In this document: positions 1-64,000 of the stretch, in pieces
Position numbering within the stretch: position 1 is the stretch's first letter
How the letters are laid out: each line of letters opens with the position of its first letter
Source of the DNA: an uncultured Gemmatimonadales bacterium
Lineage (GTDB): Bacteria; Gemmatimonadota; Gemmatimonadetes; Gemmatimonadales; GWC2-71-9
Direction of reading: 5' to 3'
Length of the DNA: 64,000 nt
Assembly (NCBI GenBank): GCA_963748035.1
Contig: CAVVHO010000003.1
Location: 646,500-710,499 of the forward strand
Made by a program: the position numbers and the translations under genes
The notes under the pieces: model-generated
Database searches by the model: none
What the model was told of the DNA's origin: nothing
What the model saw: the letters and a program-made list of their open reading frames with translations, nothing else

Positions 1-1
1 G

Positions 2-370
2 CTGGCCCGCGAACACGGCTATGTGGAAACGCTCTTCGGTCGGCGGCGCTACATCCCTGAGATCAAGGACAAGAACTTCAATCTGCGCGCCTTTGCCGAG
101 CGGACCGCGGCAAACTCGCCACTTCAGGGATCGGCTGCGGACCTGATCAAGATCGCGATGGTGCGAATCCACGATGTCTTGAAGGCCGAGCACTCCGGGG
201 GCCGGCTCCTTCTGCAAGTGCACGACGAGCTGGTGCTCGAAGCTCCCGAAGGTGAGGTGGATGCAGTGGCTGCGTTAGTGAAGAGCCACATGGAGGGGGC
301 GGCGACGCTGAAAGTCCCGCTGGTTGTGGACGTGGGCACGGGGGCCAACTGGCTGGATGCAAAGCACTGA
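2..370 (+). CDS. polA: DNA polymerase I, C-terminal fragment (gene starts before the window)
   Basis: GYVETLFGRRRY, AERTAANSPLQGSAADLIKIAM and LLLQVHDELVLE (motif C) are PolA polymerase-domain motifs; frame is open from base 2. Confidence 0.97.
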   Translation: MAREHGYVETLFGRRRYIPEIKDKNFNLRAFAERTAANSPLQGSAADLIKIAMVRIHDVLKAEHSGGRLLLQVHDELVLEAPEGEVDAVAALVKSHMEGAATLKVPLVVDVGTGANWLDAKH

Positions 371-379
371 GGCTGAGTA

Positions 380-2638
380 CTACTGTTTCTTGCTCCTGCG
401 CACTCCGGGCCACCAGTTCCATTCACCCGCCAGGTGCATGATCGCCGGCACGAGTACCATTCGAATAATCGTGGCGTCCAACAGCACCGCGACGGCCAGC
501 CCGAACCCCAGAAACTGCATCGCGAGAACCCGCGCGAACGCGAATACCCCGAACACCAGAATCATGATGAGTGCGGCCGAGGTGATCACGGAGGCCGTCG
601 CGGAGAGGCCCTCCTCGGTGGCCTTTTCGTTGTTTCCCGTTTTGTCGAAGGCCTCCTTCACCCGGGCCAGCAGGAATACCTCGTAATCCATGCTGAGCCC
701 GAACACCACGGCGAAGACCAGCACTGGAACCACCACGAAGATCGCCGAGGTTGGCCCCTCGAGCCTGAACAGTGAAGCGCCGAATCCATGCTGGAACACG
801 AGCACGATGAGCCCGAACGTGGCGCTGACCGATAGCGTGTTCATGATCACGGCCTTGATTGGCACCAGCACCGAACGGAACACCAGTCCCAGCATCACCG
901 CCGTGCAGGCGAGAATGAGGAAGACCAAGGTGGGGAACCGCTTCAAGAGCACATCCTGCAGGTCGAGAGACGCCGCGGTATAGCCTCCCACGAGGATTCT
1001 GGCGTCCCGGAGTTGTTTGGGTCGGTCGTGCGCCAGGGCGCGGGCCCGTCGCGAGACATCCATCCCGGAGGGAAGCGAGGTGGTGTCACGCAGGACGGCA
1101 TCAACCAGCCCGACGCGCCCATCCGTGCTCAAGTATGCGTCGAGAAACGCGCCGTACTGCGCGTGGGCGTCGGCCATGTCGCTGTAGAGCACCGAGTACT
1201 CCAGGATCGACGTCCCCGGCTCCAGGTCCACGATGCTCCGGACCTGGGCAACCCGGGGATCCGCCCTCAGGGAGTCTGAGAGTGCTCGGAGCCCACGGAG
1301 GTTGGCAGCACTGGTTATGCTCTGGCCTTCAGGTACCTCGACCAGTACCCGCACCGGGAGAATGATGTTGGCGACGCCCATTCGGTTGAGCGCCTCGACA
1401 CCCTGACCCGCCTCGGTGGCCGGTGGCCACCAGTTCCTGGAGGGAAGCCCGATCTTGAGCCAGAACACCGGGGCGGTGAGGAGTGCAATGATGGTCCCAC
1501 CGATTGCCAGCGCCCGGAGCGGATTGCGCGAGAGACCGCGCGCCCAGCGCTCCCAGGCTGTCGGCGCGTGGTACCACGTGAGCCGCCGCGCCAGCCAGCG
1601 GGGCTGATCGATCTGCCGGCCGAGCACGGCGAGGAGCGCCGGCAGCAGCGTGGTGGACAACGCCACGGCCACGGCAACCACCACCAGCCCGCCGATTCCC
1701 ACGCTCTGGGTCTCCACGAGCGGCGTGAGCAGGAGGGCCGCAAAGCCCACCACAACCGTCATGCCCGAGGTGAGCACCGCGGAGCCCGCCGTGGCCAGCG
1801 CGCGCGACGCCGCCTGCTGGCGACGCAGGCCGCGATTCAACTCCTCGCGAAAGCGGGTGACGATGAGAAGGGAATAATCGATGCCCACGCCGAGCCCGAG
1901 CATCGTCGTCATGTTCAAGACGAACACCGACATCGGCGTGTAGTCGGCCAGCAGCACCACGATAGCGAGCGTCACCCAGATGGCCAGAAACCCCACGACG
2001 AGAGGCAGGATCGCGGCGACGAGTGCACCGAAGGCGAGGAGCAGGATTCCAGCCGTGAGGGGGAGCAGTCTGATCTCGCCCTGCCGACTGTCCGCCGCAA
2101 CCACGTTGCGGACATCCAGATCCAAGGGGGAGCGGCCAGTCACCAGCACCCGGTGTGTGGTGGAGTCCACGCGGGTCTGGACCATCGCTTCGTGTACGAG
2201 CCTGCGTACCGGCAGCACCAGTTTTGAGACGCTGTCCGCGCGATCGGCGTCCACGGCCACCACGAGAAAGGTCCGGTGGCCGTCCTTGCTGATGAACGTC
2301 GAATCTTGCGTGGATCGGAACGACGCGACGGTGGCGATGTATGGCGCGCGCGCAAACTTTGCCAACAGGCTGTCGAGCAGCACCAGCGCGGGCCCGCTGT
2401 CCATAGACTCCGGCGCCTCTACCGTCACCGCGAAGAAGTCGTTCAGGGGTTTGGCAAACCGGGTGCGAAGAATTCTGTCGGCATGTGAGGCTTCGGTCGG
2501 CTCCCGCGTTCCACCGCGGACATTGAGGACCTCGACGACCTGTGGAGACTTCTTCGCGGCGAGATACCCGATCACCGTCCAGAAGACGATGATCGCCCAG
2601 CGCCAACGGATGATGACCCGCGGTACAAAGGAAGCCAC
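380..2638 (-). CDS. MMPL family (RND superfamily) lipid transporter
   Basis: 752 aa; two repeats of periplasmic loop plus TM bundle; GLGVGIDYSLLIVTRFREE and FGLSMDYEVFLLARVKE motifs. Confidence 0.92.
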   Translation of the reverse strand: MASFVPRVIIRWRWAIIVFWTVIGYLAAKKSPQVVEVLNVRGGTREPTEASHADRILRTRFAKPLNDFFAVTVEAPESMDSGPALVLLDSLLAKFARAPYIATVASFRSTQDSTFISKDGHRTFLVVAVDADRADSVSKLVLPVRRLVHEAMVQTRVDSTTHRVLVTGRSPLDLDVRNVVAADSRQGEIRLLPLTAGILLLAFGALVAAILPLVVGFLAIWVTLAIVVLLADYTPMSVFVLNMTTMLGLGVGIDYSLLIVTRFREELNRGLRRQQAASRALATAGSAVLTSGMTVVVGFAALLLTPLVETQSVGIGGLVVVAVAVALSTTLLPALLAVLGRQIDQPRWLARRLTWYHAPTAWERWARGLSRNPLRALAIGGTIIALLTAPVFWLKIGLPSRNWWPPATEAGQGVEALNRMGVANIILPVRVLVEVPEGQSITSAANLRGLRALSDSLRADPRVAQVRSIVDLEPGTSILEYSVLYSDMADAHAQYGAFLDAYLSTDGRVGLVDAVLRDTTSLPSGMDVSRRARALAHDRPKQLRDARILVGGYTAASLDLQDVLLKRFPTLVFLILACTAVMLGLVFRSVLVPIKAVIMNTLSVSATFGLIVLVFQHGFGASLFRLEGPTSAIFVVVPVLVFAVVFGLSMDYEVFLLARVKEAFDKTGNNEKATEEGLSATASVITSAALIMILVFGVFAFARVLAMQFLGFGLAVAVLLDATIIRMVLVPAIMHLAGEWNWWPGVRRSKKQ

Positions 2639-2765
2639 GCGCTGGGAAACTCCCGGAAATGGGCGGGGGGTGGAGGCGGTGCGGCTCGCGAAATTCTAGA
2701 GGCCCATGCGTCGGGACGCCAGCGGTGGCGCCCAACCGCACCAAACCCCGATATTCCGCTCCAGC

Positions 2766-3572
2766 ATGATGATTCGATTTCTGACGTCGCTCCTGGTGCT
2801 GCTTGTGGTCCTCGCCGTCGGCGCGAAGGTCCGCGAAGCCACGCGGCCTCATGCCCGTGACGCCGCGGCCGCGGCCGCGGATTCGGTGCGTCACGACTTG
2901 ACGCTTGGTGCCCACGCCGGTACTCGGCCGGTGGGCGCGAACGATTTCATGGGCGCGCCTCCCCGCCCACTCGACTCCCTCGAGCGCGCAGGTGCCCGCA
3001 TACGGCTGGGAGCGGAGCTGCAGCGCCACTACCTGGACTCTCTTTTCGCCGGCCCCGATTCGATCGTGCGTCACTGGGCGGTTGACGGCGGCGCCATCAT
3101 GATCGCGATCATCCCCGGGGGATCCGAGGGTTTCTTGCCCGAAATGACGTCGGAGGTACGCACCGCGTTCGACCTCTGGTCACCGGCAGCAGCCGGACTG
3201 CGCTTTCTGGAGCAAGACGATACCGTCGGGGCGGACATGACCATTCGGTGGGCCGACACGCTCGAGGCCGATCGCGCCGGGGCCACCGACGTCACCTGGG
3301 ACAAGGGCGGCCGCATTCATCGAGTCACGGTCTATCTGCGAACCCGATCTCCCACCACGGGCCAAACCTTTGGCGCGGAGGCCCGCCGTGCCATCGCGCT
3401 CCATGAACTAGGCCACGCGCTGGGGCTACCACACTCCACGCATCCTGAGGATGTGATGTATCCCGTGGCCACGGCCACCGCACTCACCGACCGCGATCGC
3501 TTCTCACTCCGGCTGTTGTACGAGTTGCCCACCGGCTGGATCGGCACCTCAATTCGCGCGGTGAGTCCGTGA
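2766..3572 (+). CDS. Matrixin-family (M10-like) zinc metalloprotease, exported
   Basis: HELGHALGLPHS zinc motif plus Met-turn DVMYP; N-terminal hydrophobic segment; start set at MMIRFL (ORF track opens at 2706). Confidence 0.85.
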   Translation: MMIRFLTSLLVLLVVLAVGAKVREATRPHARDAAAAAADSVRHDLTLGAHAGTRPVGANDFMGAPPRPLDSLERAGARIRLGAELQRHYLDSLFAGPDSIVRHWAVDGGAIMIAIIPGGSEGFLPEMTSEVRTAFDLWSPAAAGLRFLEQDDTVGADMTIRWADTLEADRAGATDVTWDKGGRIHRVTVYLRTRSPTTGQTFGAEARRAIALHELGHALGLPHSTHPEDVMYPVATATALTDRDRFSLRLLYELPTGWIGTSIRAVSP

Positions 3573-4702
3573 ACTTCTGCTTGACTGCCGCCGTCGCGTG
3601 CATCGTGACCGCTCAGCCGATCCTCGCCCAGCAATTCCGGTCTGCGGATTCGATTGTGAAGAGCGGTATCAGCAAGGGCATCTACCCTGGGGCGGTGCTG
3701 GTCGTGGGTCGGCGCGATCGCATTCTCTTCGCGCGGGCTTTCGGCCATCTCGAGTGGCGATCGGCTTCTCCGGTTCCCTCCCCCGATTCGACGTTGTGGG
3801 ATCTTGCCTCCCTGACAAAGGTCGTCGGTACGACGCCCGCCGTAATGCGATTGGCCGAAGAACATCGCATTGAGCTGGATGCGCCCGTCAGTCGCTACTT
3901 GCCGCGATTCTCCGGGCTCGGGAAGGAGACGGTGACGGTTAGGCAGCTGCTGGATCATTCCAGTGGATTGCCGAGCTACCTGCAGTTCTTCAAGCTTGCC
4001 CCCACCCGCGACAGCGCCATTGGGCTGCTCTACAGAACCCCTCTCAGGCGTCCGCCTGGGAAGGTGGTGGAATACAGCGATCTCAACTTTCTCCTGCTCG
4101 GTCTGCTCGTGGAGCGAGTGTCTGGGGAGCCGCTCGACCAGTATGTGACTCGAGCGGTGCTTCAGCCGGTGGGCATGAGGCAGACCGTCTATCGCCCTGG
4201 CAAATCGGCGGCGCGGTCCACGGCGCCCACCGGGCAATGGCGCGGCCATCCGGTCTGTTGTGAGGTGAACGACCAGAACGCCGTACGATTCGGAGGTGCC
4301 GCGGGACACGCGGGCCTCTTCAGCACTGCGATGGACCTGGCGCGGTATGCCCGCTTGTGGCTGAACGAGGGTACCCTCGATGGCCAACGGATCCTCGACG
4401 CCGCAACCGTGCGCGCATTTCTCAGCCCGCAGGGGATCGACGCGACCCGAGTGCTTGGCTGGGAGCGTCCCGACCCCCGCCATCGCGGCGACTCCGCCTA
4501 CGGTCATCTCCTCTCGAGCCGCGCCTACGGCCATACCGGCTGGACCGGGACGCTCCTCTGGTTGGATCCGGAGCAAGACATCTTCACGGTATTTCTCACG
4601 AATCGGTCATACAATCCCAGGATAGGCCACTCCATCCGTGCCCTGCGCGCCGTACGGGGAGCCTTGGCCGATGCATTGGTTCGAGAACTGGCCCGGCAAT
4701 GA
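3569..4702 (+). CDS. Serine hydrolase, beta-lactamase/AmpC-like family
   Basis: SLTK (SxxK), YSD and GHTGWTG motifs; signal peptide; GTGA overlap with upstream gene. Confidence 0.9.
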   Translation: MNFCLTAAVACIVTAQPILAQQFRSADSIVKSGISKGIYPGAVLVVGRRDRILFARAFGHLEWRSASPVPSPDSTLWDLASLTKVVGTTPAVMRLAEEHRIELDAPVSRYLPRFSGLGKETVTVRQLLDHSSGLPSYLQFFKLAPTRDSAIGLLYRTPLRRPPGKVVEYSDLNFLLLGLLVERVSGEPLDQYVTRAVLQPVGMRQTVYRPGKSAARSTAPTGQWRGHPVCCEVNDQNAVRFGGAAGHAGLFSTAMDLARYARLWLNEGTLDGQRILDAATVRAFLSPQGIDATRVLGWERPDPRHRGDSAYGHLLSSRAYGHTGWTGTLLWLDPEQDIFTVFLTNRSYNPRIGHSIRALRAVRGALADALVRELARQ

Positions 4703-4755
4703 GTCTCCCTTTCCCGGGTCCGGACTCTCCGCTACGTTCCCGCGAGGAGGTGGTT

Positions 4756-5055
4756 ATGCAGACGCCAGAGACCGTCCGCAAGGCGCTTCGTGGAGTGAAG
4801 GATCCGGAACTGAACTTGAACATCGTCGACATCGGGCTGGTCTACGAGATCACGGTGAGCGAAGCGGGGGATGTACACGTCCAGATGACACTCACCTCAC
4901 CGGGTTGCCCGGCAGGGGCCGAAATCGTGTCCGACGTGAAGCAGACAATCGAGGACCTGGAAGGGGTGACCTCGGTCGAGGTCGAGATTGTCTGGGAGCC
5001 TTACTGGACACCGGAGAAAATGGATCCTCGAATTCGGGCGTTTCTGGGAGGGTGA
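4756..5055 (+). CDS. DUF59 / SufT-like metal-sulfur cluster assembly factor
   Basis: DPELNLNIVDIGLVY and TLTSPGCP motifs; GAGGAGG SD before ATG 4756 (alternative coupled start at 4699). Confidence 0.9.
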   Translation: MQTPETVRKALRGVKDPELNLNIVDIGLVYEITVSEAGDVHVQMTLTSPGCPAGAEIVSDVKQTIEDLEGVTSVEVEIVWEPYWTPEKMDPRIRAFLGG

Positions 5056-5056
5056 T

Positions 5057-5084
5057 GCTGGGCGGGTGAGCGGGGCAGCCCAGC
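5057..5084. terminator. Hairpin between convergent genes, possible terminator
   Basis: GCTGGGC (5057-5063) pairs with GCCCAGC (5078-5084); no clear U-tract. Confidence 0.35.
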
Positions 5085-5092
5085 CCACGATC

Positions 5093-6256
5093 TCACCCTG
5101 CTTTCGTCCCCCGCGCTGCCTTGAGCAGATCCTCTCCGAGCAATTCACGCTGCCAGTTTCGCATTCCTTCCACCTGGTTCAATTGCTCCGGTTCCATCGG
5201 CTCCAATCGGGCGATGCCCTCGAGGATCCCGTTGGGGCACAGCACGCCAGGGGCCAACGGTATCCGCTCGGCGATGGCGTTGCGGGCGGATTTGAGTCGC
5301 TCCAGGCGGGCTTCATAGGCGGCGTCTGGCGCCTGCCGCCGGCTGCGCTCGAACACCGGAATGCTGTCCATGGGCGCCTGCATCCCGCGGGCCACCGCAT
5401 TCAGCAGGTCGCCGCCGCGTCGGCGGAGCTGATCTGGTGAGAGCGCTTTGAGTTCCCTCAATGCCGCCTCGTCCCCCGGCACCGCTTTCGCTATCGCCAG
5501 GAGGGCCTCGTTCATGAGGACACGGAACGGGGCGCGGTCGAGTTCACCCGCGACACGCTCCCGCCAAGCGTAGAGTTCACGCAGGACGGCAAGCTGGTGG
5601 CCCTTGAGACTCCGGACTCCCTTGAGTCGGAGGTAGGCCTCTTCGGGCGGCCCGGACACCGTCCACCGCACTCCCCCCAACAGGCCGAACTCCTCTTCTG
5701 CCCAGCGCCATCTGCCCTCCGCCACGAGCCGCTCTTTCATGAGGTCCCTCAGGGCGGGAAGAAAACGAGTGTCGTCGGCCGCATAGTCCAACATCCCCTG
5801 CAGGAGTGGCCGCATGGACCAGTCGGCTCGCTGGTACTTCTTGTCGAGAGCGATACCGCTGTACTTGTCGAGGAGTGCGGCCAGCCCGATTCCCGGTTCA
5901 TTCAGCAGCTGTGCGGCGATCCGGGTATCAAAGAGATTCGCGGCGGTGAACCCATAGTCCCGATTCAGGATGCGGAGATCGTAGTCCGCATCGTGGAAGA
6001 GCGTCTCGACCGCGGGATCGGCAAGCAGACGTCCCAGGCCCGTCAGATCAGACACCGCGAGGGGATCGACCACGGCGGTCAGTTCGCGGGTGGAGAGCTG
6101 GACCAGATAGATCCGATCTCGGTAGCGATGGAAGCTGGCGGCTTCAGTATCCACCGCGAGGATGGGCGTACCGACAAGCTGGGTTGCGAGATCGTCGAAG
6201 GCTGCTTGAGATTCGATGTGGAGGAACTCCCGCCCGATTGCGGGAATCTCACTCAC
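5093..6256 (-). CDS. rnd: Ribonuclease D (DEDDy 3'-5' exonuclease plus HRDC)
   Basis: AVDTEA, FHDADYDL, LFDTRIAA, ADWSMRPL, YAADD motifs; HRDC region WRERVAGELDRAPFRVL. Confidence 0.92.
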   Translation of the reverse strand: MSEIPAIGREFLHIESQAAFDDLATQLVGTPILAVDTEAASFHRYRDRIYLVQLSTRELTAVVDPLAVSDLTGLGRLLADPAVETLFHDADYDLRILNRDYGFTAANLFDTRIAAQLLNEPGIGLAALLDKYSGIALDKKYQRADWSMRPLLQGMLDYAADDTRFLPALRDLMKERLVAEGRWRWAEEEFGLLGGVRWTVSGPPEEAYLRLKGVRSLKGHQLAVLRELYAWRERVAGELDRAPFRVLMNEALLAIAKAVPGDEAALRELKALSPDQLRRRGGDLLNAVARGMQAPMDSIPVFERSRRQAPDAAYEARLERLKSARNAIAERIPLAPGVLCPNGILEGIARLEPMEPEQLNQVEGMRNWQRELLGEDLLKAARGTKAG

Positions 6257-6419
6257 GGGCGCTTACCATCTCGAAGCCGGCGGCGATTTCATCAAGCACT
6301 TTGGAGGCGGCCTTGTGAAATTCCGCGTCGGGTTCGCTCTCGCCTCCCATGGCGGCGTCCATCTGAGGCTTGCGCGCGAGTTTCGCGGCATGGCGGATGT
6401 AATCGGTGGCGGGTTTCAT
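6249..6419 (-). CDS. Small hypothetical protein (56 aa), overlapping the rnd start
   Basis: MKPATDYIRHAAK...FEMVSARE; 8-nt overlap with rnd; start chosen at ATG 6419. Confidence 0.5.
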   Translation of the reverse strand: MKPATDYIRHAAKLARKPQMDAAMGGESEPDAEFHKAASKVLDEIAAGFEMVSARE

Positions 6420-6551
6420 GTGAAGCGGTTCGTTGCTCAAGGTTGGCGTGCTCACTTCTGCGGCCCGACGCCACAATCTAGTCGGTTGGGCGGCGCGCCC
6501 GTACGGTTTTGCCCTGTACCTCAACCGCCGAAGGCCTTACGCTCCTCGATC

Positions 6552-7589
6552 GTGACTCTGCCGCTCTCCAGTTTCGTTTCTCGACTTCCGCCGCGCCTCG
6601 AGATCGGGACGTATCCTTCGCCGCTGGAGGACCGTCCCGAGCTCGCTCGTCATTTCGGTGCCGAGATCCTCATAGTGAAGCGAGAGGACCTCAACGGATC
6701 ACCCTTCGGGGGAAACAAGCTCCGGGCGATTGAGTGGCTGCTGCCGACCTGCGGACGCGCCATGGTCACCATGGGGGGCTATGGCTCTACCTGGTGTGCG
6801 GCGCTCGCCGCGGCGAGCGAACACAACCAGACCCGCGTCCACGTCGCCCTGTTCCCCCAGCCATGGTCGCCAACGGTGGCGGGAACGCTGTCCACCACCA
6901 TTGCGCGGGGCGAAGTGCACCTCGCGGCTTCGCGCTGGGGCCTTCCCGGCGCGATCGTCGCGGCATGGCGTGGGGCCCGTAGAGACGGTCCGGTCAGCTG
7001 GCTGCCGGCGGGCGGCGCAACACCGGTTGCCGTGCTGGGGAGCGTGAATGCTGCCCTGGAGCTGGTCGCACAGGTCAGTGAGCGCGGCTGGCGACGTCCC
7101 GATGCGATCGTCGTTCCGCTGGGAACCGGTGGCACAGCGGCCGGTCTCCTCGTGGGGATGTGGCTGGCGGGATGGAAAGTCAAAATCTGTGCGGTTCGCG
7201 TGACTGATCCATGGTATGCGAACCGTCACCGCGTCCTTTCGCTCGCCCGGAAGACCCTCGCTGTCCTGCGCGAGCTAGGGGCTGCCCCCACCCCCGGACC
7301 CGCCTCGCTCCGTGTCGTGGGTGACCAACTCGGCTCAGGCTATGGTCACCCGACCCCTGCGGGTGAGGAACTGCGGTCCCGAATGGCGGATGCCGGCATT
7401 ACCGTTGACCTGACCTACGGCGCGAAGGCGTGCGCCGCGATCGCCACCCTGGCGAGTTCCTTCCCGGCCATTTGCTTGTGGCATACTTTTGACGCCAGGC
7501 TCGTGTCCCAGCCGTTGCAAGAGCACCCTCTCCTGCGCAGCGCGCGCGGGCACGCGGAGATGTTGTGGCCCCACCTGAAATCGATCTGA
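6552..7589 (+). CDS. PLP-dependent enzyme, ACC deaminase / D-cysteine desulfhydrase family
   Basis: KREDL...GGNKLR (PLP lysine), VPLGTGGT, DLTYGAKA; start at GTG 6552, preceded by TACGCT 8 nt upstream. Confidence 0.85.
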   Translation: MTLPLSSFVSRLPPRLEIGTYPSPLEDRPELARHFGAEILIVKREDLNGSPFGGNKLRAIEWLLPTCGRAMVTMGGYGSTWCAALAAASEHNQTRVHVALFPQPWSPTVAGTLSTTIARGEVHLAASRWGLPGAIVAAWRGARRDGPVSWLPAGGATPVAVLGSVNAALELVAQVSERGWRRPDAIVVPLGTGGTAAGLLVGMWLAGWKVKICAVRVTDPWYANRHRVLSLARKTLAVLRELGAAPTPGPASLRVVGDQLGSGYGHPTPAGEELRSRMADAGITVDLTYGAKACAAIATLASSFPAICLWHTFDARLVSQPLQEHPLLRSARGHAEMLWPHLKSI

Positions 7590-8779
7590 CGGTCTATCCC
7601 GACGAGTGTGACGCCTACGGTCATCTGAACCAGGCGGCGTTCCTCGCGCTGTTCGAGCGCGCGCGCTGGGAAATGCTGGCTCGTGGCCCCGGGATGGACT
7701 TCTTCACCCGCCAAGGCTCATGGCCCGCGGTCCGTAAGACGCTGGTCGAATACCACGCCCCGGCCCTTCCCGGCGATGTCCTCCGCTTCACCCAGGTGCT
7801 TGTGCACCTCGGGCGCACCAGCTTCACCATCCGGCAGACAGCCCGCCGACTGCGGGATGACTCCCTGATGGCGACCGCGGAACTGGTCTTCGTCTGTGTC
7901 GACCAGCAAGGGGCGCCCGTTCCGGTGCCGGAGTCGCTTCCGCAGGTCATGGCTGACCGCCAGCTGCCAGGAAACCTCCGCCGGATTGCCGTCAACGGTG
8001 TGAACCTGGCGGTTGATGTCAGAGGCAAGGGCCCGGCCGTGCTATTCATTCACGGCTACCCGCTGGATCACACAATGTGGGAACACCAGCTTGGGCACCT
8101 GGACGGCTGGATGCGGATCGCGCCAGATCTGCGCGGGATGGGCCAGTCGGACGCACCGGACCTTGGCTACAGCATGGCCACCTACGCGGAAGATTTGCTC
8201 GCGCTCCTCAATACGCTGGGTGTCGAGCGAGTGACCCTTTGCGGCCTGTCCATGGGGGGATACGTCGCATTCGAGATCATGCGACGGGCGCCAGAACGGG
8301 TGCGTGCTCTGATTCTGATAAACACGCGTGCGGACGCGGATAGCGCCGACGCTCGGAAGGCCCGGGATTCGGCGGCGGCAGCGGCGCGGGAAGGGGGCGC
8401 AGAATTGGTCGCCGAGTCGATGTTGCCGCGCCTCCTGGCCCGCACTGCCCCGGCAAACAACCCCGAACTGGTGGAACGACTCCGGCGCATGATCGAGGCC
8501 ACACCCGTTGCCGGCATACTCGGCGCGCTCGGCGCCATGCGCGACCGGCCCGATAGCCTCGCCCTATTGCCGGCCCTCACCGAGACACCGACCCTCGTCA
8601 TCGCCGGGGACGACGATCAGATTTTGCGGCCGGATTCGTCCCAATCCATGGCCGACGCAATTCCCGGAGCTCGACTGGCGGTGCTTCCCGGCGCCGGCCA
8701 CCTCACACCGCTGGAATTGCCGGAGGCGGTCACTGCCCTATTGGCGGACTTCTTGGCCGGCGCGGGACGTTCCACCTAG
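7565..8779 (+). CDS. Fusion of hot-dog acyl-CoA thioesterase (YbgC/4HBT-like) and alpha/beta hydrolase (PcaD-like)
   Basis: N-terminal DAYGHLNQA motif; C-terminal HGYP, GLSMGG nucleophile elbow, GDDD acid and AGHL histidine. Confidence 0.85.
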   Translation: MAPPEIDLTVYPDECDAYGHLNQAAFLALFERARWEMLARGPGMDFFTRQGSWPAVRKTLVEYHAPALPGDVLRFTQVLVHLGRTSFTIRQTARRLRDDSLMATAELVFVCVDQQGAPVPVPESLPQVMADRQLPGNLRRIAVNGVNLAVDVRGKGPAVLFIHGYPLDHTMWEHQLGHLDGWMRIAPDLRGMGQSDAPDLGYSMATYAEDLLALLNTLGVERVTLCGLSMGGYVAFEIMRRAPERVRALILINTRADADSADARKARDSAAAAAREGGAELVAESMLPRLLARTAPANNPELVERLRRMIEATPVAGILGALGAMRDRPDSLALLPALTETPTLVIAGDDDQILRPDSSQSMADAIPGARLAVLPGAGHLTPLELPEAVTALLADFLAGAGRST

Positions 8780-8824
8780 CGCTGCAACCTTTCTCAGGGC
8801 TCCAACGTCTATACTTGTGAGCGA

Positions 8825-9012
8825 AGGCAACCCACTTCGGTGGCGCCGGCGCTTGAGAGACCCTTCCTTCCACGCCCCGAAACCGCGGCCAAGCAGTACG
8901 GTTCCGGGGCGCCTCTCTTTTCCCAGGTCCCCAAACCGTCTGCGCCGGAAATAAGCGACCCCCCGCCAGAGGGCGGAGGGTCGGTAAACCGGGAGTGTCC
9001 TAGGGGCTGCCT
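8825..9012 (-). ncRNA. Candidate ~190-nt structured non-coding RNA, family unassigned
   Basis: Nested helices 8825-33/9004-12, 8833-41/8988-97, 8846-52/8942-48, 8853-62/8926-34, 8872-85/8899-912 and side hairpin 8956-83; six A-C mismatches on + become G-U pairs on -. Confidence 0.5.
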
Positions 9013-9021
9013 GGCGAATTG

Positions 9022-9285
9022 CTATTTCTTCGGTTTCCCCGGCGGCGTGTCGCTGGTGAAGATGACCTTGTTCATCTCGATGTACGACTGCATGTTCGCG
9101 GGGACATCCTCCTCGGGGAAGATCGCGGTGACCGGGCACTCCGGCTCGCAGGCCCCGCAGTCGATGCACTCGTCAGGGTGGATGTAAAGCATGTCCTCAC
9201 CCTCGTAGATGCAATCCACGGGGCAGACATCCACGCAGCCGCGATCCTTGACGCCGATGCAGGCTTCAGTGATCACGTAGGTCAT
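9022..9285 (-). CDS. Dicluster (7Fe/8Fe) ferredoxin, FdxA-like
   Basis: MTYVITEAC...[11 protein letters not shown]...[13 protein letters not shown]; SD AAGAGGAG before ATG 9285. Confidence 0.95.
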
Positions 9286-9410
9286 GCCGCTACTCCTCTT
9301 GGGGAATTTCACTAGCTCGGCGAGGCCCGGTCCTGCGGACGCGGGGAGCCAAGATGCCAAGTATTACGAGGGGCTAAGGTGCTGCGCAAGGGGCGATTAA
9401 GTTACGCCTC

Positions 9411-11477
9411 ATGAACAGCGCGGTGTCCGCGTTCGTCGTTCTCCTCGTTCTCGCCCTTGGAAGTTCGACCAGATCCCTCGCTGCCCAGGCTTGTGACTCG
9501 CCTCGGCCGCTGGCGCTGGTTCTGTCCGGGGGCGGCGCGAAGGGTCTCGCTCACATCGGCGTACTGCGGGTGTTGGACAGCCTGGGTATTCGCCCAGATC
9601 TCATCGTCGGGACCAGCATGGGCTCCATCGTCGGGGCCATGTTCGCGAGCGGCTACAGCCCCAACCAGATCGAAGAGCAGGCGAGGAGCCTTGGACTGGC
9701 GCAGCTCTTCAGCGGCGAGGGGTTGCGTACACCCCGATCGCTTGGCGAGCGTCGCCCGTTGGTTGTGTGGCAACCCGGGGCGGGCGGATTTCGGACTGCA
9801 GACGCGAGCGCAAGGCAACAGGCCGTCGGGGCCGCCCTCAATCGGGTCCTGCTGAACGGCAATCTGACCGCGCGTGGCGACTTTGATTCCCTCCCCATTG
9901 CGTTCCGTGCCATCGCGACAGATCTGCGCAACCGGCAGCAGGTCGTGCTTCGCGGTGGCGACCTCGCACAGGCAGTTCGCGCCAGCATGGCGGTGCCCCT
10001 GGTGTTTGATCCCGAGCGGATTGATGGTCGCGAGCTCATCGACGGCGGCATCGCCGCGAACGTACCAGTCGAAGCGGCCCGGCGCGCGGGAGCTGCGCGG
10101 GTCATAGTCTCCGACGTGAGTTGGCGACCGCCGGACTCGGTGCGCGCCGACAATCCACTTGTGATCGCCGATCTGCTGGTTTCATATCTGTTCACGCAGC
10201 CGCTCGACTCGCTCTATGCGGATGATCGCCTGGTGCGCCCCGAGGTGGACTCCTTCGCTACCCTTGACTTCAACGCACAGAAGATCGGGACAATCATCCG
10301 GCGGGGACACGAGGCGGCCACGGCGGCTTTCGCGGGCTACCCTATCTGTGACGCTGGCGGGGTTCCGCGCGCGCGGCGCGCAGTCTATCGGATTCAGCGA
10401 ATCCGCATCGCCGAGGGCCCGGACTCCCACGATCGCCTGTTGCGCCGGCAGCTCGGCATCGAAGAGGGGGACTGGCTAGACGTTCCCGGGTTGCGAACAC
10501 GGCTCCAGACCTTGAGCGAGTCCGATGACTACCAAGAGGTCTGGATTCATCCTACCGGCCCATCGGACTCGCTCACGCTTTCCCTCGTTACGCATCTGGC
10601 CCCCGCGCGGCTGGTGGCGCTCGGGTTGAGTTACGACAACGACCTCGGCGGCCAGATGTGGTTTGGCGGAGTGGATCGGGGCACTCTAGTCCCCGGACTT
10701 GAGAGCTCCGCCCGACTTACCCTGGGTGAGCTACGCCAAGAACTCGGCTTGGGGTTCAATCCTGCCGCGATAGGGCAGCATCAGCGGCGATTCGTGCTGT
10801 CCGGCGCCATCGCGAGAGAGTCGATTCGCCGGTTCACCTCTGGCGGCGCTGCCGCCCCGGAGGTTCGCACTAGGGAGGTGACGGGGTTTCTGGGAATCGA
10901 AGGGCGATTCGGGCGCGAATGGCTAGTGGCTCTCGGTGGGTTCGGCCACGCCTGGGCTGCCCCAGGTTCCGACGGGACCAACGCCTTAGGCGGGCTGCTG
11001 CGGATTACGAGCGGACCGCGTTACCGCGGTACCGGCATTTGGGGCGAGGGAGTACTCACCAATACCTACCGCAGGGTAGAGGTGGAGGGTCGACATGCCA
11101 TTGGCATCGGGGCCGGGGTGAGACTTACGCCCAGCGTCCGATTCGGTTGGGGCAAGAACCTTCCTCTGGAGCGTACGTTCCAGTTGGGTGGTCTGGACGG
11201 CTTCCCGGGATTGAACATCGGGGAGATTCGCGGTGATCGGGAGCTGTTCGCCCAAGCGCTATTCACGCGACGTCTGGTGGGGCCTGTGGAACTTCGCGTC
11301 AGCGCGGCTAGTGGCCGCGCTGTGTTTGGGGGACCCACCCTGCCCTACGGCCATTGGCTGTCGGGCGGGCGTGTGGGGTTCGGGGCCGACACTCCGATCG
11401 GCCCAATTCGGGCCGAGTACGGAGTGTCTCGTGGGGGCAGGAACGGGGTGTTTCTCCGGCTCGGAGAGTGGTTCTAA
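9411..11477 (+). CDS. Patatin-like phospholipase fused to POTRA-like and Omp85-like barrel (PlpD/type Vd-like)
   Basis: Signal peptide; GGGAKG, GTSMG and DGG patatin motifs; C-terminal beta-strand-rich region ending in GEWF. Confidence 0.85.
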   Translation: MNSAVSAFVVLLVLALGSSTRSLAAQACDSPRPLALVLSGGGAKGLAHIGVLRVLDSLGIRPDLIVGTSMGSIVGAMFASGYSPNQIEEQARSLGLAQLFSGEGLRTPRSLGERRPLVVWQPGAGGFRTADASARQQAVGAALNRVLLNGNLTARGDFDSLPIAFRAIATDLRNRQQVVLRGGDLAQAVRASMAVPLVFDPERIDGRELIDGGIAANVPVEAARRAGAARVIVSDVSWRPPDSVRADNPLVIADLLVSYLFTQPLDSLYADDRLVRPEVDSFATLDFNAQKIGTIIRRGHEAATAAFAGYPICDAGGVPRARRAVYRIQRIRIAEGPDSHDRLLRRQLGIEEGDWLDVPGLRTRLQTLSESDDYQEVWIHPTGPSDSLTLSLVTHLAPARLVALGLSYDNDLGGQMWFGGVDRGTLVPGLESSARLTLGELRQELGLGFNPAAIGQHQRRFVLSGAIARESIRRFTSGGAAAPEVRTREVTGFLGIEGRFGREWLVALGGFGHAWAAPGSDGTNALGGLLRITSGPRYRGTGIWGEGVLTNTYRRVEVEGRHAIGIGAGVRLTPSVRFGWGKNLPLERTFQLGGLDGFPGLNIGEIRGDRELFAQALFTRRLVGPVELRVSAASGRAVFGGPTLPYGHWLSGGRVGFGADTPIGPIRAEYGVSRGGRNGVFLRLGEWF

Positions 11478-11499
11478 CCGGAGCCACCCTGGGCCATGC

Positions 11500-12075
11500 T
11501 CAGGATTGGCCCAGCAGATTCTTCTTGAAGCCGTCGCCGGGGCCGGGTTTGGGGCCGATCCAACACCCGAGCAGCGCGTCAGCGAATTCCTTTCCCGGGA
11601 TCGCGCCTTTCTCCGCTCCCGCCACCTCGACGGTGGTGCCGCGCTCGGGGATGTACGTGAAGACGAATGCCTGTCCGCTCTTGATGTCGTCCATCAGGTT
11701 GCACAGTTCGGTGAACTGTGCCTTGAGTTCGGTCGATGCGGCCGGAGTGTTCTTCTCAAGACCGTCCTCCCACGCCTCGCAGATCTTCTTCTTGTCAACG
11801 TCGCGCACAAAATGCATCACCATCCGGCGCGGTGCGTCGGCGGCCATGATCTCACCGGCGTTGGCAGACTTGGAGGCCACGTACAGCCCGGCGACGTAAA
11901 CCTTGAACACCACCTTCTTCCTCACGGCCATTCCGTTCAGGGACAAGGTGTAACCGTCCACATCGATGGTTTCGGGCATTGAAACACCACTGACGGTACG
12001 AGCAGTGTCTGCCGTTGTGAGAGGCAGGCGCGGAACCGTGGGGGTGCTGAGCAGGGCCGCGAGAAGGAGCAACAT
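11500..12075 (-). CDS. Chalcone isomerase-like exported protein
   Basis: Signal peptide; LNGMAVRKKVVFKVYVAGLY and FADALLGCWIGPKP typical of bacterial CHI-fold proteins. Confidence 0.8.
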   Translation of the reverse strand: MLLLLAALLSTPTVPRLPLTTADTARTVSGVSMPETIDVDGYTLSLNGMAVRKKVVFKVYVAGLYVASKSANAGEIMAADAPRRMVMHFVRDVDKKKICEAWEDGLEKNTPAASTELKAQFTELCNLMDDIKSGQAFVFTYIPERGTTVEVAGAEKGAIPGKEFADALLGCWIGPKPGPGDGFKKNLLGQS

Positions 12076-12159
12076 GTGAGACCCTCGCAGTACGGGTGGA
12101 TGTCTTATGTATCCGCGGCCCAAGTTGCCGCATCAGATGGCGGGGCGCAACCCGGCTCC

Positions 12160-12753
12160 TCAGGGGCCGATCAGCTCGATGTTCCCTGGAACGAGCCGCA
12201 TGCTGGCGCCCGAGGGCACTTGCACAAAGAGGTCCCGCCCCGTGGCCGTGAGCGCGGGGTACTGACGCCCGATGTCGGCGAGGATAGGAGCAAGAAAGGC
12301 TTCCGGCACGGGGATCCCTCCTATCGTGGCGCTTCGGAGATGGAAGCGCACCGCCTCACGGCCTGCGGCGGCCAGATCCACCTGAGCCTCGAGGCGTGTT
12401 TCGGGTGGTAACAGGACCACAAGCTGGGACAGGGCCTGGCGTGCCTCGCTCGGCAGATCGGCAAACCGGCCGCCTATGTGAATCAGCGTGGTGTCCACGA
12501 TAACCCTGTAGCCGAAGTCGGATGGTAGTTCCCGAATCCCCAGGCGCGCCATGAGGTAAGCGACGAAATCTCCGCCGTCCACGCTCGCCCGTGTCAGGTT
12601 GCGGTCGACGAACACCGAGTCTACCCGGGCGGAAGCGCGCAGGACTCCTGCCGGCGTGATGGGTCTCGCGCTTGTGTCGGGCAGTGTTTGTCCCACCGCG
12701 ACTGACGTGCGCAACAGCAGACTCAGCAAGAGGAAGTGTCTGAAGGGCATCAT
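12160..12753 (-). CDS. Exported hypothetical protein
   Basis: Signal-peptide-like MMPFRHFLLLSLLL; about 197 aa; no recognised motif. Confidence 0.65.
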   Translation of the reverse strand: MMPFRHFLLLSLLLRTSVAVGQTLPDTSARPITPAGVLRASARVDSVFVDRNLTRASVDGGDFVAYLMARLGIRELPSDFGYRVIVDTTLIHIGGRFADLPSEARQALSQLVVLLPPETRLEAQVDLAAAGREAVRFHLRSATIGGIPVPEAFLAPILADIGRQYPALTATGRDLFVQVPSGASMRLVPGNIELIGP

Positions 12754-12829
12754 GTCGCGAATCCCAAAGCGGCTCCATATTGCACGAGGTACCGACATCG
12801 CGGGCGCACCATTCAGGAGGGGAGGGAGC

Positions 12830-13033
12830 ATGGAGTGGTCGATCATCGGATTGAACTTTCTGTACGCCGTTCTGGGCGTTGTGTTGATGTACGTCGCCTA
12901 TCGCGTAGTGGACCGGCTGACCCCTGAGGTGAATTTCGCCGAAGAGCTGCGGAAGGGAAACATTGCTGTGGCGATCTTCATCTCGGCCATATTCCTGGCC
13001 ATCGCAATCATCATCGGCGGCGCGCTCAACTAA
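12830..13033 (+). CDS. DUF350-family small membrane protein
   Basis: 67 aa, two TM helices flanking DRLTPEVNFAEELRKGNIAVA; strong SD AGGAGGGGAGG. Confidence 0.8.
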   Translation: MEWSIIGLNFLYAVLGVVLMYVAYRVVDRLTPEVNFAEELRKGNIAVAIFISAIFLAIAIIIGGALN

Positions 13034-13665
13034 TGTGTGCGCGAGGCCGGCCCGCGGCGGTGGTGTTGCTCACGCTGCTCTCGTTGTTCATGGGAACGTC
13101 GTTGGAAGCGCAGCGATGGACCGAGCGCTACGACCCATCGTTCCGGAAGTACTCCAAGAGGTACTTCGGCGTGGGATTCGACTGGCGGCTGTTCAAGGCG
13201 CAGGGGATGACCGAGAGCAACCTCGATCCCAATGCCCACAGCTGGGTCGGGGCGCGGGGCGTCATGCAGCTGATGCCGTCGACCTTTGCCGAGATTCGGA
13301 CCAAGAACCCGGCTTGGACCTCAATCGACAACATGGAGTGGAACATCGCGGCGGGGATCTACTACGACCGCCGCCTGTGGCTGCAGTGGCGGGATTCGGT
13401 GGATACAGAGGACCATCGTTACTTCATGTTCGGAAGCTACAACGCCGGCCGAATCCCGATTCTCCGAGCGCAGGGTGTCGCTCGACAACGCACGCTCGAC
13501 CCGCGTTTCTGGGCCAGTGTCGAAATCGTCGCACCCGACGTCCGGGGATGGCGGCACAAGGAGACACTGATCTACGTGCGCCGCATCAATGCCAACCTCT
13601 CCCTCCTTGACGACCGAGGGAGACTCAGGCGCAACACCTCACTCCCCGGTTCAGCAGAACCCTGA
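13033..13665 (+). CDS. Lytic transglycosylase (SLT domain, MltF-like)
   Basis: TES catalytic Glu, GARGVMQLMP, YNAG motifs; signal peptide; TAATG coupling to DUF350 gene. Confidence 0.9.
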   Translation: MCARGRPAAVVLLTLLSLFMGTSLEAQRWTERYDPSFRKYSKRYFGVGFDWRLFKAQGMTESNLDPNAHSWVGARGVMQLMPSTFAEIRTKNPAWTSIDNMEWNIAAGIYYDRRLWLQWRDSVDTEDHRYFMFGSYNAGRIPILRAQGVARQRTLDPRFWASVEIVAPDVRGWRHKETLIYVRRINANLSLLDDRGRLRRNTSLPGSAEP

Positions 13666-13686
13666 GCGCCCAACGTCGATGAGCGA

Positions 13687-13709
13687 CGGCGGTTCGGTGG
13701 GAACCGCCG
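13687..13709 (+). terminator. Hairpin after the transglycosylase gene
   Basis: CGGCGGTTC / GAACCGCCG 9-bp perfect stem; no U-tract. Confidence 0.45.
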
Positions 13710-13745
13710 GAGTCGGGGCTGCCCAATCTGGCGAAACAACATCGC

Positions 13746-13781
13746 ACGATATATCGTACGATATGGCGCACGCTATATCCT
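13746..13781. promoter_or_regulatory. Tandem operator array upstream of the PadR gene
   Basis: Perfect palindrome ACGATATATCGT (13746-57), then ACGATATGGCGC and ACGCTATATCCT at 12-bp period. Confidence 0.65.
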
Positions 13782-13791
13782 GGAGACCAAG

Positions 13792-14397
13792 ATGCATAAG
13801 CGATTTGATGACTGGGGTTTGGGTGAGTTTCTCAACCAGATGTCATGGTGGTCCAAGTGGGGCTCTAGGCAGGGTTCTCAATGGCGAGGGCGGCCTGGGC
13901 GCCAGCAGATGTTCGAGGCCGGCGAGCTCAGACTGGTCATTCTCCGTCTGCTCAAGGAGCAGCCGCGACATGGGTACGATGTGATGAAAGCGCTCGAAGA
14001 GCGCATGGCCGGATGCTATACCCCATCGGCCGGTACCGTGTATCCGACACTGCAATTGCTGGAAGACCAGGGATTGGTACGATCCGTCGAAAGTGAAGGC
14101 AAAAAAGTCTACCACATCACTCCTGAGGGCGAAGCCCTGCTGGAATCGCGGCGGGATGATCTCGAGGAGATCATCAACCGTGTCCGTGAGACTGTCCGCG
14201 ACTTCGCGGGTGGCGCCATGGGGGAACTCAACCGCGCCTTTGGTCAGGTTGCCTCGCGCACCTTTCGTGAGGCCTTCCGACGCGGGCCCGGAGATCCGGC
14301 TGTTCGCCGGGTCGCGGAGTTACTGCGCCGCACCGCACAAGAGATCGAGCGAGAGTGGCAGTCGGACGCCGCGCCCGCCCAGGAACAGACCCCGTGA
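13792..14397 (+). CDS. PadR family transcriptional regulator
   Basis: LRLVILRLLKEQPRHGYDVM...PSAGTVYPTLQLLEDQG...KKVYHITPEG winged HTH. Confidence 0.93.
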   Translation: MHKRFDDWGLGEFLNQMSWWSKWGSRQGSQWRGRPGRQQMFEAGELRLVILRLLKEQPRHGYDVMKALEERMAGCYTPSAGTVYPTLQLLEDQGLVRSVESEGKKVYHITPEGEALLESRRDDLEEIINRVRETVRDFAGGAMGELNRAFGQVASRTFREAFRRGPGDPAVRRVAELLRRTAQEIEREWQSDAAPAQEQTP

Positions 14398-14703
14398 ATC
14401 CCGATGCAGAGTTCTGGCGGTCGCTCCTTTGGGCCTGGCTAGTCCTGGCCGTGGTCCGCTGGTGGGGTCGAGGTGGGGCTTGGAGGCGGACACGTGAACA
14501 GGTGAGCAACCTCGTACCGGCTCGACGGGTTCGAGCTCAATGAATCCGCTCAGGAAGCGCTGAGTCGACTCGATGCACGAGTGGCGGAATTGGAGAATCG
14601 GCTGGACTTCGGGGAGCGATTGCTGGCTCCCTCACTCCGAAGCGCCCGACCGGCGGACCCAAACCGACGGTCGGCGGGTCGGGCGCTCCGCGAGGTTCCC
14701 TAA
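14394..14703 (+). pseudogene. Small membrane/coiled-coil protein apparently split by a +1 frameshift
   Basis: TM part (VNPDAEFWRSLLWAW...) stops at 14543; the +1 frame is open 14506-14703 and encodes LDARVAELENRLDFGERLL, with no ATG and only a late GTG. Confidence 0.5.
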
Positions 14704-15275
14704 AGCATGAGTCCGCTTAACTGGGAGGCGTAGCTGGCCGAGCGTGGCTCGGGTTCACCATAGCGTCCCTCGTGGGCGTGCTGGCGGCTCCACTCTTCCC
14801 GCAGACAGAACGGATCGAGTCCGTGGGGTCGATCAACCGCGAGTACGCCGTCGAGGTGATCGATTTCGTGCTGCAACAACTCCGCACGATCCCCCTCCAC
14901 CTCAACGGTGTGCCATTCGGCCTTGAGGTCCTGATACCGCACTTTCACTCTGTGCGCGCGGGACACCCGAACGAGCAGGGCCGGGAACGAAAAACAGTCA
15001 TCCCACACTGTGAAGTCTTCGTTGCCAACATCCACAACTTCGGGATTGACGAGTGGCCAAGGCTTATCCATCTCGACGTAGACTACCCGCACCGGGGCCC
15101 CGATCTGGGGAGCGGCGATCGCCCGGCCGTGACCGAAACGGGATTGGAAATCACGAAGGGTCTCCCGCAGATCATCCACGATTACGCGGACCGCGGCCGA
15201 ACCGGGTTTCGCGATGGGCTCGCAGCGAGCGCGGAGTACGGGGTCTCCAAGCATGCGAATGCGGTGGATCGTCAT
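14700..15275 (-). CDS. def: Peptide deformylase homologue with divergent motifs
   Basis: GDPVLR, GRAIAAPQIG (motif 1 variant), DDCFS (in place of EGCLS), QHEIDHLDG. Confidence 0.8.
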   Translation of the reverse strand: MTIHRIRMLGDPVLRARCEPIAKPGSAAVRVIVDDLRETLRDFQSRFGHGRAIAAPQIGAPVRVVYVEMDKPWPLVNPEVVDVGNEDFTVWDDCFSFPALLVRVSRAHRVKVRYQDLKAEWHTVEVEGDRAELLQHEIDHLDGVLAVDRPHGLDPFCLREEWSRQHAHEGRYGEPEPRSASYASQLSGLML

Positions 15276-15501
15276 AGTCTCGTCCTGGGGAGCGGGCGAC
15301 CGACCCCAATCTTGTGCCAAATCACCCACTTCACAATAGAGATTCCCCTAAAGTGATGTGGCACCGATGAAATAGAGTAGTAGTATTTACAACTTTTATT
15401 GTCGCCCCCAAGGACGGTAGTTTGGCTTGCCATGGGAGACGATAGCGAAAACCATTAAGCCACAGTAGTTTACGCATTCACTCAAATTACTTGGTGTTTA
15501 G

Positions 15502-15538
15502 TTGACAAATCCCGACGGCGCTCTTAGGATTAGCGCCG
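15502..15538 (+). promoter_or_regulatory. Sigma70 promoter of the suf operon with inverted repeat over the -10
   Basis: TTGACA (15502-07), 17 nt, TAGGAT (15525-30); CGGCGCT (15517-23) / AGCGCCG (15532-38) flank the -10. Confidence 0.75.
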
Positions 15539-15540
15539 CT

Positions 15541-16269
15541 ATGGGAACCTCAATTTCCGAATACACCGCCGAGCAGGCCCTGCCGCTCGCGCACAAAGGC
15601 CCGCGGGGGCTGATTCTGGTCGCGTTGAAGCGCGCCGGATCCCTCACGGCGCGGGAACTCGGGGATCAGCTCGGCCTTTCCTCCAACGCCATCCGACACC
15701 ACCTGAAGGAGTTGGAGGCTGAAGGGGTCATCGGGTATCGCCGAGAGCAGCGAGGGGTTGGCGCACCAACCTTTGCCTGGCACCTGAGTGCCTCAGGGGA
15801 GTCGCTGTTTCCGCAGCGCTATCGAGAGTTGCTGACCGAAGTCCTGGAGCGCGTGGCCGAACAGGCCGGGCGTCAAGCGGTTGTTTCGGCTCTCCAGACG
15901 CGATTCACCGATCTGGCCATCAAGCTCCGCGGTGACCTCTCCGGAGCTTCGGCGGAGAAACGGATGGAGGTGGTGCTGCGGGCGCTGGTGGACGGTGGCT
16001 ACATGGCGGAGTGGCACGAGGAAGAGGACGGTCTGCGACTGATCGAGCACAACTGCGCGATCAGGGCCCTGGCGGAACGGTTCCCGGAAATCTGCGAAGC
16101 GGAGCGCCGGTTTCTCGAGGAAGTGCTGGGGGCTGCGGTCCAGCGGGATGCCCATATGCTGGACGGATGTTCGGCCTGTGAGTATCGGGTACGGTTTGTC
16201 GACGCCTTGGCGCCGTCGCTTACAAGATTGCGGGACGAAGCGGTTGCGTCTCGCGGGGAGCACACATGA
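15541..16269 (+). CDS. sufR: SufR-like HTH iron-sulfur regulator
   Basis: N-terminal HTH ([25 protein letters not shown]); C-terminal HNC, ICEAE and GCSAC Cys ligands; first gene of the suf operon. Confidence 0.8.
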
Positions 16270-17714
16270 GCTCGTCTGAATCCTCGGTTGAATCCCTGGT
16301 GAACCGGGAATACCAATACGGCTTCGTCACGGACATTGAAACGGAGTCCATTCCTCGCGGGTTGAGCGAGGATGTCGTCCGTCTCATCAGCGCCAAGAAG
16401 CAGGAGCCGGCGTGGATGACCGAGTGGCGCCTGAAGGCTTATCGCCGCTGGCTCGAGATGAAGGAGCCACATCACTGGGCCAACGTCACCTATCCACCAA
16501 TCGACTATCAGGACGTCATCTACTACTCGGCGCCCAAGTCGAAGAAGCCGCTTGGCAGTCTGGACGAAGTGGACCCTGAGCTCCTCCGTACCTATGAGAA
16601 ACTGGGAATTCCGCTGAGCGAACAGAAGCTGTTCGCGGGCGTGGCCGTGGATGCGATTTTCGACAGTGTCTCGGTCGCCACGACCTTCAAGGCGACCCTT
16701 GCCAAATCGGGGGTGATCTTCTGCCCGATGAGCGAGGCGGTGCGGGAGCATCCCGAGCTTGTCCGGAAGTACCTCGGCTCAGTCGTGCCGTACAATGACA
16801 ATTTCTTCGCGGCGCTCAACTCCGCGGTCTTCAGTGATGGTTCATTCGTCTATGTCCCCAAGGGCGTACGCTGCCCGATGGAGCTCAGCACCTACTTCCG
16901 CATCAACACCGCCGACGTCGGCCAGTTCGAGCGGACATTGATTGTGGCGGACGAGGGTGCCTATGTGAGCTACCTCGAGGGATGCACTGCGCCCAAGCGC
17001 GACACGAACCAGCTGCACGCGGCGGTCGTGGAGCTGATCGCCCTTGAGGGAGCCACAATCAAGTACTCCACCGTACAGAACTGGTACGCCGGAGACGCGG
17101 AGGGGAAGGGTGGCATCTACAACTTCGTCACCAAGCGGGGCAAGTGCGCCGGGAACGACAGCAAGATTTCATGGACCCAGGTCGAAACCGGATCGGCGAT
17201 CACCTGGAAGTATCCCAGTGTCATCCTGCAGGGTGATCGCTCGGTAGGCGAGTTCTACTCGGTTGCCGTGGTGAATGGCCGCCAGCAGGCCGACACCGGG
17301 ACCAAGATGATCCACCTAGGTCGTGACACCCGCAGCACGATCGTTTCGAAGGGGATTTCTGCGGGCCGCGGTAACAACAGCTATCGGGGACAGGTCAAAG
17401 TTCTCGGGAAGGCTTCCGGCGCGCGCAACTATACGCAGTGCGATTCGATGCTCATCGGCAGCACCTGCGGCGCGCACACCTTCCCCTACATCGATGTACA
17501 GAATCCTACTGCGGCAGTGGAGCATGAGGCTTCGACGTCCAAAATCGGCGAGGACCAGATCTTCTACTTGAAGCAGCGCGGGCTCAATACCGAAAACGCG
17601 ATCAGCATGATTGTGAACGGTTTCTGCAAGGAAGTCTTCAAGGAGCTCCCCATGGAATTCGCCGTGGAGGCGCAGAAGCTGCTCGGTGTGAGCCTTGAAG
17701 GCAGTGTAGGATAA
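16266..17714 (+). CDS. sufB: Fe-S cluster assembly protein SufB
   Basis: YKYGF-like YQYGF start, [44 protein letters not shown]. Confidence 0.98.
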
Positions 17715-17729
17715 CAGGAGACATCACCA

Positions 17730-18485
17730 GTGCTTGAGATCAGAAACCTGTATGCTCGTGCCGGTGACCGGCCGATCCTCAACGGCATCTCCCTTTCGGT
17801 CAAGGCGGGTGAGGTGCACGCCATCATGGGCCCGAACGGGTCCGGGAAGAGCACCCTGGCGCAGGTGCTCGCCGGTCACCCCGCCTACGAGGTGACGGAG
17901 GGCCAGATTACCTACCTGGGGCAGGATCTGCTCGAGATGGAGCCGGAAGTCCGCGCCCAGGCTGGGTTGTTCCTCGCCTTTCAGTATCCCGTCGAAATCC
18001 CCGGGGTTTCGAACGCATACTTCCTGCGTGCGGCGCTCAACGAGATCCGCAAGGCCAGGGGGCAGGAGGAAATCGATCCGGTGGACTTCATGGATCTCGT
18101 GGAGGAGAAGCTCAAACTGGTCGAGTGGGACTCGGCGATCATGTCCCGCGCCGTTAACGCCGGGTTTTCGGGCGGAGAGAAGAAGCGCAACGAGATTCTG
18201 CAGATGGCCGTGCTGGAGCCCAGGCTCGCCGTACTGGACGAAACTGATTCAGGGCTCGATATCGATGCGCTCAGGATTGTCGCAGCCGGCGTGAACAAGC
18301 TGCGGCGTCCCGACAACGCGACGATCGTGGTCACCCACTATCAGCGGTTGCTGAACTATGTCGTTCCCGATCATGTGCATGTCCTGGCCGGTGGCCGAAT
18401 CGTGCGATCGGGTGGCAAGGACCTCGCGTTGGAACTCGAGGCCAAGGGGTACGAGTGGCTGACCGAGGCGGCGGTGTCGGCGTGA
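17730..18485 (+). CDS. sufC: Fe-S cluster assembly ATPase SufC
   Basis: GPNGSGKST, FLAFQYPVEIPGV, FSGGEKKRNEILQ, LDETDSGLDIDAL. Confidence 0.98.
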   Translation: MLEIRNLYARAGDRPILNGISLSVKAGEVHAIMGPNGSGKSTLAQVLAGHPAYEVTEGQITYLGQDLLEMEPEVRAQAGLFLAFQYPVEIPGVSNAYFLRAALNEIRKARGQEEIDPVDFMDLVEEKLKLVEWDSAIMSRAVNAGFSGGEKKRNEILQMAVLEPRLAVLDETDSGLDIDALRIVAAGVNKLRRPDNATIVVTHYQRLLNYVVPDHVHVLAGGRIVRSGGKDLALELEAKGYEWLTEAAVSA

Positions 18486-19795
18486 CGGCGACCTACGTTG
18501 AGGATCACGAGACTCTTGAGAGTAATGGAGGCTCGAAGTCCGGTTGGCTCAAGGCCCTCCGGGCCGCGGCTCTGGAGCGATTCCAGGCGAGCGGTTTCCC
18601 GAGTCAGCGAGAAGAGGATTGGCGCTTCATCGACCTCGCTCCGCTGACCGGGAAGAACTTCCGCCTCGCCGAGGCCCATCGGTCGAAAGTGCGCGCGGCG
18701 GACATCGCTCCGTTCGTCTTTGCGATTCCTGGTGTCAGAACGCTTGTTTTCGTCAACGGCAGTTTTGTGCCCGCGCTCTCCAGCGTGTCGGCTCCCCCTC
18801 CGGGAGTCACGGTGACCAACCTCGCTGCGGTGCTCGCCAGCGCCCCGGAGCAGGTCGCGCGGCATCTTGCTCGATACGCAAAGCAGGAGAGCAGCGGCTT
18901 CACGGCGCTAAATACGGCCTTCGTGCGCGATGGGTTGTTCGTGAGAGTTGGGGCGGGTGCGGATGCGGGAGGGCCAATCCATGCCCTGTTCGTCTCGGAC
19001 GGTCAGGCGGATGGCGCCGCGACCTACCCGCGCAACCTCGTGTTGGTTGAGCAGGGTGGCCGGGCCTCAGTGATCGAGAGCTACGTCGGGCTCTCTCAGA
19101 ACAGCTATTTCACTAACGCCGTCACCGAAGCAACAGTGGGCGAGGGTGGCCACCTTGAACACATCAAGATCCAGCGTGAAAGCCTGAACGCGTACCACGT
19201 CGGTACGACGCACATGCAGCAGGCTCGTGACAGCCGCGGCGTGTCTCATGCGATCAGTTTCGGGGCCGCGCTGTGCCGCAACAACCTCGACGTCGTGCTG
19301 GACGGACCCGGGGTTGAGGCTCAGATGTTCGGCTTCTACATGGGCCATGGAACCCAGGAAGTGGACAACCACACTTACCTCCTCCATGCCCACCCGAACT
19401 GTTCCACCAGAGAGGTTTACAAGGGAATTCTCGACGGTCGGGCCCACGGTGTCTTCAACGGCAAGATCTACGTCACGCCGTTGGCGCAAAAAACCGACGC
19501 CAAGCAGACCAACCGTGCGCTCTTGCTGTCCGAGCAAGCCAGGATCGATACCAAGCCCCAGCTTGAGATCTTCGCGGATGACGTCAAGTGCACCCACGGC
19601 GCGACAGTGGGCCGCTTGGATCCGATGGCCGCCTTTTATCTCAAGAGCCGGGGCATCGGGGGCGACCTTGCCCAAAAGATCCTCACCTATGCATTCGCCG
19701 CCGAGGTGCTCGAGGAGATTCCGTTCGAGCCAGTTCGCGCGGACCTCGAGGCCGTCGTAATGGAGTGGCTCGAGGGTGCCAAGGGAGCTCGGTGA
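18482..19795 (+). CDS. sufD: Fe-S cluster assembly protein SufD
   Basis: FPSQREEDWRF, FTALNTAF, GVFNGKIYV, KTDAKQTNRALLL, DTKPQLEIFADDVKCTHGATVG; GTG start overlapping the sufC stop. Confidence 0.97.
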   Translation: MTATYVEDHETLESNGGSKSGWLKALRAAALERFQASGFPSQREEDWRFIDLAPLTGKNFRLAEAHRSKVRAADIAPFVFAIPGVRTLVFVNGSFVPALSSVSAPPPGVTVTNLAAVLASAPEQVARHLARYAKQESSGFTALNTAFVRDGLFVRVGAGADAGGPIHALFVSDGQADGAATYPRNLVLVEQGGRASVIESYVGLSQNSYFTNAVTEATVGEGGHLEHIKIQRESLNAYHVGTTHMQQARDSRGVSHAISFGAALCRNNLDVVLDGPGVEAQMFGFYMGHGTQEVDNHTYLLHAHPNCSTREVYKGILDGRAHGVFNGKIYVTPLAQKTDAKQTNRALLLSEQARIDTKPQLEIFADDVKCTHGATVGRLDPMAAFYLKSRGIGGDLAQKILTYAFAAEVLEEIPFEPVRADLEAVVMEWLEGAKGAR

Positions 19796-21039
19796 CCACG
19801 ACGGCACCGAGTGCTGCTCGGCTCGAGGTCGCCCGAATTCGGAACGACTTCCCGATCCTGCGTGCCCGCGTGCACGGCCGGCCGCTCGCCTACCTGGACA
19901 ACGGCGCAACCAGCCAGAAGCCGCGCGTGGTCATCGAGGCGGAAGCAGATTTCTCATTGCTCGAGAATGCCAACGTGCATCGCGGCGTTCATACTCTGAG
20001 CCAGCGGGCCACCGATGCGTACGACGGTGTAAGGGAGGATCTCCGCGGATTTCTGAATGCCTCCGAAGTGGCTGAGATAGTCATCACCAGCGGAACCACC
20101 GGCGGGCTCAACCTCGTTGCACAGAGCTATGCCCGAGCAGTCCTCAGTCCCGGAGATGAGATCGTTCTCACAGAGATGGAACACCACTCCAACATCGTTC
20201 CATGGCAACTTGTCGCTCGAGCGACCGGGGCGGTGATTCGGGTGGTGCCGGTAACGGACCGAGGGGAGTTGGATCTTTCAGGCGCCGCGAGTCTGATGAC
20301 ACCTCGGACGAAGGTCCTCGCTGTCGCCCATGTTTCAAACGTGTTGGGCACAGTGAATCCGATCCGGCAGCTTGCGGACCTCGCGCACGCGACTGGGGCG
20401 GTGATCGTGGTCGACGGGGCCCAGGCAGTTCCGCACCTCCGCGTGGATGTCACTGAACTCGACTGCGATTTCTATGTCGCCTCGGCCCACAAGATGTATG
20501 GACCGACTGGCGTGGGGTTCCTCTATGGTCGACGTCCTCTGCTTGAGATGATGCCGCCATGGCAGGCAGGCGGCGGCATGATTCAGAGTGTCACTTTCGC
20601 CGAGACGACATTCGCGGCAATTCCTTCCAAGTTCGAAGCCGGTACGCCTCCGATCGCCCAGGCCATCGGGCTCGGCGCGGCCATCCGCTACTTGCGAGGA
20701 TTCGCCTGGGCGGCAGTACAAGCGCATGAGGCCGACCTCCTGACCTACGCCACGGAGCTGGTTGGTGCTTTGCCCGGGGTTCGACTGGTCGGTACGGCCG
20801 CCGAGCGGGTCGGGGTCCTTTCGTTTGTTCTGGAGGGAATCCACCCTCACGATGTTGGCACGGTGCTCGATCTGCACGGCGTCGCAGTGCGCGCGGGACA
20901 TCACTGTGCCCAGCCACTCATGCAGCGGTTCGGGATTCCGGGGACGGTTCGGGCGGGCTTCAGCCTTTACAACACGCGGGCGGAAGTGGATCAGTTGGTC
21001 GAGGGCCTGGCCGAGGCTCGAAAGGTGTTCGGCGGATGA
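19792..21039 (+). CDS. sufS: Cysteine desulfurase SufS (group II)
   Basis: YLDNGATSQKP, MEHHSNIVPW, SAHKMYGP, RAGHHCA. Confidence 0.97.
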   Translation: MTTTAPSAARLEVARIRNDFPILRARVHGRPLAYLDNGATSQKPRVVIEAEADFSLLENANVHRGVHTLSQRATDAYDGVREDLRGFLNASEVAEIVITSGTTGGLNLVAQSYARAVLSPGDEIVLTEMEHHSNIVPWQLVARATGAVIRVVPVTDRGELDLSGAASLMTPRTKVLAVAHVSNVLGTVNPIRQLADLAHATGAVIVVDGAQAVPHLRVDVTELDCDFYVASAHKMYGPTGVGFLYGRRPLLEMMPPWQAGGGMIQSVTFAETTFAAIPSKFEAGTPPIAQAIGLGAAIRYLRGFAWAAVQAHEADLLTYATELVGALPGVRLVGTAAERVGVLSFVLEGIHPHDVGTVLDLHGVAVRAGHHCAQPLMQRFGIPGTVRAGFSLYNTRAEVDQLVEGLAEARKVFGG

Positions 21040-21485
21040 CAGACGCGAGCGAACTCTACCAAAGCATCATCCTGGACCACAATCGGGCCCCTCGCAACTA
21101 CCGTCAGATGCCTGAGGCGTCCGGGCAGGCAGAGGGATACAACCCGATGTGCGGAGACCAGCTCAAGGTCTGGCTCAAGCTGGACGGAGATCGAATCACG
21201 GACGTCAGCTTTCAGGGCTCCGGCTGCGCCATTTCGAAGGCGTCGGCATCACTGATGACGACCGTCGTCAAAGGAAAGACGCAACAGGAAGCCGCCAAGA
21301 TCTACGAGAGTTTTCACCGGATGGTCACAGGGCAGGGTGGGCCGGCGGACGATCTTCCACCCAAACTCGCAGTGTTCTCTGGCATCCGGGAATTCCCTGC
21401 CCGGGTCAAGTGCGCCAGTCTCTCCTGGCATGCGCTCAAGGCGGCATTGGACACGCCGAACGAGCACCGGATTACCACGGAGTAG
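21036..21485 (+). CDS. sufU: SufU (NifU-like SUF sulfur-transfer protein)
   Basis: NPMCGD, GCAIS, ARVKCA; carries the SufU-type insertion before the third Cys. Confidence 0.93.
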   Translation: MTDASELYQSIILDHNRAPRNYRQMPEASGQAEGYNPMCGDQLKVWLKLDGDRITDVSFQGSGCAISKASASLMTTVVKGKTQQEAAKIYESFHRMVTGQGGPADDLPPKLAVFSGIREFPARVKCASLSWHALKAALDTPNEHRITTE

Positions 21486-21538
21486 CAGCTCTGGCGCGGG
21501 TCGCTGAGCGCGCCACAACAGACAGAAGGAGCAAGGAA

Positions 21539-21970
21539 ATGCCTTACGATCCACGGATGGTCCAGCCGATGCGAGAGGAAATGGCCCGCATGGGCGCCAC
21601 CGAGTTGAAAACAGTTGCCGAGGTGGACGCGGCCCTCGGAGATGCGAAGGGGACCACGCTGGTCTTCGTCAATTCCGTATGTGGCTGCGCTGCCGGCAGC
21701 GCCCGTCCGGGACTCGCGCTTGCCCTGAGCCACGCGGTCCGGCCCCAGCAAGTTGTGACGGTCTTTGCCGGACAGGACATCGACGCGACCGCTCGGGCCC
21801 GCCAGTACTTCTCCGACTACGCCCCGAGTAGCCCCTCCGTGGCGCTGTTCCGGGATGGCGAGGTCGTGCATTTTGTGCACCGCCACATGATTGAAGGCCG
21901 GTCTGCGCCGGATGTCGCGAAGGAGTTGGTGGTTGCGTTCGACCGCCATTGCGCCACGAGTGATGTCTGA
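21539..21970 (+). CDS. BrxA/BrxB family bacilliredoxin
   Basis: VNSVCGCAAGSARP (CGC motif), TVFAGQD, PSSPSVALFRDG, RHMIEGR; SD AAGGA. Confidence 0.9.
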   Translation: MPYDPRMVQPMREEMARMGATELKTVAEVDAALGDAKGTTLVFVNSVCGCAAGSARPGLALALSHAVRPQQVVTVFAGQDIDATARARQYFSDYAPSSPSVALFRDGEVVHFVHRHMIEGRSAPDVAKELVVAFDRHCATSDV

Positions 21971-22251
21971 TGTCGGGACACGTCTTTCACCCCGGCCACG
22001 CCGAACTGCACGGGATTACGGTCGTTCTGGAAACCACGGCAGACAGCCTCTTCGTCGGACGATATCATGAGGAGACGGCGGCTGGGGTGTTGCTGCACGA
22101 TGTAGCCGAGCATCGCCCAGCTCCCGGTGGTCCATCGCGTGAAGAGTTTGTCGCGCGAACGCTCAAGTTCGGTGTGCGCGCCGATCACCGACACAAACTC
22201 GTGCCCAAGGATGAGGTACGGCGGGTGTCGCGGCTGACTGAATGGAGTTAG
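21970..22251 (+). CDS. Hypothetical protein (93 aa), His-rich N-terminus
   Basis: MSGHVFHPGHAELHG; one-base overlap with the bacilliredoxin stop; followed by a terminator. Confidence 0.7.
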   Translation: MSGHVFHPGHAELHGITVVLETTADSLFVGRYHEETAAGVLLHDVAEHRPAPGGPSREEFVARTLKFGVRADHRHKLVPKDEVRRVSRLTEWS

Positions 22252-22275
22252 GGCAGGAGGTTCGCGATCCATGAG

Positions 22276-22299
22276 GGGCGGCTAGAGGCCGCCCTTTTT
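22276..22299 (+). terminator. Intrinsic terminator of the suf operon
   Basis: GGGCGGC-tagag-GCCGCCC followed by TTTTT. Confidence 0.8.
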
Positions 22300-22304
22300 C
22301 ATCG

Positions 22305-22520
22305 TCAGGGCCAAACCCTTTCGCCACTGTCGTCAATCAGGGTGATTGCGTCTACCGGACACCCCCGCGCGGCAAGTAGGATACGTTTGTCCTTGGCGCC
22401 CTCCGGATCCAGCACCACACAAATGTCCTCGTCGTCCAGCCCGAAAACTTCTGGGGCCAGGGAGACACACTCGGCGTTGCTCTCGCAGAGATCACGGTTG
22501 ACAAAAATGCGGTAGGGCAT
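22305..22520 (-). CDS. Single-cluster ferredoxin, probably [3Fe-4S]
   Basis: CESNAEC...CP; the second Cys position is Asn. Confidence 0.85.
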   Translation of the reverse strand: MPYRIFVNRDLCESNAECVSLAPEVFGLDDEDICVVLDPEGAKDKRILLAARGCPVDAITLIDDSGERVWP

Positions 22521-22663
22521 AGGGTCCGACCGGATTGAAAGCGTATTCCCATTTACAACAGATCCCCGGTATTCGGCAAGACCCCGATCGCCGAGGGTTC
22601 CGAAACAGCCCGAGACCTCCGGGCGTAGGAGCCCGCCGGACGCCCCCACTCAGAGGGACAAAC

Positions 22664-23617
22664 ATGGCTGCCTCAGTCGTTCAGGTCGACCGCGTGACCA
22701 AGCGCTATTCCGGTCATACTGCCGTCCGTGGGCTTTCTCTCGAGGTTCCCGCCGGCGGCATCTTCGGGTTGCTCGGACCCAATGGGGCTGGCAAGACCAC
22801 GACGATCCGCATGCTCCTCAGCATCATCGTTCCCGATGAGGGGAGGGTGGTGCTTTTTGGCGGGAAGGGGACGGGTCGGGACCTCTCCGGGCGCATCGGC
22901 TATCTACCCGAGGAGCGGGGCCTCTATCCCAAAATGCGGGTACTGGATCAGTTGGCTTTTCTGGGTGAGGCCAAGGGGATCAGCCGTTGGGATGCTCGGA
23001 AGCGAGCCAAGGCCTGGCTCAGTCGGCTTGGCTTGGAGGAGTGGGCGCTCCGTAAGGTGTCGGATCTGTCAAAGGGCATGCAGCAGAAGGTCCAATTTGC
23101 GGGAGCGTTGCAGCACGACCCGGAGCTGATCATCCTTGACGAGCCATTCAGCGGGCTCGATCCCGTCAACAGCCAGGTCATGCGAGAGGTGGTCCTCGAG
23201 GTCGCGCGAGCGGGGCGCACGGTGCTGTTCTCGACTCATATCATGGAACACGCCGAGAAGATGTGTGATCGGATCGTGATTATCGCCGGTGGAGAGAAGA
23301 TCGTGGACGGCACGCTGGCGGAGGTCAGGGGCGAGGGTGGTAAGACCCATGTGGCCCTCGCCTTTACCCGCAACGCCCAGAGCGCCCTGAGGATCTTAAG
23401 CGACCGATCTCTCGCCACCCGGGTCGACGACTCGGGTGGGACTGCCGAGGTGGAACTGGCCCCTGGAGTGGACCCGGACAGGCTCCTCAAGGCGCTGGTG
23501 TCAGCCGATGTGGGGCTATCCCGCTTTGAAATAGTCGAGCCTTCACTCGAGTCCATCTTCATCGCGAAGGTGGGACCAGATGCTGCGCGTCCAGCGGCTC
23601 GAGGGGAGGTTGCATGA
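22664..23617 (+). CDS. ABC transporter ATP-binding protein (NatA/YhaQ-like)
   Basis: GPNGAGKTT, YLPEERGLY, LSKGMQQK, ILDEPFSGLDP. Confidence 0.93.
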   Translation: MAASVVQVDRVTKRYSGHTAVRGLSLEVPAGGIFGLLGPNGAGKTTTIRMLLSIIVPDEGRVVLFGGKGTGRDLSGRIGYLPEERGLYPKMRVLDQLAFLGEAKGISRWDARKRAKAWLSRLGLEEWALRKVSDLSKGMQQKVQFAGALQHDPELIILDEPFSGLDPVNSQVMREVVLEVARAGRTVLFSTHIMEHAEKMCDRIVIIAGGEKIVDGTLAEVRGEGGKTHVALAFTRNAQSALRILSDRSLATRVDDSGGTAEVELAPGVDPDRLLKALVSADVGLSRFEIVEPSLESIFIAKVGPDAARPAARGEVA

Positions 23618-24927
23618 ACAAGGTCTTTGCGGTCATTCGCCGGGAGTTTATCGAGCGGGTGCGGACCAAGGCATTCATCATCGGCACTTTTCTCGTCCCT
23701 CTCATGGCCGGCGTCGTAGGTTACCTGCCGACTATGCTGACCAAGCGGGAGACCGCTACCCGCCGGATCGTTGTTGTGGATGCCGCTGCCGGTGCGATCG
23801 CCAAGCGGGTGGACTCCGTGCTAGCGCGGCAGCGAATCGGCGCCGACTCGATCGCCAGGTACGCAGTGACCCTGCTGCCGGCGGCGGGTCGGGTGGAAAG
23901 CCTCACTGACTCTGTCGTCTCTCTCATCGGGCGTCGGGAAAGCGATGGGGCCGCCCCGGACGGTGTCCTGGTGCTCACGGACGAAGGCGTCGAGAGCGGG
24001 AAGGTGAGCTACCTCGGTTCCGACGTGACGAGCTTCCAGAGCATGAACAACCTCGAGCGGACCCTTGAGCCGCTGCTCCGCGATGAGCGTCTGACCCGCC
24101 GCAACGCGGACTCGGCTGTCAAGGCGGCAGCCACCGTGCGCCTGAATCTCGACACCAAGAAGGTTACCGGCGGGAAAGTGACAGGCGAGAGCGGCGAGAC
24201 TTCGTTCCTGTTGGCGTACATCGTCGACATGTTCATGTACATCTCTCTCCTCCTGTACGGCGTTCAGGTGATGAGCTCGGTGGTCGAAGAGAAGTCCAGC
24301 CGGGTCGTCGAGGTTCTCGTGTCCAGCCTGACTCCCTTCCAATTGCTTCTCGGCAAGGTCATCGGAGTGGGCGCGACGGGCCTGTTGCAGCTCGGCATCT
24401 GGAGCGCAACCGGTCTCTACATCACCCGAATGCTCGGCGGCCGTTCTGCCGAAGCAGCGGCGTCAGGGGGCGATGCGGCGCAGGCGGGCATGAGCATGCC
24501 CAATGTCACGCCGGACCTAATCGCAGTCATATTGGTGTTCTTCCTCCTTGGGTATTTCCTGTACTCATCGATCTATGCGGCCATCGGTTCGATGTGCAGC
24601 ACGCAGCAGGAGGCCCAGCAATCCGCCACGCCGGTCACTATGATCGTCGTGATCGGCATGATCTTCATGTTCTCGTTGATCAACGAGCCATCGGGCGCCC
24701 TCGCAAGAATCCTGACCTTCATACCACTCTTCACTCCGCTGGTGATTCCGGTTCGATACGCCATCGCGCCACTCCCCATGACTGAAATCATGCTCGGGGT
24801 CGGGGTCATGATTTTGGGCATCATTGCCGTTGTGTGGGTTGGGGCGAGGATCTACAGGATCGGGATCCTCTCCTACGGAAAGAAGCCGAGTCTGCGCGAG
24901 CTGTCGCGCTGGATTCGGGCGTCCTAG
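23614..24927 (+). CDS. ABC-2 type permease (NatB/YhaP-like)
   Basis: RREFIERVRTKAF, SVVEEKSSRVVEVL, GKVIG; six to seven TM segments. Confidence 0.9.
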   Translation: MNKVFAVIRREFIERVRTKAFIIGTFLVPLMAGVVGYLPTMLTKRETATRRIVVVDAAAGAIAKRVDSVLARQRIGADSIARYAVTLLPAAGRVESLTDSVVSLIGRRESDGAAPDGVLVLTDEGVESGKVSYLGSDVTSFQSMNNLERTLEPLLRDERLTRRNADSAVKAAATVRLNLDTKKVTGGKVTGESGETSFLLAYIVDMFMYISLLLYGVQVMSSVVEEKSSRVVEVLVSSLTPFQLLLGKVIGVGATGLLQLGIWSATGLYITRMLGGRSAEAAASGGDAAQAGMSMPNVTPDLIAVILVFFLLGYFLYSSIYAAIGSMCSTQQEAQQSATPVTMIVVIGMIFMFSLINEPSGALARILTFIPLFTPLVIPVRYAIAPLPMTEIMLGVGVMILGIIAVVWVGARIYRIGILSYGKKPSLRELSRWIRAS

Positions 24928-24951
24928 GAATCAGCGCACCGAAGGGGCAGG

Positions 24952-24990
24952 ACGGGAGAACGGGGTCGGGTCACCGTTCTCCCGTTCTTG
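24952..24990 (+). terminator. Intrinsic terminator
   Basis: 12-bp perfect stem ACGGGAGAACGG (24952-63) / CCGTTCTCCCGT (24974-85), then TCTTG. Confidence 0.65.
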
Positions 24991-25015
24991 CGTCTAGGGG
25001 GGTAGCTTGGCCTAC

Positions 25016-26902
25016 ATGGATCGCTTCGATGTAATCGTGATTGGCGGAGGACATGCGGGCGCAGAAGCGGCAAGCGCTGCCGCTCGAGCCGGTGCGCGCA
25101 CTCTGCTGCTCACTCAGAACCTCGAGACCATCGGGCAGATGTCGTGCAATCCGGCCATTGGCGGGATCGCCAAGGGCACGGTAGTTCGCGAAGTGGACGC
25201 CCTCGGCGGGATCATGGGACGGGCTACTGATCTCGCGATGATCCAGTTTCGGATGCTCAACCGCTCGAAGGGGCCTGCAGTGTGGTCCCCTCGTGCGCAA
25301 TGCGACCGAGGGCTGTATCGGCGCGCTGTTCGGACGCTGCTTGAGAGACATGACCGGCTAGAGTTTGCGCAAGGAACTATGGTTGCGCTCGAGGTGAGAG
25401 GCGGTCGAGTTGAATCAATCAGCACGCGGGAAGGCCAGAAGTTCAGGGCGCGTTCGGTTGTGGTCACTGCCGGGACCTTTCTGCGAGGCAAGATTCACCT
25501 TGGCATGGGTACCCAGATTCCGGCTGGGCGTGCGGGTGATGCCCCAGCAGTAGAGCTATCCCAAGTTATTGCGGACCAAGGGATTACATTACAACGCTTC
25601 AAGACAGGGACACCGCCAAGAATCGATGGTAGGAGCATCGACCTGGGGAAGTTCCAACGCCAGGACGGGGATTCGGAGTTGTACTGGTTTTCGTATCATG
25701 ACCGGGCGGAGCGACTGCCACAGGCCCCGTGCTATCTGGCGTGGGCTGGGTCAGAGGTGAGACGTGTGGTTGAAGATTCCCTCTCCGAATCAGCGCTATA
25801 TGGAGGCGCCATCAGCGGTCGGGGTCCCCGTTACTGTCCCTCCATTGAGGACAAGATCGTGAAGTTCGGCGGGGTCGAGCGGCACCAATTGTTCCTGGAG
25901 CCGGAAGGGCTGGAGACCCAGGAGATGTACGTCAACGGACTCTCGACGTCGCTGCCACCTGCGATTCAGCTCAGGATGCTTCGAGCAGTCCCGGGTTTGG
26001 ATCAGGTTCGCATGACTCGACCAGGGTATGCGATTGAGTACGACTACATGCCGCCCACACAGCTCCTCCCAACACTGCAGGTACGAACCATCGAGGGGCT
26101 GTACTTCGCCGGGCAGGTAAATGGGACTACGGGCTACGAGGAGGCTGCCGGCCAAGGAGTAGTTGCGGGGCTCAATGCTGCAAGCGCTTCGATGGGTACT
26201 GATCCGGTGGTGTTTCGGCGTGATGAAGCAATGATCGGGGTCCTGATTGACGACCTGGTCAGCCGGGGAGTCGATGAGCCCTACCGACTTTTCACATCAC
26301 GTGCCGAGTATCGGCTGCTCCTGCGGCAGGACAATGCACTGAGGCGGCTGCTACCGACGTCAATTCGACTCGACCTCCTGAAGACTGAAGAGCTCCGCCG
26401 CGCTGAGTCTCGACTTGACCAGGAGGAAAGAGTCCGGCAAGTGGCGGAGGAGGAGTCCGTCCGTCCGGAGGCGGCGAACGAGCTTCTCTGTCGCACTGGA
26501 ACGCAGCCTATTACGGAGCCGACCCGCTTGGCTGAGCTGGTGCGTCGGCCCGGGGTGCGGCTTTCGGACCTATTGAGCTGCATCGGCAGGGAAGGCGATG
26601 TGGCCCAAGCGGAATGGGCCGATATCGAGCTCAAGTACGAGGGGTATCTTCTGCGCGAGCGCACCAGCGCGGACCGTCTGGCGCTCATGGAGGACTTCAC
26701 CCTTCCAGCGGGCCTTCCATATCACCGGTTCGGGTCGTTGTCCACTGAGTCGAGGGAAAAACTGGCCGCCACGCTGCCGGAGTCTCTGGGGCGTGCCGGC
26801 AGAATCCCTGGAGTGTCACCGAGTGACCTCCAGAACCTCGTGTTTGAGGTACTGAAGTGGCGGCGGAATCAAGAGGAGTGCATCGGAGCGCCGATTTCCT
26901 AG
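25016..26902 (+). CDS. mnmG: tRNA uridine-5-carboxymethylaminomethyl modification enzyme MnmG (GidA)
   Basis: GGGHAGAEAA, MSCNPAIGGIAKG, RFKTGTPPR, GPRYCPSIEDK, AGQVNGTTGYEEAAGQG, EPYRLFTSRAEYRL. Confidence 0.98.
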   Translation: MDRFDVIVIGGGHAGAEAASAAARAGARTLLLTQNLETIGQMSCNPAIGGIAKGTVVREVDALGGIMGRATDLAMIQFRMLNRSKGPAVWSPRAQCDRGLYRRAVRTLLERHDRLEFAQGTMVALEVRGGRVESISTREGQKFRARSVVVTAGTFLRGKIHLGMGTQIPAGRAGDAPAVELSQVIADQGITLQRFKTGTPPRIDGRSIDLGKFQRQDGDSELYWFSYHDRAERLPQAPCYLAWAGSEVRRVVEDSLSESALYGGAISGRGPRYCPSIEDKIVKFGGVERHQLFLEPEGLETQEMYVNGLSTSLPPAIQLRMLRAVPGLDQVRMTRPGYAIEYDYMPPTQLLPTLQVRTIEGLYFAGQVNGTTGYEEAAGQGVVAGLNAASASMGTDPVVFRRDEAMIGVLIDDLVSRGVDEPYRLFTSRAEYRLLLRQDNALRRLLPTSIRLDLLKTEELRRAESRLDQEERVRQVAEEESVRPEAANELLCRTGTQPITEPTRLAELVRRPGVRLSDLLSCIGREGDVAQAEWADIELKYEGYLLRERTSADRLALMEDFTLPAGLPYHRFGSLSTESREKLAATLPESLGRAGRIPGVSPSDLQNLVFEVLKWRRNQEECIGAPIS

Positions 26903-26911
26903 GCAAGCCCA

Positions 26912-26927
26912 TGTTTCACGTGAAACA
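26912..26927. promoter_or_regulatory. parS: parS centromere site 1
   Basis: TGTTTCACGTGAAACA, perfect match to the canonical parS palindrome. Confidence 0.95.
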
Positions 26928-26954
26928 GGCTGGACAACCCTGCTCCCCCTTGGG

Positions 26955-26970
26955 TGTTTCACGTGAAACA
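26955..26970. promoter_or_regulatory. parS: parS centromere site 2
   Basis: TGTTTCACGTGAAACA, second perfect copy starting 43 bp after the first. Confidence 0.95.
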
Positions 26971-27085
26971 GCCTGCGGTTGTTTCACTATCAGCAGTCGA
27001 GGCTTATATTTGGGCCGTACCGCCATACCTTTCGAGAGTATTTTTTGTCGTTGAGTGGTAACTACTTACACAACAGAAGCTTACA

Positions 27086-27913
27086 ATGGCAAGGATAATC
27101 GCGATAGCGAATCAGAAGGGCGGAGTCGGCAAGACCACGACTGCCGTCAATCTCGCGGCCTCCCTCGCCATCTCCGAACGCAAGACCCTGCTGGTTGATG
27201 CCGATCCGCAGGGCAACGCCACCAGCGGCGTCGGGGTTCGAAAGCAGCAACTCCGTTACGCGCTGTATGATGTGCTCATCGAAGGTCGGCCCCCAACTGA
27301 TGTCATTCTCACCGACCCGACACTCCCCTACCTCGACATTCTTCCGGCGACCCAGGATTTGGTTGGCGCCGAACTCGAGCTGGTAGAGCGATCCCAGCGC
27401 GAAGGCGTGATGCGTCGTGCGCTGGAGCCGATCGTTGGTTCGTATGAGTTCATTCTCATCGACTGCCCTCCTTCGCTCGGCCTCATCACGCTGAATGTGC
27501 TCGCCGCGGCCGACGGAGTAGTGATTCCGATTCAGTGCGAGTACTACGCACTGGAAGGCATCTCGCAGCTCTTGAACACGATTAAGCTGGTACAGCAGAA
27601 TTTCAACCCGAAGCTCGCGATCGACGGCGTCCTGCTCACGATGTACGACTCGAGGGTGAACCTCTGCCGCCAGGTTGCGGCGGATGCGAAGGAGTACTTC
27701 GGCGCTCGCATGTTTCCGGCCGTAATCCCGCGCAACGTGCGGCTCGCCGAAGCGCCGAGCTTTGGAAAGCCCATCCTGCTGTACGACGTGCAGTCGGTTG
27801 GTGCGAAGAGTTACCTGGCGGTGGCGCAGGAGCTGGTGCGTAGAACTGAGGGAGGAAACGCAAAGGGTGCCGCCGTACCACCGGTTGCTGTCCCCAGCAT
27901 CGAGGCTGACTGA
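27086..27913 (+). CDS. parA: Chromosome partitioning ATPase ParA/Soj
   Basis: NQKGGVGKTTT, DADPQGNAT, IDCPPSLG, PIQCEYYALEG, RNVRLAEAPSFG. Confidence 0.97.
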   Translation: MARIIAIANQKGGVGKTTTAVNLAASLAISERKTLLVDADPQGNATSGVGVRKQQLRYALYDVLIEGRPPTDVILTDPTLPYLDILPATQDLVGAELELVERSQREGVMRRALEPIVGSYEFILIDCPPSLGLITLNVLAAADGVVIPIQCEYYALEGISQLLNTIKLVQQNFNPKLAIDGVLLTMYDSRVNLCRQVAADAKEYFGARMFPAVIPRNVRLAEAPSFGKPILLYDVQSVGAKSYLAVAQELVRRTEGGNAKGAAVPPVAVPSIEAD

Positions 27914-28782
27914 TGAGTGAGTCCAAACGGCTGGGCCGGGGCTTGGAAGCGCTCCTGGGGCCAATCTCCCGCCAGGATGCGGAGAGCAGCGGAGCGCTCC
28001 AGGAGTTGCCGATGGCGAGCATCCGGCCCAACCCGTATCAGCCCAGGTCGCGGCTGGATGAACCCCAATTCTCCGAACTAGTCACGTCGATCGAAACTTC
28101 CGGTCTGCTTCAGCCGATCGTCGTGCGGAAGCATCTCGATGGCTATCAGCTCATCGCGGGAGAACGCCGGTGGAGGGCCGCCCAGAAGCTGGAGTGGCAG
28201 AAGATCCCCGCCGTCATCAAAGAAGCGGACGATCGCACGCTTCTGACGCTTGCGTTGGTCGAGAACCTGCAGCGCGACAATCTCTCTCCGATCGAAGAGG
28301 CCACCAGCTACCAGCGATTGTTGGACGAGTTTCAGGTCTCGCAGGCCGATATCGCCAGATTGGTGGGACGGGATCGCTCTACCATCGCCAACGCCCTCCG
28401 GCTTCTCAAACTACCTCGCGAAGTCGCGGAGATGGTGGACGGCCGCCGTCTCTCGGAAGGTCATGCCCGCGCCCTGCTTGGCCTCACCGACCGGGCCCAG
28501 ATGACCAAGCTGGCCCAGGCTGCGGCGGAGCAGGGCTGGTCAGTGCGCGATCTCGAAGCCAAGGTCCGCGGTCGGCGGCCGGCGACGGCTCGCAAGGCAA
28601 CCAGCCGGCCTGCTCCGACCGGTCACCGACGGATCGAAGACGCCCTGCGCAAGCGGCTGGGAACCGACGTGAGAGTTACCGCTCGTCGTCGCGGCCGCGG
28701 CCTCATCAGCCTGAGCTATTACTCAGAAGATGATCTCGCCAGGGTCTTGGAGCTGCTCCTCGGCGAGCCGTTCGCTGGATGA
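27913..28782 (+). CDS. parB: Chromosome partitioning protein ParB/Spo0J
   Basis: LGRGLEALL, NPYQPR, GERRWRA (CTP-binding), ENLQR, HTH GRDRSTIANALRLL. Confidence 0.97.
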   Translation: MSESKRLGRGLEALLGPISRQDAESSGALQELPMASIRPNPYQPRSRLDEPQFSELVTSIETSGLLQPIVVRKHLDGYQLIAGERRWRAAQKLEWQKIPAVIKEADDRTLLTLALVENLQRDNLSPIEEATSYQRLLDEFQVSQADIARLVGRDRSTIANALRLLKLPREVAEMVDGRRLSEGHARALLGLTDRAQMTKLAQAAAEQGWSVRDLEAKVRGRRPATARKATSRPAPTGHRRIEDALRKRLGTDVRVTARRRGRGLISLSYYSEDDLARVLELLLGEPFAG

Positions 28783-29585
28783 GCACGCCGCGCGCCCACG
28801 TCACCATCGTCGTGCACATGGACGGCGCTTTGGCCACACGCACGATCCGACTTCCTCGCTGGGCATTTCGATCGGCTGTGGCTGGCGCGATCGGACTCAG
28901 TGCACTCATTCTTCTTGGACTCGCCCTCTACCTTCCAATCACCGCGGCTGCGGCGCGAGTGCCGGGCCTCGTTCGCGAGGTGGAACGGCTCGAAACCGAA
29001 AACCGGAAGGTCGGGGACTTGGTGGCGGCGCTGGATAGCGCCGAGCGCCGATACGATCGCATTCGCGCCATGCTGGGCGCCGACATCGTGCCCGATCCGG
29101 TTCAGTTGGCGGCCACGCTGCCGGTCGCGCCGGTGGTACGCGCACACCTTGCTGGCCGCGTCGGATTTCTGGAGCTTGGGCCATCCGAGCCGCGCCACTG
29201 GCCCTTGGAGGATCCCGGATATGTGACTCGGGGCCAGGCAACCGCCGGGCCCGGAGGGAATCCAGGTGCGGAGCCGCATCCAGGGATCGACATCGCGGTG
29301 CCAATTGGCAGTCCAGTCCGAGCCTCTGGCGGCGGCACGGTGCTGCAGTCGGGGGAGGAAGCCGAGTATGGTGTCTTCGTCCTGCTTCAGCACCCCAGCG
29401 GCTACCAGTCGATGTATGGTCACTTAAGCCGAGTGACGGTCGCCGCAGGTCAGGCCATAGACGCAGGGCAGGTGATCGGACTTTCCGGCAACTCCGGACG
29501 CTCCAGCGCCCCGCACCTTCATTTTGAAATTCGCCACGATGGAGAGCCCATCGATCCCCGCACGTTGGTCAAGGAGCAGAGCTGA
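28779..29585 (+). CDS. M23 family peptidase with TM anchor and coiled coil
   Basis: HPGIDI (HxxxD), YGHL, STAP-like SSAPHLHFE (HxH); ATGA overlap with parB. Confidence 0.92.
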   Translation: MSTPRAHVTIVVHMDGALATRTIRLPRWAFRSAVAGAIGLSALILLGLALYLPITAAAARVPGLVREVERLETENRKVGDLVAALDSAERRYDRIRAMLGADIVPDPVQLAATLPVAPVVRAHLAGRVGFLELGPSEPRHWPLEDPGYVTRGQATAGPGGNPGAEPHPGIDIAVPIGSPVRASGGGTVLQSGEEAEYGVFVLLQHPSGYQSMYGHLSRVTVAAGQAIDAGQVIGLSGNSGRSSAPHLHFEIRHDGEPIDPRTLVKEQS

Positions 29586-30019
29586 TGGCGATCTTCTCGC
29601 GTACCTCGCAGCCCGGCCGGTTGGACACGTCAGCGCGCCGCGGCGAGCCGGCCGGTCTCACCATCATCGCCATCGGCACCACCGTCATAGGCGATGTCGC
29701 CAGTGAGGGCATTGTGAAAGTGGAGGGCACGGTCGAAGGCACCGTGCGCGCGGGCACACAGCTCCTGGTTGCGCCCGGGGCTGTGATTCGTGGTGATGTC
29801 CACGGATCCGAAATTGTCGCCGGCGGGGAGATTCGGGGTAGCGTGAATGCCGGCGAGCGAGTTGAGATTCAGGCGGGCGCAGTTGTAGATGGCGACATCC
29901 GGACCCAGCGACTGCACATTGCGGATGGCGGCAGGGTGAATGGCCACATCACCATGGAGGCTGGGCTGGGCGAGAGGGGTGAGCGAGTTCTTGCCACGGA
30001 GCGGAGCGAAACTGCCTGA
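29585..30019 (+). CDS. Bactofilin (polymer-forming cytoskeletal protein)
   Basis: TIIAIGTTVIGD...VEGTVEG...GVVRG-like beta-helix repeats...VDGDI...IADGGRVNG. Confidence 0.92.
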   Translation: MAIFSRTSQPGRLDTSARRGEPAGLTIIAIGTTVIGDVASEGIVKVEGTVEGTVRAGTQLLVAPGAVIRGDVHGSEIVAGGEIRGSVNAGERVEIQAGAVVDGDIRTQRLHIADGGRVNGHITMEAGLGERGERVLATERSETA

Positions 30020-30140
30020 GGAGATGGAATGGGGGCACGGTCTTCCCACAATCGTTGATAAGTACCCCGAACTTGTGGAAACCGATGGGGTTCACTCCGT
30101 TACACACGGCATACTGTCGTTTCAATGTCACATAAATAGC

Positions 30141-31127
30141 ATGATACTGCCTCGATTTCTCGCCGTCGTTGGAATTGTGGTCACGCTTGGTAGTTGTGGG
30201 AAATACTCTCCTGGGGGGCAGGCGCTCCGGGTGGGATTGGTAACCCCCGGTTCGATCGCTGATGCAGCCTGGAATTCCGGCGCCTATCAAGGCTTGATTC
30301 GGGTACGCGATTCCCTCGGGGCCTCGGTCAGTCAAGTTGAGGCAAGAACTCCGGGGGAGCAGGAAGAAGCGCTCCGCACCTACGCCACCCAAGGCTACGA
30401 CCTCGTGTTCGGACACGGCTTCGAATTCCAAGGGGCCGCTGAGCGCGTCTCCGCGCAGTATCCCCGCACCGTGTTCATCGTGACCTCTGGAGAGCGGGTC
30501 GCGGGAAACGTGTCCCCGCTCATCTTCCGGTTGTCAGAGGCCAGTTACCTCGCCGGCATGGTTGCAGGCGGGATGACGAAGTCCAATACTATCGCCTTCG
30601 TAGGGGGCATCGAGCTCCCGCCGATCAAACTGGCAGAAGACGCATGGGTTGCAGGGGCCAAGGCCGTCAACCCGAAGGTGGTGGCACGGTCGACGTACCT
30701 GAACACGTTCGATGATGTCGCGGCCGGGCGCGAGGCCGCGATCGCCCTGCTGCGGACGGGCGCGGACATGTTTCATCACAACGCGGATCAGGCTGCGCTC
30801 GGAGTGTTTCAGGCGGTGAAGGAATCTCCGAACGCGTACATCTTCGGCGCGAACCTCGATCAGAAAGACCTGGCTCCCGAGCGGGTTCTTGGTTCGGCCG
30901 TAATCGACCTTCCTCGAGCCTTCCTCGCGGTGGCCAAGGAGGTGAAGGGCGGCGGGTTCCAGCCGAAAGTGGAAACGTTTGGGCTGAAAGGCGATGTGAT
31001 CCGGTACGAGCCGAACCCGGCCCTCGAGACCAACATCCCCGCTGCACTCCGCGCACGGGTGTCGGCCTCCCGCGACTCGATAATTGCCCAGGACGACCGA
31101 TCCCCCTCTCCGGCGCGATCTCCGTGA
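30141..31127 (+). CDS. BMP family lipoprotein (nucleoside ABC substrate-binding, PnrA-like)
   Basis: Lipobox LGSC; DAAWNSGAYQG, GHGFEF, SYLAGMVAG, FVGG. Confidence 0.9.
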   Translation: MILPRFLAVVGIVVTLGSCGKYSPGGQALRVGLVTPGSIADAAWNSGAYQGLIRVRDSLGASVSQVEARTPGEQEEALRTYATQGYDLVFGHGFEFQGAAERVSAQYPRTVFIVTSGERVAGNVSPLIFRLSEASYLAGMVAGGMTKSNTIAFVGGIELPPIKLAEDAWVAGAKAVNPKVVARSTYLNTFDDVAAGREAAIALLRTGADMFHHNADQAALGVFQAVKESPNAYIFGANLDQKDLAPERVLGSAVIDLPRAFLAVAKEVKGGGFQPKVETFGLKGDVIRYEPNPALETNIPAALRARVSASRDSIIAQDDRSPSPARSP

Positions 31128-31918
31128 GTTCCCCGTCGGTCCCGCTGGCGGAGTTGCACACCTACCTGGATAGCTACCTCAAGGTCCGTGAGGTCCCCGA
31201 TGATGCCAATGCTCTGAACGGCCTGCAGGTTGAGAATCGCGGAGTGGTGGCTCGCGTGGTGGGTGCGGTCGACGCTTCCCAGGTTACGATAGACGGGCTC
31301 GGCAAGGCGAGCGCATCAGGTCCCACATTACTTCTGGTTCATCACGGGCTTTTCTGGGACGGGTCGCAACCGCTGACCGGCCGACGGTACCGGCGAATCC
31401 GCGGGCTGCTCGATCAGGACGCCGCGCTTTACTCCGCCCACATTCCACTCGATGTACATCCCGAAATCGGCAACAACGCCTTACTCGCCAGGCAGCTTGG
31501 CCTGATCGACACGGAACCTTTTGGCAACCATAAGGGTGTGCTCATCGGAGCCGTCGGTCGGGCGCCACCTAGTTGCAGGACGAGGGAGAACCTAAGGTCC
31601 GCGATCGCCGCGACACTCTCGGTCGACGAGAGCGGAATTCGCCTTATCCCCGGTGGGCCCGAACAAGTCAGCCGGATCGGCGTAATCACGGGAGGTGCGG
31701 GCAGCGCGATCGGGCAGGCCCGAGACGCTGGCTGCGACGCGTTCATCACAGGAGAAGGAGCAGCGCACACATACTTCGACGCAATGGAGCTGGGGATGAA
31801 CGTCTTCTACGCGGGCCACTACGCGACAGAGACGGTTGGTGTCCGTGCCCTGGCCGAACACCTCGGGACTCGCTTCAACCTTCCGTGGGAGTTTCACGAC
31901 CACCCAACAGGCATGTGA
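31124..31918 (+). CDS. Nif3-like dinuclear metal-centre protein (YbgI/DUF34)
   Basis: NGLQVE, VHHGLFW, YSAHIPLDVHPEIGNN, FITGE, AGHYATE. Confidence 0.93.
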   Translation: MSSPSVPLAELHTYLDSYLKVREVPDDANALNGLQVENRGVVARVVGAVDASQVTIDGLGKASASGPTLLLVHHGLFWDGSQPLTGRRYRRIRGLLDQDAALYSAHIPLDVHPEIGNNALLARQLGLIDTEPFGNHKGVLIGAVGRAPPSCRTRENLRSAIAATLSVDESGIRLIPGGPEQVSRIGVITGGAGSAIGQARDAGCDAFITGEGAAHTYFDAMELGMNVFYAGHYATETVGVRALAEHLGTRFNLPWEFHDHPTGM

Positions 31919-33369
31919 CCCCGCTTCTCGAGCTGCGCGGAATCTCGAAGCGCTTCGGGGCGGTGGAGGCACTTCGAGAGGTGGACTTTACCCTCGAGCC
32001 GGGCGAGATCCACGCGCTGCTTGGAGAGAACGGCGCCGGTAAGAGCACGCTCATGAAGGCAGTCTTCGGCCTGGTCCGTCCCGATGCGGGGACGATCGCG
32101 GTCGCGGGCACACCAGTGCATCTGCGTGATCCAGTGGACGCCCGCGGTCTCGGCATCGGGATGGTGCACCAACACTTCACATCGATACCCGCCCTCTCGG
32201 TGCTGGAGAACGTCGTGCTGAGCGCCGGTTGGGGCCTCAAACGGGCCCTGGCTCGAGAACGGCTTCGCGTCCTGTCGGCGGAAACAGGACTGAGGCTCGA
32301 CCCGGACGCGAGGGTGGAACGGCTATCCGCCGGGCTCAAGCAGCGCCTCGAAGTGCTCAAGGCCCTCGCTGCCAACGCCCGGATCTTGCTGCTTGATGAG
32401 CCCTCCTCGGTCCTCTCTCCTTCCGAGACCGGGGCCTTTCTCACGCTGGTCCAGGGACTCCGCGAGCGTGGCGTCTCGTCCGTTCTGATCACCCACAAAC
32501 TGGCCGAGGCGCTCGCCGTGGCGACCCGCGTAACGGTTCTGCGACGCGGCGCAGTGGTGCACAGCGGCACAATTGCGGGGCTAACGCCCGTCCTGCTCGC
32601 CGGGTTCATGCTCGGCGAAGCAGGTCCGCCGCCAGAGCCCAGAGGTGCGTCGGTGGCTGGTGAAGTTCGCGCTCGAATGGATGCTGTGTCGGTCCGAGGG
32701 ATGGGAACGAGTGGCTCTGGGCTACAGCAGGCCACTTTCACCGCCGGAGCCGGCGAGATTGTCGGGATCGCTGCGGTAGAGGGCAACGGGCAGCGCGAGC
32801 TTCTCCGGGCACTTGCCGGACTCGCGAAACCCCAAAGCGGACAACTCGAGGTTACCCGACCGGTCTCATTCATTCCGGAGGACCGGAGCTCTGAGGGGCT
32901 TCTCGGTGAGCTTTCCCTGGCTGAGAACCTGGTTCTGAGCCAGGGGCGATCGGCACCTTGGGTGACCGGCCCGTGGGTGAACTGGTCGGTCGCTCGTGCA
33001 CGGAGCCAGGAGTTGATCAAGGCGTATGGTGTGCGCGGCGCAGACCCAGGGTCAGCAGCCAGTGCGTTGAGTGGCGGCAATCAGCAGCGGCTCGTCATCG
33101 CCGCCGCCCTTGAACGCCGACCCAAGGTTATCGTGGCCGAGAACCCCACTCGTGGACTCGATTTGCGTGCGACTGCGGAGGTGCACGAGCGCCTCAGGAA
33201 CGCAGCGAGGCAGGGCGTAGCGGTGATCGTTCACCTAGCCGATCTGGATGAGCTGCTCGAGCTGGCGGATCGAATCGCGGTTATCACAAACGGAATACTG
33301 GTCGAGCTCTCGCCGGGCGCCGACAGAGATCTGATCGGTCGGCGTCTGCTGGGTGGGAGCGCCGCGTGA
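31915..33369 (+). CDS. CUT2-type ABC ATP-binding protein (two NBDs)
   Basis: GENGAGKSTL, GMVHQHF, LDEPSS; degenerate second Walker A VEGNGQ; LSGGNQQR. Confidence 0.92.
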   Translation: MTPLLELRGISKRFGAVEALREVDFTLEPGEIHALLGENGAGKSTLMKAVFGLVRPDAGTIAVAGTPVHLRDPVDARGLGIGMVHQHFTSIPALSVLENVVLSAGWGLKRALARERLRVLSAETGLRLDPDARVERLSAGLKQRLEVLKALAANARILLLDEPSSVLSPSETGAFLTLVQGLRERGVSSVLITHKLAEALAVATRVTVLRRGAVVHSGTIAGLTPVLLAGFMLGEAGPPPEPRGASVAGEVRARMDAVSVRGMGTSGSGLQQATFTAGAGEIVGIAAVEGNGQRELLRALAGLAKPQSGQLEVTRPVSFIPEDRSSEGLLGELSLAENLVLSQGRSAPWVTGPWVNWSVARARSQELIKAYGVRGADPGSAASALSGGNQQRLVIAAALERRPKVIVAENPTRGLDLRATAEVHERLRNAARQGVAVIVHLADLDELLELADRIAVITNGILVELSPGADRDLIGRRLLGGSAA

Positions 33370-34421
33370 CAACCAGGCGCTGGGCCGGGTTGGGATCCGC
33401 CGTCCTGGCGGTCACCGCCGGGCTTGTAACGCTTGGTCTGGGACTTACGGTTGCTGGCTATGACGGTCTGGCTGCGCTTGGCGCCATGTATCGCGGCGCA
33501 TTCGGCACGCCTGACGCAGTGCTCTCGGCCTTGCTCCCCCGGGCCGTTCCGCTGATTCTGATCGGCCTCGGCATCGGTCTGGGATTCCGGGCGGGGGCGC
33601 TGAACATTGGAGCGGAGGGACAGTTCTACGCGGGCGCGGTTGCTGCCACATGGGTGGGGTTGGGGCTCGGAGGTTGGCCACGCGGCATTGCCATCCCCAT
33701 CGTCTTGTTAGCCGGGCTTGCGGCGGGATCGCTGTGGGCGCTTGGACCGACGATTCTCCGGCTTCGCTTCGGCGTGCTCGAAGTCATCAGCACGTTGTTG
33801 CTCAACTTCGTCGCCGAGGCAGGCGTCAGCTGGATGGTGCAGGGCCCACTGCAGGAGTCCAAGCACATCTACCCGCAAAGTGATCCGCTCCCGCTGGCTG
33901 CCCGCCTCCCTGGGATCCCGGGGACCCGGCTTCATCTGGGCCTGGTTCTGGCTATTTCCTTGGCTGTAGCCATGTGGGCCTTCGGGAGCCGAACCCTGGC
34001 GGGCTTGCAGCTCAAAGCGACCGGTCTCAATCCGGTGGCGGCGGAAGTCATGGGAGGCATCAACACCCGACGCATGTTCGCGGTCGCACTCCTAACATCC
34101 GGGGCGCTGGCTGGACTTGCCGGCGGCATCGAGGTCTCGGGCACGACGTTCGCGCTATTTCAGAACCTCTCGCCAGGCTACGGCTTTACCGGAATCGCGG
34201 TTGCCCTGCTTGCAAGACTCGACCCGATCGCGACGATCGCGACGGGTTTGCTGTTTGCCGCCCTGGAGGCTGGAGCCAGCGCGATGCAGCGGGAAGCCGG
34301 AGTGCCGGCGGTTGCGGTCTATGTTGTGGAGGCTACCATCACAATCGCGGTGTTGTTGGCGGAGGTCTCCCGCCGACGGAGCGCTCAGCTCTCCACGGGA
34401 AGCTCGAGCAATGAACGTTGA
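33366..34421 (+). CDS. Nucleoside-type ABC permease 1
   Basis: FRAGALNIGAEGQF, EVISTLLLNF, GYGFTGIAVALLA. Confidence 0.9.
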   Translation: MTTRRWAGLGSAVLAVTAGLVTLGLGLTVAGYDGLAALGAMYRGAFGTPDAVLSALLPRAVPLILIGLGIGLGFRAGALNIGAEGQFYAGAVAATWVGLGLGGWPRGIAIPIVLLAGLAAGSLWALGPTILRLRFGVLEVISTLLLNFVAEAGVSWMVQGPLQESKHIYPQSDPLPLAARLPGIPGTRLHLGLVLAISLAVAMWAFGSRTLAGLQLKATGLNPVAAEVMGGINTRRMFAVALLTSGALAGLAGGIEVSGTTFALFQNLSPGYGFTGIAVALLARLDPIATIATGLLFAALEAGASAMQREAGVPAVAVYVVEATITIAVLLAEVSRRRSAQLSTGSSSNER

Positions 34422-35319
34422 TCTCCTCACGTCATTTCTGTCCGCCGCGGTGCGGGTTGCTACTCCCCTACTGTTAGCAGCTTTGGGGGAGATGCTGGCC
34501 GAACGGGGTGGAGTGATCAACCTGAGCATCGAAGGCGCGATGCTCGCGGGGGCCCTCGGGGCGGCGCTCGGGGCAACGGCCGCAGGGCCGTGGGCAGGAG
34601 CAGCCCTCGCGATCGGTGCGGGCCTCTTAGTCGCAGCGATCTTCGCGGCTATCGCGGTGGGTGCGCGAGCCGACCAGATCATCAGCGGCACGGCGCTCAC
34701 TCTCGGATCCGTGGGGATGACGGGAGCGATTTACCGGAGCGCCTACGGCCCACAGGGTGTCGGCCTCAGCCTTCCCACCTTTCCTGCGCTGCCGATCCCC
34801 GGGCTCTCCAAGATACCGGTCCTGGGCCGCGCGCTTTTCCAGCAGAGCGCCCTGACCTACGTGGGTTATCTGGCGGTACCGGTCCTTTGGTGGCTTCTAT
34901 TCCGGACGTCGTGGGGACTCAAACTCCGAGCCGCCGGTGAGTCAGCCGAGAACGCTCGCGCCGCGGGGGTTCGAGTTTCCCGAGTCAGGACTGTCGGCGT
35001 ACTGGTGGGTGGGGCATTCGCCGGGCTCGCGGGTGCAAGCCTGGTGCTGGGACAGGTGGGCACATTCGCAGAGAAAATGACCGCGGGCCGCGGCTTCATC
35101 GCGATCGCGATCGTGGCGCTGGGTTCGTGGCATCCGGGGAGAGTGCTGATCGCGGCGCTGTTCTTCGGTGCGGCGATGGCGCTGCAATTCCAGTTTCAGT
35201 CGTCGACGCTCGATGTACCCTACCAGCTGTTTCTGATGCTTCCCTATCTCCTGACTCTCGTGGTTCTGGCGGGCATTGTCGGACGTACCCGCTCCCCCGC
35301 CGACCTCGGTCGCGCGTAA
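34411..35319 (+). CDS. Nucleoside-type ABC permease 2
   Basis: ERGGVINLSIEGAML, GLKLRAAGE, GRGFIAIAIV, LPYLLT; ATG 34411. Confidence 0.9.
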   Translation: MNVDLLTSFLSAAVRVATPLLLAALGEMLAERGGVINLSIEGAMLAGALGAALGATAAGPWAGAALAIGAGLLVAAIFAAIAVGARADQIISGTALTLGSVGMTGAIYRSAYGPQGVGLSLPTFPALPIPGLSKIPVLGRALFQQSALTYVGYLAVPVLWWLLFRTSWGLKLRAAGESAENARAAGVRVSRVRTVGVLVGGAFAGLAGASLVLGQVGTFAEKMTAGRGFIAIAIVALGSWHPGRVLIAALFFGAAMALQFQFQSSTLDVPYQLFLMLPYLLTLVVLAGIVGRTRSPADLGRA

Positions 35320-35348
35320 GCACCTGTTCCTGGAAGCCGACCGCCCAC

Positions 35349-36095
35349 TCAGGACTTGTTCCGGAGTTCCTGACGGGCGCGCTCGATCACCTCTCGGACG
35401 CGCTGCTTGAGGGTGCCAACATCCGCTGTGGTCAGGCCCGTCGTCTCGACCGGGGGCAGCACTCGCACCTCCGCGTTGGAGCGACCAAAACGCCAGCCAT
35501 GCTTCGGCAAGGCAGTGCCGGTGCCGCTCACGACCAGCGGAAGAATGGGTACACCCGCGTCAATCGCGAGGCGAAACGCTCCGTCCTTGAATGGCAGCAT
35601 CTCGCCGGTCGGAGAGCGAGTGCCTTCCGGGAAGATGATGACGGAGACACGCTGGGCCAGAATCTCTGCGCAGCGCCGCATCGCCTTGACTGCACTGCGG
35701 GCGGTGCCCCGCTCCACGGGAACATCACCGGCGAGCCACATGTCCCAGCCCAGAACAGGAATGCGGAGAATCTCGACCTTGGAGAGCCACTTCATCTCCC
35801 AGGGGAGGTGGCTGATGAGGAGGATGTCCACGAAGGACTCGTGGTTCGACACGACTACGAAGGGCCGCCGCGGATCGGGGGGGAACGTTCCGGAGACCCG
35901 AAAGCGCCACAACGGATTGAGCGTAGCGGTGACCACCGCCAACTTGCGGAACCAGAGGCCGGCCCAGTACCGCCCCGGATCGACTGGTGCCATGACGATC
36001 CGCAGGAGTGCCAGCATCGGCAACCAAAGCACCAGGCAAACAATGAGGACGGCCCAGGTCCAGACCGAAACGATGGTGATAAAGAGTCGCTGCAT
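35349..36095 (-). CDS. 1-acyl-sn-glycerol-3-phosphate acyltransferase family (PlsC-like)
   Basis: NHESFVD (HX4D), FPEGTRS, FKDGAF. Confidence 0.9.
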   Translation of the reverse strand: MQRLFITIVSVWTWAVLIVCLVLWLPMLALLRIVMAPVDPGRYWAGLWFRKLAVVTATLNPLWRFRVSGTFPPDPRRPFVVVSNHESFVDILLISHLPWEMKWLSKVEILRIPVLGWDMWLAGDVPVERGTARSAVKAMRRCAEILAQRVSVIIFPEGTRSPTGEMLPFKDGAFRLAIDAGVPILPLVVSGTGTALPKHGWRFGRSNAEVRVLPPVETTGLTTADVGTLKQRVREVIERARQELRNKS

Positions 36096-36463
36096 CAAGC
36101 GGATTCGGGAGTCTGATCGTCCCAGATGGCGAAGACATTGCCGTCCGGGTCCGCGATCATGGCCATAACCCCGAATGACTGGCGGGTCGGTTCGGCGATG
36201 AAACGTACTCCGCGCTCGTGAAGGCGCTCGCAGTACTCGAGGATTCCGTCGACGTAGAATGTGACGCCGGTATGGCGACCGACCAAGGCCATGGCGTCGG
36301 CGTGAACGGCGGGATGCACGCCGAGGTGGGTGGCTCCCTCGAGGAACTCCGCCCCGAAGGAACCCTCACGGACCACGGGCAATTCGAGGTCGTCGCGGTA
36401 GAATCGCTTAGCCTGCTCGATGTCAGTAACAAAGATGGCGACGGAGTGAAGAGATGGGGGCAT
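36095..36463 (-). CDS. VOC/glyoxalase family protein
   Basis: FVTDIEQAKRFYRD...L, FYVD, DPDGN. Confidence 0.88.
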   Translation of the reverse strand: MPPSLHSVAIFVTDIEQAKRFYRDDLELPVVREGSFGAEFLEGATHLGVHPAVHADAMALVGRHTGVTFYVDGILEYCERLHERGVRFIAEPTRQSFGVMAMIADPDGNVFAIWDDQTPESA

Positions 36464-36485
36464 GCCAAATTCTAGCGCGCTCGAC

Positions 36486-37403
36486 TTAGCCTCGCGACTC
36501 CCGAGCGGCCTTCCAGTTGCGGCGCATACGCTCGAGCCCTGGTCGGGCAAGGGCGGTATCCCCGAACCGTCGTTGAAACTCCGCTTCGGTCATCGCCTCG
36601 AAAAACTCCGGGTCATCGTCCGGGTATTCGCGTGGCTGGAACTCGGGAATCATTGAGGGCTGGGCAAAGCGTTCATTCCATGGGCACACTTCGTTGCAGA
36701 TGTCGCACCCGAACGCCCATTCGGAGAATCGCTCCGCGAGCGCCGGCGCGATGGACCCCTTCTGCTCGATCGTGACGTACGAGATACAGCGGGTCGCGTC
36801 CAACACCCTGGGCTCGATGAATGCCCCTGTTGGACACGCCTCCAGGCAACGTGTGCAGCTGCCGCAATGGTCCGTCTCGAACGGCCCATCGATTTCCAGG
36901 CAAAGGTCGGTCAGCACCTCTCCGATGAAAAACCACGACCCGAGACCGGGTCGAAGCAGCATTGTGTTCTTTCCGATCCAGCCCAATCCCGCTCGCTGAG
37001 CGAGCTCTCGTTCGGCGACTGGCCCAGTGTCCACATATGGCCGCGCAACCGTGGCCCCATTCTCCCGCAGAAATACAGCCAGCTCTTCCAGGCGCCGGAG
37101 AGTCACGCGATGGTAATCCTCGCCTCTCGCATAGCGCGCGATCTTGGGCTTCAGAGTACCTGTCGACTCATAGTAGTAGTTATCAAGAATAACAACTGCG
37201 CGCTTCGCGGATTGGTCGGCTAGCTGCGGGTTCTTTCGTTTCTTCGCCTGGCGATGGAGGTATCGCATGTTCCCGGCGTGTCCAACGCGAAGCCAACGAT
37301 CCAGCAGATCAGCATGCGGCAGTGGGTCGAGCGTCGTAATGCCGCAGGCCACGAAGCCGAGGCTGAGCGCCTTGGCCTTGACCCGGGCAGTTGTCGGGTT
37401 CAT
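36486..37403 (-). CDS. queG: Epoxyqueuosine reductase QueG
   Basis: ARYARGEDYH, VDTGPVAERELAQRAGLGWIGKN, CGSCTRCLEACP, RCISY, GCDICNEVCPWN; start ATG 37403 coupled to the ndh stop. Confidence 0.95.
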   Translation of the reverse strand: MNPTTARVKAKALSLGFVACGITTLDPLPHADLLDRWLRVGHAGNMRYLHRQAKKRKNPQLADQSAKRAVVILDNYYYESTGTLKPKIARYARGEDYHRVTLRRLEELAVFLRENGATVARPYVDTGPVAERELAQRAGLGWIGKNTMLLRPGLGSWFFIGEVLTDLCLEIDGPFETDHCGSCTRCLEACPTGAFIEPRVLDATRCISYVTIEQKGSIAPALAERFSEWAFGCDICNEVCPWNERFAQPSMIPEFQPREYPDDDPEFFEAMTEAEFQRRFGDTALARPGLERMRRNWKAARESRG

Positions 37404-38728
37404 GGCGAACCTGGGATTCCCTCGGGAATTTGATGCTCCGCGGTGTTTCCAGTGATGCCGATAGGCCCCCGGACCGCGCCCGCTCGCCACGGCCAGGTGA
37501 TCAAGCGCGCCCCGCGTTGATAGGTGGCGTAGGCCCACGCCCACTCGAGCAGCACTACCACCCGATTGCGGAAACCAATCAGGAAGAAGATGTGGACGAA
37601 GATCCAGATCAGCCACGCGAGCAGCCCACCGAAGCGGAAGCGCCAGATATCGGCCACTGCGTGTCCACGCCCAATGACGGCGAGCTGGCCGCGGTCCCAA
37701 TATGAGAAGGGGCGCCGGGGGCGATTGTTGAGATCTCCGATGATAACACGAGCAGCGTATTGGCCCATCTGGATTGCGACTGGGCAAACGCCCGGGAGGA
37801 TGCCGAGTCGATCGTCGCGAAAGGCGGCCGCGTCGCCCAGGACGAATACTTCAGGGTGTCCAGGGATGGTCGAGTCGGGTTCCACGATGACGCGGCCGGC
37901 CCGATCCAGAGGGACACCCAGGGTGCGGGTGAGCGGGCTGGCCGCATTGCCGGCGGCCCAGACGACATTCTGGGTCGGAATGGTCCAGCCACCTGCGACG
38001 ACATAGCCGGGCCGGATGTCGGTGACCATGGTCTCCACTCGCACCTCGACGCCGAGCCGCCGGAGCTCGTGTTTGGCGCGTTCGGAGAGCTGCGCCGGGT
38101 AGCTCGGCAAAAGCCTCGGGCCACCTTCCAGGAGCATGACTGTGGCTTCGCGGGGATCGATGTGGCGAAAGTCCTTTCGAAGCGCATAGCGCCGGATCTC
38201 TGCCAGCGCGCCCGCGACCTCGACCCCGGTTGGACCGCCGCCCACAATGATGAATGTGAGGTGCGCGTGACGACGAACCGGGTCGCTCTCACGCTCGGCG
38301 CGCTCGAACGAGAGCAGCACTCGCCTCCGGATCTCCTCAGCGTCTTCAAGGCTCTTTAGCCCCGGGGCCAACGGTTCCCACTCGTCGTGACCGAAATAGG
38401 AATGCCGGGCGCCGGTCGCCAGAATCAGATAGTCGTAGCTTATAGTACTACGATCGGTGAGGGCCACCTGACGCCGTTCGGTGTCGATGGTCGCGACGTC
38501 GCCGAGCAACACTTCCACATTCCGCTGGTGACTCAGGATTGAGCGAATAGGTGAGGCGATATCGCTCGCCGCGAGGCCGGCAGTCGCCACCTGGTACAGC
38601 ATGGGCTGAAAGAGGTGATGATTCTGGCGATCGATCAGGGTAATGCGAACCCGGGCATGGGCGAGTCCTTTCGCGGCGTACAGTCCGGCGAAGCCGCCAC
38701 CGACAATCACCACATGCAGGTCAGTCAC
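37400..38728 (-). CDS. ndh: Type II NADH dehydrogenase
   Basis: GGGFAG, HHLFQPMLYQVAT, GGGPTGVE, WAAG, GDAA, VAIQMG. Confidence 0.9.
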   Translation of the reverse strand: MTDLHVVIVGGGFAGLYAAKGLAHARVRITLIDRQNHHLFQPMLYQVATAGLAASDIASPIRSILSHQRNVEVLLGDVATIDTERRQVALTDRSTISYDYLILATGARHSYFGHDEWEPLAPGLKSLEDAEEIRRRVLLSFERAERESDPVRRHAHLTFIIVGGGPTGVEVAGALAEIRRYALRKDFRHIDPREATVMLLEGGPRLLPSYPAQLSERAKHELRRLGVEVRVETMVTDIRPGYVVAGGWTIPTQNVVWAAGNAASPLTRTLGVPLDRAGRVIVEPDSTIPGHPEVFVLGDAAAFRDDRLGILPGVCPVAIQMGQYAARVIIGDLNNRPRRPFSYWDRGQLAVIGRGHAVADIWRFRFGGLLAWLIWIFVHIFFLIGFRNRVVVLLEWAWAYATYQRGARLITWPWRAGAVRGPIGITGNTAEHQIPEGIPGSP

Positions 38729-38987
38729 TCAGGATCCTTCGTCGCCAGCGGGCGAAACGCAGAACATCCTCGACCGGAGGAAGCGCACGCTCCTCGCCGT
38801 ACGCAGTGTGGAGACGCCACGCGAGATACTCTCGGTTGGGGAGCGGCAGGAACGGGGGCTGTCGCCACCAGTCGCGCCGGCGGAACGCCCAGGAGAGCGA
38901 CAGGAGATCGAAGGCCACACGGGGACTCAAGAGAGCACGGCCCGTCAGGCGAAGGACGAGTCCACTCATACCACTCGGCTCGGGCAT
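38721..38987 (-). CDS. Hypothetical protein (88 aa)
   Basis: WWRQPPFLPLPNREYLAWRLHTAYG; 8-nt overlap with the ndh start; TATCTT 6 nt before ATG. Confidence 0.7.
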   Translation of the reverse strand: MPEPSGMSGLVLRLTGRALLSPRVAFDLLSLSWAFRRRDWWRQPPFLPLPNREYLAWRLHTAYGEERALPPVEDVLRFARWRRRILSD

Positions 38988-39021
38988 GCGACGAAGATAA
39001 CAGCAGTATATTGTCCCCTCC

Positions 39022-40170
39022 ATGACCGCCACCACCCAGGCCCGGTCGCTCTCACGCTATCGGGACGAGTTCCCGATTTTCCGGCACACCCGCTATCTCA
39101 ACAGCTGCTCGCTGGGAGCGCTGTCAGCGCGTACTCGCCTCGGGATGGCGGAGTACCTGGATTTGTGGGACCGACGCGGTGCGTCGGCATGGTACGACAC
39201 CTGGCTGCCGGCGGTGGAGACGCTGCGGGCGGGGTATGGGCGCGTGGTCGGCGCCGAGCCCGATTCGATCTCGATTCATCCCTCGATTTCGTCGGCACTC
39301 TCGGTTGTGGCGGAGTCACTGGACTACACCGCTCGGCCGCGGGTGGTGACCACCAGTCTCGACTTTCCGACAGTGGCCTACCAATGGCTCGCCAAGGCGG
39401 CTCGGGGCGTCGAGGTTGTGGTGGTCGAGAGTCCTGACGGAGTCACCGTGCCACTGGAACGTCTGAGCGACGCAATCGACGAACGAACCGCCCTGGTCGC
39501 GACGAGCCACGTGTTCTTTGCCTCTGGTGCGATCCAGGATCTCGCCGCAGTGAGTGCTTTGGCACATGCCAACGGGGCCCTATTTCTCGCGGATGGCTAT
39601 CAGGCGGCTGGGCAAATCCCGGTGGAGGTCGAACGTCTGGGGGTGGACTTCTACTGCGGCGGAGGGCTCAAGTGGCTGTTGGGTGGATCCGGTATCGCGT
39701 TCCTGTATGTGCGCCCCGAGCTGCATGAGCGGCTAGAGCCAGGAGTGACCGGCTGGTTTGCGCATGCGGCCCCCTTTCGCTTCGATGCCAAAGTGCTCGA
39801 GCGGGCCAGCGATGCGCATCGCTTTGACATGGGGACGCCGGCGATGGGCTCGGTGTACGCACAGCTCGCCGGCCTGGCGATCATCGAAGAGATCGGTCTT
39901 GCAGCGATTCACGAGGCCACGGCGGTGCTCGCTGAGGACCTGATTGCACTCACCGTGGAGCGCGGCCTCCAGCCCAGCGTTGCTCCGAGCCGCGCGGAAC
40001 GCAGCGCCATCGTGATGCTGCCGCGGCGGGATCCGCACAACGATGTGCGGCACCTGGCTGAATGCGGTTTCATCGTCGATGCCCGACCGGGACACCTGCG
40101 GATCTCCCCCTATTTCTACAATCTTCTCGAGGACCACCGATTGCTGGTGGAACACCTGAGTGGCGAATAG
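39022..40170 (+). CDS. Class V PLP aminotransferase (kynureninase/cysteine desulfurase-like)
   Basis: YLNSCSLG, DFPT, DGYQAAG, GGLKWLLGG (PLP lysine), RISPYFYN. Confidence 0.88.
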   Translation: MTATTQARSLSRYRDEFPIFRHTRYLNSCSLGALSARTRLGMAEYLDLWDRRGASAWYDTWLPAVETLRAGYGRVVGAEPDSISIHPSISSALSVVAESLDYTARPRVVTTSLDFPTVAYQWLAKAARGVEVVVVESPDGVTVPLERLSDAIDERTALVATSHVFFASGAIQDLAAVSALAHANGALFLADGYQAAGQIPVEVERLGVDFYCGGGLKWLLGGSGIAFLYVRPELHERLEPGVTGWFAHAAPFRFDAKVLERASDAHRFDMGTPAMGSVYAQLAGLAIIEEIGLAAIHEATAVLAEDLIALTVERGLQPSVAPSRAERSAIVMLPRRDPHNDVRHLAECGFIVDARPGHLRISPYFYNLLEDHRLLVEHLSGE

Positions 40171-40924
40171 CAACCCGAACGACATCCGGCACAGAGACCG
40201 GCCCCGCGGCCCGACGGCTGATGAGCAGCTGCTGGAGAGCCCCAAAGTCCCCGAACGTCCGGATGCCCTCCGGAAGACCGACCCTTGGCGGGTGCTCCGG
40301 ATCATGGGAGAGTTCGTCGAGGGCTTTGAGAAGCTGGGGGACATCCAAGATGCCGTGGCCATGTTTGGGTCGGCTCGCATTGACCCCAGCGACCCGCACT
40401 ACAGCATGGCGGTCGAGACCGCCCGACTGCTCTCGGAAGCGGGCTTCCCGATCATCACCGGCGGGGGGCCGGGGATCATGGAAGCGGCGAACAAGGGGGC
40501 GGTGGAAGGGGGCGGGGTCTCGATCGGCTGCAACATCGAGCTTCCGCACGAGCAGGGAACCAATCAGTACGTGCGCCGAAGCATGTATTTCCGCTTCTTC
40601 TTCGTGCGCAAGACCATGTTCGCCAAGTACTCCATAGCGTTCGTAGTGTTTCCCGGAGGATACGGAACGCTGGACGAGCTGTTCGAAGCGCTGACCCTGA
40701 TCCAGACCGGCAAGGTGAGTGGTTTTCCTGTGGTGCTGATGGGACGGGACTACTGGCAGGGACTGGTGGACTGGCTGCGCGACACCATGGTCCGCGAGCG
40801 GAAGATCGACAAGGCGGACCTGAAGCTGTTCCGCGTGACCGACAAGCCGGCCGAGGTTCTCAAGATCATCGAGGAGGCCCGCAGGAAAGGCCAACGCAAC
40901 GGCGGTGAAGGAGTGGATGGATGA
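40160..40924 (+). CDS. LOG family (TIGR00730-like) nucleotide phosphoribohydrolase
   Basis: [40 protein letters not shown]. Confidence 0.92.
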
Positions 40925-42051
40925 CGCGACCCAGCGCGCAGTACCTCCGTGGCAAACGCATCAATCCGCAGGCAATCACCGGCCGGGAGACTGCGGCGGA
41001 CCTGATCGATGATGCCTTTCTTGCCTATAACGCCGGTCGTCTGCGGGAAGGGTGCCTGCTCTTCACCGAGCGGATGCTGGCGCCGGACACGACGGTTGCG
41101 ATGAGTCTTACCGGCGCAATGACTCCCGCCGGACTCGGCATGAGCTGCCTGATCCCGCTCATGGAAGCTGGTTTCGTCGACTGGATCATCTCCACCGGTG
41201 CGAACCTGTATCACGATGCGCACTTCGGCCTTGGGCTCGCCCTGCATCAGGGGACTCACACCGCCGACGACGTCGAACTCCGCGACAACGGGGTGGTGCG
41301 CATTTATGACATCTTCTTCGACTACTCGGTGCTGCTCTCGACGGACGCGTTTGTGCGCGAGGTCTCAGCCGGGCCGGAGTTTCAACGGGCGATGAGCACC
41401 GCCGAATACCACTACTTGCTCGGGGGGTACCTGCGGGAGCGGGAGAAGGCGCTAGGGCTCAGCAAGCGTTCCGTCCTCTCTATCGCGCACGAGCTGGAGG
41501 TCCCGCTGTACACCAGCTCGCCGGGTGATAGTTCCATCGGAATGAATGTGGCGGAACAAGCACTGGCGGGGAGCCGGCTGCGATTCGACGTCAGCGCGGA
41601 CGTCAATGAGACCGCCGCGATCGTCTTGGAGGCGAAGCGGACGGGCGGGAAGAGCGGCGCATTCATCGTGGGCGGCGGGAGTCCCAAGAACTTTCTGCTG
41701 CAGACTGAGCCGCAGATCCAGGAAGTACTCGGTATCGATGAGCGAGGCCACGATTTCTTCTTGCAGATGACGGACGCGCGACCGGACACCGGGGGGCTCA
41801 GCGGCGCCACGCCCAACGAGGCGGTGAGCTGGGGGAAGATCGACCCCGATCAGCTGCCGGGGACGGTGGTGGTCTATATGGACAACTCTGTGGCACTTCC
41901 GCTGCTTACCGCCTACGCGCTGGCGCGCCACGCCCCGCGGCCGCTCAAGCGACTATACGCCCGCCGGCAGGCGATGATGGAACGATTGGTCACCGAATAC
42001 AAGGCAGCGTTGGCATTTCGGGATCGTCGGGCTGTGGAGGCCAAGGCCTAG
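40921..42051 (+). CDS. Deoxyhypusine synthase-like protein (bacterial; homospermidine synthase candidate)
   Basis: [42 protein letters not shown] (catalytic Lys retained). Confidence 0.92.
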
Positions 42052-42084
42052 AGCGACCCAGGCCGGGAAGGCAGTGCCCCCTGC

Positions 42085-42429
42085 CTACCGGGCCCCCCGA
42101 AACATCAGATCCACCAACTCCTCGTACATCGCCTCCGTCGCTGCCGGATCGTCCGATCGGATAGCGGCGGAAGCGCAGTGCTTCAGGTGATTTCGCAGCA
42201 GCTCACGACCAACCCCGCGGAGCGCCTCCTGTACTGAGGTCATCTGGGTAATCACGTCGGTGCAGTAGCGCTCCTCCTCCACCATTCGCTGCAGACCCCG
42301 AACCTGGCCCTCAATCCGCCGCAGGCGGGTGAGCACCCCGGCCTTGATCTCCGGGTCAACAGCCACGGCCCTCCGTTCTCCATCGGTGGTGCCGCAGGCG
42401 CAGGGAACTGTGGGCTGCAGATCACTCAT
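42085..42429 (-). CDS. csoR: CsoR family copper-sensing repressor
   Basis: RLRRIEGQVRGLQRMVEEERYCTDV...HLKHC (Cys/His/Cys ligands); extra N-terminal CACG. Confidence 0.92.
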   Translation of the reverse strand: MSDLQPTVPCACGTTDGERRAVAVDPEIKAGVLTRLRRIEGQVRGLQRMVEEERYCTDVITQMTSVQEALRGVGRELLRNHLKHCASAAIRSDDPAATEAMYEELVDLMFRGAR

Positions 42430-42517
42430 TTGGCTACCTCCAACTCAAGCGTGACCGGTGAAGGGAGAAGCGTGAAACTGTGAGAGGCGAGATAGACTTC
42501 ACGGGAGTGGGCCCGTT

Positions 42518-44824
42518 TCACGATTCAGCTTTCAGACTTGGTCTTGCCTGGCCCCTCAAACGAAGGCTGTTCGACACGACGCTAACCGAACTCATCGCCA
42601 TCGCGGCAGCGGCTAGGGCTGGACTGAGTCGCCACCCGACTATCGGGTACAGAGCGCCGGCTGCCACAGGTATGCAGATGACGTTGTAAATGAATGCCCA
42701 AAAGAGGTTCTGGCGGATGATCCTGAGGGCGGCGCGGCTCAGGCCGATCGCCGTAGCGACACCGTGCAGATCTCCGCGCACTAGCGTTATCTGCCCGGCG
42801 CTCATCGCGACATCGGTACCGGTGCCCATCGCGATCCCGACATCGGCCTGCGCCAGGGCGGGGGCGTCGTTGATGCCGTCGCCGACCATGGCTACGACCT
42901 TGCCTTCCGTCTGGAGCCGACGGATCTCCACCAGTTTCTCCTCTGGAAGGACCTCGGCCATAACCCGGCTGATGCCCACTTGTGAGGCGACCGCTTCGGC
43001 CGCCGCTCGCTGATCTCCGCTCAGCATCACGACATCGATTCCGGCGGACCGAAGGGTCGCGATGGCCTGGCTGCTGGTCGCTCTGATGGGGTCCGCGACG
43101 ACAATCTCGCCTGCGAAGGCACCGTCAACGGTGACGTAGACGCTGGTCTCGGTGGATCCCCCTGCTGCCCCAAGGCCAAGACGCTCGAGCATTCTCCTGT
43201 TCCCAACGGCGACACGGCGGCCATCCACCACGCCCCTTACCCCGACACCGGATTCGCTTTCGAAGGACTCCGGCTGGGGCAGTTCGAGACGACGATCTTC
43301 AGCGGCGCGCACAATTGCACCGGCCAGCGGGTGTTCGCTCGGCCGCTCCAGGGCGGCGGCCAGGCGGAGGAGCTCCCCGGAAGTCCACTGCTCCGCGGTT
43401 TCGATCCGGGTCACGGTCGGCTTGCCCTCCGTTATGGTCCCGGTCTTGTCCAGAAGGACGGTGTCGACCGCGCCGGCCCGCTCCAGCGATTCGCCCCCCT
43501 TGATCAAGATGCCCAGCTCCGCCCCGTGCCCCGTGGCCACCATCACGGCCGTGGGCACCGCCAAACCCATGGCGCAGGGGCACGCGATGATCAGTACTGA
43601 AACCGCTGAAACCAGCGCGTTCAGGGCGCGCGGCTCGGGCCCCAAGGCCCACCACGCCACAAACGTGGCGAGCGCAATTGCCATCACGACGGGTACAAAC
43701 ACGGCCGAGATGCGATCAGCGAGGCGCTGAATAGGCGGCCTGTTCCCTTGCGCGTCGCGGACCAGGCGGAGAATTCGGGAGAGCACGGTGTCGCGGCCCA
43801 CCCTGAGCGCCCGCATCCTCAGAGAACCGTTCCCGTTGAGGGTCCCGGCCACCACCTCGTCTCCCGCCTGGCGGGTTACCGGAAGAGGCTCGCCGGTAAG
43901 CATGGACTCGTCCACCGCACTCGTGCCGTCCACGACCAGGCCGTCTACCGGGATCCGCTGACCTGGGCGGACCCGCAGCTCATCCCCCGGAAGCACCGAG
44001 GCGATGGGGACCTCCTCCTCGGTGGTTCCCGTGATTCGGGTAGCGAACTCGGGGCGAAGGCCGGCGAGGCGGCGCACGGCAGCACCGGTCCGGTGCATGG
44101 CGCTGGTCTCGAACAAGCTGCCCAGCAGGAGGAGGGCGACAATCCACACAACTGCTTCGTAGTACACCTCGGGGGTGAGGCCGTGTGCGTGGAACCATCC
44201 CGGCCAGAATGTGGTCGCCAGGCTGAAGGCCAGGGCGACACCGGTGCCCAGAGCGATGAGTGTGTTCATGTCCACGGCCCGATGGTATGCCGCCACCCAG
44301 GCGCGAACATAGAATTGCCTCCCGGCCCATGTGACTACCGGGAGGGTTAATCCGAGCAGTAGCACGCGGAGCAGATCCGGCGAGAGACTGAAGAGGCCGG
44401 GCAACAACTGGCGCACCGGCGTACTCAACCACATCATGAGGCGCATAAACGGATCGGGCACAGCGTGCGCCGAGTCCATGAGCGGCATACTGAGCACCAT
44501 GGTCAGCACCGCCGCAACCAGACCGAACCCAACCTTCCGACGGAGCCGGCGAAGCTCGGCGTCGCGCTCGCGATCCTCCTGATCAAGTTCCGCCTCGATC
44601 GTCAGATCCGGAGCCGGCAGCTCGGCGCCATATCCGGTTTCCCGGATGACGTTCAGGAGATCTCCGGGCGAGGTTCGTACCGGATCGTAGGCGACGGTGG
44701 CGGAATTGGTCATCAGGTTCACGGTCGCCGCAGTCACACCGGGCGACTTCTCGAGCGAGCGCTGGATCCGGGCGCTACACGCGGCGCAGGTCATCCCGGT
44801 GACGTGAATCGTAGAATCAGACAC
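42518..44824 (-). CDS. copA: Cu(I)-translocating P1B-1 ATPase
   Basis: [31 protein letters not shown] and MAMSS motifs; GTG 44824 overlaps the copZ end. Confidence 0.96.
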
Positions 44825-45029
44825 CGCCCATCGCCTCGACGCGGTATCCTGCTTCCTCAATGGCGGCCTTCGCACGGTCTGCGGCGGCCGGATCAGTTAC
44901 CTTGAGCTCAGCCCGGCCGATGCGCACCGACTTCACCTCAACGCCGGCAACAGTGCCCAGTGCACGATTGACAGCGTTGAGACAGTGACCACAGCTCATT
45001 CCGGAGATCACTAACTCAATATTTTGCAT
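44817..45029 (-). CDS. copZ: Copper chaperone CopZ (HMA)
   Basis: 70 aa, GMSCGHC, AIEEAGY. Confidence 0.93.
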
Positions 45030-45055
45030 TGTTTTAGCCCCATGTCGCGTGGCAT

Positions 45056-45126
45056 TGGTACCCTACGGCTGCCTCAGCAACGTACAGTAGGAGTATCGGG
45101 TACACAAGTAGGTGGTGGGGGTATAC
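45056..45126. promoter_or_regulatory. Candidate CsoR operator sites in the copZ / GAF-gene divergent region
   Basis: GGTACCCTACGG, TACAGTAGGAGTAT and GTAGGTGGTGGGGGTATAC resemble the TAC-C/G-tract-GTA pseudo-palindromes bound by CsoR; imperfect. Confidence 0.4.
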
Positions 45127-45176
45127 GAAAACCGCAGACTAGAAACGGGGCACAGTCTCTGCTCGCGAAAGAGCTT

Positions 45177-46787
45177 ATGCCGTTGGACGAAGCCGAGTTC
45201 CGACAACTGATACCGCTGCTCCATCCGCGCACGCGCATCCACGATATGGATGTGCTGAAGGCGTGGTATGAAGCAGTGGCCGATGCGCTGCGAGGAGAGT
45301 TGCCGACGGACCTCCTGGCCATCTGGATTTTCGACGCAGACGGAACTCCGATCCTGCTTGAACCTGAAGCGCTCCTCGAGGACAACCTCGAGGTTCCCAG
45401 CGCCACTCCGATCGCCAATCAACACTTGCTGGATGCCCTCGAAATCCGTATCCGGCGGGCAGGGTATGGCTCGGTTGTGCTGCACCCTATCCGTCATGGT
45501 GGACAGGACGTCGGGTTACTGCTGCTTACCTGCTTCGCACCGCATGCCTATGGGGTGCGTGCTGCATCGCTGCTCGACGCCGCGGCGGATGTAATGGCTC
45601 CGATGCTCGCCCGGGTGGTCCGTGCGAGCACGGGACCGGAGGAACCCCACGCAGAACATCTTCCCGCCCTCCTGCAGGAACCCGAGGGACCGGTTTCCGA
45701 TCGAGTGCGGGACCGCGCCCGGGAGGGCACGCTATTCGAGACGCTCTCCGACGCGATTGGAGGGGCTGGCACGCCTCGCGACCTGATGCTCGCGCTTTCG
45801 TTCGCGTTGCAGCCAGTCCTTCCGCACGATGCCTACGAGTTGCTGCTGCCGGATTCTGGTGGCGAGAACTACTACCGGGTCGGATTGCATGGCCACGGCG
45901 GCCTTTGGGGCGACCCGAGCCTGGTCGCGGACCGATCCATCCTGGATCCGGCGACCATGTTTGGCGAGCATGAGTCGATCCTTGTGTGGGACGCATCCGC
46001 CTCGGAGATGACGCAGGTGCCGGAACTGATCACGATGCGCGGACCTGAGGAGCCGCCGCGAAGCCTCGTCGGCGTGAAACTCCGGGTTGTGGAGCGGCTG
46101 GTCGGATATCTGCTATTGGGCAGTGGAGGTCCGGGGTTCTACCGCGAGGAGGATGCGGCCCTGCTCGATCGCGTCGGGGCGCTGCTCGCGCCGCGGATCG
46201 ACAATCTCGTGCTCGCGTGGCAGTACAGCGTCCTCCGTGGCCAGCTCGATCTGCTCCGGCATGTGCCGATGCACTTGGCGCAGGCTGCGGAGTTGCTCGC
46301 GACCACGGTGTTTCTCGGGGAGGGGAGCCAGGTGTTCATGCAGCAGGTAGCTGCCGTGCTGCCGGTCAGAGCGCTGGAGTTCGCGGTGCGCCTCGCGGAC
46401 GATCAGCGGGTCGCAGTCGTGAAACCCGGAATTCCGACCCCGCTTGCCGATCTTCCTCAAGAACCAATAGAGGGGACCGGCGTGGCTCAGGTGGTCCGCG
46501 GGGAACTGCCGTTCTTGCTCTCGACTGAGGAACAGGATAGCGGAGGGCATGTGGCGGTGCTGGTGGTGCCACTGCGAACAGAGGGGCGCATCATCGGGGC
46601 GATGGCCATGACGGCGCTGGGCCTATCGCCCTTTTCGCGCAATGACCTTGCGCTGGCGCAGCAACTGGCTGATCTGGTGGCTCCTCACCTGGATCTGGCC
46701 CGACGCGCCGGCGCGGCGGCGACGCCGTTCATTCCGGGTTGGAAGCGTCCTACTCTCAGGCCCGATCGAGAGCCGAAGAACCAATAG
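45177..46787 (+). CDS. Multi-GAF-like domain protein with no recognisable output domain
   Basis: Repeated GAF-type endings (HPIRHGGQDVGLLLL...Y, GVKLRVVERLVGYLLLGS...FYREED, VPLRTEGRIIGAMAM...FSRND); start ATG 45177. Confidence 0.65.
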   Translation: MPLDEAEFRQLIPLLHPRTRIHDMDVLKAWYEAVADALRGELPTDLLAIWIFDADGTPILLEPEALLEDNLEVPSATPIANQHLLDALEIRIRRAGYGSVVLHPIRHGGQDVGLLLLTCFAPHAYGVRAASLLDAAADVMAPMLARVVRASTGPEEPHAEHLPALLQEPEGPVSDRVRDRAREGTLFETLSDAIGGAGTPRDLMLALSFALQPVLPHDAYELLLPDSGGENYYRVGLHGHGGLWGDPSLVADRSILDPATMFGEHESILVWDASASEMTQVPELITMRGPEEPPRSLVGVKLRVVERLVGYLLLGSGGPGFYREEDAALLDRVGALLAPRIDNLVLAWQYSVLRGQLDLLRHVPMHLAQAAELLATTVFLGEGSQVFMQQVAAVLPVRALEFAVRLADDQRVAVVKPGIPTPLADLPQEPIEGTGVAQVVRGELPFLLSTEEQDSGGHVAVLVVPLRTEGRIIGAMAMTALGLSPFSRNDLALAQQLADLVAPHLDLARRAGAAATPFIPGWKRPTLRPDREPKNQ

Positions 46788-46793
46788 CGGGGT

Positions 46794-47690
46794 CTAGCCG
46801 TTCAGCCCAGCGTGACGCAGGGCGTCGGGATGCACCGGCGGAGGATGCTGTTCGCCTTCCTTGGCCCATCGAAAGAAAATGACCCCAAACCCGAACCACA
46901 CCGGCAGGTCGCCAACCACTTTCATCAGCAATCCCGCCACCTGCTGATCCTGCTGGGCAGTCAGGGGATCGAAGATCCGCGGCGCCAACTCGTAGGTCCG
47001 GTAGAACGGAAACTCCGCGAAGGTCAGGAAAGCTGAAGGGATGATTGGTATCAGGGTCGAGGCAAAGAGGTAGGCCATCTTCATTGGTCTGCCCATCCGC
47101 ACAACTTCGGATGGCCCCATCACCGGCCACCACAGTAGCGCTCCTCCCACTAGCCAGCTGAGATCGATGAGCAAGGCGCCGGTCTGCGTCACCATGAGGG
47201 TGTCCACGACAGCCGGGATGTGGGTGACGAGAAGGATGGTGTTGAACCCGGCGAGCCCGATCCACGGTCTGCCGCCGTCCCGCAATACCCGGTTCAGGAT
47301 CGGGCGGCTCAACGCCTCGCGTATCCAGGAGGTAGGCACCGCCAGGATCAGGCACGGTGGCGCGACCATCACGAGGAGGACGTAGGTGATGGTGTGAAAG
47401 CTCGCGAGGTATCCGGCGCCCAGTGCGCCGATGGGCCAGTCGAGGGCGAGCCAAATGCTGACAACGCCCGCGAGGAACCACGCCTGCTGCTGGCGACTCG
47501 GTGGCTCGGCCCTTAATGAGCCCCTCACTCCCGGGTCGCGCTGGCTCGCTCCCAAGGGTTGCGCGGTCGTGGCTCGGCGGCTGGCGTACAGGTAAGAAAG
47601 TGCGAGGCACGCCACAAACAGCCAAACGCCGGGGTAGGCCTTCCATTCCCAGGTCCAGGGCTGTCCGGTCGCCGAGCACCACCACTGCAC
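46794..47690 (-). CDS. ctaG: Cytochrome c oxidase assembly factor CtaG (caa3 type)
   Basis: LDWPIG, SFHTITYVLLVMVAPP, WWP, DQQVAGLLMK; multi-TM. Confidence 0.85.
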   Translation of the reverse strand: MQWWCSATGQPWTWEWKAYPGVWLFVACLALSYLYASRRATTAQPLGASQRDPGVRGSLRAEPPSRQQQAWFLAGVVSIWLALDWPIGALGAGYLASFHTITYVLLVMVAPPCLILAVPTSWIREALSRPILNRVLRDGGRPWIGLAGFNTILLVTHIPAVVDTLMVTQTGALLIDLSWLVGGALLWWPVMGPSEVVRMGRPMKMAYLFASTLIPIIPSAFLTFAEFPFYRTYELAPRIFDPLTAQQDQQVAGLLMKVVGDLPVWFGFGVIFFRWAKEGEQHPPPVHPDALRHAGLNG

Positions 47691-47692
47691 TG

Positions 47693-48325
47693 TCAGCTGC
47701 CCTTCGCCATCAACTGCAGGTCCCTCGCCCAGTCAGTCTGACGGACCCCGAAGGGGTATATCACGTGGGCGAGATTGTCACGGGTGAAAGCCAGGACGAA
47801 CGCGCTGTGCCCGATGCTGTAGGTGCTGTCGTTCGGGCCGGCCTCTCGCTCGATCGGAGCAAGATGCAGTTGCTTCATCGCGCCGAAAATGGCGACGCTG
47901 TCGCCGGTGAGTCCTATGAAGCGCCGGTCGAACTTGTCGAGCCAGGTCCGAATAACTTGCGGGGTGTCCCGTGACGGGTCAGTAGTTACGAAGACCACCT
48001 TCACGCTCTGGTTCACTTCCGGACCAAGAGTCGAGAGGGCGGCCGCGATGTTGGCCATGTGTACGGGGCACACATCGGGACAGTGCGTATAGCCGAAGAA
48101 GAGCAGCGCGACGTAGCCGACTGTTTCCTTCCGGAAATCGTACGGCTTGCCGTCAGTGGTCGTCAGGGTGAAGTCGGGTTTGGGAATCGGTGGGTTAATC
48201 TTCGGACCGGCAAGCCCGTCCGGATTGAAGATCTTCGAGTCGGTGGGTTTGCAGCCGACACCAGCGAGTACGCCAATCGCCAGCAACAGAAACAGCCGGC
48301 GGAGGCGTGGCAGAGGCAGAAGCAC
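47693..48325 (-). CDS. SCO1/SenC family copper chaperone (paralog 2)
   Basis: FFGYTHCPDVC, DPSRDT, FIGLTG, YSIGH; lipoprotein-like GVGC; start 48325 (GTG) or 48331 (TTG). Confidence 0.92.
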   Translation of the reverse strand: MLLPLPRLRRLFLLLAIGVLAGVGCKPTDSKIFNPDGLAGPKINPPIPKPDFTLTTTDGKPYDFRKETVGYVALLFFGYTHCPDVCPVHMANIAAALSTLGPEVNQSVKVVFVTTDPSRDTPQVIRTWLDKFDRRFIGLTGDSVAIFGAMKQLHLAPIEREAGPNDSTYSIGHSAFVLAFTRDNLAHVIYPFGVRQTDWARDLQLMAKGS

Positions 48326-48327
48326 GG

Positions 48328-48963
48328 TCAACCGCCCTTCACGAGGAGCTTGAGATCGTTGGCCCACTGATCTGGACCAATCCCCGAGGGATAAGCCACG
48401 TGGGCGAGATTGTCACTGGTGAATGCGAGCACCAGCACGGTGTGATTGATCGTATAGACGGACGAGTCGGCCCTGGCAGGCACTGGCGCTATCGGATGTC
48501 CCAATCGAAGCTGCGTGAAGGCGTAAGCGACGGATGCGCTGTCGCCGGTAAGCCCGATGAAGCGATGGTCGAAATGGTCCAGCCAGGTCCGAATGACCGT
48601 CGGTGTATCACGCCCCGGATCCACTGTAACGAATACCACCTTGATCCGGTCAATTACTTCGGGATCGAGACCCTTCATCGCGGTTGCGATGTTGGCGAGC
48701 TGCACCGGGCAGAGATCAGGACAATGGGTGTACCCGAAAAACAGCAGTGTGAGGTAGCCCTCAGTTTCCGCCTTCAGGTCGAATCGCTTGCCTTCTGTGG
48801 TCTCGAGGACCAGCTCCGGTTTTGGCAGTGGCGGAAGAATCTGTGGCCCGGAAAGGCCCTCGGCATTGAAGCCGCCGGAACCGGATGGTTTGCAGCCGAG
48901 AGTCACGAAGGCGAGCGCGGAAGCCTGCCAGCAGAGCGAGCGGAATGCGAGTGGAAGGGTCAT
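48328..48963 (-). CDS. SCO1/SenC family copper chaperone (paralog 1)
   Basis: FFGYTHCPDLC, VDPGRDT, FIGLTG, YTINH; lipobox TLGC. Confidence 0.92.
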   Translation of the reverse strand: MTLPLAFRSLCWQASALAFVTLGCKPSGSGGFNAEGLSGPQILPPLPKPELVLETTEGKRFDLKAETEGYLTLLFFGYTHCPDLCPVQLANIATAMKGLDPEVIDRIKVVFVTVDPGRDTPTVIRTWLDHFDHRFIGLTGDSASVAYAFTQLRLGHPIAPVPARADSSVYTINHTVLVLAFTSDNLAHVAYPSGIGPDQWANDLKLLVKGG

Positions 48964-48968
48964 CTGGC

Positions 48969-49904
48969 CTAGAGCTTGGGTGCGGGCAGTGCCACCAGCA
49001 CCGCGGTCGTGCCGATGAGCAGGAGGCCGATCAGCAGTTCAAGTGTAGCGGAGCGGCTGAGCAGGCGGGTGGCGTCGTTGGAGCCGAGTCGTGGACTGAG
49101 CCGGCGCCAGTTCCACGCCCCCAGGGCCATCGTGCCGAAAAGAAGGCCCACCTTGATGAGCAGGGTACGTCCGTAGGTCGTGCCGAAGAGACTGCTCAGG
49201 TCGCCCACGTAGGCGTACGACATGAAACCGCCGGCGGTCACCGCGAGGCCGGCTCCAGTGAGCGCGACCGGAGAGAATGCCGCGACCATCCGGGCAACTG
49301 TGGCGGGATCTGGCGGATCGAGCCTGAGCGCAGGGCGGACCCCGGCCACGGCCATCGCAAAGAGTGTCCCCAGCCACATGCCGCCACCGATCAGGTGTAC
49401 GGCATGCAGGCCAACTCCAAGCGTGCGTCCCCACGGATGCTCAACCGCGTGGCCGGTCAGCGGAGACACCGCGGCCACGGCCACCGAGGCTGCGCCAAGC
49501 ACTGCTACGCCGGTGGCCGGGCGTCGCCTGCCCAGCCACGCGACGGGAAGGGCGAGCAGGGCGACTGCCACCTGAGCTTGCCAGCCGCGGCCCCAGGCCG
49601 TCTGGAACAGGACAGGTCGGGCTGCTGCCCAGTTGAGCGGTTCGAGTGGATCGAGAAACGAGTGCACCTGGCCCCAGGCCCGAATCAAATGCGCGACGAG
49701 GAGCAGCAACACCGCGGCGACGGCGAGCGTCCATGCCCCTCCCAGAGAACGTGCCGCAAGCGAGCGTTCGTCGTCGTCAGTTGCACGCCAACGCGGAATC
49801 AGGACGATATGAACGCAGGCACCCACCAAGGCGAGCGCGCCTATGTACGCGAGCCCGCGCCCGAAGGCGTAAAGGTCGATCGGAAGCGCTCCCTCCTCGT
49901 GCAC
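48969..49904 (-). CDS. copD: CopD family copper import membrane protein
   Basis: TGHA, HAVHLIGGGMWLG, FSPVA, YGRTLLIK; about 8 TM segments. Confidence 0.88.
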   Translation of the reverse strand: MHEEGALPIDLYAFGRGLAYIGALALVGACVHIVLIPRWRATDDDERSLAARSLGGAWTLAVAAVLLLLVAHLIRAWGQVHSFLDPLEPLNWAAARPVLFQTAWGRGWQAQVAVALLALPVAWLGRRRPATGVAVLGAASVAVAAVSPLTGHAVEHPWGRTLGVGLHAVHLIGGGMWLGTLFAMAVAGVRPALRLDPPDPATVARMVAAFSPVALTGAGLAVTAGGFMSYAYVGDLSSLFGTTYGRTLLIKVGLLFGTMALGAWNWRRLSPRLGSNDATRLLSRSATLELLIGLLLIGTTAVLVALPAPKL

Positions 49905-49905
49905 G

Positions 49906-50286
49906 TCAGGGAGCGGGCTTGCTCGCCGGATCGAAAGTGAAGTAGTAGGTCCCGCGGACCACGTGGCCGTCCCTTGAGCCCGTCTTCCACATGACCATGT
50001 ACCTGCCCGGCGCGAGGGTCACGGGCACCGGTCCTGCGATGGATAGGCTGTCCTCTGTTGCGAGCATCTTGATGACCGCGACCGGGGAGTGGTCTTCTTT
50101 CATCAAGGTGGCGCCAGAGAGAGCCACCTCAGGGCGCTCGTTAAACCAGAGTTGAACCTGCTTGGGAGCCGCTGCCACGGTATCATCCACGGCCGGGTCG
50201 GCCTTGACCAAATGGGTATGGATGTTCACCGCGGCTCCGAGCAGGAGCGCGGCGACGGCAGGGGGGATCAGAGACTTGGCAAGCAT
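49906..50286 (-). CDS. copC: CopC periplasmic copper-binding protein
   Basis: Signal peptide, N-terminal HTHL, DGH; no Met-rich Cu(I) site. Confidence 0.9.
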   Translation of the reverse strand: MLAKSLIPPAVAALLLGAAVNIHTHLVKADPAVDDTVAAAPKQVQLWFNERPEVALSGATLMKEDHSPVAVIKMLATEDSLSIAGPVPVTLAPGRYMVMWKTGSRDGHVVRGTYYFTFDPASKPAP

Positions 50287-50366
50287 CGTCCTATCCTTTC
50301 GAAGAGCGGGACGGAAGATAATCCTTCATCTGGCGGTCTGGGATCAACCTGTTACCTGGGGGCCGA

Positions 50367-50819
50367 ATGGGCCTGCGACAACTTCGTATACGCTCCTGGC
50401 CTCTCGCGGCCCTGCTTCTGGCCCTTGGCTGCAGCTCCCGACGACCGTTGGCAGAGGCCGGGGGTATCCGAGTCGAGTCGGGGTATGCCCACCCCGCTGC
50501 GGGGGACGTCGCGGCGGCCTATCTACGCGTTCGCAACACTGGCAGTTCCTCGGACACCCTTGCCGAGGTGTCCGGAGGCAGTTTCGGTCACGCCATGGTC
50601 ATGGGGACGACCGGCGGGCGTATGGAGGCAATGGCGCCGATGGTCATTGCTCCAGGACAAGTTGTCAGCATGGCGCCGGGCGGAGTCCACGTGATGCTGG
50701 AAGGGGTCACTTCGAATCCGGCGATCGGCGATACGATGCACCTCATCCTCCATTTCTCCCACGCGGGGGAGATTCCCATTGCGATCCCCGTCGTGGCCTA
50801 CGGTGAGATGCCCGAGTGA
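50367..50819 (+). CDS. PCu(A)C copper chaperone
   Basis: AAAYLRVRN; H-x10-M and HVM ligands (HAMVMGTTGGRM...PGGVHVML); lipobox ALGC. Confidence 0.85.
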   Translation: MGLRQLRIRSWPLAALLLALGCSSRRPLAEAGGIRVESGYAHPAAGDVAAAYLRVRNTGSSSDTLAEVSGGSFGHAMVMGTTGGRMEAMAPMVIAPGQVVSMAPGGVHVMLEGVTSNPAIGDTMHLILHFSHAGEIPIAIPVVAYGEMPE

Positions 50820-50872
50820 CCGACAACCCCCCGCCGCGGCCTGCATTCAGCCCAGCGGGAGGTAGAACGGCC

Positions 50873-53125
50873 TCAGAAGGTCGTGCTGATGCGCATCAGG
50901 AATGTACGACCCGCCCCTGGATTCTCGGCGTTCGTCTTGATCCGGCTCAGGAAGTTTGCGTACGCCTTGTCGAAGAGATTTCGCACGGCGAAGTCCACAT
51001 GGGGAGCATGAGGCCCGCCACCGAGCCCGAAACCCGTGCCGGCGTTGATCAGGGTGTAGGGCTCCGACTGATAGCCGCGGCCACCGAACGCGCCTGCGAA
51101 GAAGGCTGCCTCCGCTGGATCCAAACGCGTCTGCCTGGTATTGCTCTCTCCGCCCAGCGAGAGATAAGGATCGCGGACTAGTCCGTCGCGCGAAGCCTCA
51201 AGCCGTACCTCATAGGTCGCCCTGAAAGGCGGCATGGACGGGAGCGGATCGTCGTTGCTGGTGTTGGTGCCGCGGACGTAGTCCGCGGTGCCTTGGAAGT
51301 GCAGCCAGCGGGTGGGATGAAGTTGTCCCGCAACCTCGAAGCCCTGCAACCTCGCATCACCCTGGGTGACGTCATAGATCTCGAAGCCGGAGCCCGGATC
51401 GGTCGTTCCTGTGGGGACGGTGTAGATGTAATCGTTGATCCAGTTGACGAACGTACCGACTTCGAATGCGAGATTGGTCGTCTGAACCCGGATTGCCAGA
51501 TCACCGTTGAGAGATTTTTCGGTGCGGAGATTGGGGTTGCCCCGCTCGAACGCCACCGTGCCTTCATGTACGCCATTGGCGAAGAGATCGAAACTCGAGG
51601 GGGCCCGAAAGCCGCGTCCTACGTTCAGCACAAGTGCGGCGGGCTCCGCGAACTTGTACAGAATGCCCAGGTTCCCGGTAACGGAATTCCAACTCTGCGC
51701 GTCGGGGACCCCAGCGATGGTGGTATCTTCCAGTGCGAGGTGGCGGTAGTCGTACCGCGCCCCGACCGAGAGGTCCCAGCGCCCGCCGTGCAGCTGCTCG
51801 AATCCGAAGACCGCCAGGCCGCTTGTCTGGCTGTTGGGAATCAGGGTCTCGTTGCCGAATTTCTCGAATTCGGTTCGCATCCCGCTTACACCGAAGACTC
51901 CCGACAGCGACCCAATCGGCGCTTGGTGAAGGTGGGCGTCCAACGTGTAGTTGTGTGACAGGAGTCCGAGCGATACGTCGCTGGTGGTGTCATCTTCGAA
52001 CTCGCGCCGTCGATTACGCTCGAAGCCTGCACTCACCTCAAGCCGTGATCCCCCGACCGGGAAGAGGCCATCGAGCCGTGCCCGTGTCGCTGCGATCCGT
52101 TGCGTGGGCGTAGCCGCCGGATCCTCATCGGTGAGTGAAATCCGCTCATCCCGTTGGGCGAACGAGGCGGCGAGGTTTCCCCAGTCGCCTCGATCGCCTA
52201 CAGCGAAGCTTCCGCCGAGGGCGCGGTTGCCGCTGTTCCAGAGGGTGTAATCCGGAGTTTTGACATTGCCGGCCGAGCGGCCGCTCACAGTTGCGCGGAA
52301 GCCGAGACCACCGCTCGCACCGTTGACGAGGAGAGCGCCGACTGGCTCTCGCGCGTTGCTTGAATACGAAGCGGTTGCCTCGCCGTCGATCGTCGACTTC
52401 CCCGGCTCCGTAGAAGGCAACGCCCGTGGAATGACGTTCACGACGCCACCGAGCGCGTCGGATCCGTACAGAACACTGGCGGGTCCGCGAATCACCTCGA
52501 TGCGATCAGCGAGTGCGGTCTCGATGTTGGGTCCGTGCTCGTCGCCCCACTGCTGGGTCTCCATCCGCTGACCGTTGTCTAGCACCAAGACACGATTTGA
52601 AGTCAATCCGCGAATCACCGGCTTTCCAATCCCCTGACCGGTACTCAGGCTGTGGACGCCGGCGACCTGATTGAGGGTCTCGCCCAAGCTGGGGGCCTGC
52701 GCACCGCTCAGGTCGGCACCTTGAATGACGGCAGTAGGCTGGGGGGAGACAAGCGGATCAATGGTCGAGGTGGTGGCCGTGACTTGGATCGGGGGCAGCT
52801 CGACCAGCGATGGCTTGAGGGTGAAATCCTGGTTCAGGTCCTGATTCGCAAGGCGAAGAGCTCGGACCTGCGGGGCATAGCCGATGGCGGAAACGGAAAA
52901 GGTAAACACCCCTGCGGGCAGGCCTGGCACAGTGTAACGACCCTCGACGTCGGTCAGGACGACACGCCCGGCTTCGACGACCGCGATGCGCGCGGCGAAG
53001 AGAGGCGTGCCGTCGGTTGAGGTAACGCGGCCGGCGACGGTTGCGCCCGGAAGGGACGCGGCAGGTTGAAGCGGTGTGGAGAAGGCTGTGAGCGCGAGCA
53101 ACGCGCTTGTGAGACTCGCTAGCAT
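50873..53125 (-). CDS. TonB-dependent receptor, ZnuD-like
   Basis: N-terminal carboxypeptidase-like domain; plug KPVIRGL...QQWGDEHG...RIEVIRGPASVLYGS; DLFANGVHEGT..FERGNPNL; terminal Phe; SD GAGGAG. Confidence 0.9.
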   Translation of the reverse strand: MLASLTSALLALTAFSTPLQPAASLPGATVAGRVTSTDGTPLFAARIAVVEAGRVVLTDVEGRYTVPGLPAGVFTFSVSAIGYAPQVRALRLANQDLNQDFTLKPSLVELPPIQVTATTSTIDPLVSPQPTAVIQGADLSGAQAPSLGETLNQVAGVHSLSTGQGIGKPVIRGLTSNRVLVLDNGQRMETQQWGDEHGPNIETALADRIEVIRGPASVLYGSDALGGVVNVIPRALPSTEPGKSTIDGEATASYSSNAREPVGALLVNGASGGLGFRATVSGRSAGNVKTPDYTLWNSGNRALGGSFAVGDRGDWGNLAASFAQRDERISLTDEDPAATPTQRIAATRARLDGLFPVGGSRLEVSAGFERNRRREFEDDTTSDVSLGLLSHNYTLDAHLHQAPIGSLSGVFGVSGMRTEFEKFGNETLIPNSQTSGLAVFGFEQLHGGRWDLSVGARYDYRHLALEDTTIAGVPDAQSWNSVTGNLGILYKFAEPAALVLNVGRGFRAPSSFDLFANGVHEGTVAFERGNPNLRTEKSLNGDLAIRVQTTNLAFEVGTFVNWINDYIYTVPTGTTDPGSGFEIYDVTQGDARLQGFEVAGQLHPTRWLHFQGTADYVRGTNTSNDDPLPSMPPFRATYEVRLEASRDGLVRDPYLSLGGESNTRQTRLDPAEAAFFAGAFGGRGYQSEPYTLINAGTGFGLGGGPHAPHVDFAVRNLFDKAYANFLSRIKTNAENPGAGRTFLMRISTTF

Positions 53126-53205
53126 GGCTGCTCCTCAGAACTGGCGTTCGCCTCCGGCACATGCGTTTCCGGAGGTAGGCTCGGGATCTTGAATAGATTC
53201 GCAAG

Positions 53206-53544
53206 TCAGCCGAACGAGGGAGGAGCGCGAGACCGGTAGGAGGGCTGGTGACGGACTGAGGGATGCAGTTGGGGCGTCGGGAATACGGATTTCAGCCCGT
53301 AGGCCGGATGGAAGGCCGTTTCGGTGGCGGCGGCTTCAGTTGCACGCAGATCAGCGAGCAATCGGTTGAGCGGGCAGTGACCACCGTGGTCGCTGGAACC
53401 ACCCCGGCTCTCAAAGTGGACACGCTCCTCCTGGGGTTTGCCGCGGTGCTCGAGGAGAAGGTCGGCCGCTGGCAGCCCAAAGTTCCCCGCGACGTAGGCG
53501 AACGCGAGAACGAGGATTCGGGGTCGAGCTGCCATGTCGTGCAT
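53206..53544 (-). CDS. RAPP-terminated leader protein (DUF2946/CruR-like uORF) 1
   Basis: 112 aa: hydrophobic anchor, GNFGLPAADLLLEH, HGGHCPL, C-terminal SRAPPSFG; starts 4 nt after the permease stop and ends 80 nt before the TonB receptor. Confidence 0.75.
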   Translation of the reverse strand: MHDMAARPRILVLAFAYVAGNFGLPAADLLLEHRGKPQEERVHFESRGGSSDHGGHCPLNRLLADLRATEAAATETAFHPAYGLKSVFPTPQLHPSVRHQPSYRSRAPPSFG

Positions 53545-53547
53545 ATG

Positions 53548-54393
53548 CTAAGTACCGGGCACGCCTGATTTGAGCACCTTGCGACCGAGGAACGCGAGGA
53601 GGAGCAAAAGCCCGAAGACGCAAACCTCCACCGGTCCGGTGGGCAGGTCCTTCCAGAATGACACGCCGATGCCCAGTGCCGAGGCTAAGACGCCGGCGAC
53701 CCATGCGATGATTGCGAGGAGGCCGCGACGCCGAGTGAACTGAAACGCGATGGCTGCCGGGATCACCAGGAACGAGAAGACGAGCAGCACGCCGACGATT
53801 GGCACTGAGAAGGTGATCACGACGCCGAAGCTCAGATAGAACCAGAAATCCCACCAGCGGAGTTTCCAGCCGTGCGCGGCGGCCTGCTCCGGCTCGAACG
53901 AAATGGTAAGGAATTTCCGTCTGAGAACCCAATGAAACAGGCCCACGATCGTATACACGGCGGCGAGACGACCGATCGCGGGCCAGCCCACCCATAGCAG
54001 GCTTCCCACCAGAATGTCCTTGATGGCCTCCCCACCTCTCGGTGATCGATCGGCGACCAGGATGGCGGCGGCCGAGGCGACTACATACACGATGCCAATG
54101 ATGGCCTCCTGCGGCACCCTGCCCTGACCGTGCTCCGAACGTGTCGCGGCGAAAACCGCAGCGCCGGCGGTTGTGAACCCGAAGGCGTAGACGAAGGACA
54201 TCGCGGAACCGGAGTCGGCGCCAACGAGGATCGCGACCGTGGAGCCGAGCGCGGCGACCTGGGCGAGCGCCAGGTCCACGAAGATGACTTCTCGCGCCAG
54301 GACGTGAAGTCCGAGGTAGGAATGGACTGCGACGATCACCATGCAGGCTACCAGCGGCGCCAGCCAGAGGCTGTGGATCAGCTGAGCAAGCAT
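53548..54393 (-). CDS. Metal ABC transporter permease (ABC-3, ZnuB-like)
   Basis: HSYLGLHVLAREVIFVDLALAQVAALG, QEAIIGIVY, GSLLWV, VGVLLVFSFLVIPA; TGATG coupling to the SBP gene. Confidence 0.9.
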   Translation of the reverse strand: MLAQLIHSLWLAPLVACMVIVAVHSYLGLHVLAREVIFVDLALAQVAALGSTVAILVGADSGSAMSFVYAFGFTTAGAAVFAATRSEHGQGRVPQEAIIGIVYVVASAAAILVADRSPRGGEAIKDILVGSLLWVGWPAIGRLAAVYTIVGLFHWVLRRKFLTISFEPEQAAAHGWKLRWWDFWFYLSFGVVITFSVPIVGVLLVFSFLVIPAAIAFQFTRRRGLLAIIAWVAGVLASALGIGVSFWKDLPTGPVEVCVFGLLLLLAFLGRKVLKSGVPGT

Positions 54394-55433
54394 CAGGAAG
54401 CTCCCTCGCGGAACCCGGCTACGAGGCCATTGATCCAGGCGTTCATCAGATCGAAGTAGGTCTCCACGCCCGGGGCGCCATGGGTATTCTCGGGAACGAT
54501 GACCGCGTGAGCGCCGGTCTTCTCCGCAACCTGCTGAATCTGGTTGTGGTCGAAATAGTTCGAGGCGAAGAGCAGCGGGATCTTCCGCTCCTTCATGAGG
54601 GCGATCACCTCTTCGACATGTCTGGGGGTAGGCGGAATCCCCGGCTTGGCCTCGATGTAAGTGGCGCAGGTGACCTGAAAACGATGGCTGAAGTAGGCCC
54701 ACTCCTTGTGGTAACAGGCGATTTCCTTCCCCCGGAATGTCTCGCTGGTCTTGAGCCAACCGCCGAGTCGGTCGAGCAACGGCTTGCCCTGATATTTCGT
54801 AGCGGCCAGGAAGGAGGAAAGCTTGTCGCTCTTGAGGAGATCGAGGGCGGTGGCCGGCGTCAGGATCCCGACCAGTTCGGCGCCCATGGTGGCTTCGAGG
54901 ATTCGCTTCTCGAAATCCTGTTCCCGGCCGGCGAAAAAAGCCGCCTCACTTGGGGCCACGCGCTGCAGGCCGGTGAGAATATTCCGGGCGATGATGATGG
55001 CGTTCAGTGGGTCGGTATGAATGTGCGGGTTGCCATCGGCATGAATGTCACCCTCGCTGCGGTTCAGCGATGTCGGCACCTCCAGGAGCGTGATGCCGGT
55101 GTACGCGGTGACATACCCGGGGCCACCCTCTGACACCTTGCGGTTGTTGGCACGATCGAGGAGGGCAGGGACCCAGAGCTCGAGATCAAGGCCGGTGGTG
55201 ACGAACAGATCCGCGTCCCGGAGCACAGCGACGAAGCTGGGCTTGGGCTGAACAAAATGCGGATCCTCATCCCCCTGGGCGATTGAGGTCACGGTCCCCC
55301 GGTCGCCGGCGATTTCGCGCGCGATGGCGCCGTAGGTGGTGAGGCTGGTAACGATCTTGAGCGGCGGCTCGGCGACTCGGCGGCTCGGCGGCTCAGGGGA
55401 GAGCGTCGCAAGGATCAGGGCCAGGAGCAACAT
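54393..55433 (-). CDS. Metal ABC substrate-binding protein (cluster A-I, ZnuA-like)
   Basis: DPHFVQPKPS, GDIHADGNPH, YHKEWAYF, EAKPGIPPT. Confidence 0.9.
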   Translation of the reverse strand: MLLLALILATLSPEPPSRRVAEPPLKIVTSLTTYGAIAREIAGDRGTVTSIAQGDEDPHFVQPKPSFVAVLRDADLFVTTGLDLELWVPALLDRANNRKVSEGGPGYVTAYTGITLLEVPTSLNRSEGDIHADGNPHIHTDPLNAIIIARNILTGLQRVAPSEAAFFAGREQDFEKRILEATMGAELVGILTPATALDLLKSDKLSSFLAATKYQGKPLLDRLGGWLKTSETFRGKEIACYHKEWAYFSHRFQVTCATYIEAKPGIPPTPRHVEEVIALMKERKIPLLFASNYFDHNQIQQVAEKTGAHAVIVPENTHGAPGVETYFDLMNAWINGLVAGFREGAS

Positions 55434-55446
55434 TCTGTCTACCTTT

Positions 55447-55474
55447 CGGCTAACGGCTAACGGCTAACGGCTTA
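55447..55474. repeat. Heptamer tandem repeat (CGGCTAA)x3 + CGGCTTA
   Basis: Read directly in the spacer between the OMP and SBP genes. Confidence 0.9.
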
Positions 55475-55480
55475 CGATCC

Positions 55481-56833
55481 TCAGTATGTCTCATGCTTGT
55501 GCGGACCCATGGCGAATACGGCCTGCAGCAGCAACTGGTCTTGATTGCCTGCGACGCTGTCGTGGTGATGCTGGCCCTCTAGGCGCAGGAAGACGAATTC
55601 GCTCTCCCACCATGTGATCGTCGGTGAGATCTGCCATTCCGTCGAAAACGGGCCTCTGGCGGCCTCGACGTAGTCGTACCGACCACCGAGGATCCAGCGC
55701 TGGCTCAGGCGGGCGGTCAGGTCAACGAAGGCGCCATAGCGCGTTGTCTGGACTCCGAGTTCATGTGCCCGCAACCGGTACCCCTCCATCCGCAAGGTGA
55801 CTTCCTTGCGGGTGCCCGCATTAGGCGGGCGCCAGGTTAACCGGAGGTCGGCGCCGAGCACTCGTCCGCGGACGCTATCCGCGTTGTCACCGCCCAGCGC
55901 GGTGAAGCCGATCTGGCCATAGGTGCTGCGGGAGAGTTGCCAGAAGTTCTGCACCCGCCCGAGCAGGGTGCCGTGGTCACCGGTACCGTAGAGCGGCTGG
56001 CTCTCGGCGGTGGTTCCCTGCAACCAGATCTCGTGGGTGCCACCACCGATTGACAGCGGGAGCGTGGTGTAAAGCGAAACCCCGGCGCCCGACAACCCCT
56101 CGTCTCCGAGGAATCGGCGGTAGACCAGAGGGTATTCGGACTCCGGAAGAGCGTGCAGATGCCAGCGATTAAGGTCGCCGATCTGTTCACGGAAGAGCCC
56201 GACGTCGGCCCGGAGGCGACCCGGAAGCCCGGTCCAGTACAAGTACCCCTCCTCGACGCCGACAGCGTCGTGCTCAAAGGTCAGGACCACCTTGGCATTG
56301 GAGTAAGGGTCCAGCGTGGACTGGAGTGCGACTTCGAACTCGCGTGCATCACCCCGCAGACCATCGTGCCGCTGCCCGCCAAGCCGGATGTCGCCGGTCG
56401 CGCTGATCTCCGGATTCATGGCTGAGCCGCTCCGTTGGCGGCCCACGAACTTGGTTTCACCGCTGGGGGTCGTGTCCGGCGGCGCCCCCGGTGGCGCGCC
56501 CGTCGCGGCGGCGGCCGCTGCCCTGAGGGCCGCTAGGTCATCGCCACCGGTAGTGTCGGTCGGCTGCGCCACGGCTTGCCGACACCGTTGCGCGATCAGC
56601 CGTTCGAGGCGCGCGCTCAAATCGGCAATGGCCCGATGCAATGAATCCGCACCGGCGGGGATGCTCAGCGCCGGACCGGTGGGGCAGGAGCCGCGCTCCA
56701 GCGAATCCAGTCGAGTTGTCAGTCGTTCAAGCAGGCGCTGGTTGGTGTTCGCGGGCTGCTGAGCGTGCAGGGGGACGGCCGTCAGGCCTGTCAGCCCTAT
56801 GAGGGATGTCCAGATGGCATTGTTGTGCCGCAT
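55481..56833 (-). CDS. Outer-membrane beta-barrel protein with N-terminal coiled coil and His-rich C-terminus
   Basis: Signal peptide; MNPEISATGD, VEEGY, GLFREQIGDLNRWHLHALP; C-terminal HHHDS and GPHKHETY; first gene before the SBP and permease. Confidence 0.75.
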   Translation of the reverse strand: MRHNNAIWTSLIGLTGLTAVPLHAQQPANTNQRLLERLTTRLDSLERGSCPTGPALSIPAGADSLHRAIADLSARLERLIAQRCRQAVAQPTDTTGGDDLAALRAAAAAATGAPPGAPPDTTPSGETKFVGRQRSGSAMNPEISATGDIRLGGQRHDGLRGDAREFEVALQSTLDPYSNAKVVLTFEHDAVGVEEGYLYWTGLPGRLRADVGLFREQIGDLNRWHLHALPESEYPLVYRRFLGDEGLSGAGVSLYTTLPLSIGGGTHEIWLQGTTAESQPLYGTGDHGTLLGRVQNFWQLSRSTYGQIGFTALGGDNADSVRGRVLGADLRLTWRPPNAGTRKEVTLRMEGYRLRAHELGVQTTRYGAFVDLTARLSQRWILGGRYDYVEAARGPFSTEWQISPTITWWESEFVFLRLEGQHHHDSVAGNQDQLLLQAVFAMGPHKHETY

Positions 56834-56901
56834 TTCAAATGACCCGTATCGCCCCGGAGGCCCGGTGGCGGAAAGGGGAAAGCGAGTTGTGTGAGCGCCA
56901 G

Positions 56902-57243
56902 TTAGGCGCGGAAGGGAGGAGCGCGGGAGGGGGGAAGAGTGGAGTCAGACCGTCCGGTCTGAGATTCGACCGCAACGATTGGAAGCACTGAGTCCGGCGG
57001 CGTGACTTGCGCGGAGACGGCTTGGGAGACCAGGCACCCATCCGTCACGGCTGGCTGCTGAAGCGGGCACACCTGGGCGTGGGTAGGCTTCCCGCCCAGG
57101 TCGACGAGGGTCCGCTCCGAAACAGCTGCCCCGGGCTGGCCGTGGAACACCAGACTGTCGAACAACGGCAGGCCGAAGCCCCCGACCAACAGGGCGAGCA
57201 GCAGGGTAAGGGCCCGTACGCGGACGATCAGGGACCGGCTCAT
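56902..57243 (-). CDS. RAPP-terminated leader protein (DUF2946/CruR-like uORF) 2
   Basis: 113 aa from ATG 57243: hydrophobic anchor, GGFGLPLFDSLVFH, HAQVCPL, C-terminal SRAPPFRA; ends 68 nt before the OMP gene. Confidence 0.75.
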   Translation of the reverse strand: MSRSLIVRVRALTLLLALLVGGFGLPLFDSLVFHGQPGAAVSERTLVDLGGKPTHAQVCPLQQPAVTDGCLVSQAVSAQVTPPDSVLPIVAVESQTGRSDSTLPPSRAPPFRA

Positions 57244-57296
57244 CGTAGGATGAAGGTAGTAGGGGGGTCCGGGGTCCGCGAGGCCACCGGGGGGTC

Positions 57297-58898
57297 TCAG
57301 GGCCGGGCCTCGAGGATCGGGTTTACCCTCGGATACTCCGCGCTGATGCCGGGGCGCCGGCTGGGACCTTCGGCGGGTAAAATGAACCAGAAGGTCGCAC
57401 CGGTGCCGTAAATGGACTCGCATCCGATCGTTCCACCATGCATTTCGACGAATCTCCGAGCGAGCGCGAGCCCCAAGCCCGTCCCCTGCTGCTGCCGGCT
57501 GGCCGAACTGTCCACCTGGCTGAACTCGTGAAACAGTTTCGGCATGTCCTCCTGCTTTATCCCAATTCCGCTGTCTTGCACCGAGACCCAGAGGGCATCG
57601 CGCGAGACGAGGCGGACCGCCTCGCCGGGTGAGTCGACCGGAAGCGGAAGGGGTGCCCGTGTCGCGATAGCCGAGACGATCATCTGACCGCTTTGCGGAG
57701 TGAACTTGGAGGCGTTGGAAAGCAGGTTGAACAGGATTTGCCTTATCCGCGTGCCATCAGCCAGCACCGGGAGCGGTTGGGTACCGATCTCGAGCTTGCA
57801 CTCCTGCTGCTTGGAGGAGCGGAGCGGTGCGGTATCGGTGACGGCGCCAAGAATGAGCTCACGCAGGTCACTGGGCGCGAGGATGAGCGTCATCCGGCCG
57901 GCCTCGATCTTGGAGAGGTCCAACACGCTGTTGATTAGGCCGAGCAGGTGCTGACCGTTGCGGAGGATGGAGTCGAGGAACTCGCGCTGGGTCTCATTGA
58001 CCTGTCCGAGTTCCTCCGTGAGCAGCAAGTCGGAGAAGCCGTTGATGGCGTTGAGCGGAGTGCGGAGCTCATGCGACATATTGGCGAGGAATTGGCTCTT
58101 GAGCTCTGTGGCCCGCTGCAGCTCGCGATTCTTCGCGGCCAGGACCTCTTCTTTGCGACGGCTCTCCTCCAGCACATGGGCGCGGTCGAGCCCGACGACG
58201 ACCTGGTCGCCCAAGGTCTGGAGCAAATGCACATCAGCATCGGTGAACGGCTGTCCATCACGGCGATTGACCACCGCGAGAACGCCAATGACCAGGCCGG
58301 CCGAACGGAGCGGGACGGCGACAATGGTCTTGAGCGGCAGGGCCGATAAGGGATAATTCCGCGGGTCCGCCGCCATGTCCGGAGAGGTGAGGGCGGTCTC
58401 ATTCGTCACTACCCAGCCTAACAGGGAATTGTCCACCGGGAGCAGTTGGTGGCGGGTTGCCGCGATAGGCCCCGCCCCGGCCACAATTCGGACGAACCGA
58501 CCCTCCTCGACGACGAAACCGATGGCCGCGCCATCGCTGGCCAGCAGGTCTGCTGCTGCCTCCGTCACGACTTGCAGCACCTGGTCCAGGTTCTCCCCCG
58601 AAACCATGGCTTCGGCGACCCTCCGGAGCCAGTTCAGCTCGCGGTCGCGCAGTTGAACGCGGGACTCGGCGTCTCGCTGCCTCTCCTCACGCCGCAACCG
58701 GTCGCGACTGACCAGCCCGAGGCCGATGCCCATGAGGGTGATCGCCCCCGCCAGCAGCCCCCAGCCGAACGACACCCCACGGCCAACAAGCCACGCTCCC
58801 GCGACGCCCGCGGGCAGCGCCGTCAGGAGCAGTGGAGTCGCCCGGGGGATGATGGCCCGGGAAGATCGCACTGCTCTGGGGGGCGTAGGAGGCGTCAT
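57297..58898 (-). CDS. Membrane GAF-sensor histidine kinase (no receiver domain)
   Basis: Two TMs, GAF, FLANMSHELRTPL, N box NLLSNASKF, DSGIG, GTGLGL. Confidence 0.93.
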   Translation of the reverse strand: MTPPTPPRAVRSSRAIIPRATPLLLTALPAGVAGAWLVGRGVSFGWGLLAGAITLMGIGLGLVSRDRLRREERQRDAESRVQLRDRELNWLRRVAEAMVSGENLDQVLQVVTEAAADLLASDGAAIGFVVEEGRFVRIVAGAGPIAATRHQLLPVDNSLLGWVVTNETALTSPDMAADPRNYPLSALPLKTIVAVPLRSAGLVIGVLAVVNRRDGQPFTDADVHLLQTLGDQVVVGLDRAHVLEESRRKEEVLAAKNRELQRATELKSQFLANMSHELRTPLNAINGFSDLLLTEELGQVNETQREFLDSILRNGQHLLGLINSVLDLSKIEAGRMTLILAPSDLRELILGAVTDTAPLRSSKQQECKLEIGTQPLPVLADGTRIRQILFNLLSNASKFTPQSGQMIVSAIATRAPLPLPVDSPGEAVRLVSRDALWVSVQDSGIGIKQEDMPKLFHEFSQVDSSASRQQQGTGLGLALARRFVEMHGGTIGCESIYGTGATFWFILPAEGPSRRPGISAEYPRVNPILEARP

Positions 58899-58911
58899 GG
58901 TGACTTGGCGA

Positions 58912-59115
58912 CTACTCGGTGAGCAACTCGCTGAATGTTGTTTCTCCGGTGGCGAGCATCCGGCGCAGGTAGGGGCGACATAGTCCGCACTGATCCCCGC
59001 AACCGGTCTCCCGCATCACGTCGCCAAGTGTCCAGCCCTGCTCGCGCGCGCGAGTGAGCAGCTGGGCGAACGACACGCGGCGGCAGATGCACTGAGTAAC
59101 GCTAATTTGCGGCAT
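58912..59115 (-). CDS. BFD-like (2Fe-2S) small protein
   Basis: 67 aa, CIC...GCGDQCGLCRPY. Confidence 0.8.
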   Translation of the reverse strand: MPQISVTQCICRRVSFAQLLTRAREQGWTLGDVMRETGCGDQCGLCRPYLRRMLATGETTFSELLTE

Positions 59116-59187
59116 AGGGCGAATAAAGCGTCCAGCGTCCAGCGTGCGCGGAGTCGGTACCCTGCGAACGCCGAACGCGGCACTCAC

Positions 59188-59889
59188 CTACGGATTTGTC
59201 GGCCGCACATCCAATTCGCTGACCGTGGCGCGCTCGGGTAGCCGGAGGGTCGCGAGCACTGTTTCCGCGACATCCTCGGGATGGAGGATCTGGTCGAGAT
59301 TTGGCTTGAGCATGCTCTGGTTGCGAATAAGCCCCGTGTCTACTGAGCCGGGGCAGATCGTGATCACCCGAATGTTCTCCTTGCGGACCTCCAGCATCAG
59401 CGAACGACTGAAACCGAGTACCGCGTGCTTGGAGGCGGTGTAGGCGGTTCCCCCTGCGAAACCGTTCCGCCCAGCCAGACTCGCGATGTTCACGATGGCC
59501 CCATGGCGTTGCTGACGCATGCGGGGCAATACCTCGCGCGTCACCAGATACAGGCTCCGGAGGTTGGTCGCCATCGTGGTGTCCCAGTCCGCCAGCGTGA
59601 GTTGGTCGAACGGCTTGAAGACTGCCACACCTGCGTTGTTGACCAACACATCCACCGATCCGAGTTTCTCCGTGACCTGACCCACCATGTCCCGCACGTC
59701 CGCTTCCAGACCGACGTCAGCGGGGTGACCATGGGCCGTAATGCCGGCTTGGCCGAGATCATCCAGGAGGGTGCGGAGTCGGGAGGGAGTCCGGGCGCAT
59801 ACACCGATCAGATAGCCAGCGCGCCCGAGCGCGAACGCCGTAGCGCGGCCGATCCCTTCGCTGGCTCCGGTAATTAGGGCGACTGGCAT
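59188..59889 (-). CDS. SDR family oxidoreductase
   Basis: TGASEGIG, NNAG, YTASK. Confidence 0.93.
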   Translation of the reverse strand: MPVALITGASEGIGRATAFALGRAGYLIGVCARTPSRLRTLLDDLGQAGITAHGHPADVGLEADVRDMVGQVTEKLGSVDVLVNNAGVAVFKPFDQLTLADWDTTMATNLRSLYLVTREVLPRMRQQRHGAIVNIASLAGRNGFAGGTAYTASKHAVLGFSRSLMLEVRKENIRVITICPGSVDTGLIRNQSMLKPNLDQILHPEDVAETVLATLRLPERATVSELDVRPTNP

Positions 59890-59901
59890 AGAACGAATCT
59901 A

Positions 59902-59925
59902 GACGGGCGGACGGGCGGACGGGCG
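59902..59925. repeat. Octamer tandem repeat (GACGGGCG)x3
   Basis: Read directly upstream of the SDR gene. Confidence 0.85.
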
Positions 59926-59997
59926 ACAGTGGACGGGTAACGGGGAAGAAGGAAGGGGGAACGCGGGTTCTTGAATTGTGCGTTTCTCACTCCTTGC

Positions 59998-60101
59998 TTC
60001 TCACCTCTCACTTCTCACGTCTCGCTTCTCACTCTTCACGTCTTTACGTTCACGTTTCACGGCTTCACGGTACCGCTCACCGCTCACCGTTCACCGCTTA
60101 C
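59998..60101. repeat. Degenerate heptamer array (NTCTCAC grading to CGCTCAC, about 14 units)
   Basis: TTCTCAC CTCTCAC TTCTCAC GTCTCGC TTCTCAC TCTTCAC ... CGCTCAC CGCTCAC CGTTCAC CGCTTAC. Confidence 0.8.
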
Positions 60102-60110
60102 CTTCCTGTC

Positions 60111-61991
60111 ATGTCCACGCCGCTCGCCATGCCAAGGCAACGCCGGATAAAGTCGGTCGAGCCACTGCCTTGGCGCGATCGGCTGCGCGCGACCCGACGG
60201 TTGCCCCGGCTGCTCCGCCTAGTGTGGGATACAGATCGCCGGTTCAGTGTGGCGATGGTGATCCTCCGGGGACTCCGGGCGGTGCTGCCACTCGGCGTGC
60301 TGTGGGTGGGCAAGCTGATTATCGACGCCGTGGTCGGCGTGGTCACCAATCCGGCGGGGCCGACGGAAGATGCCCTGCGGCACCTGGCCGAACTGGTGGC
60401 GGTGGAATTCGGGTTCGCGGTGATCGGGGAACTGCTCGCGCGACTCTCGGCGCTGGTCGAATCGCTGCTGGGCGATCTGGTCGCCAACCGCACCAGCATC
60501 GAACTGATGCAGCACACGGCAAGCCTTGACCTGGAGCAACTCGAGAATCCCGAAATTTACGACAAACTCGAGCGAGCCCGGCGGCAGACCGTGGGTCGGA
60601 TCGGACTCGTCACCGGATTCCTGGGAACGATTCAGGACCTGGTTACTCTGGTGACCTTGGCCGCCGTGCTCACACTCTATGTACCCTGGCTCCTGTTGCT
60701 CCTCTTGGTGGCGGTCCTGCCATCTTTTCTCGGTGAAAGCCGCTTCGCGGCGCTGTCCTACTCGCTTCTCTACTCCTGGACCGAGGAGCGACGCCAGTTG
60801 GACTACCTCCGCTACCTTGGTGCGAGCGACGTATCCGCGAAGGAAGTGAAGCTGTTCGGCCTGGCCAAGTTTCTGGTGGGCCGTTACGCCAGACTCTCTA
60901 CCGAGTTCTACGAGGCCAATAAGAAACTGGCTACGCGCCGGGCCATCGTCTCCTCCCTGCTCGCGCTGATCGGTACGGTTGGCTATTACGGCGCCTACGG
61001 GGCGATCATCTATTTGACGATCAGCCATAAGCAGTCACCCGCAGGACCGTTCACCATCGGGGCTCTCACCTTTCTCGCTGCCTCGTTCCGACAGAGCCGA
61101 GACCTGATTCAGCGCACACTGCTCTCGGTGGCCCAGTTGGTGGAACAGAGTCTCTATCTGGAAGACCTCTTCTCGTTTCTGGAAGTGGAGCCCCGGATCC
61201 GCTCCGAGACCGGCGCGCCACCGGTGCCCGCTCCGCTGCGCGACGGGTTCGTGTTCGAGGACGTCGGATTCCACTACCCCGGCTCGACGCGCTGGGCCGT
61301 GCGGCACCTCTCCTTCCGCCTCACGCCCGGCGAGCGCATCGCGCTGGTGGGGGAAAACGGGGCTGGAAAGACGACGCTCGCCAAGCTCCTCGCTCGCCTG
61401 TACGATCCGTCCGAGGGTCGAATCCTGCTCGATGGCAGGGACCTTCGCGAATACGACCTCGGGAGTCTGCGTAGCAATGTGGGCGTCATCTTTCAGGACT
61501 TCTTCCGCTACGACCTGTCGTTGACCGAGAACATTGCGGTCGGAGACATCGACAAGCTCGAGAACCGACCGGCCATCGAATCGGCCGCGGAACACAGCCT
61601 GGCGGACACGGTCGCCTCCCGGCTCGAAGCGGGCTTCGAACAGCTACTGGGACGGCGATTTGAAGGGGGGGTGGACCTGTCAGGCGGAGAATGGCAGAAA
61701 GTGGCGCTGGCACGCGCCTACCTGAGGGATGCCCAGCTACTCATCCTCGATGAACCAACGGCGGCGCTGGATGCGCGTGCGGAATACGAGGTGTTTCAGC
61801 GCTTCGCGGAGCTCACCGTGGGGCGTATGGCGGTCCTCATCAGCCACCGCTTCAGCACGGTGCGGATGGCGGACCGGATCCTGGTCCTCAAGGACGGGGG
61901 ATTGCTCGAGGAAGGGAGCCACGAGCAACTGCTCAAGCTTGGCGGGCTCTACGCGGAGCTCTTCCACCTGCAGGCTGCTGGATACCGCTGA
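60111..61991 (+). CDS. Fused ABC exporter (TMD+NBD)
   Basis: Six-TM domain; GENGAGKTT, LSGGEWQK, LDEPTAALD, ISHRFSTVR; start ATG 60111 after the repeat array. Confidence 0.93.
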   Translation: MSTPLAMPRQRRIKSVEPLPWRDRLRATRRLPRLLRLVWDTDRRFSVAMVILRGLRAVLPLGVLWVGKLIIDAVVGVVTNPAGPTEDALRHLAELVAVEFGFAVIGELLARLSALVESLLGDLVANRTSIELMQHTASLDLEQLENPEIYDKLERARRQTVGRIGLVTGFLGTIQDLVTLVTLAAVLTLYVPWLLLLLLVAVLPSFLGESRFAALSYSLLYSWTEERRQLDYLRYLGASDVSAKEVKLFGLAKFLVGRYARLSTEFYEANKKLATRRAIVSSLLALIGTVGYYGAYGAIIYLTISHKQSPAGPFTIGALTFLAASFRQSRDLIQRTLLSVAQLVEQSLYLEDLFSFLEVEPRIRSETGAPPVPAPLRDGFVFEDVGFHYPGSTRWAVRHLSFRLTPGERIALVGENGAGKTTLAKLLARLYDPSEGRILLDGRDLREYDLGSLRSNVGVIFQDFFRYDLSLTENIAVGDIDKLENRPAIESAAEHSLADTVASRLEAGFEQLLGRRFEGGVDLSGGEWQKVALARAYLRDAQLLILDEPTAALDARAEYEVFQRFAELTVGRMAVLISHRFSTVRMADRILVLKDGGLLEEGSHEQLLKLGGLYAELFHLQAAGYR

Positions 61992-62104
61992 AGCCTCAGC
62001 CGGTGACCGCTCCACATTAATTGTGCGTGAATGGTGTTCTGGAGGGACCGATCGAGCAGCAAATCGGCCAGCCGCGAAGTGCGACTGGCCGATGGATTCA
62101 TCGC

Positions 62105-63709
62105 TTAGTTGGCTGGCGGAGCCACCGTCTGACCTTGCTCAGCGCGTTCCTGGCGGCGGAGCCGGACTTTCTGAACTGGGGCTCCTCCGCCGGAACTGTG
62201 GAGGAAGGCGTTGGGATCGTGCATCAGGGCACCTTCCGGCAGCCACTGGTACAGTGAGCCGAGCTCTGACTTGATCCGGTTCAGGTAGAAATCCGGTAGC
62301 TCGGTCGACTCCCCTTCCATGAAGGCCCGCACACTCTTGTCGGTGTCGAGCAGCTTGCGCATTTGGGTGTGATAGGCGATGCGTCCGAAGCCCTCGGACG
62401 AGACCGCGCGAATCACGTTCATCCACTTCGGAATCCAGGTGGGTGTCGCCGGAATCCTGCGGGCGATGGCCCGCCACGAGAACGAGTAGCGGCTCACGTC
62501 CACCAGGCCGTCGTAGAACTCCGGCCAGGTGTAGTGCAACGGCTTCACGTTCATCGCGTGATTGTTGTTCAAGAAGTGGAACGGGAAGGGCAGCACCCGT
62601 CCCGCGCGCTGGTAGTCCAGGTTCATCGGTGCCGCCCGCCCAAAGGCCGAAAGCAGCGAATAGGCGGGGAAAGCCCCCGGCGAGAGATCCAGGAACTTCT
62701 TGGTGAGCTCGAACGGCTCGGTGCCCGAATCGCCGTCCATCCCCATGACGAAATTGGTCTGGATGTAGGGGATGTACCGCAGAATCATGTTCACATGGTC
62801 GGAGACCTGGCGGACTTTCTCTATGCCGGTGTTCCGGGTCTTCGATTTGTTGCCCAAGTCGTACCACGACTCGATACCGGGGAGAATGGCCTGAAAGCCG
62901 TTCTGCCGGAGGCGCTTGAGATGGGGCTCGGAAAGCAGAGAGAGACTGCTCTCCGCGATGTGCCGCATGCCGCCCTGTGGCACCACCGACTCGATCGCCT
63001 CCATGTAATCATCGAAGCGGACGCCGAAATTCGGATCGTGCCAACCAATGATGGGGTTCTTGAACTTGGTGCGCACGAAGGCCAGATCGTCCCGCAGCTG
63101 CTGGAAGCCCAGCGGCTGGTAATCGACGGTCGAATCGATGCAGAAACTGCAGGTATATGGGCACCCCAGGCTGCCGAGCATCGGTACGATCTTGATGGTC
63201 GGTGCCTTCTCCAACGTCGCGCCGACGAATTCCCAGCGCTCTTCCAGAGTGGGCAGTTCCGCGGGCTGAGTCGCGGCGGACAGGTGCCGGCCGATGGGAC
63301 GATGCTGAGCGCAGTCGTCCAGGACGTCCTTGATGACCTGCTTGTCGGTGAACCCGACGACGTAGTCGAAGTACTTGACCGCATCCTCGGGATAGCAGCG
63401 GGCATGAGGGCCACCCAGCACGGTCACAGCCCCGCGACTGCGGAACAGATTGCTGAGGGCGTAGGCCAGCTGCGCCGATTGAGTGAACGCGCCGATGAAC
63501 AGAATATCCAGATCGGCGGGCAATTCCTCGAGTAGATTCTCGAGCCCGGTATAGCAGACGAATCGGACATCGTGCCCGGCCTGGCGACACCATACCCCGA
63601 CGGCTTGGGGCATTATGCTGGCCAGGTTTGCATTCATCACCCGACCATATATGGAGGGGTTTGGGCTCTTCGTGACGAGATCGAGGATGCCTACGCGGAG
63701 ACGAGGCAA
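62105..63709 (-). CDS. B12-binding-domain radical SAM protein
   Basis: N-terminal Rossmann-like domain (TVLGGPHA), CPYTCSFC motif, GIES. Confidence 0.88.
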   Translation of the reverse strand: MPRLRVGILDLVTKSPNPSIYGRVMNANLASIMPQAVGVWCRQAGHDVRFVCYTGLENLLEELPADLDILFIGAFTQSAQLAYALSNLFRSRGAVTVLGGPHARCYPEDAVKYFDYVVGFTDKQVIKDVLDDCAQHRPIGRHLSAATQPAELPTLEERWEFVGATLEKAPTIKIVPMLGSLGCPYTCSFCIDSTVDYQPLGFQQLRDDLAFVRTKFKNPIIGWHDPNFGVRFDDYMEAIESVVPQGGMRHIAESSLSLLSEPHLKRLRQNGFQAILPGIESWYDLGNKSKTRNTGIEKVRQVSDHVNMILRYIPYIQTNFVMGMDGDSGTEPFELTKKFLDLSPGAFPAYSLLSAFGRAAPMNLDYQRAGRVLPFPFHFLNNNHAMNVKPLHYTWPEFYDGLVDVSRYSFSWRAIARRIPATPTWIPKWMNVIRAVSSEGFGRIAYHTQMRKLLDTDKSVRAFMEGESTELPDFYLNRIKSELGSLYQWLPEGALMHDPNAFLHSSGGGAPVQKVRLRRQERAEQGQTVAPPAN

Positions 63710-63890
63710 TCGCTCTCCCGGGTTAAATGATTCCCTGTGGAGTTGGCCGCCAGAACTATTGGCGCGACCGCTCGGAGGGGGGCGGACATGAAGGATGCGC
63801 AGCGTGCCCGCCGCGCGTCAGGTAAAGTCCCCGGTCGGGCGCCCCGGGTCAAGGTCTGAGCCGATATTCAACCGAAACGCCGTCCGGGTC

Positions 63891-63932
63891 ATTTGACACC
63901 AATTTGACATGCACCGATCCGCCCTGCATGAT
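63891..63932. promoter_or_regulatory. Promoter region with ATTTGACA direct repeat (11-bp period)
   Basis: ATTTGACA at 63891-98 and 63902-09; second TTGACA is 17 nt before CATGAT, ahead of the EF-G gene. Confidence 0.5.
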
Positions 63933-63961
63933 AGCCCAACCCCTTCAAGGAGGTCGGCCCC

Positions 63962-64000
63962 ATGCGGGTCTATGGTTCAAGCGCCATCCGTAACGTGGCC
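63962..64000 (+). CDS. fusA: Elongation factor G (stand-alone paralog), N-terminal fragment
   Basis: MRVYGSSAIRNVA resembles EF-G N-termini (IRNVA precedes the G1 box); SD AAGGAGG; only 13 codons visible. Confidence 0.6.
   Translation, partial: MRVYGSSAIRNVA

Follow-up and report, generated by a model that had tools for sequence, protein, structure and literature searches.

A candidate ECF-dependent small RNA gene between convergent hydrolase and ferredoxin genes in Gemmatimonadales

Small RNAs (sRNAs) driven by ECF sigma factors are well known, and C-rich or anti-Shine-Dalgarno sRNAs that act without Hfq have been described in the Firmicutes (RsaE/RoxS) and in Rhodobacter (the CcsR 'cuckoo' RNAs). 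GsrN of Caulobacter reportedly uses an exposed C-rich loop as its functional pairing site. This sRNA is dependent on sigma-T / EcfG (PMC5869019), and the enterobacterial sRNAs MicL, MicA and RybB depend on sigma-E (PMC4102768, PMC1804206). Our search of the literature on Gemmatimonas and Gemmatimonadota gave no paper that deals with sRNAs. Gemmatimonadota are an abundant soil phylum whose members are rarely cultured and, to our knowledge, almost nothing is known of their post-transcriptional regulation.

We analysed a 64,000-nt stretch of DNA from an uncultured Gemmatimonadales bacterium (hereafter, the window), and in it the spacer 8780-9021, which lies between two convergent genes, with a patatin-like gene beyond the ferredoxin:

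7565..8779, plus strand: thioesterase (4HBT) and alpha/beta-hydrolase fusion gene (Pfam PF13279/PF00561)
9022..9285, minus strand: small ferredoxin (4Fe-4S) gene, convergent (Pfam Fer4 families)

As set out below, we consider it likely that 8782-8923 forms, on the plus strand, the gene of an uncatalogued base-pairing sRNA of ~105 nt, which would be ECF-dependent and embedded in a 3'UTR.

Extent of the conserved element

The original prediction, drawn from this one sequence, was of a ~190-nt minus-strand RNA at 8825-9012, a rod with a bubble, possibly 6S-like and RNA polymerase-binding. Its helices are indeed present: when 8820-9015 of the minus strand was folded with RNAfold, a closed rod was obtained, in which the ends close and both the 12-bp side hairpin and the apical stem form, at -103.5 kcal/mol (z = -3.07; none of 200 shuffles was as good), and the plus-strand fold of the same stretch gave z = -1.35. 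The closed fold of this sequence thus speaks for the rod.

Comparison with relatives delimited a different unit. In a blastn search of the spacer against 60 relatives, 25 of the 36 same-genus genomes matched, over ~8782-8922 only. The remainder, 8923-9012, could not be aligned among these 25 same-genus spacers, and the closing, GC and middle stems all take one of their two strands from this half. When the full spacers of relatives were folded, the segment equivalent to 8819-8854 paired locally in ~20 of 24 informative spacers on the plus strand and in ~12 of 24 on the minus strand (e.g., with 26 of 29, 28 of 37 and 30 of 32 paired bases local), and the closure of the rod was not reproduced in most relatives. 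The non-conserved half also holds a minus-strand hairpin:

8956..8983, minus strand: predicted intrinsic terminator of the ferredoxin gene, a 12-bp stem with the tail CTTATTTCC (minus-strand terminator-scan match)

In the alignment of relatives, the ferredoxin-proximal part carries a differing T-tailed hairpin in each species, at a variable distance. The side hairpin that had been counted as part of the RNA is not conserved; it is the predicted ferredoxin terminator, outside the conserved RNA. Since one side of the stems falls in the non-conserved 8923-9012, and since the 8819-8854 segment of the relatives is mostly self-pairing, we conclude that the predicted 190-nt rod is an accident of one sequence, in which a conserved element was joined in silico to its neighbour's terminator.

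What stands of the original prediction is a conserved, structured part, which is real but spans ~105 nt (8817-8923) and not 190 nt. Its apical stem is likewise real and covaries strongly, but the conserved 8782-8824 had been missed. The comparison of orthologous spacers, suggested at the time as a check, yielded conservation and covariation for the 8782-8923 unit and not for 8923-9012. Also borne out was the view that the element is no leader of a same-strand gene and that it belongs to no recognised family: no Rfam family was found at gathering score in the whole window and, at E <= 10, the region 8700-9100 gave noise matches only, on the ferredoxin terminator. The suggested resemblance to 6S RNA did not survive, as the rod-plus-bubble shape is not conserved in relatives and the 6S model (RF00013) found no match in the whole genome, either at E <= 0.001 or at E <= 10. 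This last result cuts both ways, for it leaves the lineage's own 6S RNA still to be placed.

The predicted RNA, its strand and its promoter

Within the conserved unit, we distinguish the following features:

8782..8793, plus strand: predicted -35 region, C-TGCAAC (8783-8788) followed by C and a T-tract; CTGCAAC[CT]TTT is invariant in 27 distinct genus copies
8805..8811, plus strand: predicted -10 region, (A/G)CGTCTA; 26 of 27 genus copies share an invariant GCGTCTA, and the window has ACGTCTA
8817..8923, plus strand: predicted sRNA, ~105 nt, its start placed 6-8 nt past the -10 region and its end in the U tail
8819..8854, plus strand: P1, a 5' hairpin, of which sequence and length vary among clades while the hairpin is kept (per-sequence folds)
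8861..8871, plus strand: CU box CCCUUCCUUCC, anti-Shine-Dalgarno-like, a candidate seed, predicted to be unpaired in most plus-strand folds
8873..8911, plus strand: P2, a stem of 13 positions (8873-8885 / 8899-8911) defined by covariation, with one A.C here
8886..8898, plus strand: P2 loop, 13 nt, CGGCCA-R-GCAGU-W, of nearly invariant columns
8912..8923, plus strand: pyrimidine/U tail CCUCUCUUUUCC past P2, recognised by composition

The window's RNA scored 103.9 bits against the covariance model R1, and the plus-strand fold of the predicted sRNA has an energy of -44.5 kcal/mol (z = -2.08). Across 55 matches (53 distinct) aligned to R1, 98.6% of P2 cells are paired, 10 of 15 pairs show compensatory change and none of 500 shuffles was as good, counts that model fitting leans towards structure; the same four variable P2 pairs covary already in a plain MAFFT alignment. 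The basal helix of P1 covaries as well (GAGCG/CGYUY, GACGG/CCGUU, GGCGG/CCGCY, GAUGG/CCGUC). Between the two hairpins, the CU box reads [UC]CCU[UC]CC[CU]UCC family-wide, with UCCUUCCCUCC in many relatives. A small ORF was also considered and rejected, as indels in P1 among relatives break any frame.

The GC-rich P2 is a probable intrinsic terminator. In the 12 nt past P2, the plus strand has a mean of 5.3 U (10.7 pyrimidines), compared with 2.2 U on the minus strand. The U-tract is weak in several species (minimum 2 U per 12 nt); in the window, 6 of the 8 nt from +2 of the tail are U, and other genera have better U-tracts, e.g., CUCCUUUCUUU. P2 is missing from the terminator-scan list because its 13-nt loop exceeds the scan's loop limit. 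An invariant loop is unusual in a mere terminator.

The strand was judged from pairs that can form on one strand only. In the 13 main pairs of P2, 37 cells are GU/UG, which pair on the plus strand only, and 6 are AC/CA, which become G-U on the minus strand only; at one P2 position, U-G is common to 16 sequences of several genera. When P1 was folded independently on each strand (MFE), 121 G-U pairs were counted on the plus strand and 52 on the minus strand, with the plus strand higher in 37 sequences, the minus strand in 6 and a tie in 6; the relatives behind these counts are not independent, but several clades contribute. Whole-molecule folding energies did not separate the strands. The minus strand has no U-tail and, in the same-genus alignment, no conserved upstream sequence and no conserved promoter. 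In the window itself, one A.C of P2 on the plus strand becomes a G.U on the minus strand, as it does in one other clade, and this pair partly explains why a single-sequence reading favoured the minus strand. Promoter, tail and the G-U/A-C counts over 53 distinct sequences all favour the opposite strand, and we conclude that the predicted RNA is on the plus strand, not the minus. The reading as a minus-strand rod is largely refuted by the comparison with relatives, and we regard it as very improbable.

The same counts bear on whether the element acts as RNA at all. P2 is an inverted repeat in the DNA, and the promoter-like boxes could be operator half-sites, as might be expected of a protein-binding palindrome or a recombination site. 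An excess of G-U pairs on one strand (37:6 in P2, 121:52 in P1) makes sense only in RNA, however, and the boxes, which are direct rather than palindromic, are found again ahead of genes in a single orientation, so that a purely DNA-level element is scarcely credible.

The predicted promoter precedes the RNA. The conserved block begins 2-5 nt past the hydrolase stop codon in all 27 distinct genus copies, both boxes are kept in 27 of 27, and the span from GCAAC to CGTCTA is 28 nt in 26 of 27, with a spacer of variable sequence; a T-tract, [CT]TTT[TC], follows the AAC in all copies. In the window, TGCAAC (8783-8788) and CGTC (8806-8809) leave a gap of 17 nt between AAC and CGTC, the arrangement of an ECF (group 4 sigma-70) promoter, and other genera of the family have TGAAACC[TA]TTT ... 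GCGT[CT] at the same position. The published ECF -35 with a T-tract is tGAAACnTTTt, and its -10 is CGTA/CGTC (PMC5758882); the motif predicted at our locus matches this form. No sigma-70-like site was found in 8500-9500. A plus-strand start near 8822 had been offered as a second option in the original prediction, and that position is close to the start we favour, but the box on which it relied, TATACT, is not the conserved one, which is GCGTCTA and ECF-type.

The pattern TGCAACYTT-N14-CGTM gave 93 matches in 38 of 39 genus genomes, compared with 3 for a reversed control. When the genome was scanned with a PWM built on the genus promoter, the further sites were weak only, and the genus-wide pattern search was more informative. 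Because the motif is bipartite, keeps its spacing and recurs before genes, we read it as a promoter and not as part of a minus-strand RNA.

Distribution, neighbourhood and candidate mode of action

Model R1 found the RNA in 34 of 150 family genomes (at least 90% complete) and in 15 of 64 genera. In a sample of the order, it was found in 20 of 61 genomes of the sRNA's own family, in 0 of 27 of a second family and in 1 of 62 of a third (a weak, partial match); the denominators include two unpublished genomes, G112 and G212, neither of which matches and neither of which underlies any positive claim made here. A full copy of promoter and sRNA (100.6 bits) was also met in a MAG labelled 'uncultured Actinomycetes bacterium' (CAWFJU010000001.1, 5180-5296; locus L029), which points to mislabelling or misbinning of a Gemmatimonadota contig.

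In another genus, some genomes have an additional match that scores lower, near position 1501 of loci L083 and L085-L088 (G064, G172, G163, G165 and G068). We take this to be a paralogous RNA candidate, as it shares P2 and the loop. Its promoter-like region differs (GCAACC[AC][TA]TT...CCCGCAT[CT]C), and within its unpaired 5' part are 1-3 copies of CGCAGUA(C), a sequence that recurs in the 3' half of the P2 loop (GCAGUA). The candidate adjoins a conserved divergent gene.

The promoter motif recurs elsewhere. In most genus genomes, another conserved copy sits on the same contig as the sRNA, at a distance of 15-18 kb and ~75 nt ahead of the start codon of a Ser/Thr kinase-TPR gene. In this genome (G000), we list it together with two further copies, both rightly oriented to their genes, and with a candidate sigma gene:

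G000:C3:640150-640176, minus strand: promoter copy of the kinase-TPR gene, ~6.3 kb left of the window's start (locus L059, 2951-2977)
G000:C3:331161-331187, plus strand: promoter-motif copy before an M61 glycyl-aminopeptidase-PDZ gene, with the -10 box CGTA
G000:C5:404433-404459, plus strand: promoter-motif copy before a MacB/FtsX-like permease gene (motif match)
G000:C3:954876-955409, region to 955465, minus strand: ECF sigma gene (locus L061), with a predicted GGCAACCCTTT-N-GCGTC promoter of its own at the same spacing

The kinase-TPR leader contains the conserved blocks ..GCCGUCUCC.. and CCUAACUUGCAGACC ahead of the start codon, and the leader of the MacB/FtsX-like permease gene contains the CU-box-like CCCUACCUUCCAAC.

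A search for AAC-N17-CGT within 450 nt upstream returned 1 of the 27 sigma-70-family genes of the genome, the ECF gene at L061. It is followed by a gene for a 217-aa protein without Pfam match, possibly an anti-sigma, and then by one for a TPR/HEAT lipoprotein. We did not accept the L061 factor as the cognate sigma: its close orthologues occur family-wide regardless of the sRNA, and two sRNA-bearing genomes have paralogue-level matches only.

The neighbourhood is well kept. The order hydrolase, sRNA, convergent ferredoxin, patatin was found in 19 of 19 examined loci of other genomes, in which the ferredoxin is 76-93% identical and always convergent to the sRNA, and synteny on the hydrolase side is maintained in all sRNA-carrying genera. 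The terminator scan found no terminator between the hydrolase stop and P2, and the hydrolase mRNA probably ends at P2 as well. At L073 and L078 (genomes G169 and G065), the sRNA's 3' end is directly followed by the stop codon of the ferredoxin gene; by this layout the convergent ferredoxin mRNA must enter the predicted P2 hairpin of the sRNA, with antisense overlap or a shared bidirectional terminator as possible consequences.

Such an arrangement is what would be expected if the element acted in cis, with the ECF promoter driving convergent transcription towards the ferredoxin gene, and antisense or transcriptional interference with its expression under stress, and/or with P2 serving mainly as hydrolase terminator. 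In its favour are the convergent ferredoxin linkage, present in every genus with the element, the transcripts of L073 and L078, which have to overlap, and the unterminated stretch from hydrolase stop to P2. Within the genus of the window, however, the ferredoxin's own terminator lies ~30 nt past the sRNA end, so that overlap is not expected, interference leaves the conserved CU box and the invariant loop unexplained, and the ferredoxin translation start shows no special complementarity to the sRNA (z about 0). We consider this reading unlikely.

In the mechanism that we favour, that of a base-pairing sRNA, an ECF sigma factor would transcribe the sRNA under some stress, jointly with the Ser/Thr kinase-TPR gene that carries the same promoter, and P2 would terminate the sRNA and the upstream hydrolase mRNA alike. 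The CU box, which is complementary to Shine-Dalgarno sequences and most likely the seed, would then pair with the Shine-Dalgarno regions of target mRNAs and block their translation, without Hfq. Hfq (PF17209), ProQ and CsrA gave no Pfam match in this 98.4% complete genome. The chaperones of this lineage are either unlocated or divergent, and the same goes for its 6S RNA. A lack of the three proteins fits a G/C-rich, chaperone-independent seed, or else a partner protein at the invariant loop.

Two pairings were tried and set aside. The P2 loop can form 7 bp with the 5' UTR of the kinase gene in this genome (CGGCCAA/UUGGCCG), which are not kept in relatives, and, in about 35 genomes, the sRNA paired no better with the translation start of the ferredoxin gene than shuffled controls did. 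When the genome was searched for sequences exactly complementary to the loop or the CU box, many matches were obtained, mostly within coding sequence, and no clear target.

The invariant loop invites a different emphasis, namely that the RNA is a decoy or scaffold for a protein, in which the P2 loop and the GCAGUA repeats of the paralogue would be the binding site and the CU box secondary. The loop is nearly invariant over 15 genera while its stem covaries, the paralogue shares P2 and loop and adds 1-3 CGCAGUA(C) copies in its unpaired 5' part, and the genome gave no match to the known chaperones. These points are offset by the want of a candidate protein, by the single copy of the motif in the main family, and by the fact that the repeats might just as well serve as several seeds for a single mRNA; we hold this reading to be quite improbable. 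A bolder combination, in which the P2 loop is the docking site of an RNA-binding protein and the sRNA one arm of a new ECF-sigma/Ser-Thr-kinase stress circuit, strikes us as unlikely. If it were true, the circuit would have its own RNA chaperone or a sequestered regulator, and would go beyond a base-pairing sRNA.

Comparison with described systems

To 6S RNA, the locus is alike in size and in the rod-like minus-strand fold of this single sequence only. The closing stem and bubble are not conserved, and the conserved unit is half as long and on the other strand; on every testable point, the locus fails as a 6S RNA.

With RsaE/RoxS and CcsR, the predicted sRNA shares an unpaired pyrimidine-rich motif complementary to Shine-Dalgarno sequences, and by analogy chaperone-independent pairing is plausible. 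It has one CU box in a linker, whereas those RNAs carry several such motifs in loops, and there is no homology: Rfam models of these families gave no match at 8700-9100. The likeness to GsrN is that of a structured sRNA of ~100 nt which, together with a small protein-coding regulon, is driven by an ECF-type sigma (here predicted); the two differ in phylum, promoter subtype, fold and sequence.

The sigma-E-dependent MicL, MicA and RybB resemble the locus in being small RNA genes with an ECF-family sigma promoter and an end formed by a hairpin and U tail, features that are predicted here. By analogy with them, the expected action would be translational repression through pairing near ribosome-binding sites. 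They differ in that the candidate seed here is an internal CU-rich box and not the 5' end, in that no Hfq gene was found here, and in having no sequence or Rfam relationship to the locus. MicL adds a further likeness: it has a promoter of its own at the 3' end of a protein-coding gene and uses the terminator of that gene (PMC4102768), which is the arrangement predicted here. At the sequence level, the locus has the marks of a 3'UTR-embedded sRNA of the MicL/DapZ type, namely a promoter of its own past the hydrolase stop and no terminator before P2; its promoter lies just past the stop codon, unlike that of MicL, which is inside the coding sequence.

The locus holds a predicted sRNA gene of well-defined limits, strongly supported by covariation. 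With it come a clear-cut ECF promoter motif and a very small conserved regulon, consisting of the sRNA and the Ser/Thr kinase-TPR gene, and the sRNA can be used for annotating about a quarter of the family. For an organism seemingly without Hfq, ProQ and CsrA, it further gives an entry point for identifying sigma factor, stress signal and targets. We regard the sRNA family as real and uncatalogued, but the kind of system is not new, and its closest functional counterparts are those of enterobacteria and Caulobacter described above.

Follow-up and report, generated by a model that had tools for sequence, protein, structure and literature searches.

Can the codons on which an arrest peptide would halt its own ribosome also serve as the RNA segment that hides the ribosome-binding site of the gene behind it? 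This question is raised by a small open reading frame, uORF1, that precedes a TonB-dependent receptor gene in an uncultured Gemmatimonadales bacterium, within the 64,000-nucleotide stretch of DNA analyzed here (the window). The initial annotation had proposed that the Ala-Pro-Pro codons near the end of uORF1 are the anti-Shine-Dalgarno (anti-SD) sequence of the receptor gene, and that a ribosome paused on the residues RAPP would free the Shine-Dalgarno (SD) sequence. The letters and positions on which that proposal was built all proved correct when the sequence was read again: on the minus strand, GCUCCUC (53226-53220) is exactly complementary to GAGGAGC (53136-53130), and the two are 83 nt apart. 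The features discussed below are collected in Table 1.

Table 1. Features of the uORF1 locus and of the paralogous leader uORF2, in window positions.
Feature	Position	Strand	Remarks
TonB-dependent receptor gene	50873..53125	-	CarboxypepD_reg, Plug and barrel, from domain matches
Shine-Dalgarno GAGGAG(C) of the receptor gene	53130..53136	-	5 nt 5' of the ATG; agcc follows GAGGAGC, ATG at 53125
Intergenic hairpin CCUCCGG-N11-CCGGAGG	53151..53175	-	7 bp, 11-nt loop; arms CCUCCGG 53175-53169 and CCGGAGG 53157-53151, between anti-SD and SD; enclosed by the predicted long-range helix
Tail codons SFG and UGA stop	53206..53217	-	In many relatives the anti-SD sits here, not in the Pro-Pro codons
Putative RAPP arrest codons CGC GCU CCU CCC	53218..53229	-	Read from the sequence; RAPP/RGPP kept in 159 loci
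Anti-SD GCUCCUC	53220..53226	-	Spans the Ala codon, the first Pro codon and base 1 of the second Pro codon
C-rich, G-poor tract	53209..53283	-	Possible rut site; -60..+14 from the P-site
uORF1, 112-aa leader	53206..53544	-	N-terminal hydrophobic putative anchor, DHGGHC His/Cys motif, C-terminal SRAPPSFG
Internal GAGGAGC	53424..53430	-	Codons Glu-Glu-Arg of uORF1; identical to the receptor SD 7-mer
uORF2, 113-aa leader	56902..57243	-	Paralogous to uORF1; ends SRAPPFRA; upstream of a 450-aa outer-membrane protein gene

uORF1, its operon and its relatives

uORF1 starts 3 nt past the stop codon of an ABC-3 permease gene, and farther upstream of the permease lie a gene for a ZnuA-like binding protein and genes for outer-membrane proteins. 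On its 3' side, the leader is directly followed by a metal-homeostasis gene, that of the TonB-dependent receptor, beyond which come genes for PCuAC, CopC and CopD. Among named NCBIfam models, those for heme/hemoglobin receptors and for the zinc-piracy receptor ZnuD match the receptor best, all with scores far below their cut-offs. The receptor N-terminus (ML..L..ALL) is conserved in orthologs. The metal concerned is ambiguous, with ZnuA, the ABC-3 permease and the ZnuD-like receptor pointing to zinc, and PCuAC, CopC and CopD to copper.

The leader itself begins with a hydrophobic N-terminal stretch, RILVLAFAYVAGNFGLP, conserved in an alignment of ten close relatives (A1), and ends with RAPP a few codons before the stop (SRAPPSFG*). 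It has no CXXC or CxxxC motif; the window has SSDHGGHC with one Cys, and the relatives have GGCxDHxxHC. Within A1, H56 and C57 are invariant and H53 is nearly so. Between the last Cys and the RAPP Arg, the spacing is nearly fixed, at 48-49 residues for the 25th through 90th percentiles of 117 loci. In uORF1 this interval runs from C57 to R106 (about 53376-53227), and its 49 residues would put the His/Cys motif immediately beyond the exit tunnel of an arrested ribosome. We infer that this motif senses metal (Zn or Cu) and that RAPP arrests ribosomes in this organism; by analogy with CruR, metal binding would release the arrest, and the receptor would be made when metal is scarce.

Against Pfam DUF2946 (PF11162), uORF1 scored 17.3 bits (E 0.0083), below the gathering score of 23.7, and just two of the ten close relatives gave DUF2946 matches at E<0.1. 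A DUF2946 search of the whole genome at E<=0.01 returned no hit, and control genomes likewise returned no loci. The profile of A1, searched against 401 family genomes, found uORF1 homologs in 141 of them, and these relatives fall in the Gemmatimonadales/Gemmatimonadaceae. For comparison 140 further loci were collected, and a scan of genome contigs gave six loci that were all within the collected set. An R[AG]PP ending is present in 159 loci (RAPP in 152, RGPP in 7), followed by a tail of one to five residues in 157 of the 159 and of four residues in 93. The gene downstream resembles the receptor of the window in 60 loci and its outer-membrane protein in 55, and is of another kind in 44. Judged by sequence, these CruR/CutF-like leaders constitute a large putative family in the Gemmatimonadaceae that Pfam does not recognize as DUF2946.

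In one genus, 12 loci (L061, L063, L079, L086, L087, L089, L090, L094, L097, L099, L104 and L113) have a leader that ends in RAPPA with TGA immediately after it, upstream of an outer-membrane protein gene with a very strong GAGGAGG only 3 nt from the ATG. The TGA is reported as an in-frame stop in this group because the profile match extends past it.

Predicted pairing at the window locus

On the minus strand, the 3' end of uORF1 reads tac cgg tct CGC GCT CCT CCC tcg ttc ggc tga (Y R S R A P P S F G *). By analogy with ApdA, ApdP and CruR (PMC10951233; PMC12992588), the codon CCU (53223-53221) would occupy the P-site and CCC (53220-53218) the A-site during arrest. The anti-SD spans -3..+3 relative to the P-site nucleotide, and a ribosome arrested on RAPP must therefore keep it single-stranded. 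Both the exact complementarity and the position of the anti-SD within the stalled footprint are plain features of the locus. As an isolated duplex, the R-A-P-P codons and the SD region give -15.5 kcal/mol, with 9 bp and one bulge. The window contains 32 copies of GCTCCTC when both strands are counted, which corresponds to a few per cent chance of a match within 100 nt, and the bare 7-mer match is weak evidence for that reason. The caveat entered in the initial annotation, that Pro-Pro codons are inherently partly complementary to GGAGG and that only 7 bp pair, is justified for the 7-mer alone, but the recoding, swap and conservation results given below exceed chance.

The minimum free energy fold of 53260-53100 includes the long-range helix, extended by CUCGC/GCGAG past the start codon, and overall this region is not more stable than its dinucleotide shuffles (z -0.33). 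In local folds with contexts of 170-254 nt, the 7 bp helix has a mean probability of 0.98. The pairing of the SD with the stall segment reaches 0.994, compared with a mean of 0.047 for synonymous recodings, none of 40 attaining the observed value; when the segment was swapped for those of other family members, 2.5% of the segments did so.

Folding with and without a ribosome footprint, a check proposed in the initial annotation, was modeled with the first Pro codon in the P-site and positions -12..+14 forced unpaired. The cost of opening the SD through the AUG falls from 11.7 kcal/mol in the free RNA to 6.9 kcal/mol under the stalled footprint, a difference of 4.8 kcal/mol that was matched by none of 30 recodings. 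With the footprint imposed, the SD still pairs with other C/U-rich stretches (0.88 here, 0.82 as the mean across loci), for example with CCCUC at about -32 in the window. What the model predicts is accordingly a shift in stability and not an all-or-none switch. The idea that a RAPP-paused ribosome frees the SD therefore stands in silico as regards sequestration of the SD by the stall site and the effect of the footprint, but not as an all-or-none release.

The predicted fold also varies with the sequence context supplied. When the whole of uORF1 is folded as naked RNA, the anti-SD moves to the internal GAGGAGC and the helix probability is 0.002, with the SD remaining paired elsewhere (0.92). 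The margin in favor of this alternative, 3.6 of 165 kcal/mol, does not exceed the error of the model; in a 1-kb context the helix probability is 0.54. An erm-like three-segment switch operating via the internal GAGGAGC (53430-53424) was considered and dropped, since its Glu-Glu codons are not conserved among orthologs, and the internal copy is for the same reason probably a chance occurrence. A terminator and promoter scan found nothing, the spacer having no intrinsic terminator, and an Rfam search of 52900-57400 found no known RNA family. The intergenic hairpin has no U-tract and is accordingly not terminator-like. The sequencing runs that contain this sequence are DNA metagenomes only.

Comparison with the closest relative, a metagenome contig (L176) with a leader of 77% amino acid identity to uORF1, bears on both arms of the predicted helix. 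The gene order ZnuA-permease-uORF-receptor is retained there. Four-fold divergence between the window and this contig is 0.44 in the receptor gene and 16 of 44 sites in leader codons 1-97, compared with one change at 11 four-fold sites in the last 15 leader codons. Similarly, the first 43 nt of the spacer carry 14 changes and the 37 nt before the ATG are identical. The sole change in the hairpin stem, C to U, keeps the pairing as G.U. This comparison shows nucleotide-level conservation of both arms of the predicted helix, at synonymous as well as non-coding sites. In the same contig (654-1498), the ABC-3 permease is called as two ORFs of 186 and 90 aa, a frameshift or assembly error.

The hairpin between anti-SD and SD, which the initial annotation had also described, was borne out both by this retained stem and by the wider family. 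Family spacers are mostly 65-100 nt long, and their interiors fold better than shuffles (mean z -1.4). In nearly every one of them, a GC-rich hairpin that lacks a U-tract stands some 15-25 nt 5' of the SD, and in the closest relatives the hairpin is followed by a conserved GUUCUGGAGG-like stretch. The spacer hairpin could join the helix arms, pause transcription or protect the RNA.

Predicted pairing and codon choice across the family

Pairing was tested in 117 Gemmatimonadaceae-family loci, dereplicated by shared 8-mers and having a credible start 35-135 nt downstream. In the recoding null, which keeps the amino acids, the segment from three codons before the Arg through the stop was rebuilt with codons sampled at their frequencies in the downstream genes. 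The swap null exchanges segments between loci and keeps the codon habits of the family. Folded in a context of -45 to +21, the SD core paired with the stall segment at a probability of 0.50, compared with 0.18 after recoding (117 loci; Wilcoxon p 1e-12, a value that, like those below, overstates independence because the loci are related). By class of downstream gene, observed and recoded values were 0.69 and 0.19 for receptors, 0.47 and 0.19 for outer-membrane proteins, and 0.23 and 0.13 for other genes. The pairing probability exceeded 0.5 in only 51 of 89 receptor/porin-class loci and in 4 of 28 loci with other downstream genes. Segment swaps among the 89 receptor/porin-class loci gave 0.28, compared with 0.58 observed (p 4e-9).

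The position of the pairing is also specific. When 120 nt of upstream coding context was supplied, the predicted partner of the SD peaked at 0..+17 from the P-site, with a per-nucleotide probability of 0.011-0.035 in this interval and 0.0004-0.007 elsewhere, that is, 10-30 times background. The footprint lowered the SD-through-AUG opening energy by a mean of 1.9 kcal/mol, compared with 0.5 kcal/mol for recodings (p 1e-11). Simple duplex energies, computed for the stall segment against the last 25 nt 5' of the start, showed a small excess (-17.3 kcal/mol, with -16.2 and -15.0 kcal/mol for the nulls) and were replaced by SD-specific pairing probabilities, because the best duplex need not involve the SD.

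Loci without CCU at the first Pro codon are predicted to pair equally well (0.57 vs 0.24, p 1.6e-7). In these loci, with CCA, CCG or CCC, the anti-SD lies in the tail codons and often reaches the stop codon, in many registers; examples are CCGCACGU/ACGUGCGG, GCCCUCUCUC/GAGAGAGGGC and GCUUCAUCUG/CAGAUGAGGC. The family rule is that the anti-SD lies anywhere between the P-site codon and the stop codon. The statement that the arrest codons are the anti-SD is accordingly true of uORF1 but does not extend to the family.

An absence of complementarity in orthologs had been named in the initial annotation as evidence that would count against its proposal; instead, pairing recurs above both the recoding and the swap nulls. 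Covariation of the Ala-Pro-Pro codons with the SD, which it had also suggested checking, did not appear. RNAalifold on 18 aligned CCU-type loci returned an invariant 4-bp core, CUCC:GGAG, with no compensatory changes, and CCU was not associated with GGAGG-type SDs (Fisher p 0.67). Tests of covariation by alignment column are uninformative here, since the register of the helix shifts from locus to locus, and with no compensatory changes the support is statistical and not that of classical covariation. These comparisons show codon-level and locus-specific tuning of SD pairing across the family, and the complementarity of the SD with the stall site is a real feature at the level of sequence.

Codon choice at the arrest site follows a further pattern. 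Across the 159 loci, the first Pro codon is CCU in 45% and CCA in 25% (background 8% and 6.5%), and CCC in 6% (background 36%). In the related loci, the Arg codon is CGA in 28% (background 8.5%) and CGG in 6% (background 37%), and the Ala codons are GCU or GCA in 54% (background 14%). The bias at R, A and the first Pro is equally present in loci without predicted pairing. Together with the lack of association given above, this led us to reject a choice of CCU for the first Pro as a match to GGAGG.

The paralogous uORF2 has arrest codons identical to those of uORF1 (CGC GCU CCU CCC). Its downstream gene has a weak SD, predicted pairing is absent (0.10) and the footprint has no favorable effect, which suggests that this leader may use another mechanism such as Rho. 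As non-pairing loci show the same codon bias and uORF2 the same codons, the SD does not account for the rare codons; they may serve to avoid a slippery CCC-C at the P-site or may reflect a tRNA preference.

A broader reading, which we consider doubtful, is that the last six to eight codons carry both an arrest-peptide code and an anti-SD that co-evolves with its own ribosome-binding site, and in addition an SD-independent codon rule (for the P-site Pro, CCU or CCA, with CCC hardly ever used; for Arg, CGC or CGA, with CGG hardly ever used; for Ala, an excess of GCU and GCA), such that arrest strength or frame maintenance would depend on the codon or tRNA isoacceptor. If true, this dependence at RAPP would be a layer absent from current models of RAPP arrest.

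Proposed stall-operated unmasking, its alternatives and known arrest leaders

We consider it fairly probable that uORF1 is a CruR/CutF-like metal-sensing arrest leader whose 3' end doubles as the anti-SD of the receptor gene, with unmasking operated by the stall. In free mRNA, the segment from the Ala/Pro codons to the stop would pair across the roughly 80-nt structured spacer and mask the SD region. During arrest, the P-site would hold CCU with peptidyl-RAP-tRNA and the A-site CCC with Pro-tRNA, which places GCUCCUC inside the decoding center; the arrested ribosome would block the SD-proximal end of the helix, and 30S subunits would initiate on the receptor gene. Upon release of the arrest, the ribosome would terminate four codons on and depart, the helix would re-form and the receptor gene would be turned off. 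Because the helix is antiparallel, the SD would pair with the 5' end of the arm, comprising the E-, P- and A-site codons and the first tail codons, and the stop-codon end of the arm would pair about 20 nt upstream of the ATG. The toeprint of a ribosome lies at about +16 and its helicase acts at about +11, so that the arrested ribosome would hold the SD-pairing part of the arm single-stranded.

One alternative is Rho-dependent transcription attenuation, in which the arrested ribosome would shield a C-rich rut site and RNA polymerase would read into the receptor gene, SD pairing being secondary or irrelevant. Of the RAPP leaders upstream of TonB receptors, CruR of Bordetella, a DUF2946 leader with CXXC and RAPP, is alone in having been studied, and it works in this way: copper relieves the arrest, and Rho then terminates transcription before the TonB receptor gene (PMC9426467). 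CruR also has rare C/U-rich codons within an unstructured stretch (PMC9426467). In our family, C likewise exceeds G from -60 to +14 (family means of 46-59% C and 16-27% G), with the same trend in the window; the spacer is without an intrinsic terminator, and uORF2 carries the same codons without SD pairing. However, this C-richness follows in part from the Pro, Ser and Ala codons, part of the tract is predicted to pair with the SD, and the spacer is short (80 nt) and strongly structured, whereas that of CruR has 162 nt. Attenuation by Rho would also leave unexplained the locus-specific match of stall segments to their own SD regions, the use of tail codons where CCU is absent, and the conservation of the 37 nt before the ATG. 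We therefore regard it as unlikely, although it could act together with the translational switch.

Two further readings seem to us very improbable. Under plain translational coupling, the helix would tie the receptor to any ribosome passing the end of uORF1, and RAPP would serve another purpose or merely slow translation. The 5' arm extends through the stop codon in many loci, so that terminating ribosomes would also open it, and uORF1 is tightly coupled to the permease gene by the 3-nt gap. Against this stand the retention of RAPP/RGPP in 159 loci at a near-fixed spacing of 49 residues from the last Cys, the rank of these sequences as the strongest known arrest cores (PMC12992588), and the loss of downstream expression upon RAPP mutation in CruR (PMC9426467). 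Alternatively, the pairing might be a by-product of composition without function, if Pro-Pro codons and a C/U-rich tail pair any G-rich SD in a GC-rich genome. Under both nulls, the one keeping amino acids and the one keeping codon habits, pairing falls far short of the observed values, the partner profile has a sharp maximum at the stall site despite the 120 nt of C-rich coding sequence offered, and synonymous sites in the last 15 codons are conserved. The invariant CUCC:GGAG core without covariation, the fold that is not more stable than shuffles, the lack of association of CCU with GGAGG-type SDs, and the value of 0.28 still reached by swapped segments would nevertheless be consistent with such a by-product.

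The preferred reading, stall-operated unmasking by a metal-sensing leader, is closest to the CutF-cutO system of Rhodobacter capsulatus. CutF is a DUF2946 leader, and a stem-loop masking the SD of cutO is melted by the stalled ribosome (PMC9973294). It is small and exported, senses a metal and carries a Pro-rich stalling motif at its C-terminus (PMC9973294, bioRxiv 10.1101/2025.02.05.636593), properties seen or proposed in uORF1 as well, and its spacer is, like that of uORF1, shorter than 100 nt. The two differ in the location of the anti-SD, which in CutF is part of an intergenic stem-loop and in uORF1 lies in the arrest and tail codons, with a predicted helix spanning the whole spacer. CutF carries CxxxC and a PPP-type motif in place of DHxxHC and RAPP, and its host belongs to a phylum other than the Gemmatimonadota. 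Copper prolongs stalling on CutF and induces a detoxifying oxidase, whereas uORF1 would control an uptake receptor, for which the opposite logic is expected.

CruR (Bp2923) of Bordetella pertussis, upstream of bfrG, resembles uORF1 in being a DUF2946-type leader with an N-terminal anchor (putative in uORF1) and a TonB-dependent receptor downstream (PMC9426467; PMC12992588). Both have a C-terminal RAPP and, at a distance that matters for function in CruR, a metal motif (putative in uORF1), and both have the C-rich, rare-codon stretch at the leader end. Unlike uORF1, with its sub-threshold DUF2946 match, single Cys accompanied by His residues and internal position after the permease gene, CruR matches Pfam DUF2946, has CXXC and stands first in its operon. 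Rho-dependent termination occurs in its spacer and SD masking is unreported, whereas SD masking is predicted for uORF1. No arrest cores are stronger than RAPP and RGPP, and the ribosome arrested on CruR has one Pro codon in its P-site and the other in its A-site (PMC12992588; PMC10951233). RAPP/RGPP leaders upstream of TonB receptors and copper genes have been catalogued across Gram-negative phyla, in a paper that contains no mention of mRNA structure (PMC12992588).

Disruption of an SD-sequestering stem by an arrested ribosome is also the mode of action of SecM-secA, MifM-yidC2, VemP-secDF2 and uDF_RQH-secDF2 (PMC10987492). The RAG/P cores of the SecM type and the RAPP cores of ApdA and ApdP lie, as in uORF1, a few codons before the stop; SecM, MifM, VemP and uDF_RQH sense Sec/YidC activity by pulling force and not a metal. 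In the short cat, cmlA and erm leaders, stalling places the ribosome over one arm of an RBS-masking helix, as proposed for uORF1; these leaders differ in their drug-dependent stalling, their length of 8-20 codons and the lack of a nascent-chain sensor domain outside the tunnel. By prediction, uORF1 has the features of this SD-unmasking type, namely an SD sequestered in a helix and a stalled footprint that overlaps the SD-pairing arm.

The principle is thus already known from SecM, MifM, VemP, uDF_RQH and CutF, the leader type was anticipated by the RAPP/RGPP catalogue, and no new category of regulation is opened. In the arrest-leader literature compared here (SecM/MifM/VemP/uDF_RQH, CutF and CruR), we found no case in which Pro-Pro arrest codons are the anti-SD. 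What is new is an anti-SD that is placed in the arrest and tail codons and not in an intergenic stem, a predicted helix that closes a whole structured spacer, and the way in which codon choice, with locus-specific matching, maintains this arrangement throughout a large family in the Gemmatimonadaceae. Peptide, codon and RNA pairing can thus all constrain the end of an arrest peptide gene at once, which bears on the annotation of arrest leaders and on the reading of their codon usage. This locus and about 50 related ones suggest that many RAPP/RGPP leaders use the solution of SecM and CutF instead of Rho.

Follow-up and report, generated by a model that had tools for sequence, protein, structure and literature searches.

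Organisation of the operon

Within the window (the whole 64,000-nt stretch of DNA that was analysed, from an uncultured Gemmatimonadales bacterium), the minus strand carries an operon of metal-transport genes, listed here in the order of transcription:

56902–57243, minus strand: uORF1, a paralogous leader of 113 aa that heads the operon and ends SRAPPFRA-stop (RAPP codons at 56914–56925)
55481–56833, minus strand: outer-membrane-like protein of 450 aa (OMP450), which partners ZnuA/ABC-3 in relatives too
54393–55433, minus strand: ZnuA-family substrate-binding protein (Pfam ZnuA, E 1.1e-46)
53548–54393, minus strand: ABC-3 metal permease, 281 aa (Pfam ABC-3, E 7.6e-30)
53206–53544, minus strand: uORF2, the internal leader ORF, 112 aa, ending SRAPPSFG-stop
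50873–53125, minus strand: TonB-dependent receptor, 750 aa (Pfam CarboxypepD_reg, Plug, TonB_dep_Rec_b-barrel), the last gene on the strand

OMP450 has no family in either Pfam or NCBIfam. The best NCBIfam matches of the other components are AztC for the substrate-binding protein and a heme receptor and ZnuD for the TonB receptor, all of them sub-threshold; genes close by are copper genes, whereas receptor and binding protein score best, if below threshold, against zinc systems. No Rfam family matches across the operon at E ≤ 1. A search of sequencing runs for the locus yielded metagenomic DNA runs only, sharing at most 16% of its words.

A previous reading of the DNA from its letters alone (the sequence-only reading) had reported a 112-aa ORF ending SRAPPSFG, 80 nt before the TonB receptor; this we confirm, on the minus strand, the TGA stop of uORF2 (53208–53206) being followed by an 80-nt spacer and then the receptor ATG (53125), so that leader and spacer form a compact unit of about 420 nt. 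The ORF also begins directly after the permease, as had been said, but the gap is 3 nt and not the 4 nt given, which is the offset; from the permease stop (53550–53548) to the uORF2 ATG (53544) the sequence reads TAG CAT ATG. The proposed mid-operon location, 3 nt after one gene and just before another, recurs at orthologous loci, where the preceding gene lies 2–4 nt from the leader; homologues of uORF2 at 77%, 55% and 50% identity share its synteny.

This arrangement has to be weighed against the idea that uORF2 is not truly mid-operon but is the first gene of a separate transcription unit, driven by a promoter within the permease gene. Genes for DUF2946 proteins are systematically first in their operons (Roy et al.; PMC9426467), and in one genome (G150) the second leader sits ~65 nt behind the receptor gene; both would fit such a promoter. 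Against this, many lineages have spacers of 2–4 nt or overlaps (−4, −1, 0, 1, 2 nt), and the sequence ahead of the uORF2 ATG holds no Shine-Dalgarno of its own. A scan for sigma-70-like promoters and intrinsic terminators between the genes of the operon found none, which is weak evidence given how little is known of promoters in this phylum. Overall, we regard a separate transcription unit as unlikely.

Anatomy of the internal leader

The translation of uORF2 (112 aa) is MHDMAARPRILVLAFAYVAGNFGLPAADLLLEHRGKPQEERVHFESRGGSSDHGGHCPLNRLLADLRATEAAATETAFHPAYGLKSVFPTPQLHPSVRHQPSYRSRAPPSFG, and can be divided into four parts:

53464–53523, minus strand: predicted N-terminal membrane anchor, approximately residues 8–27, by sequence; R7 and R9 precede it
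53368–53463, minus strand: putative metal-sensor segment, with D28, H33, GG48-49 and H53-x3-C57-P-L59
53230–53367, minus strand: variable linker, residues 60–105, of which the length is kept and the sequence is not
53218–53229, minus strand: predicted RAPP arrest codons CGC GCT CCT CCC, encoding R106-A107-P108-P109, with 3 residues following

The membrane anchor suggested by the sequence-only reading agrees with what is predicted here: a hydrophobic stretch of ~20 residues follows R7/R9, and AlphaFold2 places a helix at residues 4–33 (pLDDT 85–95). By a look at the sequence alone, the N-terminus resembles an uncleaved anchor. The residues picked out previously (H33, H43, H53, H56, C57 and R106-A107-P108-P109) all lie where they had been placed; C57, the sole cysteine, sits within H53-G-G-H-C57. 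Past residue 69, AlphaFold2 predicts no secondary structure. Since the linker varies in sequence while its length is kept, we suggest that it acts as a ‘ruler’ between the cysteine and RAPP.

A family of leaders with a C-terminal RAPP

A word-indexed homologue search returned only 3 relatives; a full profile search, then used, gave 182 clusters of ~110-aa homologues with the same length, the same motif and a C-terminal RAPP. This conservation rules out that uORF2 is a chance ORF; an antisense ORF (53263–53568, plus strand) was put down to high GC content. RAPP or RGPP lies 1–5 aa from the C-terminus in 143 of the 152 homologues retrieved; those with R[AG]PP near the C-terminus carry H-x3-C in 142 of 143 cases, and CxxC is found in none of the 152. 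The cysteine-to-arginine spacing is 47–48 residues in 137 of the 142 (48 between C57 and R106 of uORF2). An alignment of 137 sequences, in which no stretch of 7–10 columns is conserved, shows no variation at D28 or C57 and at least 90% conservation at H33 and H53; the earlier picture, of one cysteine plus several histidines replacing CxxC, therefore stands for H33, H53 and C57 but not for H43 and H56, which are not conserved in the family. Leaders found elsewhere in the order, in other families, have H-x2/3-C-x2-C at a first-Cys spacing of 47/49, which places C57 at the first cysteine of CxxC; deeper Gemmatimonadota leaders (L058, L059) carry H-x-C-x2-C. The family profile finds both leaders in their own genome (uORF2, E 1.2e-28; uORF1, E 1.4e-26), and the family is present in 98 of 301 Gemmatimonadota genomes. 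The uORF1 homologue of one relative (L001) ends SRAPPVIA.

Pfam DUF2946 (PF11162), the model against which the sequence-only reading had proposed to score the ORF, reaches only 17.3 bits with uORF2 (E 0.008), below its gathering threshold of 23.7, in a match that spans aa 43–109 and profile positions 50–117 of 117. For uORF1 Pfam returns no DUF2946 match; among the family members only 11 of 137 match at E ≤ 0.01, and none of the 61 genomes of the host's taxonomic family contains a DUF2946 match above threshold. By Pfam's threshold and by its lack of CxxC, uORF2 thus falls outside DUF2946. NCBIfam has no family for uORF1 or uORF2 and JGI labels a uORF2 homologue ‘hypothetical protein’, much as had been anticipated of annotation pipelines.

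uORF2 nevertheless shows three traits used to recognise CutF-like genes: a length under 150 aa (112 aa), PP no more than 15 residues from the C-terminus (at 108–109) and a same-strand gene less than 1000 nt downstream (after 80 nt). It also fits the description of the RAPP class as small secreted or membrane proteins with RAPP or RGPP close to their C-terminus (PMC12992588), the membrane location of uORF2 being putative. Judged by its sequence, uORF2 is a member of an unannotated His/His/Cys branch of the CruR/CutF copper-sensing leaders; the likeness to CruR/CutF leaders drawn previously is strengthened by the family-wide C-terminal RAPP and by a Cys–Arg spacing equal to that of CruR.

Two other functions for such a protein can be considered at this point. 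The first is that of a small, stable metal binder anchored in the membrane, such as a chaperone working between receptor and binding protein, with a RAPP tail of no regulatory consequence. A conserved D/H/H/C set beside an anchor, encoded amongst transport genes, is what one would look for in such a protein; on the other hand, residues 60–105 keep their length and not their sequence and are predicted to be unstructured, RAPP is invariant and at a fixed distance from both the cysteine and the stop codon, ordinary proteins show counter-selection of RAPP (PMC12992588), and the products of CruR and CutF are undetected in cells (PMC9426467; bioRxiv 10.1101/2022.11.11.516240). We judge this function improbable. 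The second, which we consider very improbable indeed, is a monitoring substrate for Sec/YidC in the manner of ApdA, ApdP or SecM, sensing export capacity and not metal: RAPP combined with an N-terminal localisation signal would suit it, whereas the genes downstream encode metal transporters, not sec/yidC, and the invariant His/Cys ligands lie at a set distance from RAPP.

Leaders ahead of individual transport modules

Internal and multiple leaders are common in this Gemmatimonadota family. At least 13 genomes of the phylum have 2–3 leaders, spaced 3–6 kb apart on one strand, each ahead of a module that is either a TonB receptor, an OMP-ZnuA-ABC3 set or a CusCBA-like RND pump; G150 has its modules in the opposite order, and three leaders occur in G108. 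For 53 unique leaders, the gene that comes next is a TonB receptor in 26 cases, OMP450 in 16 and another gene, CusCBA-like RND pumps included, in 11. Within the genus, leader clades follow their downstream module.

Features of the mRNA around the 3' end of the leader

Four features were located in this region:

53195–53314, minus strand: C-rich, G-poor (rut-like) stretch over the 3' end of uORF2
53220–53226, minus strand: GCUCCUC, within the Ala-Pro-Pro codons, the exact complement of the receptor Shine-Dalgarno
53151–53175, minus strand: intergenic hairpin CCUCCGG-N11-CCGGAGG (predicted fold, −13 kcal/mol)
53130–53136, minus strand: Shine-Dalgarno of the TonB receptor, GAGGAGC, 5 nt ahead of the ATG

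Across the family the codons of RAPP are biased towards rare ones, with GCT at 42% against a background of 7% and CCT at 60% against 7%. In the minimum-free-energy fold the RAPP codons of uORF2 pair with the Shine-Dalgarno as the closing helix (−41 kcal/mol, z −1.85), in a construct that begins at RAPP and hence favours end-to-end helices; 5 of 200 shuffles fold equally well, a modest significance. A recoding control leaves 2 paired nt where the native uORF2 has 7. Over 44 leaders, pairing of at least 4 nt between the RAPP codons and the Shine-Dalgarno region is seen in 26 native sequences versus 15 after synonymous recoding, and a leader pairs better with its own Shine-Dalgarno region than with one taken from another leader (p about 0.001), the mean gain being ~1 kcal/mol. 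This is a statistical enrichment only, the RAPP window ranking in the top 10% of Shine-Dalgarno partners in 13 of 44 leaders; the stronger proposition, that it is each leader's single best partner, was rejected, since it comes first in just one leader out of 47. For uORF1, neither a clear downstream Shine-Dalgarno nor a RAPP-codon helix is present. Separately, the use of rare codons for R-A-P might benefit the arrest and not the pairing of the mRNA. The bias and the pairing suggest selection on the arrest codons at the nucleotide level, and therefore a fusion of arrest site and mRNA switch.

The excess of C over G reaches 0.33 per 78-nt window (operon mean 0.04, sd 0.09), and the two strongest such stretches of the 6.6-kb operon mRNA coincide with the 3' ends of the two leaders, that of uORF1 being the stronger. 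Nearly all spacers of the family have a hairpin at the equivalent position, differing in sequence; as an intrinsic terminator it was rejected, there being no U-tract after it here or in most relatives.

These features also allow a purely CruR-type output, with the same sensor and arrest, in which the stall blocks Rho on the C-rich end of the leader, its release lets Rho terminate transcription within the 80-nt spacer, and the complementarity between RAPP codons and Shine-Dalgarno is incidental. The C>G stretches fall exactly on both leader 3' ends, a rho gene is encoded in the genome, the rut site of CruR was mapped to a similar C-rich stretch (PMC9426467), the polymerase could pause at the position-conserved GC hairpin of the spacer, and uORF1 lacks the Shine-Dalgarno helix yet has the stronger C>G stretch. 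Set against this are the spacer of receptor-class leaders, at 74–84 nt in comparison with 162 nt in CruR (PMC9426467), the rare-codon bias producing GCUCCUCC, which it leaves unexplained, and a C-richness that stems partly from Pro/Ser/His-rich coding sequence; the Rho-dependent and Shine-Dalgarno mechanisms are, moreover, compatible with each other. An output through Rho alone is a real but lesser possibility.

A proposed mechanism

On the strength of its sequence and that of its homologues, we think it probable that uORF2 is a nascent-chain metal sensor of the CruR/CutF type, combined with a RAPP arrest, which gates the TonB receptor in cis. Ribosomes ending the permease would re-initiate 3 nt further on, at the start of uORF2, and the N-terminal anchor would enter the membrane. 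By analogy with the geometry described for RAPP arrest (PMC10951233), peptide-bond formation is expected to stall once R106-A107-P108 has been reached, P108 then occupying the P site and P109 the A site. Some 48 residues would then lie between C57 and the peptidyl-transferase centre, which would put the D28/H33/H53/C57 cluster just out of the tunnel, at the membrane or translocon. Metal, for which we infer Cu or Zn, binding to this cluster may alter the pull on the chain and with it the lifetime of the stall. The stalled ribosome would occupy GCUCCUC, otherwise paired with the receptor Shine-Dalgarno GAGGAGC, and would additionally hide the C-rich, G-poor stretch from Rho; whichever of the two weighs more, a long stall would therefore permit expression of the receptor and a short one would shut it off. 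With an uptake receptor, one would expect bound metal to relieve the stall and turn the receptor off; homology does not let one read this polarity, because leaders of this family stand before RND efflux modules as well as before uptake modules.

More tentatively, and with distinctly less confidence than for uORF2 itself, operons of this kind may be ‘multi-checkpoint’: two to three serial leaders would control one module each, paralogues would differ in threshold, specificity or polarity, and the arrest codons would double as the anti-Shine-Dalgarno.

Discussion

The metal-sensing arrest leaders CruR and CutF represent a recently recognised way of coupling metal to expression without a protein regulator, and have so far been described as operon-heading uORFs, mainly from Proteobacteria. 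The family described here is a large branch with an Asp/His/His-x3-Cys ligand set that escapes current domain models, and its sensor appears as a portable cassette placed within operons ahead of single modules, with as many as three in one gene string. Were the multi-checkpoint reading true, reciprocal expression from one mRNA would be possible for a CusCBA-like efflux pump on the one hand and an ABC importer or uptake receptor on the other. The leader-plus-spacer unit bears on how metal tunes a RAPP stall, how universal the 48-residue ruler is and what sets polarity. For annotators, it follows that ~110-aa ‘hypothetical’ ORFs amid transporter genes can be regulators.

Comparison with known leaders

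The closest parallel is CruR (Bordetella pertussis Bp2923, DUF2946/PF11162), a uORF that responds to copper and precedes the gene for the TonB-dependent transporter BfrG, with CxxC at 90–93 and RAPP at 139–142, giving a spacing of 48 from the first cysteine and 45 from the second (PMC9426467). Like CruR, uORF2 is small and predicted to be exported or anchored; in both, RAPP stands 3 residues from the C-terminus and 48 residues separate the (first) cysteine from the arginine, a TonB receptor lies directly downstream, the 3' end of the leader is C-rich and G-poor, and copper-handling genes are nearby. In place of CxxC, however, uORF2 has H-x3-C plus an invariant Asp and a His, and its Pfam score is sub-threshold; its spacer is shorter (80 nt, versus 162 nt); it follows a permease gene in an operon with a second, paralogous leader, whereas CruR heads its operon; its RAPP uses rare codons, as opposed to the frequent ones of B. 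pertussis; and its host belongs to the Gemmatimonadota, not the Proteobacteria.

CutF, the leader of Rhodobacter capsulatus cutFOG, and the ‘CutF-like’ clusters (bioRxiv 10.1101/2022.11.11.516240, 10.1101/2025.02.05.636593) have in common with the proposal for uORF2 an exported protein that senses metal while nascent and stalls at C-terminal prolines, a stall which is proposed to open a structure shielding the Shine-Dalgarno of the downstream gene; the clusters show mixed Cys/His motifs before OEP/RND, TonB and PCuAC genes. Unlike uORF2, CutF has CxxxC, a PPP-type motif that needs EF-P and a cleavable Sec signal, and its anti-Shine-Dalgarno is in the spacer whilst that of uORF2 is in the arrest codons. 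In CutF, copper prolongs the stall and thereby switches on a detoxifying oxidase, CruR and CutF responding to copper in opposite senses (bioRxiv 10.1101/2025.02.05.636593). The analysis of CutF treated it solely as the upstream member of a gene pair, and does not describe internal or serial leaders.

The RAPP-class arrest peptides ApdA, ApdP and ApcA, and a census of small ORFs with RAPP/RGPP (PMC7897499, PMC10951233, PMC12992588), provide a wider frame, the census finding an enrichment of such ORFs ahead of TonB receptors and of copper genes (PMC12992588). RAPP arrests the ribosomes of E. coli and B. subtilis alike. uORF2 resembles these peptides in its small size, its RAPP core near the C-terminus and its predicted localisation signal. 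Those characterised regulate sec/yidC and sense export, whereas the uORF2 family targets metal transporters and, unlike them, has a conserved His/His/Cys cluster at a fixed distance from RAPP.

In SecM, MifM and VemP, stalling exposes a ribosome-binding site downstream. The output logic proposed for uORF2 is the same, a stalled ribosome holding an inhibitory helix open; it departs from them in that their arrest sequences are different, in that here the arrest codons would themselves be the inhibitory strand, and in that the leader lies inside an operon.

Leaders in the window operon

In minus-strand order, the operon and the kinase gene ahead of it run as follows.

57297–58898, minus: GAF-HisKA kinase
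56902–57243, minus: uORF1, a leader paralogous to uORF2
55481–56833, minus: OMP450, a 450-residue outer-membrane-like protein without family
54393–55433, minus: ZnuA-family binding protein
53548–54393, minus: ABC-3 permease (stop TAG, 53550–53548)
53206–53544, minus: uORF2, the leader of 112 residues (stop TGA, 53208–53206)
50873–53125, minus: TonB receptor

Beyond the receptor lie PCuAC, on the opposite strand, and then CopC, CopD, two SCO1 genes and Caa3_CtaG. Three bases (CAT) separate the permease TAG from the uORF2 ATG at 53544; the leader closes with S105-R106-A107-P108-P109-S-F-G, and an 80-nt spacer leads from its stop to the ATG of the TonB-dependent receptor (53125). The sequence agrees with the sequence-only reading, which had described a 112-residue ORF with a RAPP tail 80 nt ahead of the receptor, and which had placed H33, H43, H53, H56 and C57 correctly. 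R7 and R9 precede the hydrophobic stretch; AlphaFold2, run on a 137-sequence alignment, predicts a helix at 4–33 (pLDDT 85–95) and short helices at 53–69, followed by no secondary structure (mean pLDDT 76.5).

The paralogue uORF1 (113 residues, beginning MSRSLIV and ending SRAPPFRA, with SRAPP three residues before the stop) shares the anchor and a G-x-F-G-L-P-x2-D-x-L-x2-H block with uORF2, carries H55-x3-C59-P-L, and lies 68 nt ahead of the OMP450 gene. These two are the only copies in their genome (4.2 Mb, 10 contigs).

The ZnuA stop codon overlaps the start codon of the permease gene (TGATG). An ATPase gene for the OMP450-ZnuA-ABC-3 unit (53548–56833, minus) is absent from the operon; OMP450 matches nothing in Pfam or NCBIfam, yet in relatives it consistently accompanies ZnuA/ABC-3. 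We take a 101-residue antisense ORF overlapping uORF2 (53263–53568, plus) to be a high-GC by-product.

A family with near-constant Cys-to-Arg spacing

Three uORF2 homologues (77%, 55% and 50% identity) occur in matching synteny, 2–4 nt after an ABC-3 gene and 76–80 nt ahead of a 750-residue receptor; a uORF1 homologue upstream in a syntenic relative ends SRAPPVIA. A five-sequence profile searched against 1.84 billion representatives (E ≤ 0.001) returned 182 clusters, nearly all of 108–125 residues. Judged by homology, uORF2 is a member of this family and not a chance ORF.

R[AG]PP is present in 143 of the 152 sequences retrieved (135 RAPP, 8 RGPP), lying 1–5 residues from the C-terminus in 140; all but one of the 143 carry H-x3-C, with 47–48 residues between Cys and Arg in 137 of these 142. 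CxxC occurs in none of the 152, bearing out the proposal that a single Cys with His replaces it. Across the 137-sequence alignment D28, C57, R106, P108 and P109 never vary, H33, H53 and A107 are conserved at ≥90%, and the segment from residue 60 to RAPP is constant in length but variable in sequence.

Members lacking the RAPP tail (L043:6618-7040 in G108; L039:4183-4497 and L051:5131-5445 in G146) end ...FKNSPSHCSSVA and ...HPQRGPQKPVHR, and could reflect decay, a frameshift or an assembly error. Several matches in genera g15 and g10 (e.g. G138:C4:260608-260937) were flagged as containing one internal TGA; with only 1–2 residues beyond RAPP in these leaders, the flag is probably an artefact of alignment overrunning the true stop, not recoding.

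Lineage spread and modular architecture

The family is present in 98 of 301 Gemmatimonadota genomes (39 of 127 genera), one relative being a Gemmatimonadales MAG. Two to four copies occur in 22 of the 98, and in at least 13 genomes these lie 2.7–6.2 kb apart on one contig and strand. In 20 multi-copy regions, with genes called crudely (by GC3 and by resemblance to proteins of the window), the order leader-OMP450-ZnuA-ABC3-leader-receptor recurs in the window and at least six further loci. It is reversed in G150 (leader-receptor-leader-OMP450-ZnuA-ABC3); G108 has three leaders in one string; and G191, G069 and G235 show a Pfam-confirmed leader-OEP-CusB-like-ACR_tran-leader, then OMP450-ZnuA-ABC3 or a receptor. 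Lone leaders ahead of a receptor are also seen. In G191 (L040, G191:C1:370000-389999) the string of leader, OEP, CusB-like HlyD_D23, ACR_tran (RND) and leader continues through OMP450, ZnuA, ABC-3, a 71-residue ORF and an HMA P-type ATPase, placing a RAPP leader between efflux and apparent uptake modules on one strand.

The gene after the leader is a TonB receptor for 26 of 53 unique leaders, OMP450 for 16 and another gene for 11. At least 16 leaders start within 40 nt of a long same-strand ORF, several at −4 to +2 nt, a lower bound since the heuristic missed the window itself. The mid-operon position noted as unusual for uORF2, 3 nt past the permease stop, is supported and shared, and the rule of Roy et al. 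that DUF2946 genes are ‘systematically in first positions’ (PMC9426467) does not hold here.

On the tree, uORF1-type and uORF2-type leaders of the window's genus form separate supported clades, each tied to its own module; elsewhere leaders have duplicated locally, e.g. in G150. Over the whole tree the downstream class requires 15 changes, versus 22.8 when shuffled (0/200 shuffles as low).

Codons and mRNA structure

Both window leaders encode RAPP as CGC GCT CCT CCC. Compared with the background codon usage of their loci, 53 leaders are skewed at the motif:

Codon use at RAPP (leaders; background)
Arg CGA: 32%; 9%
Ala GCT: 42%; 7%
First Pro CCT: 60%; 7%
First Pro CCC: 2%; 34–39%
Second Pro CCC: 60%; 34–39%

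Within these codons, GCUCCUC (53226–53220, minus) is the exact complement of the receptor Shine-Dalgarno GAGGAGC (53136–53130, minus), 5 nt ahead of the ATG. The RAPP/Shine-Dalgarno helix closes the fold predicted for 53232–53117 (−41 kcal/mol, z −1.85, 5/200 shuffles as good). Across leaders the pairing effect appears real but modest: the RAPP window pairs at −12.5 kcal/mol with its own Shine-Dalgarno region versus −11.35 with those of other leaders (permutation p ~0.001); at least four RAPP-codon bases pair with that region in 26/44 native versus 15/44 synonymously recoded MFE folds; and, of all windows along a leader, the RAPP one is within the best 10% of Shine-Dalgarno partners in 13/44 (p 2.6e-4). 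uORF1 shows no such effect, and no Shine-Dalgarno can be recognised for the OMP450 gene downstream of it.

In almost all spacers a GC hairpin ends 15–28 nt before the start codon; its stability ranges from −10 to −29 kcal/mol (z < −1.64 in 43% of spacers), its sequence is unconserved, and a U-tract after it is lacking in the window and most relatives. The 3' ends of uORF1 and uORF2 are the top two C-rich/G-poor stretches of the 6.6-kb operon mRNA (C−G maximum 0.44 and 0.33; operon mean 0.04, sd 0.09), and the rut site of CruR, a metal-sensing arrest leader, is such a stretch (PMC9426467). The strongest (56849–56990, minus), with C at 0.55 and G at 0.12 over a 78-nt segment, spans the uORF1 3' end and spacer. 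The genome encodes Rho (main rho, G000:C4:376245-376466); a second, weaker Rho_RNA_bind match lies at G000:C3:301776-301991 (plus; 55.7 bits, 386-residue frame).

Proposed mechanism

uORF2 has no Shine-Dalgarno of its own and starts 3 nt past the permease stop, so its translation is probably coupled to that of the permease; the checkpoint would then act on ribosomes already on the operon mRNA. By the arrest geometry described for RAPP peptides (PMC10951233), a stall would place P108 (53223–53221) in the P site and, with ~48 residues from C57 to the peptidyl-transferase centre, the Asp/His/His/Cys cluster just out at the membrane. By altering the force on the nascent chain, metal binding could change how long the stall lasts, as has been suggested for CruR (PMC9426467) and for CutF, another such leader (bioRxiv 10.1101/2022.11.11.516240). 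The stalled ribosome would sit over the anti-Shine-Dalgarno codons as well as the C-rich stretch, therefore leaving the receptor ribosome-binding site free and keeping Rho off; after release and termination 9 nt on, the helix may form and Rho may load. For an uptake receptor the polarity we infer is that of CruR: metal would shorten the stall and turn the receptor off.

As to the metal, the neighbours PCuAC, CopCD, SCO1 and CtaG point to copper; the best sub-threshold NCBIfam matches, which include ZnuD for the receptor and AztC for the binding protein, would point to zinc; an Asp/His/His/Cys site suits either.

Comparison with known systems

The Pfam DUF2946 profile (PF11162), proposed earlier as a check, gives a match to uORF2 that is colinear (residues 43–109 against profile 50–117) but below threshold (17.3 versus 23.7 bits). 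It does not match uORF1, reaches E ≤ 0.01 in only 11 of 137 family members, and gives no hit over threshold in the 61 genomes examined from the window's taxonomic family. NCBIfam has no match for the leaders and a homologue is labelled ‘hypothetical protein’ by JGI, much as had been anticipated of annotation pipelines.

In CruR, CxxC lies at 90–93 and RAPP at 139–142, 3 residues from the end (PMC9426467); the distance from its first Cys to Arg, 48 residues, equals that from C57 to R106, and RAPP in uORF2 sits equally close to the end. L058 and L059, leaders that belong to other families of the order, have H-x2/3-C-x2-C, with spacings of 47/49 from the first Cys and 44/46 from the second; since the former agree, we equate C57 with the first Cys of CxxC. 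From these comparisons, the second Cys is gone from the window's lineage, where Asp/His/His became fixed in its place, and we read the family as sister to DUF2946, a derived branch that falls outside it by Pfam criteria. The observation itself is confirmed. Anatomy and homology strongly favour the CruR-like reading, and the interpretation as a regulatory leader, a predicted function, is partly supported.

Metal-sensing RAPP or proline leaders (PMC9426467; bioRxiv 10.1101/2022.11.11.516240), mixed Cys/His clusters upstream of OEP/RND, TonB and PCuAC genes (bioRxiv 10.1101/2025.02.05.636593) and the enrichment of RAPP ORFs ahead of TonB receptors (PMC12992588) are already published; among the papers searched, none links Gemmatimonadota to RAPP arrest. 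New here are the Gemmatimonadota H-x3-C branch, missed by both Pfam and NCBIfam; leaders placed inside operons and in series; the use of rare codons to encode RAPP; and, in the window's clade, the predicted fusion of arrest site with anti-Shine-Dalgarno.

Follow-up and report, generated by a model that had tools for sequence, protein, structure and literature searches.

The window, that is, the whole stretch of 64,000 nucleotides that was analysed, comes from an uncultured Gemmatimonadales bacterium and harbors an operon in which a leader frame (uORF2), a porin, a ZnuA-type binding protein, a permease, a second leader frame (uORF1) and a TonB receptor follow one another, as shown in Table 1. 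This order, given in a preliminary description of the locus, was upheld by Pfam and by fold prediction. The operon has no ATPase gene, and relatives keep the same gene order around the permease. The ATG of uORF1 lies 3 nt past the permease stop, and the gaps to the downstream gene are 80 nt for uORF1 and 68 nt for uORF2.

The AF2 model of the 450-aa outer-membrane protein (pLDDT 76.6) contains 16 strands, with chitoporin, OprO, Omp32, OmpU and DcaP as its best Foldseek matches (E 2e-10 to 1e-7), while neither a Pfam family match nor a PDB sequence match was obtained for it. The closest solved structure to the binding protein is YfeA, and its clade maintains H59, H131, H137, C240 and H242 as invariant residues. 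The receptor has ZnuD as its closest solved structure (E 4e-25) and lies under every NCBIfam cut-off, with 165 bits against 950 for ZnuD (NF038289) and 62 against 472 for TonB-copper; AztC, included in the zinc-uptake comparison, scored 86 bits against a cut-off of 350. Beyond the operon, a copper neighbourhood spans 42085-50819, and the same neighbours occur in other genera. On the other side of the operon, the histidine kinase next to uORF2 is syntenic in relatives.

Table 1. Features of the locus, in positions of the window
Feature	Position	Strand	Details
CsoR	42085-42429	-	Pfam; Cys + H-x3-C
CopA, Cu(I)-type	42518-44875	-	Pfam; CPC, YN, MxxSS
GAF protein	45024-46787	+	Pfam
CtaG	46794-47690	-	Pfam
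Sco, two copies	47693-48367 and 48328-48963	-	Pfam
CopD	48969-49904	-	Pfam
CopC	49906-50286	-	Pfam
PCuAC	50367-50819	+	Pfam
TonB-dependent receptor, 750 aa	50873-53125	-	N-terminal CarboxypepD_reg, Plug and barrel domains
3' partner of the predicted helix, receptor gene	53115-53136	-	GAGGAGC 53136-53130, ATG 53125, GCGAG 53119-53115
uORF1	53206-53544	-	112-aa internal leader, ends ...YRSRAPPSFG (stop); D28, H33, H53-x2-H56-C57, SRAPP (R106), 3-residue tail
CGCGCTCCTCCCT, two sites	53217-53229 and 56913-56925	-	SRAPP-encoding 13-mer
CUCGCGCUCCUC	53220-53231	-	Arg-Ala-Pro codons of uORF1; predicted pairing with receptor Shine-Dalgarno
ABC-3 (ZnuB-type) permease	53548-54396	-	PF00950, E 2e-30
ZnuA-family (cluster A-I) periplasmic metal-binding protein	54393-55433	-	PF01297, E 1e-46
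Outer-membrane protein, 450 aa	55481-56833	-	N-terminal helices and predicted 16-strand porin-type barrel, ends ...HKHETY
uORF2	56902-57243	-	113-aa leader at operon head, ends ...PPSRAPPFRA (stop); hydrophobic N-terminal export/anchor segment, D30, H35, H55-x3-C59, SRAPP (R107), 3-residue tail
Arrest-motif codons of uORF2	56914-56925	-	CGC GCT CCT CCC (RAPP)
GAF-HisKA-HATPase histidine kinase	57297-58898	-	ends 53 nt before uORF2

The two leaders and their family in Gemmatimonadota

Both leader frames, of the lengths first described, are present and share G-x-F-G-L-P-x2-D-x-L-x2-H (G20 to H33 in uORF1 and G22 to H35 in uORF2) as well as H-x3-C-P-L (H53/C57 and H55/C59, respectively), with a single Cys in each (HGGHC57PLN and HAQVC59PLQ). 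The distance from Cys to Arg is 49 in uORF1 (C57 to R106) and 48 in uORF2 (C59 to R107), and PP is found at -5/-4 from the C-terminus in both. SRAPP is encoded in both by the identical 13-mer CGCGCTCCTCCCT, which has exactly two copies in the window against an expected count of 0.02, two matches being reached in 0 of 100 shuffles. On all these points the preliminary description was borne out. A positive N-region precedes a hydrophobic 15-mer in both leaders (Kyte-Doolittle means 1.98 and 2.36; residues 14-28 in uORF2), and the AF2 model of uORF1 contains helices at 4-33, 53-56 and 58-69; from the hydropathy and helix 4-33, an export signal or N-in anchor is predicted in both. The profile search found only these two copies of the leader family in the genome, uORF2 matching the family profile with E 2e-49, and a genome-wide scan for frames with C-terminal R[AG]PP yielded no further credible leader. 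Orthologs of uORF1 are 50-77% identical, and those of uORF2 are 68-90% identical with every motif kept.

The family numbers 205 representatives at 50% identity (E<=1e-3), nearly all of 110-120 aa. Of the Gemmatimonadota genomes, 96 of 301 carry it, as do 40 of 127 genera. Conservation and spacing were counted in an alignment of 129 members, in uORF1 numbering. No member deviates at D28, C57, R106, P108 or P109, and conservation reaches at least 90% at H33, H53 and A107; the His at C-4 occurs in 127 members, D-x4-H in 128, and a Cys at C+3 in none of the 129. The Cys-to-Arg distance is 49 in 101 members and 48 in 25, all members falling between 47 and 50, and the tail after RAPP comprises 2-4 residues in 122 members (range 1-7 residues from the stop). 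The stretch between Cys and RAPP shows little conservation, and AF2 predicts it as coil. Because these residues are kept across the 129 members, the motif match of the two leaders is not a chance one, and the alignment agrees with the earlier claim of conserved, exported, RAPP-ending leaders with an Asp/His/His/Cys set whose spacing to the arrest motif is fixed.

The homolog search that had been proposed as a check found RAPP kept and TonB receptors or the porin downstream in most members with a downstream ORF, namely 42 of 68 leaders before TonB receptors and 15 before this porin. The proposed coupling in cis of each leader to an outer-membrane transporter gene is supported, and the tandem layout recurs in other genomes, with a second leader inside the operon in 13 genomes. 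Some family leaders head heavy-metal RND efflux operons, and leader-plus-gene modules are shuffled as units (L072, L044 and L041). CxxC-type relatives are also present in the phylum: the Gemmatimonadales CxxC type has a Cys-to-Arg distance of 49, and at L081, from another genus, a CxxC-type leader stands first in this porin operon in place of the uORF2 type.

Relation to CruR and CutF

CruR (Bp2923) of Bordetella pertussis is the DUF2946/PF11162 leader of cruR-crtA(bfrG)-bp2921, with CxxC at 90-93, RAPP at 139-142, 45 residues between them and a 3-residue tail, and the distance between its Cys motif and RAPP is both conserved and needed for function (PMC9426467). Arrest at its RAPP has been demonstrated in vitro (PMC12992588), and the CruR-type criteria (Roy et al. 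2022) include copper-relieved arrest together with Rho-dependent termination. Like CruR, the present leaders are small, predicted exported uORFs with 49 residues (48 in uORF2) from the first Cys to the RAPP Arg and a 3-residue tail, and uORF1 shares with it a TonB-dependent receptor directly downstream. The neighbourhoods are also alike in Sco, PCuAC and CopC, the first two being found in CruR/CrtA operons too (PMC9426467, PMC12914433). However, the leaders have one Cys (H-x3-C-x-L) instead of CxxC and an extra D-x4-H after the anchor, their intergenic regions are shorter (68 and 80 nt, compared with 162 nt in CruR), and they belong to Gemmatimonadota rather than Proteobacteria. CruR homologs are reported to occupy the first position without exception, whereas uORF1 lies inside the operon; uORF2 does head the operon, but the gene after it encodes a porin and not a TonB receptor, and the cargo includes this porin and a ZnuA-type ABC system. 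At the profile level, uORF1 matched DUF2946 with 17.3 bits (E 0.008, profile positions 50-117; gathering cut-off 23.7) and uORF2 gave no match; 24 of the 129 members matched at E<=0.1 (best 7.6e-4), and none above cut-off was found in the genome. An hhalign comparison of the family with the CxxC type lined up H..C and SRAPP with their counterparts (E 4e-4, 35% probability). Since the DUF2946 scores stay below the threshold and the profile-profile link is weak, a shared ancestry with CruR is not established.

The CutF-like superfamily comprises 29 sequence clusters and 5,334 proteins with Cys, His or mixed sites, includes non-copper contexts, and was surveyed with phyla beyond Pseudomonadota, Actinomycetota and Bacteroidota in a minor role (PMC9973294). 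Its filters (Ozturk et al. 2023) are <150 aa, PP in the last 15 residues, an N-terminal signal and a same-strand gene at <1000 nt, and both leaders pass them all (112 and 113 aa, PP at -5/-4, gaps of 80 and 68 nt). The two families also have the same neighbours (OEP/RND efflux, TonB receptors and PCuAC), but CutF has CxxxC and a PPP motif in place of the single Cys and RAPP. In CutF of Rhodobacter capsulatus, a stem-loop that shields the downstream Shine-Dalgarno is melted by the stalled ribosome, the stall being induced by copper and turning on a detoxifying oxidase (PMC9973294; bioRxiv 10.1101/2025.02.05.636593); CruR and CutF differ in the direction of the metal effect (bioRxiv 10.1101/2025.02.05.636593). 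RAPP uORFs before TonB receptors have been surveyed across Gram-negative phyla, with TonB-related genes as an enriched class (PMC12992588).

The earlier proposal of a new family with an undescribed ligand set is not supported, as the anatomy is that of CruR/DUF2946 (PMC9426467), mixed Cys/His CutF-like clusters are already published (PMC9973294) and RAPP uORFs before TonB receptors have already been surveyed (PMC12992588). Judged from sequence, the leaders are rather likely to be a single-Cys branch of a class of metal-sensing leader peptides already known from CruR and CutF. Probably new are the single-Cys D/H/H/C clade (the CutF-like clusters being compared by description only), the second leader inside the operon, in tandem in 13 genomes, and the strong GCU-CCU-CCC codon bias.

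Proposed arrest mechanism and the probable metal

We regard it as fairly probable that uORF1 and uORF2 act in cis as co-translationally exported arrest leaders of the CruR/CutF kind that sense metal, most likely copper, through D-x4-H...H-x3-C. The ribosome would stall once Arg-Ala-Pro has been decoded, its A site holding the codon for the second Pro, and the stalled ribosome would lead to expression of the downstream outer-membrane gene, by freeing the receptor Shine-Dalgarno from pairing with the RAPP codons at uORF1, and either by the same release or by a Rho block as in CruR at uORF2. At the stall, H-x3-C would lie ~51 residues from the peptidyl-transferase centre, just outside the ribosome or translocon; it is therefore uncertain whether the Cys is already across the membrane in the arrested state, as proposed earlier, since ~51 residues would extend only to about the distal end of the translocon. 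The different switching thresholds suggested earlier for the two checkpoints are conjecture.

At the RNA level, the helix between the uORF1 RAPP codons and the receptor Shine-Dalgarno appears in both the MFE and centroid structures, while the fold z-score of this junction (-1.36) is not significant. No such helix is predicted for uORF2, and of 61 junctions in the family just 15 have it. Across the family, own-pair duplexes have an energy of -12.1, compared with -11.2 when the partners are permuted and -11.0 when the codons are recoded (0 of 200 in each). Every CCUCC can pair with every GGAGG, which weighs against a specific RAPP:Shine-Dalgarno pairing. At the arrest motif, the family strongly prefers GCT, CCT and CCC over background usage.

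ApdA, ApdP and SecM (RAGP) likewise join a C-terminal RAPP-type arrest module to an N-terminal localisation signal (PMC12992588, PMC10987492), and the leaders might, like them, monitor export or membrane insertion, with translocon pull alone freeing the stall and the His/Cys residues having a different function. This pairing of features is common to the Sec/YidC-class RAPP leaders (PMC12992588, PMC10987492), but those peptides monitor Sec/YidC, whereas the genes downstream here are metal transporters and not Sec or YidC components, and D, H, H and C are kept at fixed distances from RAPP; the ligands and the cargo point to metal sensing, and a pure export monitor appears very improbable. It is slightly more improbable still that the frames encode small periplasmic metal-binding proteins of an ordinary kind, anchored in the membrane and serving, for instance, as chaperones for the neighbouring transporters, in which RAPP is incidental and causes no stall. 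Conserved ligand residues and conserved transporter adjacency would be expected of such proteins, but not a (near-)invariant R-A-P-P 1-7 residues from the stop and 47-50 past the Cys, a poorly conserved, predicted coil between Cys and RAPP, or nucleotide-level codon selection at RAPP. The CruR and CutF peptides, moreover, are undetectable in vivo (PMC9426467, PMC9973294), which also speaks against ordinary proteins.

As to the metal, the same arrest mechanism could respond to zinc (or Ni/Co), the leaders then being zinc-responsive CruR relatives serving ZnuD and a ZnuAB-type importer. We hold this to be unlikely, though it keeps an appreciable share of the probability because of the ZnuA-type binding protein and the ZnuD-like receptor: the former is a PF01297 (ZnuA) protein in which three ligand positions are occupied by His (H59, H137 and H242), it is accompanied by an ABC-3 permease, and ZnuD is both the closest solved relative of the receptor and among its best NCBIfam matches. 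The His2Cys(Asp) set fits Zn(II) as well, and specificity for copper is not shared by all of the CutF-like clusters in the literature (PMC9973294). However, the ZnuD and ZnuA NCBIfam scores are all far under their cut-offs, and in the binding protein the fourth ligand column (Asp) lacks conservation and H242 is preceded, two residues earlier, by an invariant Cys. No Zur operator was recognised in the preliminary description. In many genera the import modules adjoin PCuAC, CopCD, Sco, CtaG or CopA-CsoR, Cu(I) signatures are present in both CopA and CsoR, and the leader heading the same porin operon in another genus is of the CxxC type, a typical Cu motif. Copper therefore appears more likely than zinc as the sensed metal, because the conserved neighbours are PCuAC, CopCD, two Sco, CtaG, a Cu-type CopA and CsoR, and the earlier preference for Zn, Ni or Co over Cu is opposed by this neighbourhood, even if the ZnuA-family protein and ZnuD-like receptor still suit zinc.

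A CruR-like logic is expected, in which the stall keeps the uptake gene on and metal releases it; the direction of the metal effect is not readable from sequence, because the family also heads efflux operons, which need metal-on expression. Under this logic, sufficient metal would bind D/H/H/C, and the resulting folding or pull would release the stall and shut down synthesis of both the porin-ABC route and the TonB receptor. The copper sensed in this way may be acquired for the assembly of haem-copper oxidase.

The leader pair and its family

Both leaders of the import operon, uORF1 and uORF2, carry positive charge at the N-terminus, with a hydrophobic stretch next to it, and the motifs G-x-F-G-L-P-x2-D-x-L-x2-H and then H-x3-C-P-L, reported in the preliminary description, were recovered in each. 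As described there, SRAPP, here followed by three residues, closes both, and the Cys-to-Arg distance is nearly equal, at 49 residues in uORF1 and 48 in uORF2. The 13-mer CGCGCTCCTCCCT recurs at both leader ends and at no third site in the window (expected count 0.02). The proposed operon order also stands, namely uORF2, an outer-membrane protein of 450 aa, a ZnuA-family binding protein, an ABC-3 permease (PF00950), uORF1 and a TonB-dependent receptor, with no ABC ATPase gene in the operon. A sigma-70 promoter scan of 50500-57800 found none, its single terminator-like match lay inside the receptor gene and below shuffle expectation, and no conserved operator was seen in an alignment of the regions upstream of uORF2 orthologs. 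None of the RNA-seq runs searched contains the locus, for which partial metagenomic DNA matches only were obtained.

Coordinates of the features in the window and in comparison loci (L numbers) fetched from other genomes
Feature	Source	Coordinates	Strand	Remarks
uORF1	window	53206-53544	-	112 aa; ATG 3 nt past permease stop
uORF2	window	56902-57243	-	113 aa; first in operon
RAPP codons	window	53218-53229 and 56914-56925
CUCGCGCUCCUC	window	53231-53220		Arg-Ala-Pro codons of uORF1
Shine-Dalgarno GAGGAGC	window	53136-53130		receptor
Outer-membrane protein	window	55481-56833	-	450 aa; AlphaFold and Foldseek
Binding protein	window	54393-55433	-	ZnuA family, PF01297
GAF-domain protein	window	45024-46787	+	587 aa; divergent, between import/copper-delivery genes and CopA-CsoR
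P1B ATPase (CopA) and CsoR	window	42085-44875	-	standard Cu(I) efflux pair
Efflux-heading leader	L039	11843-12187
Efflux-heading leader	L054	11919-12329
Efflux-heading leader	L071	2874-3350
Efflux-heading leader	L043	18111-18575
Two leaders of one locus	L081	4922-5302 and about 1225-1554	- (first)	CxxC type reads HDEATCAFCQAAIFPPC ... SRAPPxLRIV
Three serial leaders	L041 (G108:C108)	63000-82999		one strand

Word-based searches returned three relatives of uORF1 and eight of uORF2, and a profile built from these relatives was run against 1.84 billion representatives. A total of 205 proteins were detected at E<=1e-3, 37 of them at E<=1e-10, nearly all 110-120 aa long and matched end-to-end; their cluster annotation is 'hypothetical protein' only. 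The search bore out that homologs keep RAPP: in an alignment of 129 members, D28, C57, R106, P108 and P109 (uORF1 numbering) are invariant, while H33, H53 and A107 are conserved in at least 90%. The residue four before the Cys is His in 127 of the 129, and Asp and His are separated by exactly 5 in 128. In 45 members there is an extra Cys seven residues before the conserved one, in 40 a His directly before it, and no member carries a Cys three residues after it. Cys and Arg lie 49 residues apart in 101 members and 48 apart in 25 (range 47-50), with two to four residues following RAPP in 122.

The lineage is Gemmatimonadales, and a family member was found in 96 of 301 whole genomes of the phylum (40 of 127 genera). 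The window's genome holds two copies, uORF1 and uORF2, and a search of it for further RAPP leaders gave non-coding-frame noise only. A database protein on an 11.6-kb contig (99 aa) is identical to uORF2 over 42 residues before a one-base frameshift, which probably reflects faulty assembly or a disrupted allele in a near-identical strain.

Operon contexts and relation to known leaders

When 40 loci from different genera were fetched and mapped, and the 68 non-identical leaders that had an ORF downstream were counted, the position before transport genes was borne out, with a TonB receptor directly after 42 of the 68 leaders and a homolog of the 450-aa protein after 15, the latter usually followed by a ZnuA protein and permease. 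Several leaders head heavy-metal RND efflux operons comprising an outer-membrane factor (OEP), a CusB-type adaptor and an AcrB-type pump. As one family heads both import and efflux operons, the sign of the metal effect would have to differ among its members; it is likewise opposite between the known metal-sensing leaders CruR of Bordetella pertussis and CutF of Rhodobacter capsulatus.

In the mapped loci, leader-plus-gene modules travel as units. The order is leader-receptor-leader-porin-ZnuA-permease in L072 and leader-receptor-leader-receptor in L044, and L041 has the series leader-porin-ZnuA ... leader-receptor ... leader-receptor. Two to three same-strand leaders lie within 6.2 kb in 13 of the 96 positive genomes (8 genera, 2 families), so the serial layout is recurrent and not peculiar to the window's genome. 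CopD, Sco, PCuAC and CtaG come after the three-leader series of L041.

CruR, a DUF2946 protein, is an exported uORF whose CxxC occupies residues 90-93 and whose RAPP, three residues short of its end, occupies 139-142; it precedes the TonB receptor BfrG/CrtA, and its CxxC-RAPP spacing tolerates a change of +/-2 residues and not of +5 (PMC9426467), and arrest at its RAPP has been demonstrated in vitro (PMC12992588). From its first Cys to Arg CruR counts 49 residues, the same spacing as in the window's leaders, whereas CruR homologs are said to be 'systematically' first in their operons and uORF1 is internal. Pfam DUF2946 scores 17.3 bits against uORF1, below its cut-off of 23.7, and does not match uORF2; at E<=0.1 it matches 24 of the 129 family members (best 7.6e-4). 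The DUF2946 annotation is on no family member, and a canonical DUF2946 protein is absent from the window's genome.

In L081, from another genus of the same taxonomic family, the leader heading the porin operon is of CxxC type (HDEATCAFCQ ... SRAPPxLRIV, 49 residues from C to R) and the internal leader of H-x3-C type. The CxxC type forms an abundant Gemmatimonadales group of its own, with at least 165 clusters, no Pfam annotation and a DUF2946 match that is weak too. Aligned by hhalign, the two types have H..C and SRAPP in register (probability only 35%, E 4e-4). Since these sequence links are weak, the window's leaders are classed as CruR-like in their working and as probable remote relatives, not as demonstrated DUF2946 members.

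The preliminary description proposed a new family, and the leaders are better taken as a variant within a known class, as most of that novelty is removed by a survey of 'CutF-like' proteins (PMC9973294) and by reports of RAPP/RGPP uORFs before TonB receptors across Gram-negative phyla (PMC12992588). The survey sorted 5,334 proteins into 29 clusters, whose sites are Cys, His or mixed; nickel/cobalt contexts occur for some, the commonest neighbours being OEP/RND, TonB receptors and PCuAC (PMC9973294). No Gemmatimonadota or ZnuA entries were found in the accessible parts of the supplementary tables that accompany the CutF and CruR papers, and we found no description of a leader inside an operon, of the single-Cys D/H/H/C clade or of Gemmatimonadota members.

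Neighbouring proteins and the metal presumably sensed

The 450-aa protein has no Pfam family and no PDB sequence relative. Its AlphaFold model (14 homologs, pLDDT 76.6) comprises N-terminal helices and a 16-strand barrel, and 'porin' is a fair name because the best Foldseek matches of the model are porins (chitoporin, OprO, Omp32, OmpU and DcaP). Across its family, coiled-coil-like N-terminal helices, an Ala/Pro-rich linker, the predicted 16-strand barrel and an invariant C-terminal GPHKHETY were observed, and a ZnuA-type protein is always next. The position of the GAF-domain protein is kept in many genera (L048, L049, L051, L055, L072 and L073).

The preference for Zn, Ni or Co over Cu gets no support from context, as copper genes lie nearby in the window and in other genera. 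Past the receptor gene lie PCuAC, CopC, CopD, two Sco and CtaG, and beyond the GAF protein are a P1B ATPase with an HMA CxxC and the Cu(I) signature CPC, YN and MxxSS, and a CsoR with Cys and H-x3-C. In other genera too, the import modules lie beside the same neighbours, for example in L043, where CopZ-CopA-CsoR comes directly after porin-ZnuA-permease, and CruR/CrtA operons are also tied to Sco, PCuAC and haem-copper oxidase function (PMC9426467, PMC12914433). Zinc is favoured by a binding protein of the ZnuA family with His at three ligand positions, and by ZnuD being the closest solved structure to the receptor (E 4e-25). However, the specific NCBIfam scores all fall far under their cut-offs, and in the binding-protein clade, where C240-x-H242, H131, H137 and C256 are invariant, conservation is lacking in the column of the usual fourth ligand (Asp), and a Cys two residues before H242 is unusual for zinc/manganese proteins. 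The closest solved relative of the binding protein is the polyspecific YfeA. Judged by these residues, the site of the binding protein is unusual for cluster A-I and possibly thiophilic. By our estimate, copper is somewhat favoured as the metal sensed, zinc is appreciably less likely, and another metal takes the small remaining share.

Proposed stalling, apparent RNA-level selection and meaning

From the leader anatomy, which is the observed part, we infer the steps of a possible mechanism. When the first Pro codon occupies the P site, some 51 residues would separate C57 from the peptidyl-transferase centre, so that the suggested placement of the motif outside the ribosomal tunnel holds, while its passage across the membrane is not assured because C57 would reach only about the far end of the translocon. 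A signal sequence is dispensable for CruR and required for CutF (bioRxiv 10.1101/2025.02.05.636593). D28 and H33 come after the anchor helix (AF2 helix 4-33) and in the model would sit on the outer side of the membrane, which makes a metal bridging them to the emerging H53 and C57 a plausible releasing force.

In the MFE and centroid folds of uORF1, CUCGCGCUCCUC pairs with the receptor's Shine-Dalgarno (SD) region, its partners being GAGGAGC and GCGAG just past the ATG; the fold z-score is not significant. A ribosome parked on the uORF1 RAPP would expose the receptor's ribosome-binding site, and a stall would thus turn the receptor on. As a universal mechanism the anti-SD helix was rejected, since none was predicted for uORF2 and at least three expected RAPP:SD pairs were confined to 15 of the 61 family junctions.

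The RAPP codons of 69 leaders (loci L001-L082) were compared with the downstream genes as background. Ala is GCT in 39% of motifs against 8% in the background; at the first Pro, CCT accounts for 52% against 10%, CCA for 25% against 9% and CCC for 1% against 30%, and at the second Pro CCC accounts for 54% against 30%. That CCC is nearly missing from the first Pro position could also mean that a CCC-C +1 frameshift site is avoided under a stalled ribosome. The consensus GCU CCU CCC resembles an anti-Shine-Dalgarno sequence. The RAPP codons form a duplex of -12.1 kcal/mol with their own SD window, against -11.2 with permuted partners and -11.0 when synonymously recoded; 0 of 200 permuted and 0 of 200 recoded controls matched the observed energy, a significance that is overstated as the sequences are related. 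Codon usage and duplex energy point to RNA-level selection across the family.

Metal-sensing arrest peptides are a recent finding and couple the extracytoplasmic encounters of a nascent chain to expression of the next gene; to our knowledge, only CruR and CutF, both from Proteobacteria, have been studied so far. The fullest reading, in which Gemmatimonadota-specific single-Cys D/H/H/C RAPP leaders act as serial translational checkpoints in one transcript, gating porin-ABC and TonB routes, with GCU CCU CCC selected as the anti-SD of the next gene and a metal that is zinc or leader-specific, is considered rather improbable as a whole; if true, it would provide an arrest peptide that is the first to respond to zinc, and an import switch with two thresholds. 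The paired leaders are a real finding and no new principle. The locus widens the class to Gemmatimonadota with another ligand set on the same 49-residue spacing, and so helps define the essentials of the sensor as one Cys, the spacing and RAPP. It also presents leader-plus-gene cassettes shuffled and stacked within operons and arrest codons under nucleotide-level selection, and its paralogous pair in one operon offers a natural test of tuning to different thresholds or metals.
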